From: an uncultured Chloroflexia bacterium
Lineage (GTDB): Bacteria > Chloroflexota > Anaerolineae > CG2-30-64-16
DNA length: 64,000 nucleotides
Direction: 5' to 3'
NCBI GenBank assembly: GCA_963810095.1
Contig: CAWEMM010000007.1
Coordinates: forward strand, 544,001 to 608,000
The notes below the pieces were generated by a model. That model ran no database searches. It was not told where the DNA came from and was given only the letters and a program-made list of their open reading frames with translations. A program made the translations under genes and the position numbers. Below are positions 1 to 64,000 of this stretch, one piece after another; within the stretch, counting starts at the first letter, position 1; each line of letters starts with the position of its first letter.

Positions 1-220
1 GAATCAGCGGCCATGCGATCAGTCGCCGCGGGACGCATCGGCGTTGGCTGATTATAGGCCGTCCGCGTTTGTCATGTCAATATGTGAAAGTACCTGAACA
101 AGATTTATATTGATGCTTCGAGATCATTGGCGGCATTCGGCGTGGTTGCACGTGGCGGAGTCCGTGCGCCCGGCGATGAAATGCGGGCGTTCACGTGCCA
201 AACGGTACAATATTCTGCTA

Positions 221-249
221 TTGACATTCGGGCACCTGCACGCGATAAT
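221..249 (+). promoter_or_regulatory. sigma70-type promoter of the secreted CnaB-type protein
   Basis: TTGACA(221-226)-N17-GATAAT(244-249), 40 bp upstream of ATG 289. Confidence 0.6.
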
Positions 250-288
250 GTAAATAGACATTCGTTGTCGCTTCACAAGAAGGAATGC

Positions 289-1269
289 ATGGCGCCCACA
301 ACCCGTCGACTTCGCAACTTCCGGCTCGCGCTCGCGTTCTTTGTCGCCGTGGCGGTGCTGCACGCGGCTCTGGCCGTCGACGCGCTTGCGCCCGGGGCCG
401 CCCAGGTGCCTCCGCCTGCGGGGCGCGCCGGCTCCACGCCCCCGGCCCCGCGGCCGGTTCGCCCTGTGAGCGCGTTCGTGCAGGCAACGCCAGCAGCTCC
501 GCTACGAGGCGGCCGGCCGGTGACCGAGCTCAAGCTGATCAAGGTGGTGCGCAATGAGGGCGGGGGGAGCGCTACTACTGCCGACTGGACGCTGGAGGCA
601 ACCGGTGCGGTCGCAGACAACCCGACAAATGTCTCGGGCGTCTCGCCTGTCGACAGCATGGACCAGTGGCCCGAGTTCTTGCCCGACGTTTACACGCTCG
701 CCGAGACATTCACGGGTAGCGACCCGGTAGTCGGCGGGAGTTACAGCGCCGGCGCCTGGAGCTGCGTCGACAACCAGACGGGTGAGCCGGTAGAAGTCAC
801 GGCGTTGGGCGAGGTCTCGATCAATGCCGGCGACGACGTTACGTGTACGATCGTCAACACTTACACCCAGATCGCAACGCCGACCCCGTCGCCGACCTCC
901 CCGGGACCCTGCCTGCCGTGTGTCATCCTCGGGCGGAAGCTATACGTCGCGCGCACAGGGCCCTATCAGGGCGAGCTTATCGGCCTGTCGGGTTGGCAGG
1001 TCACTGCCACGCTGGTGGGCGACGAAGCCGTGCAGGCGACGACGACCACCGATGGGCTCGGCCAGTACCGTTTTACTGCCGACGACCTCGCGGGCATGGC
1101 TTTTCCCGGCGCGACGATCCGGGTTTGCGAGGAGGATCGCCCCGGCTGGACGCACCTCACCCCATCCTGTGAGACCGTGAGTTTCCCGTATCCGCTGCCG
1201 CCGGGATACCCGGGCGCGGTAGCGCCCGATTTTATCAACGCTCAGCAGTCGCATCCTCCCGAGCACTGA
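289..1269 (+). CDS. secreted protein with two CnaB/prealbumin-like (SpaA/SdrD-B type) domains
   Basis: AAGGA RBS before ATG 289; hydrophobic signal peptide; Pro-rich linker; domains LKLIKVV...YTLAE...VTCTIVNT and GRK...GWQVTATL...TTTDGLGQYRF...VCEEDRPGW...DFIN. Confidence 0.7.
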   Translation: MAPTTRRLRNFRLALAFFVAVAVLHAALAVDALAPGAAQVPPPAGRAGSTPPAPRPVRPVSAFVQATPAAPLRGGRPVTELKLIKVVRNEGGGSATTADWTLEATGAVADNPTNVSGVSPVDSMDQWPEFLPDVYTLAETFTGSDPVVGGSYSAGAWSCVDNQTGEPVEVTALGEVSINAGDDVTCTIVNTYTQIATPTPSPTSPGPCLPCVILGRKLYVARTGPYQGELIGLSGWQVTATLVGDEAVQATTTTDGLGQYRFTADDLAGMAFPGATIRVCEEDRPGWTHLTPSCETVSFPYPLPPGYPGAVAPDFINAQQSHPPEH

Positions 1270-1320
1270 GCCCGCGCGGCATCCGGAGCGTCCGTCGCAG
1301 CCCCTGTGACGGAGCCCGCG

Positions 1321-1467
1321 TCAGGGGTGCGGCCGTCCCACCAGCCGCCTGATCTCTGCTGCCAGTCGCTCGAGCATCGCCGCGAGCCGCAGCATCTCGG
1401 CGGCCTGCTCGGGCGGGGGGATCTCCGTAGGCAACTTGCGCCGCGACTTCCGTTGTTTCGGCTCCAT
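1321..1467 (-). CDS. small 48-aa hypothetical protein (MEPKQRKSRRKLPTEIPPPEQAAEMLRLAAMLERLAAEIRRLVGRPHP)
   Basis: Hand-translated, below the ORF-track cutoff; GAGGA RBS; good promoter upstream; amphipathic helix. Confidence 0.55.
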   Translation of the reverse strand: MEPKQRKSRRKLPTEIPPPEQAAEMLRLAAMLERLAAEIRRLVGRPHP

Positions 1468-1511
1468 GAGTCCTCAGCAGTGGGTGGATTAGAAAGGGTG
1501 TTCTAGTTCGA

Positions 1512-1540
1512 ATACTACATCTGTTCTATGGATTCGTCAA
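1512..1540 (-). promoter_or_regulatory. sigma70 promoter with an overlapping imperfect GAAC-N4-GTTC-like (SOS box-like) site
   Basis: Minus strand TTGACG-N17-TAGTAT; spacer and -10 contain AGAAC-AGAT-GTAGT. Confidence 0.55.
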
Positions 1541-1781
1541 GTCGCCGTCCAGTTCGATCTTTCACCGGTCCAGCCAAGTTGACCGCTTATTGCGTGTGGA
1601 AGGCGGAGGCAACTGAGATTCGACCGATTCGTATTCTCGCTCGCTTGACTAACTTCGTGCTAATGCTACTCTTGCACAAGACTTGCACCCTGCGCCTAGC
1701 GTCGCAACCTCGGGTGATTCGTGCCAGCGTTGACTTGTCCGGGCCGTGCCGTGCCCCGGGCGCACGCCAGGAGGCGATCAC

Positions 1782-2204
1782 GTGTCGACCGAGAGCAATA
1801 AGGAATCCGTCCGCCGCTGGTTCTCGCTGCTCAGCCGCGAGAACTGGGAAGAGGCCATTCGCAGCGAGTGGCCGCCCGCGCCAATCGTCGACTGGTTTGT
1901 CGACATGCACAGGCCGTTTCGCGCCGCCTTTCCCGACTTTGCGTTTCGCATCGTGGACATCGTCGCCGAGGGTGACAAAGTCGTCGTGTTGGGTAAGGCG
2001 AGTGGCACCCACACGGCCGAGTTCGCGGTGGGCGAACTGAAGGGAATCCCGCCGAGCGGCAAGAAGCTCGAGTGGGACGAAGCGCAAGGGTATCGCTTCG
2101 AGAACGGGCAGTTCGCCGCCGGCTGGCTCGTGGTCGACGGCGTAAGCAGGCTGCAGCAGTTGGGCGTGCTGCCCGAGCCGGAGATGCAGCCGGGTCCGGC
2201 ATAG
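1782..2204 (+). CDS. SnoaL-like ester cyclase / NTF2-fold protein
   Basis: AGGAGG RBS then GTG; NKESVRRWF...FRAAFPDF...DIVAEGDKVV...GTHTAEF...GIPPSGK...QQLG. Confidence 0.85.
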   Translation: MSTESNKESVRRWFSLLSRENWEEAIRSEWPPAPIVDWFVDMHRPFRAAFPDFAFRIVDIVAEGDKVVVLGKASGTHTAEFAVGELKGIPPSGKKLEWDEAQGYRFENGQFAAGWLVVDGVSRLQQLGVLPEPEMQPGPA

Positions 2205-2340
2205 GCGCCAGCCCAGGCGTGCGCGCTACCGGCCGCGCACGCCTGGCCCGACCCACGGGAGCCTGAGCGGAAGTTTCGTCGCCGCGGGCCGGCGCCGCGA
2301 TCTAGCGACGCGTCTAGACTGGACGATCGGAGGTTAAAAG

Positions 2341-2817
2341 ATGGACATCGCACCGGTTCTGATCTCGCAGTACCTTGCTTCGCTCGCGATGCTCGAGCAG
2401 GCGATTGCGAAATGCCCGCAGTCGCTCTGGGATGTACCGGGCGAGCGCAACCCCTTCTGGCAGGTCGCCTACCATGCCCTCTTCTTCACCCACCTTTACC
2501 TCGGCGACTCCGAGGAGAGCTTTGTGCCCTGGACCCAGCACCGGGAGGGACACGAGGATTTCGGCGTGCCTGAGAGCCCGCAGTCGTACGACAAAGGCGG
2601 GGTCATGGCCTACCTCGCGTTCTGCCGGCAGTACGTCGCTGAGCGCGTGCCCCAGCTAAAGCTCGAGGAGACGGCGAACTTCCACAACCGGCGCCGGACC
2701 GTGCTCGAGCTTCAGATCTACTCCATCCGGCACGTGATGCAGCACACAGGCGAGCTCATGCAGCGCTTGAGCGGGCTCGACGAGGAGATCGACTGGGTGG
2801 GCTCGGTGTACGCGTGA
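2341..2817 (+). CDS. DinB/YfiT-like family protein
   Basis: GGAGG RBS; LEQAIAKCP..LWD, FWQVAYHALF, IRHVMQHTGEL His pattern. Confidence 0.8.
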   Translation: MDIAPVLISQYLASLAMLEQAIAKCPQSLWDVPGERNPFWQVAYHALFFTHLYLGDSEESFVPWTQHREGHEDFGVPESPQSYDKGGVMAYLAFCRQYVAERVPQLKLEETANFHNRRRTVLELQIYSIRHVMQHTGELMQRLSGLDEEIDWVGSVYA

Positions 2818-3267
2818 GCGGGCGCGCCCCGGCCGTTCGGGCGTCTAGCACTCCGGCCCCAGCCTAATCCCCCGTACGGCGACTTGGCCGGGCGAACATC
2901 CACCCACGGCGTTGCCTTGGGGGTTCTAAGGGGCGCAGCCCGTGGACCGGGGCGCGGGGGGCAAGAGCACCCCGCCAGCCAGTCACGAGGCATCAGCTGA
3001 CAATTTCCCTGTGGCTGTACTTAATTGCCACACCCGCCTTCATACTAATGGGTGAGAGCACGTCCGTAGCAATTGCGCGGCCAATATCAGACCGTCCTCC
3101 GATTCGCAATTTCCCATTTCATCGTATAGTGCGGCTGCCGCTCGAAGACCCGCCGCGCCAAGCAATACACCCATTAGGAACCCCATCTGCCATCGAGGCC
3201 GGCGACCGTTTTCCGAACGCCTTTGACGCGGTTTGCATATGCGTCTCTGGAGCATTGGGAGGCCACC

Positions 3268-5431
3268 ATGTTGAGCAGACGGAGTTTCATCAAGGTTATT
3301 GTGTCTGCGGGTGCCGGCGCGTTTCTGGTCGGGCGGCTGCCTGCGGACCTGGTCCGAGCCGAGGCGCTTACCAGGCATTCCGCTTCGCGCCGCACGCTGC
3401 GGCTGGCCGCACCGGGGGCCGCGCTCCCCGGCGGCACGCTCGCACCCGGCGACATCCCGAAGTTCAGCACGCCGCTGCTGATCCCCCCCGTCATGCCCAA
3501 AGCCGGCATGATCAAGCTGCGGGGCGGCAAGAACGCCGACTACTATGAAATTTCGACGAGGCAGTTCCAGCAGCAGATCCTGCCCGCGGGTCTGCCGCCG
3601 ACGACCGTCTGGGGTTACGGCGCGATCGCGTCGGCCAGCGCCGGCGGCCTGCTGATCCACAATGCACCTTCTCTGACGATCGAGGCGCGGTGGAACACGC
3701 CCGTGCGAATCAAGTGGATCAACGACCTGGTCGACGCGCAGGGTGACTATCTGCCGCATTTGTTGACAGTGGATCCGACGCTGCACTGGGCCAACCCCGG
3801 AGGTGGGATGACGGGTCGCGACATCCGCCCGTCGTTCGAAGAAACGCCAGAGCCGTACACTGGCCCCGTGCCGCTTGTTCCGCACGTTCACGGCGCAGTC
3901 GGCGTCGGCGACGAAAGTGATGGTTATGCCGAGGCGTGGTATCTGCCTGCGGCCAGGAACATCCCCGAGGGTTACGCGACCGAGGGCACATGGTACAACT
4001 TCTTCGCGAAGAAGGCCCAAGCGCGGTACGGGGCGACTTGGGGCCCCGGATACGCGACCTTCGAGTACCCGAACGAGAACCGTGCGTCGACGGTCTGGTA
4101 CCATGACCACGCCCTGGGGATGACGCGGCTGAACGTGTACGCGGGACCCGCGGGGTTTTTCCTCATCCGCGGCGGTCCCTCGGGCGACGGTGCGGTGCGG
4201 GATGGCCGTTTCGCGCGCTGGCGGCCTGCCGTGCTGCCCGGCCCGGCGCCGAAGGAGCACGACAAGTTCCCGGCGCAGAAGCCCTACTTCGAGATTCCCA
4301 TCGCCATCCAGGACCGGGCGTTCAACGCCGACGGGTCGCTGTTTTACCCGTCTTCGCGCGACTTCTTCGATGCGGCGACCGAGGAGCTGCCCGGCTTCGT
4401 GCCCGACACCGACCTGTCGCCGTTCTGGAACCCCGAGTTCTTCGGCAACTGCATCATGGTGAACGGCAATACCTGGCCGTATCTCGACGTTCAGAAACGG
4501 CGCTACCGCTTCCGCGTGCTCAACGGCTGCCAATCCCGCTTCCTGATCCTGGACTTCAGCGCCATCCCCGGGGTGGAGGTGTGGCAGATTGGCAACGAGG
4601 GCGGCTTCCTGCCCGCGCCGGTGAACCTGACCGCCCAGCACCACAGTCAGCTTTTGATGGCATTGGCCGAGCGCGCCGACCTCATCGTCGACTTCACCAA
4701 GGTGCCGGAGGGGAACTACGTGCTGCGCAATGCCGGCCCGGATGAGCCGTTTGGCGGCGAGCCGCTAGATCCCGACGTCATTGCCGATCCGGCGTCGACC
4801 GGGATGATCATGCAGTTCCGGGTTAAGCCGGCGGTCGGGATCGACCGGACGACCCCGCCGCGGTACCTGGAGCTTCCCGCGACCGAGCCGCTGCCCGCGC
4901 CCACGCGGAACGCGCAAGCTGGCCCTGATGGAGATGATGTCCATGTACTGGGACGGGCCGGCCGAGGCGATGCTCGGCACGGTGGGTGACGACGGCGTAC
5001 CCGTGGCCCGCATGTGGATGGAGGAGGTCACCGAGAATCCGGAGCCCGGCGACACCGAAATCTGGGAGATGTATAACTTCACCGGCGATGCGCACCCCAT
5101 GCACGTGCACGAGGTGACCTTCGAGGTGCTGAACCGGGAGAAGCTGGTTCTCACGCCGGAAGGCGAGCCGGCCGTCCCTGTGGCGCTGACTGGCGAGGTG
5201 CGACAGCCGGAACCCTGGGAGCTGGGCGTCAAGGACACGGTCATCGCGTATCCGGGCGAAGTGACCCGCATCAAGGCGCAGTTCCTCCACGCGGGCCAGT
5301 ACGTCTGGCACTGTCACATCGTCGAGCACGAGGATAACGAGATGATGCGTCCCTACCGCATCGGTCCGGTCCAGGACGGCCAGCCTGGGCCGATGCCAAT
5401 GAAGTCGAGCACGAGCGTCACGGCACCCTGA
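3268..5431 (+). CDS. Tat-exported multicopper oxidase (CotA/bilirubin oxidase-like); frameshift near 4905-4925
   Basis: SRRSFIK Tat motif; Cu ligands HVHG and WYHDH in ORF 3223-4989, HPMHVH and HCHIVEHEDNEM in ORF 4928-5431. Confidence 0.9.
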
Positions 5432-5437
5432 GGCCCT

Positions 5438-5479
5438 TGCCGCCCCCTCCCTTCGCTTGCGCGAGGGGAGGGGGCGGCA
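5438..5479. repeat. GC-rich hairpin between convergent genes (REP-like or bidirectional terminator)
   Basis: TGCCGCCCCCTCCCTTCGC-TTGC-GCGAGGGGAGGGGGCGGCA. Confidence 0.65.
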
Positions 5480-5497
5480 GAGCATTGGCAGAACACC

Positions 5498-6220
5498 TCA
5501 GCTTACTTCGATCTCCTGCACCCACTTCACCCAGTCCCCGCCGCTCTGATGCGGCAGCGCAGCGCGCACGGGGAATCCGTGCGAGACCGGCAGCGCCTCG
5601 CCCTCCCACTCGTAGGCCAGGAAGTTGTCTGCCGCCTGCGCCACGGCCAGCGACAACGTGCTCGTGCGGCCGTCCACTCCCGCAAACACCACCTGCGTCG
5701 CCTCCTCGAGCGGGCCGGCCAACGCCAGGACGCTGGCGAGCGACGCGCCCGCGAGGTTCGAGTGGTCCATGAAGTAGCCCGGACAGACGATGTCGACGGC
5801 TGCGCTGACTCTCGGGAGACAGCGGAGTTCGTCATACGTCAGGCTCAACTCGTGCGCCACCTGGCCCTTGACTGCCAGCCGGTAGGTTGTCACATCTACC
5901 ACCCGGGGCTCCGCCGTGACGTGCAGCCCCGTCGAGGGCTCGACATTCGTGTAGCCAGGGTAGGGGATGGGCGTCGGTGGGATGACCTTGGCAAGGCCCC
6001 CGAGGCAAGCACTGCTGGGCGTCGCGGCGGCAGCCGCGGGCGCAGTGGTTGGCGTCGGCAGAGCGGGCGCCGCTGTCCCGCCGGCCGTGGCCTCGGCTGG
6101 TGCGGATCCCGCTGGCGGCAGCCGGGTGCACCCCGCTGCTAACAGTGCGAGCGCCTGCGCGGCGCCTAGCAGTGCGGTGCGGCGGCTGACTATCCGAACA
6201 GGGGGTTTGGGGCGGTTCAT
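5498..6220 (-). CDS. molybdopterin-dependent oxidoreductase (sulfite oxidase/MsrP-like Mo domain), Tat lipoprotein
   Basis: SRRTALL plus LAAGC; YRLAVKGQV, LTYDEL, DIVCPG (Mo-ligand Cys), HGFPVR, WVKWVQEIEV. Confidence 0.85.
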   Translation of the reverse strand: MNRPKPPVRIVSRRTALLGAAQALALLAAGCTRLPPAGSAPAEATAGGTAAPALPTPTTAPAAAAATPSSACLGGLAKVIPPTPIPYPGYTNVEPSTGLHVTAEPRVVDVTTYRLAVKGQVAHELSLTYDELRCLPRVSAAVDIVCPGYFMDHSNLAGASLASVLALAGPLEEATQVVFAGVDGRTSTLSLAVAQAADNFLAYEWEGEALPVSHGFPVRAALPHQSGGDWVKWVQEIEVS

Positions 6221-6422
6221 CGATCCCTCCAGGCGAACGTGCATGGGGGCTGGCTGGTGGCAGCATAGCGCAGCCGAATGCCCCTGTCAACTGCTCCAAG
6301 CAACGACTCTTGCCCCAGGCACACGGACGCGCGTCGCGCCGGAGCAACCGAGGGAGATCGCTTTTCGCCGAGGATGTCTTTTGCGCCCGCAATTGGCACG
6401 CCTGGCGGCCGGGTTGAGGGAG

Positions 6423-6451
6423 TTGCCATAAGGGGGAAGCAGGTGTAGTAT
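6423..6451 (+). promoter_or_regulatory. sigma70 promoter, probably giving a leaderless XRE mRNA
   Basis: TTGCCA-N17-TAGTAT ending 7 nt before ATG 6459; no SD sequence. Confidence 0.6.
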
Positions 6452-6458
6452 ACCGAGC

Positions 6459-6830
6459 ATGGCTACAAAACGGAACCGAGGGAACATCATTCAGGACGAA
6501 GTGGGCGTCCGGCTGCGCGACGCCCGGCGAGCGGCGAAGCTTTCTCAGGATGAGGTGGGGCGGCGGCTCGGGCTTTCGCGGGCGGGCTACGGGCATCTGG
6601 AGGACGGCACGCGCTCGATGACCCTGGACGATCTCGTAAACCTGGCGCGGATCGTGGCGCAGTCTCCCGCGTACCTGCTCGGCCTGGAGGGCGACCTTAC
6701 GCCCGACGAGGACCGCCTGCTGACGGCCTACCGTTCGATCGACTCTGAACGGCAGCGCAGGCTGATTGTCGACCTGGCCGTTCTGGCCGCCCGGCCGGAA
6801 GGCGAACCCGAACCCGAACCCGAATCCTGA
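6459..6830 (+). CDS. XRE/Cro-CI family HTH transcriptional regulator
   Basis: RLRDARRAAKLSQDEVGRRLGLSRAGYGHLEDG; C-terminal LTPDEDRLLTAYRSI. Confidence 0.9.
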   Translation: MATKRNRGNIIQDEVGVRLRDARRAAKLSQDEVGRRLGLSRAGYGHLEDGTRSMTLDDLVNLARIVAQSPAYLLGLEGDLTPDEDRLLTAYRSIDSERQRRLIVDLAVLAARPEGEPEPEPES

Positions 6831-6884
6831 AACCTTGGACCGGCAAACGGGGCGCCGTCCGCCCCGTTTGCTGTGGCGCCCCGC

Positions 6885-7859
6885 TTAGTTGCCCGGCTTT
6901 GCGCAGCGGAATCCGACAATCGCGCTCACGAATGTCGGCATGATGGCCCCACGGTAAGCGGTCCGGGTGTCGTCGGCCGCGTTCGCGTTGGAGAAGCTGC
7001 CCCCACGCGCCACCTTGTTCACCCCGTCGTTGGGCCCCAACGGATCGGCGGGCGGCGAACTGCTGTAGTAGCTCGCGTTCCACCAGTCGCGCACCCATTC
7101 GTAGACGTTCCCTGCCATGTCCAGCACCTCGTAAGGGCTCGCGCCTGCGGGATAGCTGCCCACCGCGTTCGTGTCGCCCAGGCAGGAGCGGTGGGTGGCG
7201 CCGTCGTAGTAGTTCGCCAACGTGCAGTCTGGCCGGGCGTCGCCCCAGGGATAGGCGCGCGTATCGGCCGAGCCGCGTGCAGCCTTCTCCCACTCCGCCT
7301 CGGTCGGCAGCCGCTTTCCCTTCCATTGGCAGTAGGTGTTGGCCTGGTGCCAGGTTACGTTGATCACGGGGTAGTTGCCGTAGGCCGGGTTGCTGTAGTA
7401 CACGGGGCGGGTGGTCGACGTATTGTAGGCCGGCTTCGCGCAGACGCCCGCGGCCACGCACTTTGCATATTCCGCATTCGTCACCTCGGTGCGGTCTATG
7501 CGGAACGCGCTGAGTGTGACCGTGTGCAGCGGGAGCTCGGCGTTCGGGCAGGGATAGCCCCCATTGTGGGCCGGATCGCACCCCATCTGGAAGGGACCCG
7601 CGGGCACCAGGGCCGGCGGCGCAGGCGTCGGTGAAGGAGTGGGGGTCGCAGTCGGCGTGGGCGTTGGGGGCGCCGGCGTGACGGCGAACGATGTTTCCAG
7701 GCCCAGCAGGGGCAGGTAGATGGACGGGCCCCCGGTCGATCTCAATGTCGCCGGCGTCGAGCCCTGGCCCGCAACGGGCTGGGCCAGCGCGAACAGAACG
7801 CCTGCCGCAGCGGCGACCAGGGCGCCGGCCGCCAGCCATGTCGGATGCACACCTCTCAT
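6885..7859 (-). CDS. secreted SUMF1/FGE-sulfatase-fold protein
   Basis: Signal peptide, IYLPLL, PT linker; [44 protein letters not shown]. Confidence 0.9.
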
Positions 7860-8141
7860 GAAAATTCCTCTCTGCCTCGCGCACCCGGACAACTCGGTGG
7901 AGGCGACCCTGTGGGACCTCAGGATTATAAGGGCGCGGTCCGCGGCGCGTCAAGCAATCACTTGCATCAGCGTCCCTTTTCAGATCAGCGCCCTTATTCG
8001 GGGGTGGCTGAGCTATAATGGGGCAGTGGGTTGCGCGGATGCGCGCGGACCCGCTGCCAACCGCCTACCGGGACCGTCTCCTTCGTCGTAACGGAGACCA
8101 CCCCTGCAGGCCCCGCTCGCGGCTGTGGGAGGCTGCATCTC

Positions 8142-8939
8142 GTGACCCAAGCCCTGAGAACCACCGTGCTCGCGCTTCGGGGCGGCCTGCGCGCCGGCCT
8201 TGGGAACCTCTCGCCGCTCGTCGTGGCGTGGCTGCTTGCCCTGGCGGTGATGCCCGTCACCCAGTGGTCGGCGGGCCACCTGGGCCTCGTCGCGTGCGTG
8301 TTCCTCGGGGTGCTGCTCCAGGCGTCGCTCGTGGTGATGTTTCTCGCCCAGGCCGCCGGCGTTCGCCGGGCGACGGTCGTCTCGCTGACGGTCGTGGCCG
8401 CGGCGTGGGCGTTCGAGGTGTTGGGCTCGCACACGGGCGTGCCGTTCGGCGCGTACCACTACACGGCCGGGCTGCAGCCCCAGATACTTGGCGTGCCGCT
8501 GCTCGTCCCCCTGGCCTGGCTGATGATGCTGCCGCCGGCCTGGGCCGTCGCACAGCGGATCACAGGCCGCCGCTCCGGGCTGGCGTTTGTTGTGACAAGC
8601 AGCCTCGCGTTCTGCGCGTGGGACCTGTTCCTCGATCCCCAGATGGTGCTCTGGCGGCTGTGGACGTGGGACGGGCCCGGCGCGTACTTCGGCGTCCCGC
8701 TGCTCAACTTCGGCGGCTGGCTGCTGGTGTCAGCCCTCATCACAGTGATCGCCCGCCCCCCTGCCCTGCCAGGCAAGCCGCTCCTGGTCATTTACACCCT
8801 CACCTGGCTCATCGAGGTCGTCGGACAGGTGGTGTTCTGGCGGCTTTACGGTCCCGCGGCGTGGGGCTTCGCCGGCATGGGCCTGTTCGTATGGCTGGCG
8901 TGGAGAAGACCGCGCGCGCTCTCTGAGCGCATCCCTTGA
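8142..8939 (+). CDS. carotenoid biosynthesis membrane protein (CruF/DUF422-like hydratase)
   Basis: GGAGG RBS then GTG; EVLGSHTGVPFGAYHY, GVPLLVPLAW, WDLFLDP, YFGVPLLNFGGW. Confidence 0.85.
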   Translation: MTQALRTTVLALRGGLRAGLGNLSPLVVAWLLALAVMPVTQWSAGHLGLVACVFLGVLLQASLVVMFLAQAAGVRRATVVSLTVVAAAWAFEVLGSHTGVPFGAYHYTAGLQPQILGVPLLVPLAWLMMLPPAWAVAQRITGRRSGLAFVVTSSLAFCAWDLFLDPQMVLWRLWTWDGPGAYFGVPLLNFGGWLLVSALITVIARPPALPGKPLLVIYTLTWLIEVVGQVVFWRLYGPAAWGFAGMGLFVWLAWRRPRALSERIP

Positions 8940-8998
8940 ATCCTTGCGGGCTACTCCCCGAGGTGCGGCCCGCAAGGATAATCATATCCCGGCCGGCG

Positions 8999-10771
8999 TC
9001 ACCAGCGGCTGACGTCAAACAGGCTCTGGAGCACCTGCTTGCGTTCGGCGGGGGTGGCCCAGCGCAATTGGAAGTTCTTGTCGATGACCGTGACCAGCAG
9101 CTCCGTGTTGATCAGCTTGCCGTCGTAGATCGTGTGCCGGGCCACCAGGCCGGTGCGAGTCGGCCAGCTCCACGTCTGGTCGAAGTAGAGGTTGCCTAAC
9201 CCGTACAGGATGAGCCCGTTGTCGCGCAGCTCCAGGGCCTGCGGCGCGTGCGCCATTACGCCGGTGACCACATCCGCCCCCGCGTCACTCAGGCCGCGGA
9301 AGTCGATCTCGGCCTGGTCGTTCGGCACATTCACGTACTCGCCCTTGTAGTTTGTCTCGAGATGCTGCACCTCGGCAAACACGACGTCGACCTTCGGCTT
9401 AAGTTCGCGGATCTGGGCTTGCATTGTGGCCAGGTCGAACTTGGCCGACCCCGGCTTGTCGGGGCCGGCCCACGCCACCGGCGGCCCATACTGGTTCGCT
9501 GCAACGAAGGCGATACGGTTGCCGTTGTGTTCCAGCACGAGGGGCACCGCGGCTTCCTTCTCGTTCGCGCCGCCGCCGTAGACCGGGACGTTCTTGGCCT
9601 TGTACAGGGCCAGCGTGTCGATGATCGCCTTCCGGCCGAAGTCAAGCAGGTGGTTGCCGCTCAGCCCCACAGCGTCCACGCCTGACAGCGCCAGGTTCTC
9701 CCAGTACTCGGGTTTCGAGCAGAGCACCAGGAGATTCGGGCTGTCGTTCGCCACGCAACCTTCCGCGAACGGAATCTCGTTGCTGATCGTCGTGATGTCG
9801 GCTGCGGCCAGCTCGGGCCCCACTTTGCGTGCGAGAAAGCCGGGGTCGCCCGACTTCTCGATCGCGACGGCCGAGTTGCGGGCCATTGCCGTCACCCCGG
9901 TCATGGCCACGACGGTCAGCTTGGCGGGATCACGATTCGTGGCCGGGAGACTTTGTGTCGCGGCAATCGCTTCGCGGCCGCGGTCCGTGAGCGCGATGAA
10001 GGCGGCGCGTGCCGTGAGCGGCCACTCCTCGGCTTTGAACCGGTTGTCAGTGGGCGACTGACCGTCCAGCGCCAGCGCGGCCAGCCGAACGTCGAGCGCA
10101 TCGAACGCCACAATCCCGATCGACTCTTTGTCGCCCCACACCGCGCCGTCGAGCTCGCCGGCGGGCACGGGCCGGACGTTCGCGCCGGGCTCGCCGAGCA
10201 GCCGCGCCAGCAGGGGGACGGTATCCGCGGCCGCGTAGATCGTTCTGAAGCCGGCCGGCTTGCCCGACCCCTGCCACACCGTCTTCAGCTCGTCCAGGCG
10301 GATTTCGTCCTGCACGCTTGAAAGCCGGGTGACCGGGACGAAGACCCGCTCCCACGCCGGGTGAGCGCCTTCCCCGCCGGGGTTCACAAGCTGCAGGTCG
10401 GGCTGCTCCGTTACCTGCTCGGCAGCGATGCCTGCGCCGGCCAGGGCGGCCAGCACTGCCTCCAGCGCGCCCGCCGGCGCGTCGGGTGCAACGCCGAGGC
10501 GGAGCAACGGCGCCACGGTGGGCGCAGGCGTGTCGGTGGGTGCTGGTGTGCCGGTCGGCGCCCGCGTCTCTGTCGGTGCAGTGGTGGCAGTAGGTGCCAG
10601 GGTGGCTGCCGGTGACGGCGGGGGCGTCAGCGCCGGCTCGGTGGGAGCCGCGGGCTGGCTCGTCGCAAGGGCGAGGGTGGGTTGCGCGGGTGCAGGCATG
10701 CCGGTGCACGCCGCCAACAGGGCGACGACGAGTGCAAGCAGGCCGGCGAAGAGACAAACTCGCGATGCCAT
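8999..10771 (-). CDS. CapA (PGA_cap) family metallophosphoesterase lipoprotein
   Basis: Lipobox LLAAC, PT linker; SNE, SGNHLLDFG, VMAHAPQ, YGLGNLYFDQ. Confidence 0.85.
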   Translation of the reverse strand: MASRVCLFAGLLALVVALLAACTGMPAPAQPTLALATSQPAAPTEPALTPPPSPAATLAPTATTAPTETRAPTGTPAPTDTPAPTVAPLLRLGVAPDAPAGALEAVLAALAGAGIAAEQVTEQPDLQLVNPGGEGAHPAWERVFVPVTRLSSVQDEIRLDELKTVWQGSGKPAGFRTIYAAADTVPLLARLLGEPGANVRPVPAGELDGAVWGDKESIGIVAFDALDVRLAALALDGQSPTDNRFKAEEWPLTARAAFIALTDRGREAIAATQSLPATNRDPAKLTVVAMTGVTAMARNSAVAIEKSGDPGFLARKVGPELAAADITTISNEIPFAEGCVANDSPNLLVLCSKPEYWENLALSGVDAVGLSGNHLLDFGRKAIIDTLALYKAKNVPVYGGGANEKEAAVPLVLEHNGNRIAFVAANQYGPPVAWAGPDKPGSAKFDLATMQAQIRELKPKVDVVFAEVQHLETNYKGEYVNVPNDQAEIDFRGLSDAGADVVTGVMAHAPQALELRDNGLILYGLGNLYFDQTWSWPTRTGLVARHTIYDGKLINTELLVTVIDKNFQLRWATPAERKQVLQSLFDVSRW

Positions 10772-10860
10772 GGCGTGCGATTCCTCAACGGGTTGATGGG
10801 GTGCGAACTCTGAAACGAACGGCCGGGCCGCCGGCTCGCTTGACCGGCGGTCCGGGACGA

Positions 10861-11768
10861 TCAGTCCGGGGTTGGCGCGAGTGCCTCGCAGGTCCGCTCG
10901 AGCAGCCCGCGCAACTCCGTCAGTTCGTCTGCGCTCAGGCAGTCCCACGGCCGGTAGAAGTAGGCGTCGCGCGTCGCCAGTGCCTCCTCGCGCACGCCGC
11001 GGCCCTCATCCGTCACCACGTATCCCGCCGGGCTGCCTGTGACCCAGCCACGGTCGATCAACTCCTGGATGGCGGCTGCGTACGCCTCCCGCGAATAGCC
11101 GCGGAGTTCGCTCAGCCTCTCGCATACCTCGTCCAGCGTCGTCGCCGCGCCCTGCCAGAGCAGCCCCGACGCCTCCCACGCTTGCCCGCTCACGCCGTAC
11201 GCCTCGCGCACGGCCAGCCTCGCGTCGTCCCGGTAAGCAACGAGGTCGCTCAGATACTGGTCCAGGCGCTCCATGACCGGCGCATCGGGCCCGGGGTCGT
11301 AGTGCCGCTCGACGCGCAGGCACCACTTGCCGGGGGGCTCAGGCGCGGCCAGGCAGGCGTCCGACACTCGCTGCAGCAGGTGCGCGAGGCGGAGCAGGTC
11401 GGCGGCGGGCAGCGGCGCCAGGTCGTTCAAGGCAGCCCAAGCGGTCTGGATGAGATGCTCGACGCCCGCGTGCCCTTTCTCGGTCAGGCGGTAATCGCCC
11501 GCCGGGCCCGGCTCGAGCAGGCCAAGCCGCACACCCTTCGCCGAGCGCGGCATCCAGCTTGGCGGGCGCAACTTGCGCGCCGCGCACGTGCAGCAGGCGC
11601 GCCGATACGGGCTCGGGCTCGAAAATGCGGGCGGCCATCAGCCAGCCATACCATTCCCCCAGCGGGATGCCAAGCTCGGCGGCGGCCCGGTCGATCTTCG
11701 GGACCATAATGGGCCGTGAGCGAGTCCAGGGTCTTCCAGACCAGGGGCCACAATTCGAGGTCGTTCAT
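10861..11768 (-). CDS. hypothetical protein with winged-helix (MarR-like) segments; two frameshifts near 11700 and 11560
   Basis: Joins ORFs 11484-11774, 11339-11707 and 10861-11571; GGAGG RBS; wing motifs YRLTEKG and QELIDRGWV...VVTDEG. Confidence 0.6.
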
Positions 11769-11807
11769 GCGCACCCTCCATTGCGATGCGGTAGATCACG
11801 GGTGATA

Positions 11808-11849
11808 CATCACGTATGATGCATCATGCATGATGCATCATACGTGATG
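11808..11849. repeat. perfect 42-bp palindrome made of heptamer units
   Basis: CATCACGTATGATGCATCATGCATGATGCATCATACGTGATG is its own reverse complement. Confidence 0.9.
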
Positions 11850-11938
11850 CGAGCACCTGAGGACAGCATTATAGCGCGCGAGGGCCCCGCGGGGAAGGCG
11901 CCGGCCGGGCGCGCAGACCCGGCCGGCGGCATCGACGC

Positions 11939-12898
11939 TTAGCCTTCCAGCGGGGAGGCGGGCGGCGGCACGAGCGGCGCGGCCGGCGCCGTCATCTCCC
12001 GATAAGCGAGCGTCCAGGTGGCCGAGGTGAACGTGGTGATGATCGCACCCACGATAGCCGCCAGTACGACGCCCACCAGGCCCACGCCGCACAGCGGCAC
12101 GAGCAGCAGCGAGTTAGTGTTGTTTGCCGCGTTGCCGAACATCGCGGCCAGCGGCAGCATAATCGGCACCATAATGGCGAGCGTCACCGCGCCGACGATC
12201 AGACCCAGCACGAGGAATACGATCCAGAGCAGGACCGTCGGCCCCAAGTTGGTGCGCAGCACCCGCCAGCCTCGGCCGAATGCGTCGATCCAGCCCAGGT
12301 TTTCCAGCATCGCGGCCCGTTCAGCGTAAATCCGGATCTGGGCCAGCACGGCCGCCACGACGATCAGCAGGCAGACGGAGGGGCAGATGCAGGCCAACAG
12401 CCCGCCAATTACGGGGCCAACCGCGTTGTCGCCGCGTGCCCCCACCAGTGCGGCCCCCCCGGCCACGAGGAAGATGCCGATGACCATGACGATCGAGATG
12501 ACGATGATCGGCAGGACCGACAGCACCCCGATGCCGAACAGCGTCCAGAAGCGTCGCTGGCCGGCGGTCCAGGCTTCGCCCAGCGTCGTGCGGCCTTCCG
12601 CCTCAACCTGGGCCACGCCCACGATCAACCCGCCGCGCGCCATGACGGAGATCACGAACAGCGCGATGGCGACGATGATGCCCAGGCAGGCCAGCCCGAC
12701 GAGCAGGCCCTCTGCCGCGGGCACGTTGATGTTCGGGAGGTTCATGTTCTGCAAATCGCTGGAGGAGAAGCGGTACGAGCTGTTCGCGCCGCTGGTGCCC
12801 TGGCCCAGCGCTGCCAGGAATCCGAGGATCCAAAGCACCTTCCACCGCCAGGAAATCTGCCACGCCCGGCTGAGCGTCCTGCCAATGTCCATGGTCAT
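11939..12898 (-). CDS. polytopic membrane protein of unknown function
   Basis: AAGGAG RBS; LSRAWQISWRWKVLWILG, multiple TM helices, FTSATWTLAYRE. Confidence 0.75.
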   Translation of the reverse strand: MTMDIGRTLSRAWQISWRWKVLWILGFLAALGQGTSGANSSYRFSSSDLQNMNLPNINVPAAEGLLVGLACLGIIVAIALFVISVMARGGLIVGVAQVEAEGRTTLGEAWTAGQRRFWTLFGIGVLSVLPIIVISIVMVIGIFLVAGGAALVGARGDNAVGPVIGGLLACICPSVCLLIVVAAVLAQIRIYAERAAMLENLGWIDAFGRGWRVLRTNLGPTVLLWIVFLVLGLIVGAVTLAIMVPIMLPLAAMFGNAANNTNSLLLVPLCGVGLVGVVLAAIVGAIITTFTSATWTLAYREMTAPAAPLVPPPASPLEG

Positions 12899-13125
12899 CT
12901 CCTTCCTTTGCTGGCGTCCGTCGACTAGCGAGAACTGGGTTTGCTCGTGGAGTTCTTCACGTATTGTACATCAGGCGGGATGCAACTGGCTAGCCATCAA
13001 GCTGACGCGTGGCCGATAAAATCGGCCGGTTGGCTTCGGGCACCCCGGGGCTGCACGGCCAGGCGCGGCCGCACGCCGGCGCTTTATCTGCACGAAATTC
13101 GCTCGTTTTTGGTCGTCATAGAGGA

Positions 13126-13154
13126 TTGTCAAATACCCTAATTCGTGCTATGAT
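13126..13154 (+). promoter_or_regulatory. sigma70 promoter about 410 nt upstream of the giant gene
   Basis: TTGTCA-N17-TATGAT with extended TG. Confidence 0.5.
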
Positions 13155-13570
13155 GCGCAATCAGGATTCGTCTGTTGGCTCAGCGACAGCAGGTCGCGGC
13201 TTTGCGACCGGTCGATGGTCCCGAACATGTTAAAATCGAGCAGTCTTTCATACCTCACAACTATCCGGCTGGCTGCCTCGCGGCCAGTGTCATGCGGCGC
13301 CCCACAGCTTCAGCCCCGGTCGGGGTTACCCGGTCTCGGCCCCGTTTCTTCTTGCGACCAAACCATCAAATGCTGGCCCCTCTTTACGGGTCCACCAACG
13401 CGTCGTCCACATCCTGAGCCAGCCCGCGCGGCTCGTGTTCTGAGGCGCGGAGGATACAGTCACGGTCGTCCGACAAACCAAGTAGCGCAGTCAGGTAACC
13501 TAAGAGCGGCGCCCCCATCGCGGCATCCATCGCGCACACCGCTCTACTGTAGTTTCCCTGGAGGCTGGCG

Positions 13571-16500
13571 ATGAAGCAGCATGTCCCCCCGCGGCGCCTG
13601 GCAAAGGCCGTCGCGTCTGTCCTGGCTATCGCTCTCTTGTTGGCCGCGCTGCTTGGCGTGGCTCTTTTTTCGTCTGCAAGCGGCGCGCCCTTTGTTGCAG
13701 CCAACACCCGCGCCCCATCCAACCCTCTCGCCGCACAGCCCGCCGCGGCCCTGTCCCGCGTTGCGTCGACGGTGTCCACCGGTCCGGCCCGCAGCGGCGT
13801 CTCTGATCCGGCAGCCGCCGTGCGGGGCGCTTGGGAACTGGCGCGCCAGTTGGGTGCGTATGACTTCGGCACCGACCTGGTCGAGACGGCGTTCCCCGCG
13901 CTGACGCTCTCCAACGCGGGCAACGGGCCGCAGAACACCGAGCTGCATCTTGAAGGCGCGGTCGACCTACCGGCCCGCCGGGTGCAGGTGCGCATGTGGC
14001 AAGGCACGGGCAACCTGCTGGCCGAACGCACGGCCAACGAGGCGCGGTTCGAGGACGGCACCGCGTACGTGCGTTCGCCGGGCGGCAGCTGGCAGGAGAT
14101 CGAAGACTTCTCTTCGACTTTCGCGCCCAACGCCGATCCGCTCGGCTTCCTGGCGGGCATCAAGAACGTGCGTGTGGGTTCGCACAGCGACTCGCCAGGG
14201 GGCAGCCAGGGCCTTCTGCCGGCCGGCATCGCGCACTATGCGTTTGACCTGGATGGGCCTGCCCTGGCAGCTCACATCCGCGACCAGCTCGAGCAGCAGC
14301 TGCGCGACCGGGGCGAGCTGCCGCTGGGCCTCAACCTCGACGTGTCGACCGAGTTTCGCGACGCGACCGGCGGCGGCGAGCTGTGGGTCGACAGCCGGGG
14401 GCTCCCCGTCCGGCTGGCCCTGCACCTGGCCTTCCCCGAGAAGCGCGACGGCTCGCATGCCGAGGCTGACGTGCGGACCGATTTCTCCGGCTTCCCCCAA
14501 GCCATGGCGGCCCGCCCCAGCTTTGCCAACAATCCCTTGGCTTGGGCCCGGGCGGCCCTCGAGGCCGAGGTTTCAGAGGTTACCGTGGCCCGGGCCGTGC
14601 AGACGGCCGGACCCGGCGGCGCGGTTGCTGCGGGGCTCGGTGCGATCGCTCTGCTGGTGCTCTGCCGCCGTTCCCGAAAGCTGTATACGGCGGTCGTGAT
14701 CTCGGTGATCGCCTCGATGATCCTGGTGCCGCTGATGCAGAGCGGGCAGGTGGCCGCGTTCTTCGAGCAGCACGGGGCCAACTCGGCCGCCGGCGGAAGC
14801 ACAGAGCGCGCAGGCCGCTGCCCGGGAAAAGCTGGCCGCATTGACGCCCGAGTGGGATCCACAGCAGGACCCGCTCGCCGTCCCCCGGCCCAGGACGCGC
14901 CGCCCGGCGGCAAGGCCGTGGTCACGCTGCCCGCGGAGGGCGACTCGCTGCTGGCGCCTGCTGAAGAGGTGCCGCCACCGGAATCGGCCTGCGACCAGGC
15001 CGACACCGAGGACCCGGACGCTGACGGCGTCACCAACTTCGACGAGTGCCAGTACCTCACCGACGAGGGTGATCCCGACAGCGACGACGACGGCCTGATG
15101 GATGGCGAGGAATTGAACCGGCTGGGCACCGACCCGAATTGGTGGGACACCGACTCGGACCAGATCACCGACACCCTGGAGGTCAAGGGCTTCTGGTACG
15201 AGGGGCAGCAATGGTATCTCAACCCCAAGAACCCGGACACCAACGACGACGGCCAGCTCGATTCGATGGAGTGCCTGGCCCTCACGGCGGGGCAGACCGT
15301 CGGGACAAACTGCGACACCGACCTGGACAAGATCCCCAACCCGTTTGACGTGGACAACGACAACGACGGCGTGCCCGACCGGGTTGATATCTCCCCCGGC
15401 ACCCGCCTGGACCGGGACGGCCTTGGCACACAGCAGGCGCCCTACGAGTCCGCGTTCAACGGCGACAGTCCCTTCCTGTTCTCGCTCGGCGACCTGCAGC
15501 CTGACTGGCCGGTGCTCGTCGACTTCCAGGTGCGGCCGACCATTGCCGAGCACCTGTCATACGCGATGAATGTGCTCGACTGGCCGTCGGAAGACCGGGA
15601 CGGGCAAATCCAGCACGGCAAGGATACGACGTTCGCCAACAGCGATAACCCCGACATCGCGAACCCCGACGATGCGGCGGGCAGCCACGGCGACCTGCGG
15701 CTGATCCCCCTGCTCGAGCTGACCATCCCGGGCACGCAGGCGCCGCTGAAGCTCGCCGATCAGAAAATGGTCGTCGAGATGCGGGGGGCTTTGTCGGCCA
15801 CCGTCACCCTGACCCCGCAGGCCGCCGACCCCAACAAGAGCGACCTCCTCTTCCACTTTGGGCAGACCGGCAGCCACGACGTCACGGTCTACCAGGGCGA
15901 CTGCCCGGGAAAGAAAGCGAACCCCGCGACCTTCGCGGCCATCGGCGACGGCGCCAAACCAAGCTACGCGAAGAAGCTGAACGACCTGGCGAACGGCGAC
16001 TATGCGCTCATCCTCTCGCAAGGCACGGCCACCGTCTGCGAGCCGATCCCGGATATGGTGACCGGCCCATACGGCTCGAGCGGGAAGATGATCGATAGGT
16101 CCGTGCTCGACCCGTACGGCATCACGCTCCAGGACAAGGATGACGGCTCGCTCCTCGCCTACTTACCGCTGAGCCTCGTGTCTGACGATACGGGCGGCGG
16201 CAAAGCGGCGTTCCAGACCCGCATGCTCTACTGGCCGGGCGCCACCAACGTGTGGCAGGAGGCGCAGCAGGTCAAGGTGGTCTGGATCCTCAACATGCTG
16301 ACCGACGACTGCGACTCGAACGGCTTCCCAACCTGGGAAGACTACCACAAGGCCAACCCGAACAAGTCGCGCGACGATTACGACGAGGCGCAGGCGCTGC
16401 ACTGCCAGACGCACCGGACCATGGACGAGATCAAGCCGGTGCAGACATACGACGAAAGCTGGTTCCTCACCGGCCTGAGCGTGCGCGAGGATCACGGCCT

Positions 16501-19500
16501 GGACGTGGCAGTCGCCTATCCCGACCCCCGCAACGCGACCTACAGCGACGATGCGCTGTGGGGGCTTTCGTGGGGGCTGGGCCAGCAGTTCTTGACGGGT
16601 CGCGACTGCGAGATCAACAACTCGCTGTACGACAATGCGGCCGACGACGAGACGTGCTTCCGCGATTCGCCCCGCGATTTGCCCGATATCTCGATCTTCA
16701 AGGCGGACAAGTTCGGCTACCCCGCGGGCAACTCGACTATTAGCGAACGCTTTGCCTACACCAGCACCGTCACGGGCAACTCCCGGTGGAACGTTCCGGC
16801 GAAGGCGTTGAATGTCGAGGATTATCGCTACGACCATGTGGACTACATGTCCTACCTCGCAGCGAACGTCACGCCGGTCATCGTCGCCAAGTATGACACG
16901 ACGGAGGTCCCCACGCTGTTGTTCGCGCGCGAGGAGCGCTACCGCATGGCGACCCTGGAAGGCGGCGCCCAGGCGAACAATGGGTTCAACATCAAGCTGG
17001 ACGAGAGTAACTACCCCGAGCGGACCGTCCGCGGCCTGAGCTGGGCACCGTACTATTATAAGGACGGCGAGTGGCAGGGGTTCGCCAGCGAAGACTACTG
17101 GGGTCCGCTGTCAGACGAGCTACACGTTCGCTTCTGGGCCGATTACCCAACGGCCACTTCCGACGAGATCGAGGGCCGGGTGGCCGTCGCCCGCTCCTAC
17201 TACATGGGGCTGATCACCGGCGCGGCCCAGTCCATCGACGTGACGCAGCCGCACCATGACGGTGAGTCCGATTCGGAGCTTGCGGGCGTGGCCAGTACCG
17301 CCTTCGCCACCGCCGCCGGCGCAGATGCCGCGCCAGCCGCCGTGGCAGCCGGATGGCCCTGGCTGAGCCGGGTGGCCGACGACATCATCATCCAGATCTG
17401 GAACGCCATTGGCGCGACCAAGACCATGGCCGTGCCCTACGGTCCAGGGATGTTTGTCGACGATCTCGGTAACATCTTCTGGAAGCCTTCGCTGGGCTAC
17501 AAGATCGTGGGTACGGGCCTGAACAAGGGCTACGGCATGGCGCTCGGCGCGTGGCAAGATTTGCTCTCCTCGCCGAAGGCCTACAAGGTGGCCGGCCTGG
17601 TGATCTTCTCGGTGGCGATTGTGACCGCGGCCGTATGCTTGATCGTGGGGCTGAGCCTCGACAAAGACACGCTGACCGTATTGATAGCGACCGTGGAGGT
17701 GGCCGGCCTGGCTCAACTCATCGTCGGGGCCGTTGCGGAGTTTTCCAAAGCGGTCTCGATGGCCGGCGGCTTCGGGAAGCTGGTGGCGAATAACCTCGTC
17801 AACACCGGCCTCACGCAGTTCGTCGGCACAGTCAAGGCCAACGCGTCGGGTGTGGTCACCGCCATCATCTCCGGGGTGATGGCGTGGGCGAGCTGGGGCA
17901 TCTCGTGGGCGATGGGCGGCTTGCAAGCGGGCAGCATGGCCTGGGACGAGACGCTGGCCGCGACGATTGCCTCCACTCTCGTCACCATCATCCTCTTCGT
18001 GATCTTCAACGCGCTCGGTCCGTTAGGGATGCTCATCAAGTCCCTGATCAGCCTGGTCGACGCACTGGTCGGGCTCATCTGCAGCACCTTCCTCACGGAT
18101 GAGCAGGAGCAAAGCGCGGCGGGCGATCTGCTGTGCGGCGGCATTACGGGGCTGATCAAGAAGCTCGTTCAGTGGCTCATCTACAGCGGGGCGGTCATCC
18201 CCGAGATGGACCCGGACGAGGACCAGGGCGAGCCGTGGTATCCCCGGCTAACATTCGGTGGCATGGACATCGACGTCGATCCGCCTGACAAAGGGATCAT
18301 CGTCGGCAGCAAGATGGGCGTCAGCATCGCGCTCACGAACACCATCGACATGGCCGACATCCCGCACAACCTCTGGGCGCAAGCCTACTATGACCAGTGG
18401 AATGACACCAACCTCAAGAAGTCAAACTTCCAGTACAAGTGGCAGGAGGCCGAGACCGATTTCCACAAGGACATGGAGCTGGGCGGGATCTCGCGCAAGT
18501 GGGAGACGAGCGGCGGGCGCCCCTTCCGCTACAAGACCACCCTCGGCACCGGCACCGTGCTCCCGCTGAATCGGGCCGGCATCAACCAGACCCTAAGCCC
18601 GCTCTACCTGTCGGAGGCGTACGCGGTGCCCGAGCAGGAGTGCTGGGGTCTCTTCCCCTTCGGGGGCTGCGGCATATCGACCGAGCGGGCGAGCTACCAC
18701 TACGATTTCGGCGGCAGCCTGATCTTCGACGTGCTGCCCAACAGCATCACCGACTTCTACCAATTGGCTCCCATCGGGGGCAGCTATCACCTGGCGTGGG
18801 GCAACGCGATCTCCTTCCCCGGCCTGTTCGACGCGGACGGCGACACCTTGCCTGCGACGACGGATCCCAACGACAGCCGGTGGGACACGGACTCTGACGG
18901 GCTGGGCGACCAGTTCGAGCGGACGACCGGCAGCGACCCGAACAAGCCAGACACGGATGGCGACGGGCTGACCGACCTGGAAGAGGCCCGGGCCGGCACC
19001 AACCCGCGGCTGAAGGACACCGACGGCGAAGGCTTGCAGGACGGCTACGAGGTCTACCACCAGGACCTGAGCGATCTGGACCAGGACGGCAACACGACCG
19101 AGTGGCTGGGCGGCTGGGAGTTCGTCTACGGCCGCGATGCCGACGGCGCCCCGCTGATCACGCGGGTTTATTCTGATCCCACCTCGGTGGACGCGGACGG
19201 CGACACCCTGACCGACAAGCAGGAGAACACGTTCGGCTACAACCCGGACGCGCCCTCGGTCCTCAATGTGCTGACGCTCCAATCAGAAGTCAGGGAGGCC
19301 GGGGCGAGCACGACCGACGGCTTTGTCAAGCCCGGCGACACGCTCAAGTACACCGCGACGGTGAAGAACGAGCTGGATCTCCGGCAGGCCGAGGGTGTGC
19401 TGGGCACGCTGGCGACGCCGCTGCTCGATGCCGCCAAGATTCCACAGCCCAAGGACTTCGTCCTCGACGCGCTCGAATCGGTGCAGCAGACGGGCGACCT

Positions 19501-22500
19501 CGTGGTCAAGGCGGGCGCGACCTCCGGCCCTTACAGCCTGACCCAGGTAGCCGGCGCCCTGATCACAGACTGGCGGACCGGCTCGGGCGGCACCTCGCTG
19601 TGGCTGCGCTTCGACGATCCCCAGGCCCTGTACCGGGACACCTCGGGCAGCCAGCCGGACCACGACGGCACGTGCAAGGGCGTTGGCTGTACGATCACCA
19701 CGGGGCGCTACGGCAGCGCGCTCCATCTCGACGGCAGCAGCTACGTCTTCTCGGCCGTGCCCGTCGCGGCCACCGAATATGCCGTCTCGTTCTGGTTCAA
19801 GGCCGACTCCACCTCCGACACCTACCAGGGCAAGCTGTTCACCGACGAGGACCCGAACACGCACCGGGAACGCGTCGACATCATGTACGACAAGCGGTCC
19901 GTCTGGGTCAGCCTCTATGGCTGCTCAAACGGGTCCTGCTGGAACGACAACATCTCCAGCCCCGCGTATGGGCTGGCTGCGCAAGAGTGGCATCACGTGG
20001 TGCACACGTACGGCGGCCTGGCGGGCAAGCAGAAGCTGTATATCGACGGCCGGCTCGTAAAGGAAGGGTTCTTCACCTCCACGGCCGCATCCACTTCGCG
20101 GACCAACATCGGCGGCACCCCCACGGCTGGCCTGTGGTTCGCGGGGTCCATCGACGACGTGCGGCTGTACGAGCGCGGGCTGACCGCCGACGAGGTCTGG
20201 GCGCTGTCCCGGCAGCCGGTCTTCCACATGGACTTCGAAAAGACCAGCGGCTGGGAAGACGTATCGAGCTTCCATGCCGGCGTTGCTCCTGTCGACAGCA
20301 GCCACACCCCGGTGCACGACACAGGGGGAATTCAGGGCAGTGCCGCGAAGCTCAACGGGGTCAGCTACCTGAACGTCTCGAACAACCTCGCGAGCACCCC
20401 GCAGCTCGATCTCAGCGGCGGCAAGTACACGATCGCAGCCTGGGTCTACCCCCAGAAAGGCTGCGGTTTCGACACTCAGCCGGGCGCAATCCAGTCCATC
20501 GTCAGTTCTAACGCGGAGATCAGCAAGCGATATCCCGACTTGACCCTCACGACAGACCCGGGACAGAGCAGCCTGGCCGCGATTGGGACAGGTTTTGGTA
20601 CGGGGAGCAGCTATCAGTATGCCGATGGGCCGTGGAGCGTGCCCTTCAACCAGTGGACACACGTGGTCATGACCTTTGATACCGATGTCTTCGGCGATCA
20701 GGGGTATGACAACGACGTCCAGGGCACGTGGCGGCTGTACACGAACGGCAAGGAAACCTGGCACAACACGGTCGAGACATCGGGCGCGAAACCGTACGCG
20801 ACGACCTATTTCCAGGTCGGTCAGATCGCGAGCGGGATGGCGCACTCGTTCTGCGGCAAGATCGACGAGCTGGTCATCTACAACCACGTGCTCGACGCTG
20901 ACACGATCGCGGCCTTGACCAGCGACGGCGCATCGGCCTTGCATCTGCAGCTCGACGAGGCGCCGGGTTCGGCGTCGTTCCACGATGACAGCGCCGCGCA
21001 GCGCGAGCTCGGCTGTGCCGGGTCCGGCTGCCCGGGCACGGGGCTGGCGGGCCGGGTGAACCAGGCAGCACAGTTCAGCGCCTTTGAGAATGTGGGCAAC
21101 GCCCTGACGCTGGGGAACAGCGCGGTCAACCGGTTGACCAACAACTACAGCGTGGCCGGATGGATCAAGCCGAGCAGCCTCGCCAGCCGGCAGCACATCC
21201 TGGCGACAGGCAAATGCAGCAGCACGGGCGCCGGCTGGAGCTTCGGCCTCTACCTCAACGACCTCCGCTGGGAGAGCTTTGGGGCGCAAAGCCACATCCT
21301 CAGCCTGTCGGGCGCCGGAGGAGGGGGCGCGCAACTCCAGGCCAACCGCTGGTATCACGTGGCCCTGGTGGCGGATGCGGCCAACAAGCTCACCTTCTAC
21401 ATCGACGGGCAGGCGAAGGGCCAGGTCCAGGGGTTCGCTGCAACGGCTGACACGGCCAACCGGCTGGTGGTGGGCGGGTGTGACACCGGCACGAGCATCG
21501 TGGAAGGGCTCGACGGCATGCTCGACGACCTGTGGGTGTACGGCACGGCACTGACTGCCGAGCAGGTCAAGGCCCTGTTCGACGCCGCGCCCGTCATGCA
21601 GCTCCATCTGGAAGAGGCGAACGGCGCGACAACCTTCAAGGACGACGGCTGGCCTGGTAGCGTGGCGACCTGCCCCACCGGCCATTGCCCCACGATGGGC
21701 GAAGGGGTCAAGGGGCAGATGGGCCTGGCGGCAGGCTTCATCAACCCGGCCCAAATCAATGTGCCCTACAACGCGGGGCTGAACACGCCGAAGTTCACCA
21801 TCGGAGGGTGGCTCCGGCCGGACGCGTTCCCACCCGACGCCGCCCCCGGCAAGCGATTGCTGATGGCGAAGGGCCTCGTCGGCCAGGAAGAGTGGAAGTT
21901 GTGGCTGAACACGACCCAGTCGGTAAACATCTACCGCTCGTGCAGCAACAGCTCCATCGAGTTCCCTAGCGAGGCGACCCTGCTCCCAGAGCAGTGGAAC
22001 TACGTGTTGGTGACGTACGACGGCGCCATGCTGCGCTTCTACATCAACGGGAGCGAGAGCGGCGCCCACGCCTTCACGAAGGCGTGCACCGACAGTGGAC
22101 AGGGCGTGCGGCTGAGCAGCTCGTCGGGTGGCTTCAGCGGCCGCATGGACGAGATGGTCGTGTACAACCGGGCGCTCACGCCGAACGAGATCCTCACGCT
22201 CTACAACTACCAGTCAGGTTGGATCGAAGACCGGAATAGCCAGACGATCGTGGTAGACAACGAGGCTCCCACCGTCTCGGTGGTGATCACGGACGGTGTG
22301 CACCTGCCCGACGGCTGGCCCGTGGTCGTGGCGCTCGACGCCCAGGACGCCTCATCGGGCATCCAGTCGGTCGACTTGCTCGTCTCTAAGGGGGGCGGCG
22401 CGTACACGCCCGTCCATGCCCAGCAGTGTGCGGACCCCGCCCAAGGCCCGGCCTGGTGCGCCACTTTCACGCCTTCGGGCGAGGCTCAATACTCGCTCTC

Positions 22501-25500
22501 GGCAAAGGCGACCGATCGCGTCGGCCGCACAGCCGACGCTACGAAGAAGTTGGTTCTGGTCGACGCGACCGCTCCGTCGCTGAACCTGGCGCTCACCGAG
22601 GGCCAGTTGGTCAGCGCGACCCGCAGCGCGACAGATCCGCCCATGTGGCTGATCCATCTGAGCGGCACGGTCAGCGACGCCCCGGTGGTCAGGGGTACTG
22701 AGAGCGGCATCCCCCGCGAAGGGTTGCGCGTCACGCTGGTCGACGCGGAGGGCGAGGCCCTGGGCGAGGCCGGCCAGATTGCGACGATTGCGGGCGACTC
22801 TGCGGCAGGCTCAGACACGGCTTGGTCGCTGGACTACGCGGTGCCCGACGCCGAGCCGGACGGCTGCTACACGGTCAAGGCCGAGGTGGTCGACAACATC
22901 ACGGCCATCCCCGGCTTGCCCGAACAGCAGAAGGCGCTACATACGACGGCCAAGAGCAAGGGCATCGTGATCGATTCCCGGCCCCCACAGGTGGTGCTCG
23001 ACCAGTCCTCGCTCGCTCATGGCATGCTGGGCGCTGGCGTGACGAGCCTCGGCGGCGAAACGACCAAGCGGCCGGTGCCGGTTGAAGTCGACATGACGAC
23101 AACCGCGGGCGCGGACCTCACGGGCGTCAAGCTGACGTGCCGGCACGGCAACGCCGGAAGCTGGTACACCGTCTTCGAGATGTTGCCCGGCCAGTTGGCC
23201 CCCGGCTCAGGCGCAGGCTGGGATGGCGAAATCCACAAGCTCTCGACCTGCACCCTCGACCTGACCACGACGGCCACAAAGGGCGGCGTGGCCGGCACCA
23301 TCAAGGTGTGCGGCGAAGCGCTCGACCTGAATCCTGACTGGACGGGCGACTTCTCGGCCGCGCTGAGCATTACGTTCGTGGTCAATTCGACGCGCTGCTT
23401 GGCCCGGGGTTGCACCGCCGACCAGGCGGTGTCGGGCACGCAGAAGGTGGAGGTTGCGTTCACACCGATTTTGCAAGGCTCGGCGTGGCTGAACGAGGCC
23501 CCGCTGGCCGGCGAGACGCTCCACATGCCGTTCGACGATACGCCGAACGCGGATGGCTCGATGCTGGTGCGCGACGTGTCGGGCATGGGGCACACGATGG
23601 CGGTGGATGGCACGACGGCGCCGAGCCCTGGCCAGGCGGGACAACTGGGCAGCGCCTTCTCCTTCGACGGTGTGGACGACTACGTCAGCATCCCCGACAG
23701 CGACGATGTCGATTTCGCGGCGAGCCAGGACTTCGCAGTGATGGCGTGGATCAAGCCCGCCGCGCAGCAGCTCTGGACCGCGACCACGGACAACGACGTG
23801 ATCGAAAAGTGGTCCGGCGCTACCGCCTACCCCTACGTGGTCCGCTACGTCAACTCGACCGGGGGCGCCAACGCCGGCAAGATCAGCGCGGCCCGCTATG
23901 ATCGCTCGACCAGCACGGTCCTGACCTCGGCCAGCGCCATCAATGACGGCAAGTTCCACCACGTCGCGTTCGTCCGGAACGGTGGGATGGTGAGCCTGTA
24001 TGTCGACGGGGTCCTGTCGGCCGGGCCGGTGCAGGACAAGGTGGCTAGCACGACGACGAACAGCTCGCCATTGTACATCGGCCGGCGCGGCGCCGGCGAC
24101 ATGCCGAACTACTTCACCGGCCAGGTCGACGACCTGCGCATCTTCAAGCAGGGCCTCACGGCCGACGACGTGAAGACGATCTACACGGGCAGCGCCGCGC
24201 AGCTTGTGATGGCGTTCGAGGAACCGTTGGCGGTCGGCGGCGACAAGGTGAGCGATGGCTCGGGCTGGGGCCGCGACGGCACGCTCAACACCGGCAGCGG
24301 CGACACGGCGAACAAGACCATGCCCGGCCAGGTAGGCAACTACGCGCTCAAGCTGGATGGTGTGAACGACGGTGTTGCCATCGACAACTTCGGCGTCTTC
24401 ACGACCACCACGGTCTCGGCCTGGGTCTATCGCACCGGGGCCACGACTGGCCGCGAGACGATCGTCTCCTACAAGGAAGACGCAAACTGCGGGCTCGTCC
24501 TGGCGCTGGAGAGCCAGTCGCCGATCTTCTATGTGCATGCCAAAGGCACCTGGTACCACATCCACGATACCACGGGCGAGGTGCCACTGAACGAGTGGGT
24601 GCATTTCGCGGTCGTGCAGACCCCCGACCACATGCTTATCTTCCGCAACGGAAAACAGGTCGCAAGCGGGTATTGGGCGACCATCCCAACCGCGATGGAC
24701 CAGTGCGCCGGCCGCACCGGCATCGGCGTGCGCAGCTCGCTCGACCAGCACTGGTTCCCCGGCGCCGTCGACGACGTGCGCTTCTACGGCCGGGTGCTGA
24801 GCGCAAACGAGATCGCCGACCTCTACAATGCGGGCTGGCACACCACCACGCTGAGCGCCGGCGGCGCGACCGTCGACAGCGCCACCTGGAGCATGAAGGT
24901 CCCGACGACGACGCTTGGGTTCGAAGGCACCTATCGTCTGGACCTGCGCGGGACAGACTCCAACGGTCACACCCAGGCCGTCAGCGAGCCCAGGCACCTG
25001 TGGCAGGGTGAGATCGACAACCTGGCGCCGCGGGTGACCCTGTGCAAGGCGCTCGTGAGCGGTACGACCTACCGCTACGTCGCGGAGGCGCAGGACTACA
25101 ACCTGGTCGAACAGGGCTTCGCCGCTCCGTGCGCGATCTCTTCACGGACAAACTACCAATCGCCGTGGCTGCTCAGCACGATCCCCACGGGTGACGCCAA
25201 GCTGAACAAGCTTCGGGCCGACTGTTCGCTCAGCGCGGCGGTGGTGGAGAAAGCGACCGCCTGCGACAGCGCCGGCAACTGCACGACGGCCGGCGTGACG
25301 AGCGGCGGCGCATGCACGAGCATCCTGGCGAGCCCCGCGGCGATGGCAGCCGGCGTGCCCGACTCCGTCACCCCGACGACGCCGGTGCTCGGCATCGTGC
25401 CAACCGTGCTGACGACGACGCACTACTCGGGCCTCGGCGAGGTTGTCGTGACCGGATACCTGACGGGCACGGCGAACCTGGATGCGATCGAGGTGACTGT

Positions 25501-28500
25501 CGACGGCACGACCGGGAAGGCGAGGCTGACCGGGCCCGACACGCAGTGGCCCTTCACGACCACGTGGAGCTACCGCTGGCAGCCGCAGGCGGGCCCTCCT
25601 GACGGCGCTCAATTCGAGACGACCGCAAATGCCGTCGTCCACCGGGGTCCGCGGATTCCGGCGGTCGAGACGTTCCTGACGGTCGACGTGCTGCCGCCGG
25701 CGGAGGTCGAGGTGGCGCTGACCGCGAACGGTGCGCCGGTCGAGCCCGGCGCGGTCTTGCGCACAGCCTCGCCGCAACTGCGGCTGGCCTGGGACGCGAG
25801 CCGCGACGGCAGCGGCGTGGCAGGCTACACGACCCGCTGGGTGACCACGTCGGCGCTGAGCCGCACGGTGGAGACCCGGGCGGCCGGCGCCGGCGGTCCT
25901 TACGAGGATCGCTATCAAGCCGGCGACGCGCAGACTGTTGCCGTCGAGTTGATCAGTCGTGACCTGCTCGGCAACGAGCGCTCGCAACCCTTCGGCGCAG
26001 TCGTCGTCGACGGGCCGCTGACGCCCGACCTGGTTCAGCTGCCGGCCGATCCCGGCGTCCCCCCTGATCCCGAGTGGATGGAGACCGGCTGCACGCTGCT
26101 CACGACCGACGGACGGGCCGCACGCATCAGTGGCGCAGGCGCATACCCGATCCAGGCCCTGTACGGAAGCTGGGACCAGGCGGCGCTGCGCCTGACGTGG
26201 GCGGGCGCGGACTGGAGTTCGGACGGCGATCTGTTCGTCTATCTCGACACGGGCGCGGGCGGCACCCGCGACCTGTTCACCCCATACCCGGTGCCCGAGA
26301 AGGCGAGCCAGTTCCTGCTGCCTTCGAGCCTGGACGCCGATACGCTGGTGTGGGTGCAGGACAACTTGAAGGCCAGCCTGCTCAAGTGGCAAGGGGGCGG
26401 GTGGCAGCCCGCCGGTGAGCTGACCGCGTCGCAATACCGCTTCGACCCGGTGAGCCGCGACGGCGAGACGGACCTATACCTGCCGTTCAAGCTGTTGGGC
26501 GCCCGCGCGGGTGATCCCATTCGTGTCCTTGCTCTTGCCGCCGAAGAACCCGTCTCGGGCGCCGGGCTGCAAATCTGGGCGACCGCGCCGCACACCAACC
26601 CTGCAAACAGCGCGCGCTCGAACCAGCGGGCCGCGCTCGGCTGCGCTGCTGGCAAGTCGGGGCGTGACGATCCCGTTGCTGCACTACTATGATTGGGCGG
26701 CCACGGGCGACGGGGTCTGCCCGAACGGCACGAACGCCGAGCGAAATACCAACGTCCAGCTCGAAAACTCGGTGTCCTCCGACCCAGTCGGCGCTGCCGT
26801 GTCCGGGCTCGATCTCCCGCTGCTCTGGGACGCGGCCGGCGCGGCGGCCGGCGGTCTGACGGCCGCATCCGGCGCCGCAGGACTGGACCTCGGCCCCGAC
26901 AGCTTCGTGATGGACTTTCTCAACCCCGAGCACCCGCCCCTGGCGAATGGCAGCACGGTGGTCTACACCGTGCGGGTGGCCAACAAGGGCACCAGTGCGC
27001 TCGAAGGCGCCTGGCTGGCGCTGAGCGGCCTCGGGGCCGTACGTCTCCTCGAGGAGCGAGTGGAACTGGGTAATATCCCCGCAGGCGAAGAACGCACGGT
27101 AACCTTCAGCGGCGTGACAGACCTGAGCCTGTCCGAACGGCCTGTGGCCGCGGCCCTTGCGCAACTCTACGCGGCCGGCTACCGGCCCGAGAACCCCGCC
27201 CTTGACTGGTTCCTCGTGGCACACCGCGTCGACAGCGGTGCCCCCGAGAGCTTTGGGCTCGACCTGGGAGCGCGTATCGTCGGCGCCGACTTCGGCCAAC
27301 TGAGCGGCTATGCGTTCGACGAGTCGAGCGTAGCGGCCGTGAAGATGGAAATACGGTCGCCCCAGGATGAACTCTGGTCGGTCACCTGCCCATTGCGCCG
27401 CCAGGAGGCCGGTCGTTGGACCTGCCAGTGGGACGCGACGGGGACGCCGCAGGGCGCGCCTCTGCCCGACGGCGAGGAACTCACCGTGCGCTTCCAGGTC
27501 AAGGATCGCCTGGGCCAGGTGAGCGGGTGGGGCCAGGCCCACACGGTCCGGGTGGACGCCCGGGCGCCCAAGCTCACACTGCCCGATCAACCGGCGACCG
27601 TACAGGCGGGCCGGCTCCGCCTCTCGGGGGCGGTGGAGGATGCCGCGGGCGTGGCGCGGGTGTGGGTGTGTGTGGACGGGAAGTGCCGGGACGTGGACCT
27701 CGTGGGTGGGCTCAAGAGCCGTACACATTGGTCCTTCAGCCCGGGCATCGGGGCTTCCGACTACCTGACGCACACGGTGACGCTGCAGGCGGAGGACGCC
27801 CTCGGAAATCGGACGGCCGAGCCGCAGACGTTCCAGATCGTCCTCGACAACGTCCGGCCGCGGGTCACCGTCGACCAGGCCGGCGCGCAGCTTGTGCTCG
27901 GTGCGACGGAGACCGTGCTCACGGGAACATCGACCGATGGCAGCCCGTTCGTCCGGACGTGGGTGCGAGTGCAGGAGCCGGACGGGAACATCGTCTTACG
28001 CAGCGTGTCGCAGGAGGGCGGACCACTGGAAGTTCGACCTCGCGGGCGAGCGCCCGGGTCGCTACGTGCTGTCGGTCGTAACGAAAGATGCGGTCGGCAA
28101 CATGACGCGGACCGGCGAGTACGCGGTCGACGTGAGGTGTACGGATGCGGCGTTCGGCGTCGGCAAGATCACGGTGACCGCCGTGGAAGGCATGACCCTT
28201 ACGCAGACGATTGCCGCGACTCTGACGAACAGCGGACCCGACCCGCTGCCCGCGGGCATTCCCGTCGGCTTCTACGACGCGAATGGCCGGCTCGCCGGGC
28301 TGGGCACGAGCATGGCGCTGGCCGCGGGCGGCCAAGAGACGCTATCGGTCACGCCGTGGACGGTGCCGGCTGCCGGCCGTTATGAGTTGATCGTGGTGCC
28401 GGCCGACCCGGACCTCGGCACGCCCGTGCCGGTCGCCTTCTGTACCACCCCGGGCGCGGAGCGGGCGCTCGTCTGGGCCGGCCCGCTGCCCGAGATGCTG

Positions 28501-28614
28501 CCGGTGTACGTGCCGCTGATCCTGTTCGGCGCCGCGGGGCCAGGTCCCACCGAAGAGCCCGAAAGCAAAGGCGAGGAGAGCGCGCCGGGGGACCGCGACA
28601 ACACGATCCAGTAG
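13571..28614 (+). CDS. giant (~5,000 aa) secreted/surface protein: LppX/LolA-like N-domain, DxDxDG Ca-binding repeats, hydrophobic helical region, six LamG domains, Ig-like and CARDB-like domains; frameshifts near 26640 and 28020 and a probable compensated pair near 14810-14890
   Basis: GGAGG RBS; ORF 13571-26692 continues into 26511-28385 and 27892-28614; six LamG ends (GSIDDVRLY, GKIDELVIY, GMLDDLWVY, GRMDEMVVY, GQVDDLRIF, GAVDDVRFY); C-terminal VYVPLILF. Confidence 0.85.
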
Positions 28615-28619
28615 TGCGT

Positions 28620-28688
28620 GGGGCGGGTGATGACCCGCCCCTGAGGTGAACGCGTAAGCACGGGGCAGTCACCTGGACTGCCCCGTGC
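28620..28688. terminator. two hairpins between convergent genes
   Basis: GGGGCGGGT-GATG-ACCCGCCCC and GCACGGGGCAGTC-ACCTG-GACTGCCCCGTGC. Confidence 0.55.
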
Positions 28689-28727
28689 CCATCATCGCAA
28701 CGTGAGGTGAGGGAGCCTCTGCCGCCG

Positions 28728-29942
28728 CTATGCGGGGCTGACCGCGTCCTTCCCCGCCAGGCGCATCGCCACCCCGTACAGGACGAGCAGCAGTACGATC
28801 AGAAGCACGAGGAACGGGGGGATGACCTCGAGCGAGGTCCGCCGCGCCAGGAGGCCGGCGAGCGACGGGATAATGGCCGTGCTCAGCCCCGCCGCGGCAA
28901 TTTGCATGCCGATGGTGTTAGCCGCATAGCGCGCGCCAACTCGCGCGGCCGTGCCCGACACCAGGGCCGGGAAGATCGGTGCAATGGCAAAGCCGGCGAT
29001 CACCACGGCCAGCAGGCTGGCGACCGCCACCGGGTTCCACCAAAGCAGCGCCGCACCCGTGAGTGCAGCAAGCAGGCTCCCGCGGATCAGTGCGTTCAGC
29101 CCCACCCGCTTGGTCCACACCCCGGCCACGATGCGCCCAATGGTGAACATCGCCCAGTAGCTGCCAGCCCACAGACCCGCCATTTCCGGCGCAATCCCGC
29201 GGGACTCGGTCAGCAGCGTGTAGCTCCAAAGGCCGAGCGTGACTTCCATGCCCGTGTAGAGGAAGAACAGCAGCAGGCTGATCCACACTGCCGGCCGGCG
29301 CAAGGTCTCCGCGAAGGACGTTTTGTAGTCGGTGAGGCGAGCGGGTTCGCCGGCCGTCCGAGCTGCCCCGCCATCCTCCCACATCTTGAGCGTGAAGGCG
29401 AATGCGGACGCCAGCAAGATCTGCGCAGTCCCGACCAACGCGTAGCCGGCCCGCCAGGTGTGCGCGTACTTCAGGCCCAGCGTCATGATGATCGGCCCAA
29501 GCATGACGCCGATGCCGTAGCTGGCGTGCAGCCACTGCATCAGCCCCTCACTGAAGTGCGCGGCCACATAAGTGTTGAGACCCGCGTCGATTGCGCCGGC
29601 CCCCAGCCCGGAGAGCACCGCCAGCCCGACCATCCAGCCCCACGCGGGCGCCAGCGCATAGCCAATGAGCGCGGAGCCGGTTGCCGCGCAGCTCAGGGCC
29701 AGCACCCGGCCCACTCCGAGCCAGCGGATCAGGCGGCCACTGGAGAAGCTGGAGGTGAGGTAGCCGGCCGTCCCGGCAACGAGCATGATCCCCAGTGAGT
29801 CGAGCGGCCGGAAGAATGATGCCCGGATGGAGGGCCAGGCCACGCCCAGCAGGCCGTCGGGCAGGCCGAGCGAGATGAACGCGATGTACGCCAGGACGAT
29901 CAGTGCAAGGCGCGGGCGGTTGCGGATGAGAGCGGCGTGCAT
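28728..29942 (-). CDS. MFS transporter
   Basis: About 12 TM; FISLGLPDGLLGVAWP, GLGAGAIDAGLN, FAIAPIFPAL. Confidence 0.9.
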   Translation of the reverse strand: MHAALIRNRPRLALIVLAYIAFISLGLPDGLLGVAWPSIRASFFRPLDSLGIMLVAGTAGYLTSSFSSGRLIRWLGVGRVLALSCAATGSALIGYALAPAWGWMVGLAVLSGLGAGAIDAGLNTYVAAHFSEGLMQWLHASYGIGVMLGPIIMTLGLKYAHTWRAGYALVGTAQILLASAFAFTLKMWEDGGAARTAGEPARLTDYKTSFAETLRRPAVWISLLLFFLYTGMEVTLGLWSYTLLTESRGIAPEMAGLWAGSYWAMFTIGRIVAGVWTKRVGLNALIRGSLLAALTGAALLWWNPVAVASLLAVVIAGFAIAPIFPALVSGTAARVGARYAANTIGMQIAAAGLSTAIIPSLAGLLARRTSLEVIPPFLVLLIVLLLVLYGVAMRLAGKDAVSPA

Positions 29943-29943
29943 G

Positions 29944-30420
29944 CTACTCGTCCCCCCCGCCTTGCGGCGCGCTGCCGGCCGGTTCGATACCGCGCGGTTC
30001 GATACCGCCGCGCACCGAGAAGCGCTCGTAGACGTCAGGGCCAACGCGGATCAGGCGCCGGGTCTGCATGTCGATCGGGCACCAGAGCGAGCGGGCGCGG
30101 GCCAGCACCCTCTGGTCGCTCACCCGCACGATCTCGACGAAGCGCTCGAAGATGTGGCGCTCGGCCCCGCCCACCCAAGTACGGCCGACGACCTCGTCGC
30201 CAAGGCGCGCCGAGTCCAGGTACTCGATCTCATGGCGCTTGACGAGCCAGCCGATCTTCGCCTTTTGCGCCTCGGTGGCGCGGGCAAACCACGCGGCCGT
30301 CGAGATCTCCTGGACCCAGCGCACGTAGACGACGTTGTTGACGTGCTGAAAAAAGTCGATATCTTCCGGATGGATGGGAATCGGTTGCTCGAAGCGCTCC
30401 GCTTCAGGTTCGGCTGGCAT
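29944..30420 (-). CDS. acyl-CoA thioesterase (4HBT/hotdog fold)
   Basis: EDIDFFQHVNNVVYVRW, HEIEYL, WCPID. Confidence 0.9.
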   Translation of the reverse strand: MPAEPEAERFEQPIPIHPEDIDFFQHVNNVVYVRWVQEISTAAWFARATEAQKAKIGWLVKRHEIEYLDSARLGDEVVGRTWVGGAERHIFERFVEIVRVSDQRVLARARSLWCPIDMQTRRLIRVGPDVYERFSVRGGIEPRGIEPAGSAPQGGGDE

Positions 30421-30472
30421 GACTCGGCTTTCCTCAAAATGATGGCGCGCCCGAGGGCGCGCTGCAGCCGCG

Positions 30473-30501
30473 ATTATCGCACCATCTCTCGGACGCGTCA
30501 A
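30473..30501 (-). promoter_or_regulatory. sigma70 promoter for the thioesterase-MFS operon
   Basis: Minus strand TTGACG-N17-GATAAT. Confidence 0.55.
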
Positions 30502-30543
30502 CGAATACGGGGTGCGCTCGCCTAGATTCCGTCAAAAGGGGTA

Positions 30544-30572
30544 TTGACACGGCGGCGCAGCGGCGCGATAGT
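30544..30572 (+). promoter_or_regulatory. sigma70 promoter for the candidate ncRNA
   Basis: TTGACA-N17-GATAGT. Confidence 0.6.
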
Positions 30573-30578
30573 GGAGTC

Positions 30579-30916
30579 GCCACTGGAGGAATGTCCGCAC
30601 ACTTTGGACGAGGGTCCACAGGTACCGAAAGGTCAGTGCGAGAGTTCCATCAGAGAAAGGAGGCAAAACGCAACTGAAAGGCAAGCAAAGTTTAGGTTGT
30701 CCAACAGTGGCGAGAGAGCCCCGAGAATCTGAACGGCATGTTCCGGCTTGGCACTTCCTGTAATCTGGAAGCTCGCAGGCAGCCCGATAGGTCAGAAGTG
30801 TTAGCGGGGCTGCCAGGGTGCGATAAAGACGCAAGCACGCGGAAGGAACCAGAACGGGTGCTTGGGGCCTCTCAGTAACTCAAAGCCGCCGGTCGAGCCC
30901 GACCGGCGGCTTTTTT
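30579..30916 (+). ncRNA. candidate large structured ncRNA, family unassigned
   Basis: Bounded by promoter and terminator; ends pair (30582-30589 with 30868-30876); many nested helices, a GAAA tetraloop, A-rich linkers; no credible CDS. Confidence 0.65.
30882..30916 (+). terminator. Rho-independent terminator
   Basis: AAAGCCGCCGGTCG-AGCC-CGACCGGCGGC-TTTTTT. Confidence 0.9.
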
Positions 30917-31126
30917 GTGCCCCGGCGCCCCCATCTCTCACCCCGCACCCGCCCCCACCCCCTGCGCAATCTGTGCCAAATTCCTCCGCGCGAAACTCTG
31001 TGAACAGGAGTATAATCGCGCGCGGCGGACTAGCCGATGGGCGACAGCACTCGTAAGTGAGTGCTGGGCCGGCTTAGCGCTCTGTCTCTGAGAGCGGGCC
31101 GGCGCACGCGAAAGGAGACTGTAGAA

Positions 31127-31561
31127 ATGAGACGCGTTCGGCTCTTCCTCGTCGTCGCCATTGCCATCTCCATCTTTCTGCTTGCGGTGCCTGCGTATGC
31201 GACCCCGGCACAAACAGCCGGGGGCTCGGGGTGTGCCCAATTCTATACGGTCCAGTGCGGCGACACGCTGTACAAGATCGCAGTCCGCTTCGGCACCAAC
31301 ACTTGGGCGCTGGCGCGGCTCAATGGGATCAGCAATCCTAACGTGATCTATGCGGGGCAGACGATCTGTGTCAAGGCGGCTGCACCTATCCCGCCTCCGC
31401 CGTCTCAGGGCGGCTTCTGGTACACGGTGAAGTGCGGCGACATGCTGCGCGTCATCGCAGCCCACTACGGCTGGGGCACCTGGTATCTCGCGGGGGTGAA
31501 CGGCATCGCGAACCCGGATGTGATCTATGTGGGGCAGCGGCTGTGGATACCCTACCATTGA
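31127..31561 (+). CDS. secreted protein with two LysM domains
   Basis: AAAGGAG RBS; TATAAT at 31011-31016; signal peptide; YTVQCGDTLYKIA...NPNVIYAGQ and YTVKCGDML...NPDVIYVGQRLWIP. Confidence 0.9.
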   Translation: MRRVRLFLVVAIAISIFLLAVPAYATPAQTAGGSGCAQFYTVQCGDTLYKIAVRFGTNTWALARLNGISNPNVIYAGQTICVKAAAPIPPPPSQGGFWYTVKCGDMLRVIAAHYGWGTWYLAGVNGIANPDVIYVGQRLWIPYH

Positions 31562-31582
31562 GTTTGACATAAGTGGGATCTC

Positions 31583-31667
31583 GACCGGGCTCTCGGCGCG
31601 ACGCGGGAGCCCGGTCTTCATTTTGGTACCGTTAACAGAATCGAGGGCATCGACGTCGATGCCCTCG
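31583..31667. terminator. two hairpins between the convergent LysM and DPBB genes
   Basis: GACCGGGCTC...GAGCCCGGTC followed by TTCATTTT; perfect 26-bp palindrome at 31642-31667. Confidence 0.6.
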
Positions 31668-31682
31668 GCCTATTCACTTCCT

Positions 31683-32168
31683 CTACTGTGCCAGGTCAGG
31701 GGCCGGACGACTCGTCGGCCTCGTGATTGGCTTGCTCACATCCACCCGGTTGGGCGGGTCGAACAGCACCTTGACCCCCTCGAGCGGTCCCGCCATGTCC
31801 CACCGTTGGGCTAGTTCCCAGCTGATATCGGCCACCCAGCCGCGCTTCCGCAGGTTCTCACGGTGCTTGGCCTCGGCGCAGTCCACCACCATCAGTGGTC
31901 CGATGATCTCGCCGTCAGGGTGCTGCAGCCACACCTTCTTTCCGATGTACTTCGGCTCGAGCAGAGCCACAGCGTCCACGCACTCCGGGCATTCCGGAAC
32001 ATGACCCTTGTAGATCCGCCAGTTCCACACGCGCACCATCAGGCTGGCATGGCCTGATCGAGGTGGACCGTAGTGGGTGACTTCTCCGACTTGGGGTTGC
32101 GTAAGGGCTGGTGCTGGGGCGGTGAAGGTGAGGTGTGATAGTAGTACGATCTGCGCAATGAGCGTCAA
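31683..32168 (-). CDS. secreted RlpA-like/double-psi beta-barrel (DPBB) protein
   Basis: GGAGG then TTG; GEVTHYG, IGKKVWL, GPLMVVDC, VADISWELAQR. Confidence 0.6.
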   Translation of the reverse strand: MTLIAQIVLLSHLTFTAPAPALTQPQVGEVTHYGPPRSGHASLMVRVWNWRIYKGHVPECPECVDAVALLEPKYIGKKVWLQHPDGEIIGPLMVVDCAEAKHRENLRKRGWVADISWELAQRWDMAGPLEGVKVLFDPPNRVDVSKPITRPTSRPAPDLAQ

Positions 32169-32398
32169 ATCTTACTCGCCTCCCATAAATTGATCTCGCC
32201 CGGCTCATTCCGGGACGAGGAATCTAACATTAAGACGCTGATTACAGCAAAACGTTCCCAAGCACGCTGTGCTTGCCTATTCGATTGCTGTAAGGAGATC
32301 ATACCGCAAGGGGTGGGACAGTGGATGTAGGGACCCGTACACCCCCGCGCAGCCGTCGGGCGGGGCGGAGCGAGGCCGGTGGGCGTGCGGAGGGCGCG

Positions 32399-34234
32399 CT
32401 AAGCCGGCGGGTATGGCAGCGCGGGCTGGCGGCGGCCCACTTCGGCCACGCCCCGCTCCTCCCAGTCAACCCAATTAACCTGCTCGGCGTGCACGTACGC
32501 GTTGACGGCCTCGCCGACCGTCCTGAAGAAGAATGCATCGCCGAACTTGTCGAACAGGCCAAACCGCTTGAGCTTGTCTTTGACCGGGCCCTTCATGGCC
32601 GCGAAGCACACCCGCACCTGCGCCGCCTGCAGCTCTTCATGCAGCCGGTCCAGCATGTCCGCCGCAGTGATGTCCACGCTGGTGACCGGCTCGGCCGTGA
32701 CCACCAACCAACGCACGGGCGTGGGCGATTCGTCGACCGCGTCGAGCACGCTCGTGCGGAACTGCTCGGAGTTGGCGAAGAAGAGCGGCGCGTCCCAGCG
32801 GAACAGCACCAGCCCGGGCACCCGTCGCGCCTCGGGGTGGCGCGCAATGTCGTGGTACCCCTTCACGCCGTCGATCCTGCCCAGCACGGCATGGTGCGGC
32901 CGCCAGCCATCCCACAGAAACTCGATCACCGCGAGGACGATCGCGAAAATGATGCCGGGGACTGCGCCGAACAGCACGACGCCTGCGAAGCAGCCGAGGG
33001 AGAGCCAGAACTCCCAGCGCTGCATGCGGTAGAGCCGTCCGAGGTCGCGCACCTCGAACAGCCCGATCGCCGCGGCAATCACCACCGCGGCCAGGGCCGC
33101 GTTTGGCATGTTCTGAAGTAGGTTGGGCGCGGCGATGAGCAGCAGCGCGACGCAAACCCCGCCCGCGACCCCTGCGACCTGTGTCCGCGCGCCCGCGTTC
33201 TCTGCGACAGGCGTGCGGGACGCGGCGCTGTTAACGGGGAAACCTTGAAACAAGCCCGCGGCGAGGTTGGCCATGCCCAGGCCCGCCATCTCACGATTCG
33301 GGTCGACGTAGGCGCCGTCCTTGGCCGCGTAAGCGCGCGAGAGCACGCTGGTCTGAGCGACTGAGACGGCCGCAATCGCGACCGCAGCAGTCGCAAGGGG
33401 CGCCAGGTCTTGCGGACGCACCAGCGGCACGGCTGGAGCGGGCAGCCCTTGGGGCAGTGGCCCGACAACGGCAACGCCGGCACGCTCCGCCAGGTGCAGG
33501 AGGCCGTTACAACGGTGGCCCCTACCACCGCGATCAACACGCCGGGCACTTGCCGCCAGCGCTTGAGCAGCAGCACCACTGCGAGCGTGGCCACGCCGAT
33601 GCCCACCGCTACCCAGTTCGTCTGACCCTTCGCCACACCCTCGCCCAGCGCCGACGCGCGGGAGGGCAGGTTGTCGCCACCGGCCGAGAAGCCGAACACC
33701 CGCGGCAGTTGACTGACGAGCACCATCGAGCGCGATGCCGTTCATGTAGCCGTAGCGGATGGGTTTCGAGAGCAGCTCGGTGACGAAGCCGAGACGTGCA
33801 ACGCCGACGAAGACGCAAATAAGGCCCGAGAAGATGGCCAGGGCCGCGGCGAGGGTCATCGCCCGGCCCACATCGCCGGCCGCCAATGGGATGATCGCGG
33901 TGGCGATCATCGGCGTCAGAGCGGCGTCGGGCCCGAAGATCAAGATGCGGCTGGGCCCGAAGACGGCGTATGCCAGCAGAGGAAAGATTGAGGCGTAGAG
34001 GCCGATGCTCGGCGGCAGGCCGCACGCCTGCGCATAAGCCATGCCCGCGGGGATCAGAACGGCAGTGAGCACGAGGCCCGCGACCAGATCACGGGCCAGC
34101 CAGCCGGCGCGGTAATGCCGGATCATATGGAAGCCCGGCACCCAGGCGAGCGCACCTTGTTGGTCGCGGTCAGGCTTCGGCCGCACGATGCGGCCGGGCT
34201 CGGGGCGGCTGCCGGCTTCGCTGCTTGTCGTCAT
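32399..34234 (-). CDS. SulP family anion transporter with STAS domain; compensating frameshifts near 33725 and 33500
   Basis: DLVAGL...IPAGMAYA, FPVNSAASRT, APLFFAN, VDITAADML; middle portion in ORF 33079-33726. Confidence 0.9.
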   Translation of the reverse strand: MTTSSEAGSRPEPGRIVRPKPDRDQQGALAWVPGFHMIRHYRAGWLARDLVAGLVLTAVLIPAGMAYAQACGLPPSIGLYASIFPLLAYAVFGPSRILIFGPDAALTPMIATAIIPLAAGDVGRAMTLAAALAIFSGLICVFVGVARLGFVTELLSKPIRYGYMNGIALDGARQSTAAGVRLLGRWRQPALPRVGAGRGCGEGSDELGSGGHRRGHARSGAAAQALAASARRVDRGGRGHRCNGLLHLAERAGVAVVGPLPQGLPAPAVPLVRPQDLAPLATAAVAIAAVSVAQTSVLSRAYAAKDGAYVDPNREMAGLGMANLAAGLFQGFPVNSAASRTPVAENAGARTQVAGVAGGVCVALLLIAAPNLLQNMPNAALAAVVIAAAIGLFEVRDLGRLYRMQRWEFWLSLGCFAGVVLFGAVPGIIFAIVLAVIEFLWDGWRPHHAVLGRIDGVKGYHDIARHPEARRVPGLVLFRWDAPLFFANSEQFRTSVLDAVDESPTPVRWLVVTAEPVTSVDITAADMLDRLHEELQAAQVRVCFAAMKGPVKDKLKRFGLFDKFGDAFFFRTVGEAVNAYVHAEQVNWVDWEERGVAEVGRRQPALPYPPA

Positions 34235-34353
34235 CCTGCTGGGCCTCCGGACAAACGACGTTCGGGAGAGTCCCTACGTTAGCACTGCCGCGCCGCGCTG
34301 TCAATCGCCGGGAGACCGGAGGCCGCGTTTCAAACTGCAGGCAAGGTCAGCGG

Positions 34354-34480
34354 AGCATCCTGAGCGGAGCCGAGTGAAACGTAGCGGAATCGAAGGATGC
34401 GGAGCGGCTTCGCGCTGAGAAGGCCGCATCCTTCGACGCCGTTTCCCCAAAACCGCAAGCGGAACTCCGGTCAGGATGCT
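34354..34480. repeat. REP-like composite palindromic element
   Basis: Outer AGCATCCTGA...TCAGGATGCT and inner TCGAAGGATGCGG...CCGCATCCTTCGA inverted repeats. Confidence 0.7.
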
Positions 34481-34575
34481 TTCGCCCCCAAACGAGACAC
34501 ACCCGCGACCAGGTCAAAGCCTGCGAAGAGCGCGGTGGGGCCTAAGCGCGCTCTTCCGAGCGGACACCGTTTCGC

Positions 34576-35484
34576 TTATGGGAGCTCCACCGCAATCGCG
34601 GCCAGCTCGAACCCCCAGCGCCACAGGATCGGGTTACCCTGCTTCGGGAAAATGGTGATTTCGGCCGTGTAGGACGTGTCGAAATCGGGCCGGGGCGCGC
34701 CGCGCGCCAACTGGGTGTCGGGCCACTTATAGCCCATCCGCGAGAAACGGAGCACATTGCACTGCCCGTTCTCGTCAGAGAAGAGGCAGTAGGGCGCGTT
34801 CCGCTCGATCGTGTCGTAGGCGACGACCTCGTCCCCGTTGTCGTCCACGTACTTGATCTTGAACTCGACCTGCTGGATGCCCGCGCCGATTGCTTGCCCC
34901 GCCCGCCGGTCCAGCGGCTCGACGCCAAAGCCGAGTCCGTCGCCGAACCGGATCTGCCCGTTCGCATCCAGCACGTCCTCGATCAGCTTCTGGTCGGCCC
35001 GGGGAATGATGATGTACTGGCCGTTGTTGACGTTGGCCGGGCCCCGGACCACCGGGTTGTTGCTTAGGTCACCCCCATTGACACGCGTGCGTGAGACCCG
35101 CTCGTCGGTCGTCTGGGGCACAGGCGGGATCTGGCCGGGCGTCAGCGTGCTCGCGGCCGGCTGGCAGGCAACAGTCTGCGCGTCGGCGGGCAGGAAGCCT
35201 AGCGAACGCCCCGGTGTCTGCTGCACCTCGACCCAACTCCCGCCCGGCACACCGATCTTGACAAAGGTAATCCCCTGCAACACGGTGCCCTGGATGAACT
35301 TGCCGACCGCCGGATACGCGGTCCCCGGGCCGATGCGCAAAAAGACATCCGCCGCCAGCACTCGACAGGATGCCACGCCGCCCGCCTCGGACGGTGCAGC
35401 GCCGGCAGCGCCCGCACCGGCAACTAGCAACATCGCCGCCAGGGCGATCGTGATGACCCGCAAAGCCGCAAACGGTCTGTACAT
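34576..35484 (-). CDS. secreted SH3b-domain protein
   Basis: Signal peptide; VFLRIGPGTAYPAVG...SWVEV...GFL; C-terminal IERNAPYCLF beta domain. Confidence 0.7.
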   Translation of the reverse strand: MYRPFAALRVITIALAAMLLVAGAGAAGAAPSEAGGVASCRVLAADVFLRIGPGTAYPAVGKFIQGTVLQGITFVKIGVPGGSWVEVQQTPGRSLGFLPADAQTVACQPAASTLTPGQIPPVPQTTDERVSRTRVNGGDLSNNPVVRGPANVNNGQYIIIPRADQKLIEDVLDANGQIRFGDGLGFGVEPLDRRAGQAIGAGIQQVEFKIKYVDDNGDEVVAYDTIERNAPYCLFSDENGQCNVLRFSRMGYKWPDTQLARGAPRPDFDTSYTAEITIFPKQGNPILWRWGFELAAIAVELP

Positions 35485-35494
35485 TCTCTGCCTC

Positions 35495-38020
35495 CTAACC
35501 CAACCTTGCCAACTCCTGCTCGACCTGATCGATTGCAGGCGTGCAGCCTCCGTCTATGATATCGACCCGCAGCGTCTCGTCGTCCGGCGTCTTGGCCAAT
35601 GGCAGCTTACACGCTTCGAACTCGGTCCGCGCTTGCTCGAAGAGCTGCCGCGCCCGCTCGAGGTTGCCTGCGCCCGCGGCCAGCCGGCCGCCGCAGAGCC
35701 GGGCGGCGCCCGCAATCGCATGATACTGGGCGACCATGCGCCACAGATTCCCGCGCTGCAGCGTATCCAGGATGGATGGATCCAGGGCGCGGTCGGCCTG
35801 GTCGAGTACCCTCTGTGCGTCCGCGCTCGTCTGCTCCAAGGGGCTCTGGCCGTACAGGTAGCACAGCGTTTCGGCATGTGCGACCAGCGCGTCGCCCTGT
35901 CCGAGCCGCGCGATCGGCAGCTGCGGGCTGGCAGTAGCGCCCTGTGCGGCGGCATCGTCCGAAGCCTTCGCCGCCTGCGTAACGGCCAGTTCGTACTGGT
36001 TCTCCGCCTGCTCCTGCAGCCCGCCCGGCTCCAGGCTCGTCAAGGGATCGGCCGCGATCGCGAGATCGAGCAGCGCGCCTGCCAGCACGATCCGCGCGCG
36101 CACGTTGTTCTGATCGATCTGCAGCGCCCGGTTCGCGTCGTCCGCCGCGGCCTGGCTCTGGTGCAGAAACAGCTTCTCGCGCGCCAGGAAGTAGTACACG
36201 TCGTCGATCCCCGAGCCGGCCGGCGCGCGCTGTACCGCCCCGTCCTGAGACACCGGTTGTGACGGCGCTGCGGCAGTGGCCAGGCCCAGCTTTGCCTCCA
36301 GCGCCTGGAGCACGGTGAGCGCTCGGGCGTGGTCGCCGATCGCGTCGTACTGCAGCGCGAGGACGATGGTGTTCATAATCTCCATCCGCCGGGTCACTTC
36401 GCGGCGGACGGCTTCCCGGCCCGCCGAGTCCTGCGCCAGGTCGCCGACGAACGCGATGGGTTGGCCCAGCGTGTAGTAGCCAATGGCCTCGCCCGCGGTC
36501 GCCGCCAGGCGGGGGAACACGAAGAACTCGGGGGCGAGCTCAAACTTGTCTTGAGACTGGCCCGGCTCCCGCGTGATGCGGGCCGAGATGACGACGTTCG
36601 CCTGGATGCGGTCGGCCAGCACGCGCGCTTCGGCCTCCCGTTCCCCGTCCGTCGACTTCTGCAGTACGGGCAGCGGGTCGCGCTTCTGCGAGCGCGGCAG
36701 CCCGTTATACCAGACGCCCACCCGCTCGGTCGACGTGACCGGGTCGCCCCGCGCGCCAAGCTGCGCCACCATCCACGATCGAACGAGCGCTGCGTTGGGA
36801 GCGGCCGCAAACTTGCCGTCGTTGCCCTGCAGCCCGGGGTCGAGCACCGCGACGTTGAGCGTGTTCGTGCTGTCCATCTGCGTCGGGCCGGCCCGCCACC
36901 AGATGAAGAAACCGAGGAGCGCAACCGCGACGACCGCGGCCGCAGCCCCGAGCGCAAGCCTGATCCGTTTCTGCCGGATCGCCGGGTCGGGCCGCCACAG
37001 GTGGCCGTCGGCCGCCCGCATGTACAGCACGGCCGTGGCCCACTCGCTGGGGAAGCCGCCCGAGTACAGCGTCTTGCGCGCCTCGGCCATGGCCTCGTCG
37101 ACGGCCGCACCCGCCGCCAGTGCCGTGTAGAAGCTGCGAGCCAGCGCCTCGGCAGCGGCGGCAGAAATGGCCGAGCGCATCGCGATAACCGCCGGCACGC
37201 CCCCGCGCACCAGCCGCTGCGCGACGCCGGAGTACGGGTCCTGCACACCGCTGACCGCGCCCCGGCACGCGCTGATGACTGCGAGGCGCAGCGACCGCTG
37301 ATCGCGCAGCAAGGTGGTGAACGTTTCGCCGCTGACTGCGTCGCCCTTGCCGTCGGCCGCGGTCAGCAGCAGCACGCTGTCCTGATCGTCCTCAGAGTAG
37401 TCCCCGTGGCCGAGGAAGTGCAGGATGTGGTACTCCTGCTTGAGCAACTGCCGCTGCAGGTTGTCGACCGTGGGCGGGTCCAGCCGGTCTACCGTGACGA
37501 CCCCGCGGCCCTCCAGGTCGGCCATGCCCTGCTTGAGGTTCGTCCATTCCTGGTCTGCGTCGAGTGGTGGATAGTCTGACGGGCTGGAGAAAACCGCCAG
37601 CACCCGCAGCCGGATTTCCGGCGTCCCGGGCTCGGCAGGCTCGGGCAGGTCGAGGTAGCGCACAAGGGGTGTCTCGCGCGAGAGCCCGAGGAAGGTCGCC
37701 CGCTGCCCGTCGTACATCAACTCCCACGGCAAGCCGGCGAGTTCGGGCGTCTCCGAGAGCCGCAGGCGGATGCGCAGCCCCCGGTCCGAGCGCTGTGCGC
37801 TGTCGAGGCTGCGGCGCAGGCAGCCAAGCACGTCGCCGCTGAACACCGCGTCAAACAGCGCGCCGCCCATCACTTGCGGCGCAGCGTCGGCCGGCAGGTG
37901 GTCGACCGGCCCCAGCTGCGCACGCGCCTCTCCCGCAGGCGAGCTCAGGACGTGCGCGCGGTAGCCGCCGTCGGCTTTCTCGATCTCCAGGTCGAAGTTG
38001 AGATACACCAGCTCGGGCAT
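35495..38020 (-). CDS. CHAT (caspase-like) protease domain, TM helix and TPR-like C-terminal region
   Basis: LPWELM, HILHFLGHG and LAVISACRG (His/Cys dyad), GVPAVIAM; TM LALGAAAAVVAVALLGFFIWW; ALQIDQNN TPR. Confidence 0.85.
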   Translation of the reverse strand: MPELVYLNFDLEIEKADGGYRAHVLSSPAGEARAQLGPVDHLPADAAPQVMGGALFDAVFSGDVLGCLRRSLDSAQRSDRGLRIRLRLSETPELAGLPWELMYDGQRATFLGLSRETPLVRYLDLPEPAEPGTPEIRLRVLAVFSSPSDYPPLDADQEWTNLKQGMADLEGRGVVTVDRLDPPTVDNLQRQLLKQEYHILHFLGHGDYSEDDQDSVLLLTAADGKGDAVSGETFTTLLRDQRSLRLAVISACRGAVSGVQDPYSGVAQRLVRGGVPAVIAMRSAISAAAAEALARSFYTALAAGAAVDEAMAEARKTLYSGGFPSEWATAVLYMRAADGHLWRPDPAIRQKRIRLALGAAAAVVAVALLGFFIWWRAGPTQMDSTNTLNVAVLDPGLQGNDGKFAAAPNAALVRSWMVAQLGARGDPVTSTERVGVWYNGLPRSQKRDPLPVLQKSTDGEREAEARVLADRIQANVVISARITREPGQSQDKFELAPEFFVFPRLAATAGEAIGYYTLGQPIAFVGDLAQDSAGREAVRREVTRRMEIMNTIVLALQYDAIGDHARALTVLQALEAKLGLATAAAPSQPVSQDGAVQRAPAGSGIDDVYYFLAREKLFLHQSQAAADDANRALQIDQNNVRARIVLAGALLDLAIAADPLTSLEPGGLQEQAENQYELAVTQAAKASDDAAAQGATASPQLPIARLGQGDALVAHAETLCYLYGQSPLEQTSADAQRVLDQADRALDPSILDTLQRGNLWRMVAQYHAIAGAARLCGGRLAAGAGNLERARQLFEQARTEFEACKLPLAKTPDDETLRVDIIDGGCTPAIDQVEQELARLG

Positions 38021-38098
38021 GCGTGACTGACTCCCCGGCAACAACAAAGCCCAGGAGCGATCCTGGCCTGGGCCGCATTCCTGGGTGCAACTTGTACG

Positions 38099-38127
38099 AT
38101 ACTAGCACGCTTATTGGTCTGTGTCAA
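38099..38127 (-). promoter_or_regulatory. sigma70 promoter of the CHAT-SH3 operon
   Basis: Minus strand TTGACA-N17-TAGTAT with extended TG. Confidence 0.65.
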
Positions 38128-38282
38128 CGGCCTGGAAAAGGGGGGTGGCGCGTTCCAGTCTGGGGCAGAATGAGCATCCAGAGCAACGCCGGCTGCACAG
38201 GCGCACGCCGAGGATGGAGCTCTCCAATTACGTGGGGGAAGTGAGAGGGACCCCGGGCCGCGGTGTCGACCCGCCCCGTGCT

Positions 38283-40282
38283 TCAGTCGTGGGGCAGGAC
38301 CACCCGCACGAGCGTGCCTTCGCCCGCCCGGCTTTCGATCTCCCAGCTACCCCCGATCTTGGCGGCGCGCTCGCGCATGGAGTGCAGGCCCATGTGGCCG
38401 GGATAGGGCGTAGTGGCGTCAAAGCCGGACCCGTCGTCCCTCACTTCGAGCCTTACCCCGGCATCCACGCATGCCAGCGACACGGTGATCCGGCTGGCTT
38501 GCGCGTGCCTGGCCGCGTTGTTGGTCGCCTCCTGCGCGATGCGGTAGAGGGCCTCTTTCGTCTCCACGGACAAATCAGGCTCAGCCGGCACCTCCAAGTC
38601 GACCTCGAGGGCGTAGCGGGCGCGCAGAAGGTCGGCATGCCGGCCGAGCGCGTGCACCAGGCCGCCCGTCACGAGCAGGTCGGGCCGGAGCTCGAAGATC
38701 AGCGCACGCATCTCGGCCAGCCCCGTTGCCGCAATCGAGCGCAGGTTGTCGAGCCGGGAAGCGAGCCATTCCGGATCCGCGTCAAGCCGGTGCTGCATGC
38801 CGTGGACGGCCAGCAAGATGCCGTACAGCGCCTGCGAAACCGAGTCGTGCAGCTCGCGGGCCAGGCGTTCCCGCTCTGCGAGCGCGGCTGCCCGTTGGGC
38901 TGCCTCGTACAGCTGGGCGTTGGCAATGGCGATGGCCACCTGGTACGCCAGCGTCAGGGCGTGCTCGCTTTCGTCGCGCGTGAAATGTCCCGGCTCGCGG
39001 TGGTCCAGGCGCAGCAGTCCGATCAACTTCCCCTTCGTGATGAGAGGCAGACCCAGCCAGGCCCTCGCATAACTCATCTGCGGTGCGACAGCCTCGTCCC
39101 ACACGGGCCAGCCCGACCCCGACGCGGCAGCGTCTGCCCAGACGTCCTGCACCAGGACCGGGGCTCGGGTCTCGACGACCCTCCGCCAGCCGCTGTCGCG
39201 CCCCAGCCCGATGCGGGCCCCGACGACCTTGTCGCGGTCGGCCGGGCCGGCATAGTCCAGGACGACGAGTTCCTGGTCATCCAGGATCGCAATGGCGGCG
39301 CCCGTGTAGTCGATGGCCGACCGCAGCTCGACCAGGATGTGAGCCAGCAATGTGCGCAGATCGAGCTCCGAAGCGACATCCCGGCTGATCTCGAGCACCG
39401 TCGCCAACTGGCGGGTGCGCTCGGCCACCCGCGCCTCGAGCTGCTCGTTCGCCTCGACCAGGGCTTCCTCCGCCCGCTTACGGTCCGAGATATCGCGGAA
39501 GGAGAGGCTGGTGCGTTGGCTGCCGTCGCGATCGGTAAAGATGGCGGACGAGACCTCGGCGGGGAAGTGCGAGCCGTCGGCCCGGACCAACGTCAACTCC
39601 CCCGCGCTTTCCCGGTGGTCGCGCGCTCCTCAAGAATCGGCGCCAGCCGTGGATCGGACAGGTCGACCACGCCCGCCCGGCCCACCGCACAAATCTCCTG
39701 CTCCGTCCTGCCAAGCAACAGGCATGCAGCGGGATTCGCTGCTAAAATCGCGCCGTCGGGGTCGGTCAGGACGATCGCGTCGATGCTGTGCTCGAAGAGC
39801 GAACGGAAACGGTTCTCGCTCTCTCGCAGCGCTGCTTCGGCGCCGCGGCTCTCGGTGATATCTGCGAAGGACGCCACGACGCTGTACGGGCAGGCTTCGC
39901 CGGGCCGGAACAGCGGCTGCGTGTTCACCAGGACCCAGACGCGTGATCCATCGGCGTGTCGCACGCCCATTACGACGTCGTGCAGCGGCTCGCCCGTGCG
40001 CAGGGTGATCGGGATGGGATGGTCCTCTCCCCGTATGGGCGCGCCATCTGCGTCGGTGGCCTGCCAGCGTGGGTCGAACGAGGTGAGGCCCATCATCTGG
40101 TCCCGAGTCAGTCCAAGAATGCGCTCGGCGCTGGCATTGCAAGCGGTGATGCGCCCTTGGGCATCCTGCATGACGATGCCTTCTGACATCGCAGTGACGA
40201 TCGACCGGTAACGTTCTTCGCTTTCGATCAGCGCTTCTGCGACGCGCTCCACCTCGGAGGGGGTGCGGGATTTCGAGTGCAC
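38283..40282 (-). CDS. cytoplasmic PAS-PAS-GAF histidine kinase (HisKA_3/NarX type); frameshift near 39600
   Basis: PAS domains in ORF 39593-40324; ERERLARELHDSVSQ, EATNNAARH, DDGSGF, GLHSMRERA in ORF 38283-39596; start codon uncertain. Confidence 0.85.
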
Positions 40283-40581
40283 ACACAACTCCACAGCACA
40301 GATTCGCCTTCGCATTATAGCCATTCGCGGTCAGGCTGTCCACGCGGAATCTCCCCCTCTGAGCAATTCCAAATGGTCACGCTGCAAAGCGTCCTTCGGC
40401 TGTGGCTTGCCATGAACCCCGCCGTGTGCTAGGATGCCCCGTGCTTCGGGGGCGCGAAACCTGCACGTTTCGCCCCTCGGGCAGTTGAACCAGCCTCGTG
40501 AGCAGTGGCTGCGGTCTTCGAACCGAATCTCGCCTTGCGTAGTCATTTGTCGCGTGCAGTGTCTATATCGGACGGAAACCG

Positions 40582-43413
40582 TTGGCTGCGAGCCTTGAAC
40601 CCCTACGCCTGCTGCGCACCAAGCTCTATCGCCCGCGCCCCACGAGCGGCTTGATCGCTCGCCCGCGCGCCCTGGAGATCCTCAACCGGCGAATGGACCG
40701 CGCGCTCACGCTGGTGTGCGCCCCGGCCGGATTTGGCAAGACGACCCTCATCAGCGATTGGCTCGAACACTGCGCGGACCCGAGCGCCTGGCTGTCCCTC
40801 GACAAGGGAGACGGCGAGCTCGGCGTCTTCCTGAGTTACTTTGTCGCGGCGGCCCGCACCCTGTTCCCCGAGGCTTGCGCGAATACCCATGCACTCCTGC
40901 GCGCACCTGCGCTGCCTCCGTTCGGCCATCTTGCGACCGCGCTCGTCAACGATCTCGACGAAATGGCGGACAACCTCGCGCCCGATGAGCGGTTCATCTT
41001 CGTTCTCGACGACTACCACCTGGTCAGCAATTCGGCCGTGGATGCCCTGTTGACAGAGCTTTTGCGTCACCTCTCCCGCAGCCTCCACCTGGTCATCAGC
41101 ACCCGTCGTGATCCCCCGTTTCCCGTTCACACCCTGCGCGCACAAGGGCAGTTGACGGAGATCCGCATCGCCGAGCTCCGTTTTACAGCGGAAGAGGTGG
41201 GCCTCTTCATGCAGGCCGCGTCAGACACGCCGTTCGACGCGGAGGTGATCGGGTCCCTGGTCGACCTGACTGAGGGTTGGAGTGCCGGGCTGCGCCTGGC
41301 CGCGCTGGCGCTCAACGTGGGCGGCGACGTTGCCGGTTCGTTGACTTCGTCCGGGTTCGATAACCAGTATGCCATGGGCTACCTGCTGAACGAAGTGCTC
41401 TCGCACGTGTCCCTGCCTGCTCAGGAGTTCCTCCTCGCCACTTCCATCCTCGACCGGCTCTGCGAGCCCTTGTGTGATGCCGTGGTCGGCGCGACCGACA
41501 TGCCCCGGACGGGCGACGCGTCCCTCGAAGCGTTTGTTGCAAACAACCTCTTCACCTTCTCACTCGACGAGCAAGGCGTCTGGTATCGCTACCACCACCT
41601 GTTTCAGAAGATGCTGCGCAACCAGCTTATGCGGCGCCGCAAGCCCGACGAGATTGCCGGGCTCCACCGCCGCGCGAGCCACTGGTTAGCGCAAAACGGC
41701 GATATAGACGAGGCCATCGAACACGCCCTGGCCGGCGGCGACGAGATGGCGGCCGTCCGCCTGGTCGAGGCGAACCGGCACAAGGCCATCAACCACGAAA
41801 ACTGGCGCCAACTCGAGCGGTGGCTGAGCCTCATGCCGCGGTCGCTGGTCGAGCGGCGCCTCGAGCTGCTGCTGATGCAGGCCTGGCTGCTTACGACCCA
41901 GTGGCGCATCACAGACCTGCCGCCCCTCTTGCAGCGCATGGAGCAGATGATCGCGTCAGGGGACAGTGCGCTGACCGGCGGCGAGGCCGCATTGGGAGAA
42001 GCCCAAGCACGGGAGTTGAAGGGCGAGGTCGACGCGCTGCGCGCCGTCCTCTTATTCTACGTGTTTGACGCCGAGCGGGCCATCGCCTCTGCCCGGCGGG
42101 CGCTGCAAGCCGTCCCGCTCCGCAACTCGGGCGTGCGCGGCGTCGCATGGTTGTACTTGGCGGGCGGTCTTCATCTCGCCGGGCAGACGGAAGCCGCCTA
42201 CGAAGCAATTCTCGAGGGACTCCAGGAAGACCGGCTGCATCGCAATTCCTTTGCCACCCGGGTGTATATGGCATTCTGCATCGTGCGGTGGTTGGAGGCC
42301 GACGTGCAGGGCATGTTGACCGGCGCAAACCAGATGCTGCTGACCGCCCGCGAGCGCGACCTCCCGGAGGCAGTCGGCTGGGCCCACTACTTCCGGGGCT
42401 GCGCACTCTACCACATGAATGACCTGGACGGGGCCGAGGAAGCATTTGTATCGGCCGAGCGGCTCCGCTATCTCACCAATGGGAACCCCTACTCACAGAG
42501 CGCGTTCGGGTTGGCTCGTGTCCTGGCGGCCCGGGGGAAGATCGACGAGGCGCGGGCCCTGATCGAATCGGTGGCGGGATACGCGCTGGAGATTGGCAAC
42601 CCGCGCATCATTGCGGATGCGGACGCGGCTCGGGCGTGGGCAGCGCAGCAAGCGGGCGCCGACGCGCAGGCCCTGCGCTGGGCGCTCGCCTATGATCTGA
42701 ATGCGCCCCCGGTCCCGCTAACCACGTTCACTTCAGCGCAGGCGCTGCTGGCGCGAGTCCTGGTTTCCGCGTCGACGGCGCCCGCGATCGACAAAGCCGC
42801 GCACGCGCTGTCGCGCCTGCGCGAGCTTGCCGTCCAGACACACAGCAGGCAGTACCTGGTCGAGGTGCTTGCGTTGCAAGCAGTGTTTGACGCCGCGCAG
42901 GGCAACTATGCTTCTGCGCTGGAAGCGCTGCGGCAGGGTGTCAAGCTCGCAGAACCGGGCGGGCTTGTGCGCCTGTTTGTCGAGCTGGGCCCGGCCATGG
43001 CCGGCCTGCTCCAACAGCTCGCGGCGGGTCCCGCGCCAGCGCCTTTTCTCCAGAAGCTCGTGGCCGCCTGCGCGGACGAGGCCCAAGCGCGGCGTGAGGC
43101 GGCGCCATCCACTGCCCCCGCCGAGCAGGCGGGCGGACTGACAGAATCTCTCGCGCAGCGAGAGCCCCTCGCGCAGCGAGAGTCCCTTTCGCCGCGCGAA
43201 CTAGATGTGCTGGTGCTGCTGGCGCAGCGTATGGTGGATAAGGAAATTGCCCGTGAGCTGAGCATTTCGCCGATGACGGTCAAGCGGCACGCGTCCAACA
43301 TTTACCGCAAGTTGGGCGTCTCGAATCGCAGGGATGCCGTCGTCAGGGGCGCCGCACTTGGCCTGGTGCCGCCGCCGGCAGCCCAGCGCCGCCGCCCCCA
43401 GCGGCCCCAGTGA
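40582..43413 (+). CDS. MalT-like STAND ATPase/TPR/LuxR-HTH transcriptional regulator
   Basis: LLRTKLYRP, APAGFGKTT, VLDDYH, TEGWSAGL, YRYHHLF, LSPRELDVL...TVKRHASNIYRKLGV. Confidence 0.95.
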   Translation: MAASLEPLRLLRTKLYRPRPTSGLIARPRALEILNRRMDRALTLVCAPAGFGKTTLISDWLEHCADPSAWLSLDKGDGELGVFLSYFVAAARTLFPEACANTHALLRAPALPPFGHLATALVNDLDEMADNLAPDERFIFVLDDYHLVSNSAVDALLTELLRHLSRSLHLVISTRRDPPFPVHTLRAQGQLTEIRIAELRFTAEEVGLFMQAASDTPFDAEVIGSLVDLTEGWSAGLRLAALALNVGGDVAGSLTSSGFDNQYAMGYLLNEVLSHVSLPAQEFLLATSILDRLCEPLCDAVVGATDMPRTGDASLEAFVANNLFTFSLDEQGVWYRYHHLFQKMLRNQLMRRRKPDEIAGLHRRASHWLAQNGDIDEAIEHALAGGDEMAAVRLVEANRHKAINHENWRQLERWLSLMPRSLVERRLELLLMQAWLLTTQWRITDLPPLLQRMEQMIASGDSALTGGEAALGEAQARELKGEVDALRAVLLFYVFDAERAIASARRALQAVPLRNSGVRGVAWLYLAGGLHLAGQTEAAYEAILEGLQEDRLHRNSFATRVYMAFCIVRWLEADVQGMLTGANQMLLTARERDLPEAVGWAHYFRGCALYHMNDLDGAEEAFVSAERLRYLTNGNPYSQSAFGLARVLAARGKIDEARALIESVAGYALEIGNPRIIADADAARAWAAQQAGADAQALRWALAYDLNAPPVPLTTFTSAQALLARVLVSASTAPAIDKAAHALSRLRELAVQTHSRQYLVEVLALQAVFDAAQGNYASALEALRQGVKLAEPGGLVRLFVELGPAMAGLLQQLAAGPAPAPFLQKLVAACADEAQARREAAPSTAPAEQAGGLTESLAQREPLAQRESLSPRELDVLVLLAQRMVDKEIARELSISPMTVKRHASNIYRKLGVSNRRDAVVRGAALGLVPPPAAQRRRPQRPQ

Positions 43414-43519
43414 CGGCAGCCCGATCAGCGGGCTGCCCGCGTTTTTCCCCGCCGGCGCTCCTTGCGGCATAATTGGTGATCATTCCCACACATCCCCCAA
43501 CGGCATCCGGGAGGCTCTT

Positions 43520-44365
43520 ATGGCGCAGAAGCAAACGAAGCCGAAAGAACTCAAGAACATCGGCTACGAGATGTTCATCGGCGCGTTGTCGATCTTGTCG
43601 ATCCTCAACCTCGTGCTGAGCTACACATTCCAGGCCGACCAGAATCTGCAATACGTGGTCCTCATCATGAACGGCTTCTTCATGCCGATCTTCCTCGGCG
43701 ACTTCTTCTACCGGCTCTTCACGGCAAAGCCGAAGTCAGACTACTTCTTCCGGAAATTCGGCTGGGCCGACCTGCTTTCCAGCCTCCCGTTTCCGCAAAC
43801 CAAGATCTTGCGCGTGTTCCGGCTATGGCGGGTGATCCGCCTGGCGCGCAACTTCGGCATTCGCAATCTCGTGCGCGAGTTCGTGGGCAACCGCGCCGGG
43901 AACGCGTTGTTGACGGTCGTCTTCCTCGTCTTCTGCGTGTTGGAGTTCGGCTCGCTCGCGGTTCTGAGCGTGGAAGGGTCTTCGCCTGATGCAAATATCA
44001 CGAACGCGTCGAGTGCGCTGTGGTGGACCTATGTCACCATCACGACGGTAGGGTATGGCGATCGCTATCCCGTGACCAACATGGGGCGTCTCGTCGGCGT
44101 CTTCGTGATGACCGCCGGCGTGGGTCTGTTCGGCACCCTGAGCGGTTTCCTGGCCAACACGTTCCTTTCACCGCCGAAGAAGAAGAAGAAAGAGGAGCCG
44201 GAAGGCGGGCTCCCCGCCGCAACCGACCCTGCAGCCCGCATCGCTGAGCTCCAGCGCATGTTGGAGGCGCAGGAGGAGGCCCAGGTGCAGGCCATGAGCG
44301 ATCTGAAGGCGAAGCTCGAGGAGATGGCCCAGCTCTTCATCCCCGGCGACGGAAGCCAGGCCTAG
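43520..44365 (+). CDS. voltage-gated-type potassium channel
   Basis: S4-like KILRVFRLWRVIRLAR; filter TITTVGYGD; C-terminal coiled coil. Confidence 0.9.
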   Translation: MAQKQTKPKELKNIGYEMFIGALSILSILNLVLSYTFQADQNLQYVVLIMNGFFMPIFLGDFFYRLFTAKPKSDYFFRKFGWADLLSSLPFPQTKILRVFRLWRVIRLARNFGIRNLVREFVGNRAGNALLTVVFLVFCVLEFGSLAVLSVEGSSPDANITNASSALWWTYVTITTVGYGDRYPVTNMGRLVGVFVMTAGVGLFGTLSGFLANTFLSPPKKKKKEEPEGGLPAATDPAARIAELQRMLEAQEEAQVQAMSDLKAKLEEMAQLFIPGDGSQA

Positions 44366-44383
44366 GTATCTACCCGAGAAATG

Positions 44384-44452
44384 GCTGGGGCCGGTCTCTG
44401 ACCGTGCCCCACCTGGCCCGGGCGGCAGCCAGGCCGGCGAACGAGACCGGCC
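44384..44452. repeat. dispersed REP-like element, copy 1
   Basis: GCTGGGGCCGGTCTCTGACCGTGCCCC identical to 53097-53123; ends GAGACCGGCC. Confidence 0.75.
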
Positions 44453-44601
44453 AAAGCATTTTCGGATAGATTCTACGTGCAACCACAGTGAATCTGGTGA
44501 GCCACGACGCTCGGCGCCCTTCGACTGCGGGCGCTCCTGCGCACCGTCCTCCGCTCAGGACGCCTGCACTTCGAGTCCTGACCGCGCATCGGTCCCGGCT
44601 G

Positions 44602-46104
44602 CTAGCCCACCAACACCGGCTCCTCCGGATACTTGACCAGGCTCTCGCTCGTCCGTCGCTTCAGCAGCACGATCACGATCGTGATTGCACCCAGCCGGCC
44701 CCAGAACATGAGCGCGATAATGACCAGCCGGCCGAAGGTGTCGAGTTCGCCCGTCACCCCCAGGCTTAAGCCCGTGGTCGAGAACGCGGAGACGGTCTCA
44801 AACAGCGCCTGGCTGAGGCTCAGATTCTGCGTGAGCAGCAGCAGCCACGTGCCAATCATCACGACGGCCAGGCTCATCAGGAGCACCGCCACGGCCCGCC
44901 AGACCATCGCCAGCGCTATCGCGTGATGGCCCGCCCGCACCCGATCGTAGCCGCGGCCCAGGCTCCACAGCGCCAAGACCAGCACCGAGATCGTCCCGGT
45001 GGTGATGCCGCCGCCCATCGACGCGGGTGCGCTGCCGATAAACATCAGGCAGATCAGCAGCAGGCGGCTGGCCTCGTGGATGTTGTTGAAGTCATTCAAG
45101 CCGGAGAACCCCGCCGTGCGTGCGCTGACTGACTGGAACCAAGCGCGCAGCACGCGCTCGCCGAATGCCTGACCCGAGAAGACGCCCGTTGCCCGGTATT
45201 CGCTGATCAGCAGCCCGGCCCACCCGGCCAGGATCAGGATGAGGGCCGACCACAGGGCGAGCCGCGTCTGCAGGCTCAGGGGCTGGCGGTGGCCCTGGCG
45301 CCTGCGCCTCGAGATTCGCCAGCGCTGCAAGAACTCCATGTAGACCGGGATGCCCAGGCCGCCGATGACGACCAGCCATCCCAGCGTCAGGAATGTGACC
45401 GGGTCGGCCGGGACGCCGTTCGGATACCCCGTCGTTCCGGAGAACAGGTCGAACCCGGCATTACAGAACGCGGCCACTGCGTGAAAGAGCCCGTAGAAGG
45501 GCGCTTCGCGTGCCGCCACCTGCCCGCTCAGGCTCCAATAGCCCCATAGGATCGCAGCCCCAAGCCCTTCAACCGCCAGCATCAGCGCCACGGCGCGACC
45601 GAGGACCTGCAAGACCTCCCGGGTGTTCGCAAGGCCGAGCGACGAACTCACCGTCAGGCGGTCGACGAGCGACACGCGTCTGCCCAACAACCGCACGGTC
45701 AGGATCACGACCACGAGGAAGCCAAGCCCACCGAGCTGCATCAGCAGCAAGATCACCCACTGGCCCAGCCGGGTGAACCGGGCGCCCGTTGCTACCACGC
45801 CAAGGCCGGTCACGGCGGCCGCGGAGGCGGCCGTGAACAGCGCATCCATGAATGTGATCGGCTCGGTGGTCATCGGGGGCAGCAATAACAGCGCGGTGCC
45901 GGCGGCGATCAGCCCCGCCAGGGCAATCACCAGGCGGAGCGGAACGGGCATGCGCCGCTTTCTGCGCAGGTCGAGGCTTCGTTCGATCAGGTCGCCGCCA
46001 AAGACGGACGGGATCGCAGGGGAGCCGGTTCGCGCCATCGGGCCGCTCGGCGCCTTCGCAGGGGCCGGACCCAAGCCGGGCTCGGGCTCGGCGCTCGGGC
46101 TCAC
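44602..46104 (-). CDS. ktrB: Ktr/Trk K+ uptake membrane subunit (KtrB/TrkH)
   Basis: Four pore loops: AVTGLG, FCNAGF, RTAGFS, STTGLS; PASMGGG. Confidence 0.9.
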   Translation of the reverse strand: MSPSAEPEPGLGPAPAKAPSGPMARTGSPAIPSVFGGDLIERSLDLRRKRRMPVPLRLVIALAGLIAAGTALLLLPPMTTEPITFMDALFTAASAAAVTGLGVVATGARFTRLGQWVILLLMQLGGLGFLVVVILTVRLLGRRVSLVDRLTVSSSLGLANTREVLQVLGRAVALMLAVEGLGAAILWGYWSLSGQVAAREAPFYGLFHAVAAFCNAGFDLFSGTTGYPNGVPADPVTFLTLGWLVVIGGLGIPVYMEFLQRWRISRRRRQGHRQPLSLQTRLALWSALILILAGWAGLLISEYRATGVFSGQAFGERVLRAWFQSVSARTAGFSGLNDFNNIHEASRLLLICLMFIGSAPASMGGGITTGTISVLVLALWSLGRGYDRVRAGHHAIALAMVWRAVAVLLMSLAVVMIGTWLLLLTQNLSLSQALFETVSAFSTTGLSLGVTGELDTFGRLVIIALMFWGRLGAITIVIVLLKRRTSESLVKYPEEPVLVG

Positions 46105-46775
46105 GCCACCATCCGGAGCAACTCGTCACGCGGGCCGACCGCGAACACCGTGTCGTCGGGCTGCAGCCGGGTGTCGGACCCCGGGCATGGAATCAGCGTG
46201 GCGCCGCGTTGGACGAGCAGGATCGTGATGCCGGCGCGCGTGAAGGCGGTGGCAGGCTGCCCGATCAACCCAGGCGGCGCCTTGAACTCCACCACGCTGT
46301 GGTCCGCATCGAGCGCGACCCGTTCGAGCAGCTGCGGTGCGGCCAGCACCTCGGCAAGACGGATGCCGCTGTCCTCGTCTGGCACGATCACCTGGTCTGC
46401 GCCGACGCGCATCAGGATATCCCGGTGCCGCCGCGTCTTCCCGAGGCAAATGATCCGGGGAATGTCCAGCCCCTTGAGATGCGCGGTGATCAGCGCACTC
46501 GCTTCAAAGTCGTTCGCAATTGCGACGATCACTGTGCCGAAGGACCGGATGTCGACCTCATCGAGCGCATCCTCCATCGTCGCATCCAGGGCCGCCGCCG
46601 ACGTCACCTCGTCAGCGAAGTCCTGGACGCGCGCAATGTCGATGTCCACGCCCAGCACGAGGTGGCCCATCGCCTCGAGCCGCCGTGCCAGGCTGCCCCC
46701 GAACGAGCCCAGCCCGATCACCGCGAATTCTTTGGCCGCCGGCCGCCGGTCATTCCCGCGTGCCCTCGCGCTCAT
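46101..46775 (-). CDS. ktrA: Ktr/Trk NAD-binding RCK subunit (KtrA/TrkA)
   Basis: FAVIGLGSFG, DAT, GADQVIVP; overlaps the ktrB start. Confidence 0.9.
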   Translation of the reverse strand: MSARARGNDRRPAAKEFAVIGLGSFGGSLARRLEAMGHLVLGVDIDIARVQDFADEVTSAAALDATMEDALDEVDIRSFGTVIVAIANDFEASALITAHLKGLDIPRIICLGKTRRHRDILMRVGADQVIVPDEDSGIRLAEVLAAPQLLERVALDADHSVVEFKAPPGLIGQPATAFTRAGITILLVQRGATLIPCPGSDTRLQPDDTVFAVGPRDELLRMVA

Positions 46776-46886
46776 CTCGACTCCCCCGGTTCACCGCATC
46801 GTGTCGCTGACGCTCGCTTCGGAGTGCGGCCCACCGGCAGCCCTGCTGCCCAACGTCGAACTCCGGCAGGCGCTTGAGCTGCCTGT

Positions 46887-47567
46887 TCAGCCCTCTGCCA
46901 GCATTAAGCCGTCGGCTTTGCCGCGCAGGTTCTCGATCAGGATGTACACGCTGATCATCAGGACCCACAGCGGGAACACCAGCGCAACCCAGCTGAAGTG
47001 CGAGAGGCTCAGCAGCAGGACCAGCGCCAGCGTGTATCCCAGAAGCGCCATCCAGCGCGGCGTGACCTTCAAGCGCATAAACAGCGTGCAGCTCGATATC
47101 ATGAAGACGCCGGCCATTCGCATCGCGTACGTGTTCAACACGATGTAGGTCATGGCCCGGCCCAGCGAGTAACCGCCGCTCTCCAGAAGCTGCTGCGGGC
47201 GGTCGCCGTATGCGATGATGAGCCCACCGGCCAGGGCCGCCGACGAAAACAGCATGGCCAGGAACAAGAGGCCGCTGCCGAGAAACACGGTCGAAAAGAA
47301 TCTGTCTTCCTGCGTGCCCAATCGGTCGCGTACCACGCCCATAAACCATAGAAACGCGATTCCGGCAAACGGCACGAGATTCAACGCCAGCGTCACGCGG
47401 CCCGTGCCACTGACCAACCATTCACCTGCATCTCTCGGGTCGGCGGGGATGGAAAGCCGGATCAGGATCAGGCTGGCCAGCAGCAACAACGAGAACAACA
47501 CGCCTGCGACGGCGGCGGCGCGCGGCGTTGTCAATCGTGCGCGGTCAAAGGCCGGTTCGTGAGTCAT
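46887..47567 (-). CDS. hypothetical membrane protein
   Basis: LTTPRAAAVAGVLF, PFAGIAFLWFMGVVRD; several TM helices. Confidence 0.75.
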   Translation of the reverse strand: MTHEPAFDRARLTTPRAAAVAGVLFSLLLLASLILIRLSIPADPRDAGEWLVSGTGRVTLALNLVPFAGIAFLWFMGVVRDRLGTQEDRFFSTVFLGSGLLFLAMLFSSAALAGGLIIAYGDRPQQLLESGGYSLGRAMTYIVLNTYAMRMAGVFMISSCTLFMRLKVTPRWMALLGYTLALVLLLSLSHFSWVALVFPLWVLMISVYILIENLRGKADGLMLAEG

Positions 47568-47721
47568 CCTGGTCCTCCGGTCATCGGTTACGGGTGAACG
47601 TCACGGGGCGTCTGCCAGGCACCGCGCGAGACCCTGCAGGCCAAACCTGCAGCTCCGCGGTGCCTGGCAATCCCTACTTTTCCGCCCATTCGTGGGCTAC
47701 AGCCGGCGCACCGCCGGGCGA

Positions 47722-49041
47722 TCAGGGCCTCGGTTGGACCTCCATAACGCGCCACGCGATCCAGTCCAAGGGCACCTTGCGGACGTAGGTGCGGACACTG
47801 CCCATGATGTGGCGCGGGTCGCCCAGGAAGTCGAGCGGCACCCGTACCACGAAGCTGTTTGCCGAACGCTTCAGTTCCACCGGCGGCTTGACGAGCCGCT
47901 TGGACTGATCCATTACGACGGACGTGTTTTCGCTCAGCCGCACCTGGATCTTCGGCATCTGCGCGAACGGCCGGTCGGGGCGATAGCCGAAGAGGTAGAT
48001 GGCGGCGCCGACTTCGTTACCCAGGGGCCGCGAGAAGTCCACGGCTACGTACACGTATTCGCCTTCCTGCCATACCGCCCGGCGCTCCACACCTACCCAC
48101 TTCGCGCGTTCGGCATTGGTCAGCTGCGGGGCGATGGCCTCGGGGTTGATCCTCGCCTTCGCAAGGATGTCCGCCGCTTTGCCGAACTCCAGGGCGCGCT
48201 GCGAGAGGTCGCCAAACAGCTCGTTGGCGCGCATGAACGAGCTCAGGTACGCGGCGCTCATCCGCACCTGCGTCGCATGCTTCTGCAGCGCTTCGGCCTT
48301 CTTCTCGACCTGTGCGCGCGTCAGGTGGTTCATCGTCCAGGTCCCCTCGCCCTGGAGCCGCTCGGGTGGGACCAGCCGGCCGCCGAAGTCGATGCCCGGG
48401 TTTGGGAAGGCGGGGTGGTGCACCAGGAAGGGGAACAACTCGGGCTGGGTCTCCAATGCCCCCTCGGCCGCCAGGTCCCACAACGCGACCCGCGCAAACA
48501 GGTAGAGCGACACATGATCGGGGTTATGGTCGCCCGGATGCGACACGAAGAGCTTGGTCGGCTTGAATTCCCGCAGCACCTGCTTGACATCCGCGAGAAT
48601 CTCGTCCGCCCGGTAAGGCGTGCCTGGGCGCAGCGCGTTCGCATAGGGCACAACCGTGGTGCGGGTGAACATGCTCTCGCAGGGCTCACAGTCGCCCCAG
48701 TGCTCGGACCAGATCACGAGCGTCCGAAAGTCGGGGTAGCCGAGGAAGGTCAGGTGGTCCGGTGCCAGGCCGAGGACGCCGGTCGCAGCCACGCCTTCGT
48801 CGTGTCGCACGAGGCCCATCTCCTGCGCACTCTGGCCTTTGACGATGGGGCGGCGGCGGTAGACCATGAAGGCGGTCTCTGCGTTGTCGCCGTAGGTCAG
48901 CCAAACGACCCGGATGGGCAGGCCCATGGCCACGGCCTTCTGGATCACGCCGCCCGTCGCGATGGTTTCGTCGTCGGGATGTGGTGCGAGGATCAGGATC
49001 CGGTCATTCGGATCGAGGTTGAGATCGTGAAAGGCAACCAT
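47722..49041 (-). CDS. PIG-L/LmbE family deacetylase
   Basis: AAGGAG RBS; LAPHPDDE, LTYGD, FLGYPD, DHNPDH. Confidence 0.85.
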   Translation of the reverse strand: MVAFHDLNLDPNDRILILAPHPDDETIATGGVIQKAVAMGLPIRVVWLTYGDNAETAFMVYRRRPIVKGQSAQEMGLVRHDEGVAATGVLGLAPDHLTFLGYPDFRTLVIWSEHWGDCEPCESMFTRTTVVPYANALRPGTPYRADEILADVKQVLREFKPTKLFVSHPGDHNPDHVSLYLFARVALWDLAAEGALETQPELFPFLVHHPAFPNPGIDFGGRLVPPERLQGEGTWTMNHLTRAQVEKKAEALQKHATQVRMSAAYLSSFMRANELFGDLSQRALEFGKAADILAKARINPEAIAPQLTNAERAKWVGVERRAVWQEGEYVYVAVDFSRPLGNEVGAAIYLFGYRPDRPFAQMPKIQVRLSENTSVVMDQSKRLVKPPVELKRSANSFVVRVPLDFLGDPRHIMGSVRTYVRKVPLDWIAWRVMEVQPRP

Positions 49042-49300
49042 CGAATCTGTTACTCCTTGACTTCGCCCGGCGATCGGGGCCACTGGCGCGGGCGACAATG
49101 GGTGAGACCGGCCTTCTTTCGACTTCACGACGGGTGTTGGGCCCCATGCCTGGACGCTAGGTATGCTGCTGCGCGCACCGATCTGCCTGGCAATTGGCGG
49201 CTGGATCAACAGCGGCAGAATCGCCGCAGCAGGTATTGACATAACGGGCGGGCCTGCGACCAGGTGGACGCCGTCTGGCGCCACCTGGCCGCCCCCCCCG

Positions 49301-51689
49301 CTACTGGCGCGCCATCGCGATGCGGAAACGCTCTTCCGGATCGATGAAGTGGTCGTGGTCATCCACGCCCACGTCCAACTGCACCCAGTGGATCTTGCCG
49401 TTGAACTTGCTCGTGTGCGTGGTGTACTTGGGCGAGACGGGCGTGCCGGCCTCGTAGCCGATGTCCAGGGTCTCGTCGGCGGAGAAGATCATGGCCTGGG
49501 TGGCCGCCACCCGGCCCTCCGCAACCTTGTTGCCGTCATAGTAGAGCGTCACGGCGCCGCCTTTGCCCAGGCCGCCGCCATCGTAGGCGAACTCCATGCG
49601 CACCTGGTGCTGGCCCGGCGTGATGGGCATGGTGGCCTCGACCGGGAAGTGCTTGATCCCCAGCACGTTGTACTCGAAGCTGAGGCAGCCCTGGTCGAAG
49701 AAGAGGGTCCAGCCACCAAAGCGCCCGCCCTGGGCCACCAGGACGCCATTGGCGGACTTGCTGCCCACCTCGATCTCCGCGGTCGCGGAGAACGACTTGT
49801 TCTTGACGTTCAGCACGCTGAGTTCAGACAGGCGGCCCATGCCTGGGAAGAAGAGTTGCGTGTTGCCGTGGATCAGTGTGGGCCGGCCCGCCAGCTCGGG
49901 CAGCAGGCGCTCCACCTGGCGGTCGTCCAGGGGAATCGCGTTGTACTTGGTCGCCTCGATCAGCCACAGGCGCTGCAGCTTCAGTAGCCGCTGCAGGTTT
50001 TCGTCGCTCGGGTCCTCCTTTAGGAGGTCGTGCGCCTGGCTCCAGTCCTTGCTGCCGTCGTACAGCTCCCAGATGTCCTCGTCGAAGGCCACCATCTTCT
50101 GCCCGTTCATCACCCAGGGCGTGCGGTGTTTGGTCACCGCGCTCCAGCCCCGGTAGTAGATGCCGCGGTTGCCGAACATCTCGAAGTACTGCAGGTCGTG
50201 CCGCTCGGGCGCCTCGGGCTGGTTGAAGCTGTACAGCATGCTGGTGCCTTCCATCGGCGACTGCTGTACGCCGTTGACCGACACTGGCTCGGGCAGGCCA
50301 GCCGCCTCCAGGACCGTCGGTGCTACGTCGATCACGTGGCTGAACTGCGTCCGCAGCCCGCCCTTCTCCTCGATGCCCTTAGGCCAGTGGACGATCGTGC
50401 CGTTGCGGGTGCCACCCCAATGGGAGGCGACCTGCTTGGTCCACTGCAGGGGCGTATCCATCGCGTGCGCCCAGCCCACTGCGTAGTGGTTGTAGGACGC
50501 GGGCGAGCCGAACTCGTCCATCACCGACGCCATGAACTCGGGCGTTTCGAGCGCCGCCATGCCGTTGAAGTTGGCCATCTCGTTGAACGCGCCGTGCAGC
50601 GTGCCCTCGGCCGATGCGCCGTTGTCCCCGATGATCACGTAGATCAACGTGTCGTCCATGATCCCGAGGCCTTCGATCGCAGAGACGACCCGGCCGACGT
50701 GGTAATCGGTGTGCTCCATGAACCCCGCGTAGACTTCCATTTCACGCTCGAGGATGGGCTTCCATTCCGCGGGCATCTCGTCCCACGCCGGAATCTCCGC
50801 GTGGCGGGCGGTCAGCTCACAATCCTGTGGCACGACGCCGAGCGCCTTCTGGCGGGCGAGCGTTTCCTCGCGCAGCTTGTCCCAGCCCTGGCTGAACTGG
50901 CCCTTGTACTTGTCGGCCCACTCCTTGGGGACGTGATGCGGCGCGTGGGTCGCTCCGGGCGCAAAGTAGACGAAGAACGGCTTGTCGGGCATCAACGCCT
51001 TCTGGGTGTGGATCCAGGAGATCGCGTGGTCGGCCAGGTCCTCGGTCAGGTGGTATCCTTCTTCGGGCGTCGCAGGCGGCTCAACCGCCGTGGTGCCCTC
51101 GAACAGCGCGGGGTCCCACTGGTTGTTCTCGCCGCCAATGAAGCCGTAGAAATACTCGAAGCCGCCGCCGCCCGACGGCCAGTGCTCGAACGGACCCATC
51201 GGGTTGTTCTCCCACACGGGCACCTCGTGGCACTTACCGAACATGGCGGTCGAGTAGCCGTTCAGCTTGAGCGTCATCGCGACAGGGGCCTTGGTGTTGG
51301 TGCGGATGGAGTTCTGGCCGGGCGCGGCGGTGGCCGTCTCGGTGATGTTGCCCATGCCCACCGAGTGGTGGTTGCGACCGGTCATCAGGGCCTGGCGGGT
51401 GGGCGCGCAGAGTGCGCAGGTGTGGAAGCGGTTGTAGCGCAGGCCGGCCGCGGCCAGCCTCTCGAAGGTCGGCGTCTGGCACGGGCCGCCGAACGCGCTC
51501 GGATGCACCAAAGCCGACGTCGTCGAGCAAGACGATCAGGACGTTGGGCGCGCCCGCGGGCGGGCGCAGCGGCTCGATGGGCGGATACTTCGTATCCGGG
51601 TCTTTGGCGTCGTAGGTCGTCAGGCCGAATTTGGGCACTTCCGGAATCGGAAGGTGCGCGCGCAGGTGTTGATCAGGTTGGTTTGCCAT
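49301..51689 (-). CDS. Cys-type arylsulfatase; frameshift near 51510
   Basis: PNVLIVLLDDVGF in ORF 51234-51743; CAPTR sulfatase motif, GKCH, HAPHH, GDNG in ORF 49301-51511. Confidence 0.9.
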
Positions 51690-51834
51690 ACATTTCCTCC
51701 TGGTGTCATGCCCCGGCGCTCCGCTCTCGCCAATTGTGCGCACCGGGGCCTTCGCAACGCCATCTCAAGCGCTGCCCGTTGGGGTCGGGCAGTCTATCGC
51801 TGTCAAGGTACGCCCTTTAGGGCGTGCAGGGAAT

Positions 51835-51862
51835 GCCCAAAAGGGACCACTGTGGATGTAAT
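51835..51862 (-). promoter_or_regulatory. candidate shared regulator-binding motif upstream of the sulfatase
   Basis: GCCCAAAAGGGACCACTGTGGATGTAAT resembles motifs at 53036 and 60515. Confidence 0.35.
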
Positions 51863-51919
51863 GTTGTCAACTGCGCGTTCTGCCCCCCCGGAAATGAACC
51901 AGTATCCAGGCGAGAATCG

Positions 51920-51943
51920 GCTGGGGCCGGTCGGAGACCGGCC
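51920..51943. repeat. truncated copy of the GCTGGGGCCGGTC REP-like element
   Basis: GCTGGGGCCGGTCGGAGACCGGCC. Confidence 0.6.
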
Positions 51944-52212
51944 AACGCATCTTGGATAGATTGTAGGCCCCTGGCCCGTTCCGAGCCGATTCAGGAGTCA
52001 TGCTGGCGCGACAGGGGGCGAGTTCGCGTCCGTCACACAGACTGGCTGGCGTGGGGGCATGGGCAGCGCCGCAGACAGAAGCATTGAGCGCGTCTGGACT
52101 CCTGTTAGCGGCGCTCTCGCAAAGGGCCAACGCCGCGACCCGCAACGACGACGCGGGGCCTTGGATACTGGGACTCTAGCCGACATCTCGGCGGTGCACG
52201 CTAAACTGATGC

Positions 52213-52311
52213 GAAATGGGACACTGATGCAACTGATTGAACTGATCTGCACGGTCTTTTGGGTAAAGCGCGTGATAATCAGTCCGATCCGTTCAATCAG
52301 TGTCCCATTTC
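52213..52311. repeat. palindromic element with 9-bp periodic ACTGAT units
   Basis: 16-bp IR GAAATGGGACACTGAT...ATCAGTGTCCCATTTC; internal ACTGATGCA-ACTGATTGA-ACTGATCTG. Confidence 0.75.
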
Positions 52312-52368
52312 ATCCCGCTTTGTCCGGCAGCGCGGGGTGAAGGTCTGGTCGCAAAGTGGAAAGGACTC

Positions 52369-52400
52369 GCTGTAGGGCGCGCTTTGGCGCGCCCTACAGC
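52369..52400. repeat. GTAG-type REP-like hairpin or terminator of the DUF1269 gene
   Basis: GCTGTAGGGCGCGC-TTTG-GCGCGCCCTACAGC. Confidence 0.7.
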
Positions 52401-52421
52401 GCAACCCGTATTGCGATCAGC

Positions 52422-52940
52422 TTAGGCGGCGGGCGCATCCGCCGCGGGTTCGTCGGCCGGCAGCGACTCGGCGGCCGCGGCCGCTTCCTCGACTGCCTCG
52501 TCCGACACTTCGTACGCCTCTGCCGTGCCGCCGAGCTCCGCAAGCTTGGCCTTGACGGCCTCGACCTCAGCCGCATCGACCATCAGGCCCACTGCCGCCT
52601 TGCCGGCGTCCAATTCGGTGTTCAGCTTGGCCTGCTCGTCCTTCGAGATGTTCAGCCCCTTCTTGAACAGCGAACCCAGGACCGCGCCCCCGATCAGCCC
52701 ACCCAGCAGGGTGACGCCGCCCGAAAAAACGCCCAGGATCACGCCGAGGACCGCGCCGCCCTTGGTCTTGCGCGAGCCCATCTTGTGCGTCTTGATCTTG
52801 CCCTTCTCGTCCTTGACCAGGATGCCGATGGCGCCCAGCTTGACGTCAGCGCTGGCCTTGTCCCACGCCTTGATCTGGTCGGCGGCGGCGTCCGCAGCGG
52901 CTTCGTCGGCGAAGAGAGCGAGTACGAGTTGCTTTCCCAT
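52422..52940 (-). CDS. DUF1269-like membrane protein
   Basis: AGGAG RBS; AIGILVKDEKGKIK, Gly-rich hydrophobic hairpin, LGGTAEAYEVSDE. Confidence 0.75.
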   Translation of the reverse strand: MGKQLVLALFADEAAADAAADQIKAWDKASADVKLGAIGILVKDEKGKIKTHKMGSRKTKGGAVLGVILGVFSGGVTLLGGLIGGAVLGSLFKKGLNISKDEQAKLNTELDAGKAAVGLMVDAAEVEAVKAKLAELGGTAEAYEVSDEAVEEAAAAAESLPADEPAADAPAA

Positions 52941-53035
52941 TGTGCATTCTCCTTGAGTGGTTGTTGCAGCCGCCAGGTCCTGATGACCTGTCCGGCCTAC
53001 ACTACACCATACGGCCCGGTAGAGTGGACCACAAC

Positions 53036-53063
53036 GCCCAAAATGGTGTACTTAAGGCGTAGT
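53036..53063 (-). promoter_or_regulatory. candidate shared regulator-binding motif upstream of DUF1269
   Basis: GCCCAAAATGGTGTACTTAAGGCGTAGT, about 96 bp upstream of the start. Confidence 0.45.
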
Positions 53064-53096
53064 TCTTGCTAAACGAGTCGCAGCGTGAAAATGTCC

Positions 53097-53151
53097 GCTG
53101 GGGCCGGTCTCTGACCGTGCCCCCCTGGCTCGGTCGGAGACCGGCCCCAGC
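53097..53151. repeat. dispersed REP-like element, copy 2
   Basis: GCTGGGGCCGGTCTCTGACCG...CGGTCGGAGACCGGCCCCAGC hairpin. Confidence 0.8.
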
Positions 53152-53171
53152 AATTTCGCCTGGCGCTTGGT

Positions 53172-53517
53172 TTAGTCCCGCAGCAGTTTCTGCTTCGCCA
53201 GGCTGAACTCCTCGTCCGTCAGCACCCCGGCGCCGTGCAGTTTGCCCAGCTGCTCCAACTGTGCGACCAAGTCCGGCCTCTGGTTCGGCGCGGCCGCTAC
53301 CGGGACAGCCGTGTACCGCGCCACACCTGGCCCCAACCCACGGTTGAATCGAGCGGCCGGCAGGCGAACCGGCCCCGCCGTGGGCTGGACGCCCGGCTGG
53401 AGGGCCGCCGCCTGGTAGCGCCGCCGCATTGCCGAGGAGGTCACCCCAATCACGCTGCCCACCACCACTGCGCCGAGCCAGCGCGCCTACAAGCCCGTCA
53501 TGATCGAACATCAGCAT
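53172..53517 (-). CDS. SHOCT domain-containing protein; probable frameshift near 53475
   Basis: C-terminal LEQLGKLHGAGVLTDEEFSLAKQKLL; start uncertain. Confidence 0.75.
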
Positions 53518-53534
53518 CGCCCCCCTGGTCTCGG

Positions 53535-55404
53535 CTAAGCCACCCGGGTGATGGCCGGCAGCACATAGGTCCCGTCCAAAATCTGCTGCTTGGGCTGGTA
53601 GAGGCGCATGATCGGCCGGAACGGACCGCTCTGCGGTGCAGGCAGCCAGTTCGACTCCTTGTCCGCGCCCGGCGAGTCCTTCTGGATGTACAGCGTCACC
53701 GAGCCGTCCGGCCCGTATTTCAACCCAGGCGTCCGGTCGCCGATGGAGTAGCGGTTGATGGGGTTGGCGACCAGGTAGAACTCGGGCACGTCGTACATGG
53801 TCAGTGACCAGAACGCGTCGACAGGCGGGGCTCGGGCAGCGTCAGTTCGTACCGGTGATCGCTGTGGAGCGGCTCGTTGTCCGCGTCCACATAGACAATG
53901 CTATAGTCGGCCTCATAGCCGTGATTGCCCCACAGGCCCGCCCGGGCCACCACGGCGCGCGTGACATAGGCGATAGTCCGGTCGGCGATAATCCACTCGG
54001 GCGCGTCCAGCGCGCCGATTTCGAAGAAGTCCAGCGTTGTAGTCGAACAGGTGCTTCGACTCCTGCCAGCCGTTGACCGGCTTGGCCGCGGTGTTGATCA
54101 GTTCCTCGATCTTGTTCTGTGCGGCCTGCTGGCCCGCGACCAGCACCTGCGCCAGTGCCGGGCTGGCATTCACGTAGAGCGATTCCGCTGCGGTCAGCCC
54201 CAGCTTCTCGCAGATCGCCTGGAACGGCGCGTCGGCCGCAGGCGGCGGGAACGCCTGGAGTGCCACCCGGAACGCCTCCCACCACTTGAGCGTCGTCCCG
54301 CACGCGCGCGTCCGGCTCGGGCACGCCGGCGACTGCCGTGGGTTCGCCGCCCGCCAGCGGGGCCAGGGTGAACTGGTCCTGCAGCGCGTGGGCGGTGGGC
54401 AGGTCGGCCTCGCCGTTCACCGCGATACGGCCGACGATGGCAAACATGCCGGTCGGCGCGCAGACGAGATGCATGCCCTCGGGAATGGGGGCCGCGTAGT
54501 CGCGGGCCGCCAGCACATAGTCTGCCTCGGCAGTGCCCGTCGCGCGGCGCCCGATGTACGCAAAGTTGTTCGTCCAGGCATCCACGAACTGCAGGACGTA
54601 GTAGCGGTCTGCTGTGTCCGGCGTGTGGAGCACCAGCGGACCTTCCCGCACGTCGCAGATGGCGATCATGTAGAGCGTGTCGTTATTGGGCGAGACGAAA
54701 TGAGCGTCGGGGCCCAGCAATTGGCGAGCATACCCCACCGTGTTGTAGGGCAGGGCCTGAGGCCCGACCAGGTTCGGCCCCCCTGGGAACTTGGCCATCT
54801 CGGTCAGGTTGTAGACGAGCGGGTAGCCGTAGATGTAGGCCTCGGCGGCCAGCTTGACGTGCTCGGCCACGTCTGCACTGGCTGCCGAGGCAACCGCCGG
54901 CGCGGCGGCAGACGCCTGTTCGGCGGGCTCGGCTGCCGTCGCTTCGGCCTGTTCGACCACCGCGTCGCCCATCTCATGTGTTTCTATGCGCGCGCCCAAT
55001 GACGACAGGAATCCCGTGATCCCTACGACCTCATCGGGGTTCACCATCAGGCCCACCGCGGCCTTGCCGCCGTCGAGTTCGGCGTCGAGGTGGGCCATGT
55101 CGGCCTTCGAGAGGCCCAGGCCCTTGTGGAACAGCGAGCCGAAGACCCCGCCGATCAGCAGCCCTCCAAGGACCGTCAAGCCGCCCGATAGGAGGCTGGC
55201 CAGGCCGAACAGCAGCGCGCCGGTGCCTGTCCGCCGCGTGCCGAGCTTCTGCGTCTTGATCTTGCCCTTGTCGTCTTTCACCAGGATGCCGATCGCTCCC
55301 AGCTTGATGTCCGGGCTGATGCGGTCCCAGTCCTTCACCTGCTTCACCGCGTCATCCGCGGCGGCTTCGCTGGCGAAGAATGCCAATATCAGTTGCTTAC
55401 CCAT
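53535..55404 (-). CDS. DUF1269-like domain fused to DUF1254/DUF1214 domains; several frameshifts
   Basis: N-terminus paralogous to the 52940 gene; EAYIYGYPL, SPNNDTLY, INRYSIGDR, NWLPAP, MRLYQP spread over several frames. Confidence 0.8.
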
Positions 55405-55447
55405 GCGATTTCCTCCAAGTCAGTTCTGACTGCTACAACTGCCGCGC

Positions 55448-56206
55448 TTATTCGTACTTCGGTTCCCAGCCGGGTGCCATCTTCTCTTTGAGCGTTTCCC
55501 GGCGGGTGACCGTTCCCACGACATGTTCGGGCAGCCGGGGCAGCGGCTCTTCCCAGGCGAACCACAGGGCCGCGGTTCGGAACGAGAACCCGACGACGAA
55601 CGAAATCAGCGTCGCCGGCCAGATCGACAGGCCCAGGTACTTGGACATGATCAGGAAGACGACTGAGGTCAGCACGGCCGTCCCCACGAACCACTCGCCG
55701 CGGATGAACTGCTTGGCCGAGTGCCCTGCAGTGATGTCAATCAGGAAACGGCCGGCGGTGGGGCCGACGACGCCGATCGCGATGGCCGCAATGTCGGGCA
55801 GGCCGGCAGTCAGCGCGGCGCTCACGCCGATCGCCGCGTACCAGGGCAGTGAGAACGCGGTCATGAACTGGTAGAAGGTCTCGCGGAACTTCTGGCCGCC
55901 CTTGTAGGAGATCAGCATGCCGACGACGCCGGCCAGCAGGCACAGGATTAGGTACCAGGGGTTCGACAGTGCGCCCGGCACCTTGTTCAGCAGGACGTCG
56001 CGCGAGACGCCGCCGCCGATGCCGCCGAAGATCGCGAGGAGCAAGATGCCGACGATCGACCACTGGCGGCCACGGTAGTAGTCGGGGCGCTGGGCCAGCA
56101 GCGCGCCGTTGAGTGCATTGGTGCTGGCCGCGATCAAATCGATGATCACGAAACTTCCGACTGTGATGAATGAAGCGAGGTAGGCCAACCATTGCTGGAA
56201 TTCCAT
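55448..56206 (-). CDS. TRIC/UPF0126 family membrane protein
   Basis: GGIGGGVSRDVLL and GPTAGRFLIDI repeats. Confidence 0.85.
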   Translation of the reverse strand: MEFQQWLAYLASFITVGSFVIIDLIAASTNALNGALLAQRPDYYRGRQWSIVGILLLAIFGGIGGGVSRDVLLNKVPGALSNPWYLILCLLAGVVGMLISYKGGQKFRETFYQFMTAFSLPWYAAIGVSAALTAGLPDIAAIAIGVVGPTAGRFLIDITAGHSAKQFIRGEWFVGTAVLTSVVFLIMSKYLGLSIWPATLISFVVGFSFRTAALWFAWEEPLPRLPEHVVGTVTRRETLKEKMAPGWEPKYE

Positions 56207-56312
56207 ATCACCGTGCCTCCGAGATAAACGAGAATCGTCTCGCCGGGTGGGCAGACACAGGCCGGGCATACCACGCTCGAGGTCAGCCCGGCACTAGTCG
56301 TCGCCGTTGATG

Positions 56313-57938
56313 TTACTTCTGTGCGCCTTCCGCGATCACGGCGGCCGTGTCCTTCTCGTGATATTCCATCAGCAGCTTGCGCTCGTCGTCCTGCTTGGGG
56401 AACACGAAGAACACCAGCGCCGCGCCCACGACCACCGCGATGATGCCCGCGATGTACGCGGTTTGATCGCCGGCCAGGAACGACGCCTGGGCAGCCGACG
56501 TGATCTGGGTGGCATACTGCGGGTACTGCGCGGCGACGGCCTGCGCGCCCGCGTACGACATCTCGAGGCTGTTAGCGACGTTGCTCGGGATGCTCGGGTC
56601 AGCCGCCGCCTGGGTTGCCATCGCAGCGGCATAGCCCGAGGCCAGCAGTGCGCCGAAGAGCGAGTTGAAGAGCGCGCCGCCCAGGTCGCGTTGCAGGTCG
56701 GCGGTGCCCGACGCCATGCCCGCCCGGGTCACGGGGACCGAGCCGGTCAGCGCGCGTGAGGCGGGCGTGCCCGCCAAACCGATGCCGATGCCCACGAAAG
56801 AGTAGGCCAGGCCAACAGGCAGGTAGGAGCTGCCCTCTTTCCACAGCAGCAGCATTGTCAGGAAGCCAAGGAGAACGAACACGTAGCCAATGAGGAACAC
56901 CTGGCGCGAGCCGCGGGCCTCGACCAGCTTAGCCGAGCGCGGTGCGGCGAGGATCATGAGGAAGCCCGCCGGCAGCACCGCGGCGCCCGCAGCCACGGTC
57001 GAGTAGCCCAGCACGTCCTGCATGTACTGCTGGCCGATGAACATGGCGCCCATCAGCGAGCCGAAGACGATGATGCCCGCGAGCGCCGCCACCCAGAACG
57101 TCGGGCGAGCGGCAATCTTCAGATCGTACAGCGGATTGCCGGCGCGTCGCTGCCGGACGACGAACAGCGCAGTCGCGACCGCAGCCGCGACGAGCAGCCC
57201 CACTGCGAGCTTCTGGTACGCGGGCACTGGCAGGAAGTTGAGCGACAGCACAAATGCGCCGATCAGTACGACCGATAGGATGCCGCCTAGATGGTCAACC
57301 GGCTCCTTGGTCTCATTCACATGCGCCGGGATGAAACGCAGCGCCATGATGAGCGCCACAACCGCCAGCGGCACCACCACGACAAAGACCGAACTCCATG
57401 GGAATACGGTCAGCAGCAGCCCCGACAGCAGTGGCCCCGTCACCGAAATGGCGCCGCCGATGGCCGCCCACAACGCAATCGAGCGCGTGCGGCCCGGTCC
57501 GGGCCCCCACAGGGCCGCGATGAGCGCCAGGGTTGTGGGGTAAGCCATACCTGCCGCAAAGCCGCCGAAGAGCCGGCCGAAGATCAGCACGTTGATCGTA
57601 GGCGCAAAGCCCGAGATGAGCGCGGCCGGGATTGCCAATGTGACGCCCAGCAGCGCCATCAGCTTGCGCCCGTAGCGGTCGCCCACCGCGCCCAGCCACA
57701 GCACCGAGCACGCCAGGCCTAGCGAGTAGGCCACGGCGACCAGATTCAGTTGCGTTTGTGAGGCGTCGAAATAGACGCCGATCGACGGCAGAGCGACGTT
57801 GGCCATCGCCAGCGGTAGGTTGGCGACCGCTGCGACAATAATCAACGTGCCCAGCACCAACCCTGCCTTGGCCGGAGCAGTCGCGCCTGACGGCACTTGC
57901 GGCCCTGCGGGCATTGCGGAAGCGACACTTACGGACAT
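56313..57938 (-). CDS. DHA2-type 14-TM MFS transporter
   Basis: ANVALPSI, GAVGDRYGRK, YPTTLALI, GPLLSG. Confidence 0.9.
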   Translation of the reverse strand: MSVSVASAMPAGPQVPSGATAPAKAGLVLGTLIIVAAVANLPLAMANVALPSIGVYFDASQTQLNLVAVAYSLGLACSVLWLGAVGDRYGRKLMALLGVTLAIPAALISGFAPTINVLIFGRLFGGFAAGMAYPTTLALIAALWGPGPGRTRSIALWAAIGGAISVTGPLLSGLLLTVFPWSSVFVVVVPLAVVALIMALRFIPAHVNETKEPVDHLGGILSVVLIGAFVLSLNFLPVPAYQKLAVGLLVAAAVATALFVVRQRRAGNPLYDLKIAARPTFWVAALAGIIVFGSLMGAMFIGQQYMQDVLGYSTVAAGAAVLPAGFLMILAAPRSAKLVEARGSRQVFLIGYVFVLLGFLTMLLLWKEGSSYLPVGLAYSFVGIGIGLAGTPASRALTGSVPVTRAGMASGTADLQRDLGGALFNSLFGALLASGYAAAMATQAAADPSIPSNVANSLEMSYAGAQAVAAQYPQYATQITSAAQASFLAGDQTAYIAGIIAVVVGAALVFFVFPKQDDERKLLMEYHEKDTAAVIAEGAQK

Positions 57939-58243
57939 GGTTCCGCTCCTTCAGACAATTTCTTCCGACTGCCGGCGAGCCTCCGGCGATCCTGCATTCC
58001 GGTCGGACCTCTCGACGCGCCCGAACTTGATGACAAACCGTAGACTCCGCGGCCTGCCCGCCCTCGTCATTGGAGAGAGTTGCATCGGCCACATTCGCCC
58101 GCACGACTCCGCCGCCGGCCCTCCGGTGCACCGTGCGTGCCCCGCGTGGGACCGGCTGCATCCCGTGCCAGGAGGCGCAATGCGCGGCCTCCTGGCCGGA
58201 ATCCATCTGGCCGGCAAAACTCACGGTTTCGCCGGCCAGAACA

Positions 58244-59860
58244 CTACGCCGCAGGCGGGATATCGCCCGGCAGCTCGACGTCTGGCAGGTCGGCTGCCGG
58301 CAGTTCAGCTGCGGGCAGATCGACAGCGGGCGCAGCGGCCGTATCCGCGACGACAGACTTCGCTTCGGCCTCGGCCAGGCTGGCCTCGGCATTCCGGTAC
58401 CAGCGTACCAACTGGAACTTCGCAACGTCCGTGCCGCCCAGGCCAAAGGCCAACGCGACCGCAAGCGCAACGCCGGCCAGGATCAGGCCGAATGTGAGGT
58501 TGACGACGTCGTTGGCGATGCCCATCTGGTCCAATGCCATGGCCACCGCAAAGACGACGATCGCGAGCCGGGCCAGCAGCGCCAGCACCTGCCTCTGCTT
58601 GAGGCGGGTGGCCAGGATCAGCTTGCTGGTGAAGTTGGCCAGGTAGATGCCGATGACGATGATGATGAACGCCAGGGCCAGCCGGGCCAGGAAGGCGATG
58701 AACGCGGTCAGGATGGCCACCATGGCGGCCCAACCGAGGAGGTCGACGACGGCCAGCGTGGCAAACAGCATGACCACAAAGAGAATCAGGTAGCCGGCGA
58801 TGCGCGACGGGCCCACTGCAGGGGTATCGGAGATCTCGCCCAGGCTGAGCCGGGCGACCAGGTTGTCAAACCCGGCATTGGTCAGCAGGCGTGTCACCAG
58901 GTCTGCGATCACCCGGGCGACCATGTAGGCGACGAACAGAATCACGATGGCCATGAAGATCTTGGGGATGGCCAGCAAGACCTGCGTCAGCATGTCCGCC
59001 ATTGGCTGGGCGAGGTAGGTCAGGCCCAAGGCGTTCAGGGCGGCGATGGCAACCGGGATGAAGACGATGATGTACACGACCAGGCCCAGCAGCCCGGACA
59101 GATTCCCCTTGCCCAGGTACTTGCCGAGGCCGACGCGGTCGCTGATGGCGTCGAGGCCGAGCGCGTGCAGCGCCGACGTGATCAGCCGCTGCAGGATGCG
59201 GGCGACGAACAGGCCGATGACGATGATGACGACCGCCATTGCCAGCCGGGGCAGGAAGGCCAGGATGCTCGTAATCATGGCCTGGATCGGGGCGAGGATG
59301 CCCATCAAGCCAAGCACGCCCAGGATCGCCGGCAGGAACAGCAGCCAGACCAGCCAGTAGACCGCTTCGCCGATCGCGGTGGAGATGGGCGCCTCGTTCA
59401 TGCCCGCAGGTTCGGTCACCTTCTTGTCCGCACCGGCGGTATGGAGCACACGGGTGACGAGGGCGCGCAGGATGCGGGCAACGATCCAGGCGACGACTGC
59501 CAGGACGACCGCGTAGGCGAACCGTGGCAGGTACGCAAAGACCGATACGAGCATGGTGCCAAACAGCGCGGTAATCGCCGTGAGCCCGAGCGCGTTTAGC
59601 GCGGCCAGCACGGTAAGGAAGACGATCAACCAGTAAACGACCTGGGTGATCACCTTCTCCACGCTCATAGGTTTGTCGCCTGCGCCCTCCATGCCGCGTG
59701 CGAGGCGGTCGTCAAGCTTGAGCCACCTGAGCAGCCGCCGCGTGACGCCGGCGAGCAGGCGCGCGATCAGCCAGCCGATCAGCAGGATCAGCAGCGCGGC
59801 GACGACGCGCGGGATCCAGATCTGCGCTTGCTGCAGCAGCCACTGGCCAAAGTTCTCCAT
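58244..59860 (-). CDS. membrane protein of five 'conserved TM helix' repeats (mechanosensitive-channel-associated/CmpX-like)
   Basis: AAGGAG RBS; five repeats like PRxxxAxxILxIGWxIARxL; ALAFGLGG at the C-terminus. Confidence 0.8.
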   Translation of the reverse strand: MENFGQWLLQQAQIWIPRVVAALLILLIGWLIARLLAGVTRRLLRWLKLDDRLARGMEGAGDKPMSVEKVITQVVYWLIVFLTVLAALNALGLTAITALFGTMLVSVFAYLPRFAYAVVLAVVAWIVARILRALVTRVLHTAGADKKVTEPAGMNEAPISTAIGEAVYWLVWLLFLPAILGVLGLMGILAPIQAMITSILAFLPRLAMAVVIIVIGLFVARILQRLITSALHALGLDAISDRVGLGKYLGKGNLSGLLGLVVYIIVFIPVAIAALNALGLTYLAQPMADMLTQVLLAIPKIFMAIVILFVAYMVARVIADLVTRLLTNAGFDNLVARLSLGEISDTPAVGPSRIAGYLILFVVMLFATLAVVDLLGWAAMVAILTAFIAFLARLALAFIIIVIGIYLANFTSKLILATRLKQRQVLALLARLAIVVFAVAMALDQMGIANDVVNLTFGLILAGVALAVALAFGLGGTDVAKFQLVRWYRNAEASLAEAEAKSVVADTAAAPAVDLPAAELPAADLPDVELPGDIPPAA

Positions 59861-60155
59861 GTCGGTTCTCCTTCCCGGATGTGTGGGTGGGTGATTACCG
59901 GACGGGCCGGTGGATTAGCCGGCCCGGGTCCTCCAGAAAACGTGCAGCACTGCACCGGCTCCGCGGCAAGCGCTCACCTCGCTCGGCCAGCAAACCGTAA
60001 TCGATGAACGTGTCGCGTGCGCGCCGAGGGTTGCCGGCCAGGCGGCAATGGAGGCCGTCTTGCCGAAACCGGCGCCCGCACGCATCGTGGCGAGGGGTTT
60101 GCCGGGCGCCGCCGCGAGACCACTGCGCGGTCGGATCATTGCGGGGGGCTGCCGC

Positions 60156-60416
60156 CTACGGGGCTGCGTCCGCCATCCGCTTCACGTCGAGCAGTGGGTA
60201 TCCCATGTCGTAGAGCTCGGTGAGGACGCTGATGAGGCATGCCTGGTCGATGACCATGCCGGTCAGGGTCGTGGTGGGGGGATCGCCCCGCACTTCACTC
60301 AGGCAACCGGTCATCCCGCAAAAGGGATCGAGGCGAGGCGCGGCGAAGCGCCCCAGAACCCGAATCCGGTAGGTGCCAGGTGCATCGAACAGGTTGCTCT
60401 TGGCGTCGGCCTTCAT
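60156..60416 (-). CDS. small hypothetical protein, possibly ACT/ferredoxin-like
   Basis: AAGGAG RBS; YRIRVLGRF...TTTLTGMVIDQACLISVLTELYDMGYPLLDV. Confidence 0.7.
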   Translation of the reverse strand: MKADAKSNLFDAPGTYRIRVLGRFAAPRLDPFCGMTGCLSEVRGDPPTTTLTGMVIDQACLISVLTELYDMGYPLLDVKRMADAAP

Positions 60417-60514
60417 GCTCCGGCTCCTTAAACGCGGCGCGGGGCAGCCAGGATCGGCCGCTTACCCGCGCCAAACCCGCCCTTATCATCGCGCTCTCTG
60501 CAACGGAGCTAAAG

Positions 60515-60541
60515 GCCCATTTTGGTGTAATTGGATGTAGT
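60515..60541 (-). promoter_or_regulatory. candidate shared regulator-binding motif upstream of the small ACT-like gene
   Basis: GCCCATTTTGGTGTAATTGGATGTAGT, about 99 bp upstream of the start. Confidence 0.45.
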
Positions 60542-60548
60542 GTGGAGG

Positions 60549-60848
60549 TTAGCGGTGTCTGCGCGGGGAGTTTGCTCGTCCTCCCCCGGCCCAGAGCAGT
60601 ACGCCCAGGAGGAAGCCGAAGACGTACCCGTTCCCGCTGTTGTGCACGTCGAAGACGTGCACACTGTCATTGAACAGGGAGCGGACGACCGTGACCGGCG
60701 CGCTGAAGCCGTGCCACAGACCGTGCCAGAACCCGGCGATTCTGCCGTTTTCGTCCGGCGTGTTCACGAGGGGGTTGGGTCCCGCGCTCCAGTTCCCCAT
60801 CCTTGCGATCATTCCGGCCAGCGGCCCTTCTGATGTGATCTTTTCCAT
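60549..60848 (-). CDS. small hypothetical membrane protein
   Basis: AGGAG RBS; AGFWHGLWHG, HNSGNGYVFGFLLG. Confidence 0.7.
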   Translation of the reverse strand: MEKITSEGPLAGMIARMGNWSAGPNPLVNTPDENGRIAGFWHGLWHGFSAPVTVVRSLFNDSVHVFDVHNSGNGYVFGFLLGVLLWAGGGRANSPRRHR

Positions 60849-60941
60849 ACCTGCATCTCCTGTGCTATGAACTGCCCCAGCGCATTTGCGGGCAGGGGCC
60901 TCCGTTCTCATTCCACTGCGTCCCGAAAGGCTGCAACCGGC

Positions 60942-61649
60942 CTAGAACAGCACTACTACCAGGTTCATGGCCGCGTGCAGCAGCATGGGCGGATAGACGC
61001 TCTCGGTCTTGGCGCGTGCATAGCCGTACATTACGCCCCAGACCACCGCGCTCAGCGCCTGCAGCGCGACGAATTCAAGAGGTACTCCGGCCACCAGGTT
61101 TTTGACGTGCAGCAGGCCGAACGCAACGCCGCTCAGCCACACCGCGAGATGCATGCTGGGGCCCTCGGCGTACCACCGCCTGAACGCCAGCAGCAGCGCC
61201 GTGAAGACAAGGCCGCGCCAGAAGGATTCCTCGACCAGCGGCACGATCACGATCTCGGTCAACAGCCACTGGTTGCCGCTGAAAGGCGTGCCGCCGCCGG
61301 TCAGCAGCAGGTACGCTGCGATAATCCCGCAGTTCGCCAGGAGCATCAGCAGGATCATCCGCCAATAGCGCCGGGTTTGGCCGGTCTGAAAGCCGAACAG
61401 CCGCGGCCGCCACAGGATGAACGGCACGATGAAGATGATCAGGTGGGCCCGCGAAGCGACGCCCCACAAGGTGGCGAGCAGCGCGGACTCGCCGACATGG
61501 GGAAAGCGCGCGTCGGCAAAGCGAAAGTAGGCATTGTCGGCCAGGATGAAGGCGGCGCAGAAAATCAGCAGGCCGAGGAGCACAAGCATCCCCGGCAGCG
61601 GCAGGCGGGATTGAGGCTCGCGGGTGGTGGGGGAAAGGGTGTGCGTCAC
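60942..61649 (-). CDS. CPBP (Abi/CAAX) intramembrane metalloprotease
   Basis: PLVEESFWRG, FGLLH, LLHAAMN. Confidence 0.9.
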   Translation of the reverse strand: MTHTLSPTTREPQSRLPLPGMLVLLGLLIFCAAFILADNAYFRFADARFPHVGESALLATLWGVASRAHLIIFIVPFILWRPRLFGFQTGQTRRYWRMILLMLLANCGIIAAYLLLTGGGTPFSGNQWLLTEIVIVPLVEESFWRGLVFTALLLAFRRWYAEGPSMHLAVWLSGVAFGLLHVKNLVAGVPLEFVALQALSAVVWGVMYGYARAKTESVYPPMLLHAAMNLVVVLF

Positions 61650-61853
61650 AGGACGTCCTTTCGTTCCGAAAGCAGGTGAACGCAGGCGGCGGCGCATCGG
61701 TACGTGATATGACACGTAATACGCCCACCACTCCTTGCGGTTGCACGGGCCGCCCCGGGCCTCGCCTCCAAGCACGCGGGCCTAAACCCACAATCCGACC
61801 CCGAAGTCGGAGTGTGCCGGCAGCGACCATACCCCGTTCGTTCGTCACGAACG

Positions 61854-63597
61854 CTACTTCTCCGTCCGCACCCACTCCAGATCGGCCAGGAACAGCGTGC
61901 CGCTCGGCGTCTGGTCGAAGACCAGCGCGACTTCGCAAATATCCGCCAGGTCCAGGCTTGCGAATGCAGAAAGGGGGATGCGGATTGTCGTCAGCGGCAC
62001 CCGCCCCGTGAAGAGGCCGCCGAATGTTGCGTCGGCCAGCAGTTCGCCCGCCGGGTAACGCAGGGCCGGCTCGTCGGGCCCCACAGCCACACGTGCGGTC
62101 TTCCCTGCGCCGTCCGTCATCTGCACGGCGAAACTCTGGCTCTGCCCCCTCGCATTGCGCTCTGACAGCGGATCTACCGCTGCCCGCAGGCTGACGGCCA
62201 CAGCCTGGTGCAGGTCACCCTTGCCCGGCGGGATCGCGAAGCGCCACGCCGCGACTCGTTGCACGGCGCCGGCGCTGTCCCAACTTACCACGGCCAGCGC
62301 GGGTTGGCCGGGCACGACAACAGTCGCCCGCCGGCACGGCTCGGTCCCGGGCCGGGTCAACGGCGTGTAGCTGCCCGCGTCGCAGAAGAACGCGCTGACT
62401 CCTTGTGTCTGCACGGCTCCGCCAAGACGGTTCGTCGTGAGTTCGCCGTCCACGGCCGGTGCGAAGAGCGCCGTGCGTCCTGCTGCCGGATACAGCGTCG
62501 CCACTCGGGCCTCAAGCCCTCCTACCTGCGTCAGTGCGGGCAGCGCCGGGCTCATACCGAGCCATCGCAACCCCTGCTCGCCGGCCGTGGACCCATCGAA
62601 GATCGTGTCGAAGAACGCGTCTGCGTACTGAGTCAGAAACGTCTGCTGGGTCTGGGGATCGAGCAGCGAGGTGCAGTCTGGCCGGCCGGGCGTGCCGAAC
62701 GGGTCGGCGCCGAGCGTCGTGTTGAACCCGTTATGGTTGGCGCGCTCGATGAACGCGGATGTCACCCACGCTTGTGGCCGGCCTCGCCAGGCGCGCGCCT
62801 TCATAGAAATGCTGCCCGTCCTGCTCGGTGACGTCGCCGTCACACATCGGGAGGATGATGCCCAGGGGAACCGGCGTGCCCGGCGCCGGGTCGGTGAAGC
62901 CCGGCGACGGCGCGACCATGAGGATGCCCGCAGGGGGGGCGTAGCTCCCTGCCCCGGTGGCGACCATCCCCGTGCCCGTGGCCAGCAACAGCGCCTGGTC
63001 GCCGCCGCGCGAGTGACCAACGAACGCAAGCCGCTGCGTATCGACCTTGCCCTCGAGGTCGACGCCAAAGCCATTCGCGCCGCCCGCCGATGCGGCCGCC
63101 AGCGCGGCCAGCTGCTTGTCGACGATCTGCGTGAGGCGCTCGCCGGCAACCGGCTCGCCGAAGCCAAACGTATTCTCCGCGTTGATATTGATCGAAAGGG
63201 CGACGTAGCCGTTGGCGGCCAGGTGCTCGGCCAGGTAGGTAAAACCGCGGTAGTTGGGCTGCTCCAGCGCCGGGTCACACGGCCAGCGGTCGACGTGGTC
63301 GATCTCCGGGCAGCCGGGGTGCGTGCCGTGCAGGATGACGATGACCGGGAACGGTCCCTCACCCTCGTTCGGGACTGCGATGACCCCGTTCAGCCGCACC
63401 GGCATGTTGTGAAACCGGCTGTCTTCGGGAAAGTTGGCTTGCACGACGGTCGCTTCGCCCAGGTCGTACTCGACGGCCGCCGGGCGCGCGTCCGGGGTGG
63501 CCGCGGGGGATGGCAACGCTGCCGGCGCCGCGGCGGGTGGCAGCGGCACGCACCCGGCCAGGAGCAAGGCCAGCGTCGCAAGGATCAGCACGCGCAT
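61854..63597 (-). CDS. alpha/beta-hydrolase lipoprotein; frameshift near 62790
   Basis: LLAGC lipobox; PFPVIVILHG, GHSRGG, DGDV; ANHNGFNT in the second frame. Confidence 0.8.
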
Positions 63598-63671
63598 TTT
63601 ACTTCTCCAACAACAGCGCGATCAGGCCGAGGACGCCGCCCGCGGCCATTGTCGTCAGCCCCCGAAGTCGC

Positions 63672-64000
63672 TCATTCCGATTCTACGTCCGGCAGAACCG
63701 GCTGCGTCTGCCAGTTGTAGCGCTGCGCCAGCGTGCGAACCACAATGAACAGGGCGATCACGATCCAGGCCGCCACGGTCGCTGCGACGTGCAGATAGAC
63801 CTCCAGTACGACGAACAGGATGCACGAGATGAACCCGGCCGACAGGTAGAACCGGCCCGGCTTGAGCACGGCGGGGGTATTGCCCACCGTGATGTCACGC
63901 AGGATGCCGCCGCCGAAGCCGTTAATCATGCCGATCAGCACCACGCCCGGCAGCGTCATGCCGGCCACGAGCGAGAGCTGCATGCCGACCGTGGCAAAGG
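63672..64000 (-). CDS. TRIC/UPF0126 family protein, 5' end outside the window
   Basis: GMINGFGGGILRDI. Confidence 0.8.
   Translation of the reverse strand, partial: FATVGMQLSLVAGMTLPGVVLIGMINGFGGGILRDITVGNTPAVLKPGRFYLSAGFISCILFVVLEVYLHVAATVAAWIVIALFIVVRTLAQRYNWQTQPVLPDVESE

Follow-up and report, generated by a model that had tools for sequence, protein, structure and literature searches.

What is encoded between 30544 and 30916 of the window, i.e., of the whole 64,000-nt stretch of DNA analysed here, where a promoter and a terminator enclose a region with no evident protein-coding gene? The original prediction suggested a large and possibly new non-coding RNA, and this is supported by the lack of any Rfam 15 match, by order-wide homologues, by covariation, and by contigs in RNA libraries. 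We have concluded with high confidence that the locus is transcribed into a genuine RNA belonging to a new family. The fuller description is also likely, namely that 30579-30916 (+) is a stand-alone structured non-coding RNA gene of ~300-340 nt from a family absent from Rfam 15, which would act in trans and use a conserved rod as its handle.

Both transcription signals named in that prediction are borne out (Table 1). In a promoter scan, the 1.5-kb region around the RNA gene shows 3 promoter-like sites, against 0.2 expected. All the 34 order homologues carry a TTGACA-like/N16-18/TAnnnT promoter at a constant distance to the RNA, near the consensus TTGACA-N17-TATAnT and with a score of at least 9/12 in every sequence. 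The GCCA that lies 7 nt past the -10 box is taken as the transcript start in 33 of the 34 order sequences, where the start follows from promoter geometry and the transcript ends are predictions; the copy G001a, from a sister genome (G001), has no GCCA start. Downstream, only 21 of 37 homologues show a hairpin trailed by a T-rich stretch in a crude scan. In the window this hairpin is perfect in the chance Rfam alignments mentioned below, and a simple terminator scan caught its inner part only.

The composition and the reading frames agree with a non-coding gene. The RNA contains 27.5% A and 56% GC, compared with 17.2% A and 66.4% GC for the window, so the region is indeed richer in A than its surroundings. 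In the sense direction all three frames are interrupted by stops in 34 of 34 order homologues, and in 24 of them stops occur in all six frames. A 100-aa antisense ORF at the RNA locus has no Pfam match, and a conserved small ORF, looked for in the stretch that separates the RNA from the upstream EEP gene, was not found. The earlier statement that there is no credible CDS therefore holds. In addition, the minimum free energy (MFE) of the window RNA is -115.2 kcal/mol (z = -3.24), and none of 100 shuffled sequences is as stable.

Table 1 Features of the RNA gene in the window, with positions counted from the first letter of the window.
Feature	Position	Strand	Details
Sigma-70-type promoter	30544..30572	+	-35 TTGACA 30544-49, 17-nt spacer, -10 GATAGT 30567-72; 10/12 matches
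Predicted primary transcript	30579..30916	+	~338 nt; from GCCA, 7 nt after the -10 box, to the terminator U-tract
P0 5' strand, GCCACUG	30579..30585	+	partner 30705-30711; MFE fold and family pairing
Variable 5' domain inside P0, long form	30586..30704	+	MFE fold; hairpins UGGAC-GAGG-GUCCA and ACC-GAAA-GGU within CGCAC/GUGCG
P0 3' strand, CAGUGGC	30705..30711	+	MFE fold and family pairing
Rod P1, 5' strand	30712..30737	+	P1a GAGAG 30712-16, bulged A 30717, P1b GCCCCGAG 30718-25, A 30726, P1c AUCUG 30727-31, loop AAC 30732-34, P1d GG 30735-36; RNAalifold
Pa 5' strand, GCUUG	30746..30750	+	partner CAAGC 30832-36
Hairpin H1	30754..30771	+	CUUCC 30754-58, loop UGUAAUCU, GGAAG 30767-71
Pb with inner domain	30773..30823	+	UCGCA 30773-77 with UGCGA 30819-23
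Lineage-specific helix and loop, enclosed by Pb	30778-85/30807-14	+	GGCAGCCC/GGGCUGCC; conserved position
Pa 3' strand, CAAGC	30832..30836	+	family covariation
Rod P1, 3' strand	30848..30873	+	P1d CC 30849-50, loop AGAA 30851-54, P1c CGGGU 30855-59, G 30860, P1b CUUGGGGC 30861-68, P1a CUCUC 30869-73
Single-stranded 3' tail	30874..30884	+	AGUAACUCAAA; homologue alignments; most homologues YGUUUAA
Intrinsic terminator	30885..30916	+	11-bp GC-rich hairpin GCCGCCGGUCG/CGACCGGCGGC (30885-95/30900-10), loop AGCC, U6 30911-16

The comparison with Rfam that the original prediction had called for has been run, and no match of the window reaches a gathering score in Rfam 15. At E<=10, the region 30400-31150 yields 7 matches at chance level, of which 4 fall on the terminator hairpin, and at 20 homologous loci nothing on the RNA reaches E<=1. 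A literature search for structured RNAs of Chloroflexota or Anaerolineae has returned no description of this RNA, which does not prove absence. The genes for RNase P, SRP, tmRNA and 6S RNAs all lie elsewhere in the window genome. The models of 6S (RF00013), SRP (RF00169) and tmRNA (RF00023) score above their cut-offs there and have no match at the window locus. RNase P RNA (RF00010) was considered and rejected: its only match at the locus is one of 10.3 bits on the terminator hairpin, and the full-length copy is at G000:C8:34093-34605 (64 bits, E 8e-19). A likeness of the 5' domain to P4 and J11/12 of RNase P RNA had prompted this idea, which has been dropped.

Judging from sequence searches, virtually all genomes of one uncultured Anaerolineae order contain the family, usually as a single copy. 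BLAST finds relatives in 12 of 61 genomes. The covariance model R1, with 12 seed sequences including the window copy, matches 36 of the 37 genomes of the taxonomic family that makes up the whole order, among them all the 16 high-quality genomes; the sole genome with no match is 63% complete. R1 E-values are rough because the calibration was shortened, and the score of 130.8 bits for the window copy is that of a seed member. Most genomes have one copy, while two are found in the window genome (G000) and in G012, and four in G001. The window copy carries the full family signature, i.e., a TTGACA-N17-TATAnT-type promoter, the GCCA start, P0, Pa, H1, Pb and the rod, which reads GAGRG-A-GCCCCGAG...CUUGGGGC-C-YCUC in the family.

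An exact-motif scan of 185,579 species, with one genome per species, gives 28 places, all in MAGs labelled Chloroflexota, Chloroflexi, Chloroflexia, Anaerolineae or Anaerolineales. Across 401 genomes of the class, a pattern that recovers 28 of the 37 known members has 6 credible matches outside the order, compared with 1 for the reversed-pattern control, and 3 of the 6 places are also matched by R1 with 21.8-34.1 bits. A seventh match, in G251, looks like chance because it lies within coding-like sequence. A TTGACA promoter of their own is retained by the distant relatives. Beyond the order, at least three more families of the class contain divergent relatives that show compensatory changes. 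As the spread outside the order is drawn from weak R1 matches and the pattern scan, it is probably underestimated.

With these homologues, an analysis of covariation has yielded a supported fold. The family fold consists of a 5' hairpin domain, P0, and a long closing rod, P1a-d, bearing Pa, H1 and Pb. In P0, the 5' end (GCCA...) is paired to the stretch immediately preceding the core. P0 abuts the rod, whose successive elements are P1a, a 1-nt bulge, the 8-bp P1b, P1c, an internal loop and P1d. Between the rod and Pa lies an internal loop rich in purines; Pa bears H1 and Pb, and Pb holds a variable inner domain. Since the conserved G-U pairs can form only if the + strand is read, the + strand is the transcribed one. 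In the 24 long-form sequences, 92.1% of the cells are paired, compared with 32-47% when the partners are slid, a control with some bias, as these same sequences served to derive the structure. Changes on both sides are seen in 14 of 42 pairs. The number of compensatory cells is 68, against 24.3 ± 4.5 in column shuffles, and none of the 500 shuffles reaches 68, where such shuffles are beatable by related sequences even if there is no structure.

The support differs from element to element. In an ungapped register, at least 6 of the 8 positions of P0 are paired in 26 of 33 homologues, and in one clade P0 is irregular, with 3 pairs, 2 mismatches and 3 pairs; 4 of its 8 pairs show changes on both sides. 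The rod is paired at 99.1% and includes 5 compensatory pairs. Within the order, 10 of its 18 pairs are invariant, including 7 of the 8 in P1b, and support for P1b comes from the flanking pairs and from a handful of distant relatives, in which P1a/P1b change on both sides (GUCCCGAG/CUUGGGAC, GCUCCGAG/CUUGGAGC, CCAAG/CUUGG). Pa occurs as GCUCG/CGAGC, GCCCG/CGGGC, GCCCU/AGGGC, GCUUG/CAAGC and GCUCA/UGAGC, and 3 of its 5 pairs are compensatory. H1 is paired at 95.8% across the family, and its loop is a GNRA tetraloop in many homologues and UUCG in one. Pb, which is CUCGC/GCGAG in the family, is paired at 86.7%; its register in the window is shifted by 1 nt relative to the family.

The two inserted domains, by contrast, vary freely. 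The domain enclosed by P0 measures ~22-38 nt in 9 homologues and ~116-134 nt in 25, and the sequence of the 5' domain of the window is conserved only with two paralogs in G001. The inner domain within Pb varies in both length and sequence among homologues.

About half of the pairings first proposed from the window alone are found in this family fold and about half conflict with it. The long-range pairing GCCCCGAG/CUUGGGGC turns out to be P1b, CUUCC/GGAAG is H1, and GGCAGCCC/GGGCUGCC forms a helix that is specific to the lineage and sits at a conserved position. The hairpins of the 5' domain are present in the MFE fold and recur partly in the two closest paralogs. On the other hand, ACUGGAGG/CCUCUCAGU is replaced in the conserved fold by GCCACUG 30579-85 with CAGUGGC 30705-11 and by CUCUC 30869-73 with GAGAG 30712-16. 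UCAGA/UCUGA, UGCG/CGCA and AAGCAC/GUGCUU conflict with the conserved fold as well, and the suggested pseudoknot GGAAC/GUUCC represents merely the two sides of one internal loop.

Two tertiary motifs have been considered and discarded. For docking of the GNRA loop of H1 into the CUAAG-type loop below Pa, there is no clear correlation: GNRA loops co-occur with both CUAAG and YCAGG contexts, and non-GNRA loops are also seen with CUAAG-like contexts. A K-turn requires tandem G-A pairs, and by inspection the loop between P1c and P1d is a misfit to this requirement.

Evidence for transcription comes from metatranscriptome contigs from 4 studies, which fall on 30589-30875; those of 235-255 nt lie on 30589-30869 with 0-1 differences to the window. 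These contigs are assembled and have no strand or end information, and DNA can occur in such libraries. None is found on the flanks 30300-30578 and 30889-31200, which is no proof that the flanks are silent. The contigs start at 30589-30616 and end at 30823-30875, and contig ends are not transcript ends. These positions could be read as those of an RNA excised from its precursor: the rod P1 would be a mere processing stalk, e.g., an RNase III site, and the functional RNA would be the interior or the 5' domain. In rRNA precursors, flanking sequences form RNase III processing stems, which a helix of more than 20 bp around the RNA resembles. However, the contigs contain the 5' strand of P1, and one of them spans the 3' strand of P1b as well. 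Conservation is highest in the rod and lowest in the interior, which has lengths from 99 to 205 nt and no possible alignment between families. A conserved rod with a variable interior is the opposite of a stalk around a functional core, and we regard the stalk reading as very unlikely.

The gene neighbourhood bears on whether the RNA acts in cis. The LysM gene at 31127 is on the same strand, 211 nt past the terminator, and riboswitches typically consist of an aptamer with a terminator behind it; the locus could thus be a leader with the terminator as the expression platform for this gene. At the G001a paralog the downstream gene is also co-directional, at a distance of 229 nt. Across 33 order loci, however, the downstream gene with Pfam support runs towards the RNA in 29, is co-directional in 2, and has no assigned orientation in 2. 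The convergent genes comprise 17 DUF4015, 9 Pribosyltran/hpt, one GNAT, one urocanase and one MetRS gene; the two co-directional ones are unrelated (LysM versus a multihaem cytochrome), and a GNAT gene points towards the third paralog. With such predominantly convergent downstream genes, cis-regulation is unlikely and largely refuted, with only a slight chance left for a leader of the LysM gene. This supports the earlier view of a stand-alone RNA rather than a riboswitch. As to the TATAAT ascribed to the LysM gene, one does lie between the terminator and the gene, and the promoter scan detected no complete promoter at this place. Altogether, it is very likely that the RNA acts in trans and not on a neighbouring gene. 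The neighbours include hpt, DUF4015, an Exo_endo_phos (EEP-family) gene and ComEC, with a Pribosyltran-domain neighbour at 9 order loci and 2 distant ones, and no conserved neighbour at the order loci points to a function or partner.

Among trans-acting RNAs, those that bind RNA polymerase come to mind, i.e., a second RNA of the 6S or Ms1 type whose bubble mimics open promoter DNA. The new RNA shares with 6S RNA (RF00013) and Ms1 an apparent abundance, a mostly rod-like shape (P1a-d, Pa, Pb), a large asymmetric internal loop, here between P1d and Pa, and a strong housekeeping-type promoter, along with the matching contigs in RNA libraries. Some bacteria also carry two 6S-type RNAs. Nevertheless, the canonical 6S RNA is encoded elsewhere in the genome (85.4 bits against a cut-off of 46.4), and the 6S model has no match at the window locus. 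In 6S RNAs it is the shape that is conserved rather than the sequence; the helix sequence of the new RNA, by contrast, is nearly invariant, and the branch hairpin H1 and the separate 5' P0 domain are foreign to 6S. The polymerase-binding reading is therefore improbable, with a small chance of being right.

A Y-RNA-like design would give the conserved stem to Ro60/Rsr and make the variable domain an effector module. Y RNAs and bacterial YrlA, whose partner is Ro60/Rsr, do share the bulged-stem handle, the variable inner domains and the presence of several paralogs in some genomes, and in two distant groups of the new family a U-tract directly follows the stem. But a search for the TROVE domain (PF05731), positive in the controls Deinococcus radiodurans and Bacteroides thetaiotaomicron, has 0 matches in the window genome, which is 88.5% complete, and the RNA adjoins no TROVE/Rsr gene. 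The Rfam scans offer no meaningful match at the window locus for this reading either, including no tRNA match on the RNA that would correspond to the tRNA-like module of YrlA. The topology also differs, as the 5' end pairs internally to form the P0 domain beside the rod, and not with the 3' end. We consider a Y RNA highly improbable.

The original prediction had noted, as an unconfirmed point, a resemblance to the raiA-motif RNA, and this has not been borne out. The idea that the new family is a very divergent branch of raiA has some points in its favour. According to PMC10861870 and PMC12968392, raiA RNA (RF03072) is likewise a stand-alone, trans-acting and highly structured RNA of ~160-340 nt. 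Like the new RNA, of ~200-300 nt in this comparison, it has its own transcription signals, a long, conserved and bulged closing stem and peripheral domains that vary, is vertically conserved throughout a lineage, and is represented in RNA libraries; neither RNA has a settled function. Furthermore, PMC10861870 reports that in 74% of cases raiA RNAs adjoin comFC, whose product has a phosphoribosyltransferase fold, and a Pribosyltran neighbour is seen here. This gene is, however, hpt (TIGR01203, 175-193 bits versus a cut-off of 150) and not comFC, and the raiA-typical position between comFC and raiA/hpf is not seen at the new loci, whose neighbours are hpt, DUF4015, Exo_endo_phos and ComEC.

At the level of models, the raiA model RF03072 (gathering score 101.3 bits) has no match in the window at E<=10 and none at the 20 homologous loci at E<=1. 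Its best score in the 37 order genomes is 19.2 bits, with no weak match on the RNA locus, and it matches 0 of 151 class genomes, the control genomes likewise having no match. The first part (1/109) of the published raiA alignment reads ...GGU.CUGUGGUUG...AAGUCGAU.GCCA..., and this part is unlike the GAGRGAGCCCCGAGAAAUCGAACGG of the new family. Two motif strings of the new family are absent from three raiA supplementary files, where gap characters could hide a match, and the linker UUAGACGUAA, given as conserved in PMC12968392, is absent from the window RNA. The raiA core comprises a kinked P3a/P3b hairpin, the pseudoknots PK1 and PK2, and GU and GGU bulges in P1. The predicted secondary structure of the new family (P0, P1a-d, Pa, H1, Pb) has no obvious correspondence to this core, and no pseudoknot has been identified in it. 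In the raiA literature, these RNAs are placed in Bacillota and Actinomycetota, with few if any in Anaerolineae. With no similarity detected by sequence or covariance model, membership in the raiA family is hardly probable.

Our favoured hypothesis is that the RNA acts in trans and, via the conserved rod, binds a partner that is probably a protein. The rod would be the recognition handle for this partner and the RNA would enter an abundant RNP, because the rod, its bulges and its loops are nearly invariant while both inserted domains vary freely; the latter may be modules specific to a lineage or a paralog. As a mechanism, protein binding by the rod remains tentative, and we give it somewhat less than an even chance. 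The helix invariance could also stem from RNA-RNA contacts or from alternative pairings, with no protein involved.

What is new here is an RNA family with no detectable relative, while its general kind, the orphan structured non-coding RNA, has precedents. OLE, ROOL and GOLLD are conserved, intricately folded RNAs which comparative genomics found before any function was assigned. The new RNA is a conserved, folded orphan from comparative genomics as well, but it is much smaller, occurs in one class only, and has no Rfam match, and nothing here points to self-assembly or membrane association. Order-wide, strongly promoted and elaborately folded bacterial RNAs are few, and to our knowledge each of those known (RNase P, SRP, tmRNA, 6S, raiA, OLE) has either exposed a basic process or remains an open problem. 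Chloroflexota are abundant in sediments, sludge and digesters, and curated RNA libraries may have missed the family because the phylum is poorly cultured. The covariation-supported fold, the split into handle and modules, the natural paralogs and the matching metatranscriptome contigs provide a basis for studying the RNA, and the family is suited to Rfam modelling, probing, imaging, and use as a bait. It would also improve the annotation of Anaerolineae MAGs, in which such a locus otherwise appears as an empty intergenic region or a spurious ORF.

A more speculative possibility, which we think somewhat less probable than its opposite, is a housekeeping-type RNA class with an invariant P1 handle and swappable cargo, forming the RNA half of an undiscovered abundant RNP that would rank with Y RNA-Ro or raiA-KhpA/B. 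The window copy would then be a functionally diversified second subunit, which combines the shared handle with 5' and inner domains of its own. By its sequence, this copy is a divergent paralog of the more conserved order-wide gene, a point that the original prediction had missed, and its counterpart is seen elsewhere in one sister genome only, G001. The canonical copy of the window genome lies on another contig (G000:C6:1373460-1373663). The core of the window copy has 73.3% and 65.4% identity to the two G001 copies and only 55.9% to the canonical copy of its own genome, and this canonical copy has 79.0% identity to the copy of a congener.

The window RNA is a conserved, independently transcribed unit, whose fold is backed by covariation and which does not lie ahead of a controllable gene. 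The original prediction had described 30544–30916 as an A-rich region with its own promoter and terminator and no credible coding sequence, and this description holds. We have found three promoter-like sites in the 1.5-kb region, against 0.2 expected from shuffles; a simple scan detected only the inner part of the terminator hairpin. In the transcribed stretch the A content is 27.5% and the GC content 56%, versus 17.2% and 66.4% in the whole window. The ORFs across the element are short, and Pfam finds nothing in a 100-aa antisense one. The minimum free energy fold of 30578–30880 reaches −115.2 kcal/mol (z = −3.24; 0 of 100 shuffles fold as well), and the 5′-domain hairpins proposed earlier agree with it.

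At the gathering score, none of the 4227 families of Rfam 15 matches anywhere in the 64-kb window. A permissive search of 30400–31150 gave seven chance-level matches at E ≤ 10, four of them on the terminator hairpin, which is perfect in several chance Rfam alignments. Searching 20 homologous loci at E ≤ 1 gave two tRNAs and two chance matches, all of them outside the RNA. Within this scope the suggested novelty stands. No prior description of the family was found in the literature searched, which does not disprove that one exists.

A likeness to the raiA motif had also been suggested tentatively, and has not survived. General character is common to the two, as far as the accessible parts of PMC10861870 and PMC12968392 go, and nothing specific is. 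The raiA model, run without a positive control, fails at the window and the homologous loci; part 1 of 109 of the published alignment (PMC10861870, supplementary file 1) appears unrelated, and two motif strings of our family were not found in the accessible portion of the supplements of that paper. A Pribosyltran neighbour that looks comFC-like at first sight is hpt. Neither a Y RNA nor 6S identity is likely: no TROVE/Rsr gene was found in the source genome, in a search whose positive controls were recovered, and a canonical 6S gene is present elsewhere (85.4 bits). SRP RNA (70.8 bits) and tmRNA (175.1 bits) are also encoded elsewhere in this genome, as is a full-length RNase P RNA (C8:34093–34605 (−), locus L016). 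The latter matches the whole class A model at 64 bits, below the 100-bit gathering score, and spans 513 nt versus 367 model positions, which requires large insertions.

A BLAST search with the element matched 12 of 61 related genomes, its own among them; in one of the 12 the match covers the terminator only. Twelve sequences could be aligned and share the invariant core GCCCCGAGAA ... GCUUGGGGC; all have a promoter of their own and a hairpin downstream. The covariance model R1, built from the core (199 positions), matches 36 of the 37 genomes of the taxonomic family, which is the whole order in the collection; all 16 high-quality genomes are matched, and the sole missed genome is 63% complete. 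A single copy is usual; the source genome and G012 have two, and the sister genome G001 four. Among 151 class genomes sampled evenly, R1 found nothing beyond order members and three weak matches (34.1, 24.7 and 21.8 bits). An exact-motif scan of 185,579 species, one genome each, gave 28 places, all in metagenome-assembled genomes titled Chloroflexota, Chloroflexi, Chloroflexia, Anaerolineae or Anaerolineales. A looser pattern, which caught 28 of 37 known members, matched 20 of 401 class genomes (13 inside the order, 7 outside; a reversed control pattern matched 1). One outside match looks like chance, and the six credible ones come from three other taxonomic families. Each of these six has a TTGACA-type promoter of its own, and their closing helix is kept by two-sided changes (GUCCCGAG/CUUGGGAC, GCUCCGAG/CUUGGAGC, CCAAG/CUUGG, and CGGAAG/CUUCCG versus UGGAAG/CUUCCA). 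Their interiors, 99–205 nt, are not alignable with those of the order, and in two distant groups a U-tract lies directly 3′ of the closing helix. The true spread of the family in the class is probably underestimated.

Gene anatomy was compared in 34 sequences from 32 genomes of the order. All 34 have a −35/−10 pair with at least 9 of 12 matches; in 33 the −35 box is TTGACA or TTGACT, and in 33 GCCA follows exactly 7 nt past the −10 box. Stop codons occur in all three sense frames in 34/34 and in all six frames in 24/34. A crude scan, with three distant sequences included, found a hairpin and T-rich tail downstream in 21/37. The 5′ extension before the core measures 22–38 nt in 9 sequences and 116–134 nt in 25. 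Two RNA forms occur order-wide, L018, L020, L025, L028, L029, L032, L037, L039 and L052 against the rest; they differ only in the 5′ domain enclosed by P0, and both are found within one genus.

For the fold, RNAalifold recovered the closing rod, Pa and H1 (core; 24 long-form sequences), and P0, P1d and Pb were added by eye from the alignment. On the MAFFT alignment A3, 92.1% of cells are paired over 42 pairs, compared with 32–47% when 3′ partners are slid by 1–3 columns. Two-sided changes occur at 14 of the 42 pairs, and there are 68 compensatory cells, a number not attained by any of 500 shuffles (24.3 ± 4.5), these counts coming from related sequences from which the structure itself was derived. 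Two conserved G-U pairs of the rod can form on the + strand alone, which is therefore the transcribed one. Among the pairings proposed earlier, GCCCCGAG/CUUGGGGC, CUUCC/GGAAG and GGCAGCCC/GGGCUGCC belong to the family fold, whereas ACUGGAGG/CCUCUCAGU, UCAGA/UCUGA, UGCG/CGCA and AAGCAC/GUGCUU each take a strand that is paired elsewhere in the family.

Table. Features of the window RNA gene and further copies in the source (G000) and sister (G001) genomes.
Feature	Position	Cells paired	Two-sided changes	Remarks
Promoter	30544–30572			TTGACA-N17-GATAGT; consensus scan, 10/12 matches
P0	30579–85/30705–11	78.6%	4/8 pairs	5′ helix
Rod P1a–c		99.1%	5/18 pairs	10 pairs never vary
P1a	30712–16/30869–73			
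Bulged A	30717			
P1b	30718–25/30861–68			
P1c	30727–31/30855–59			
P1d	30735–36/30849–50			
Pa	30746–50/30832–36	95.8%	3/5 pairs	
H1	30754–58/30767–71	95.8%	1/4 pairs	
Pb	30773–77/30819–23	86.7%	1/5 pairs	
Inner helix	30778–85/30807–14			
Terminator	30885–95/30900–10			11-bp GC-rich hairpin + six U
G000 canonical copy	C6:1373460–1373663 (−)			locus L052; short 5′ domain; 121.3 bits with R1
G001 matches	C25:56740–56925, 69480–69667, 71476–71567 (all −)			
G001 match	C24:455991–456192 (+)			

By sequence, the window copy is a paralog: its core shares 73.3% and 65.4% identity with two G001 copies and only 55.9% with the canonical copy of its own genome, which in turn is 79.0% identical to that of a congener. 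Canonical copies sit in conserved surroundings, that of the source genome being flanked, like most in the order, by Exo_endo_phos and DUF4015 genes; the neighbours of the window copy are a thioesterase gene (−) and a LysM gene (+). In G001, one contig carries two full paralogs and a partial copy within 15 kb, and another the canonical copy, an arrangement that suggests local duplication in the paralog lineage.

For each locus the downstream gene was called as the longest downstream ORF per strand, the real one being chosen by Pfam. It is convergent in 29 of 33 loci (17 DUF4015, 9 Pribosyltran, one each of GNAT, urocanase and MetRS), co-directional in 2 and without a call in 2. The co-directional loci are the window copy and one G001 copy (G001a) adjoining a multihaem cytochrome. 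Because of this layout a leader or riboswitch is ruled out; the original prediction had likewise favoured a stand-alone RNA. A divergent Exo_endo_phos gene lies 400–600 nt upstream in 22 loci, and no neighbour among the order loci surveyed points to a partner.

Sixteen public runs share words with 30400–31100; 15 are recorded as RNA, from 10 studies. We aligned four runs, each from a different study of sediment, sludge or freshwater metatranscriptomes; their contigs of 240, 236, 255 and 235 nt fall on 30589–30823, 30593–30828, 30616–30869 and 30596–30830 with 0–1 differences. Two more RNA-library pieces derive from related sequences. Since the contigs carry neither strand nor ends and such libraries can contain DNA, this is a hint of expression and not proof.

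The RNA probably acts in trans. The rod is nearly invariant, including the bulged nucleotide, a purine-purine or Watson-Crick position and an internal loop, whereas size and sequence differ in the P0 domain and the Pb interior, even between paralogs. Because of this difference, we tentatively read the rod as the part recognized by a partner, most likely a protein, and the variable domains as modules, a reading to which we give somewhat less than an even chance; a function of the RNA by itself, binding to RNA polymerase and others share the remainder.

A second conserved element of ~35 nt is found near related loci (e.g., L018:1250–1290, L052, L019) and is absent from the window copy. It reads (R)YTTAYCCACATATCCCCAGKCCCTACTAC, with an invariant core CACATATCC and a DnaA-box-like start TTATCCACA. 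Exactly one copy is present in 22 of the 34 order loci, in every case on the RNA-sense strand and 85–225 nt ahead of the RNA start, and is preceded by a variable GC-rich hairpin. Rfam has no match for the element, which may be a regulator site for the RNA gene or mark where the divergent EEP transcript has its 5′ end.

In the window, the spacer from the terminator to the LysM start (30917–31126, 211 nt) is C-rich (CCCCGCACCCGCCCCCACCCCC) and contains TATAAT at 31012–17 and a possible hairpin (AGCACUCGUAAGUGAGUGCU) in what is probably the LysM 5′ UTR. Elsewhere, an 850-aa CHAT-domain protein is encoded at 35498–38047 (−), near the gene of a 943-aa MalT-like AAA/TPR/LuxR-type regulator at 40582–43410 (+). 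A giant ORF of 4373 aa at 13571–26692 (+), with six Laminin_G_3 (concanavalin-like lectin) domains and a bacterial TSP3 repeat, probably encodes a huge surface or adhesin protein.
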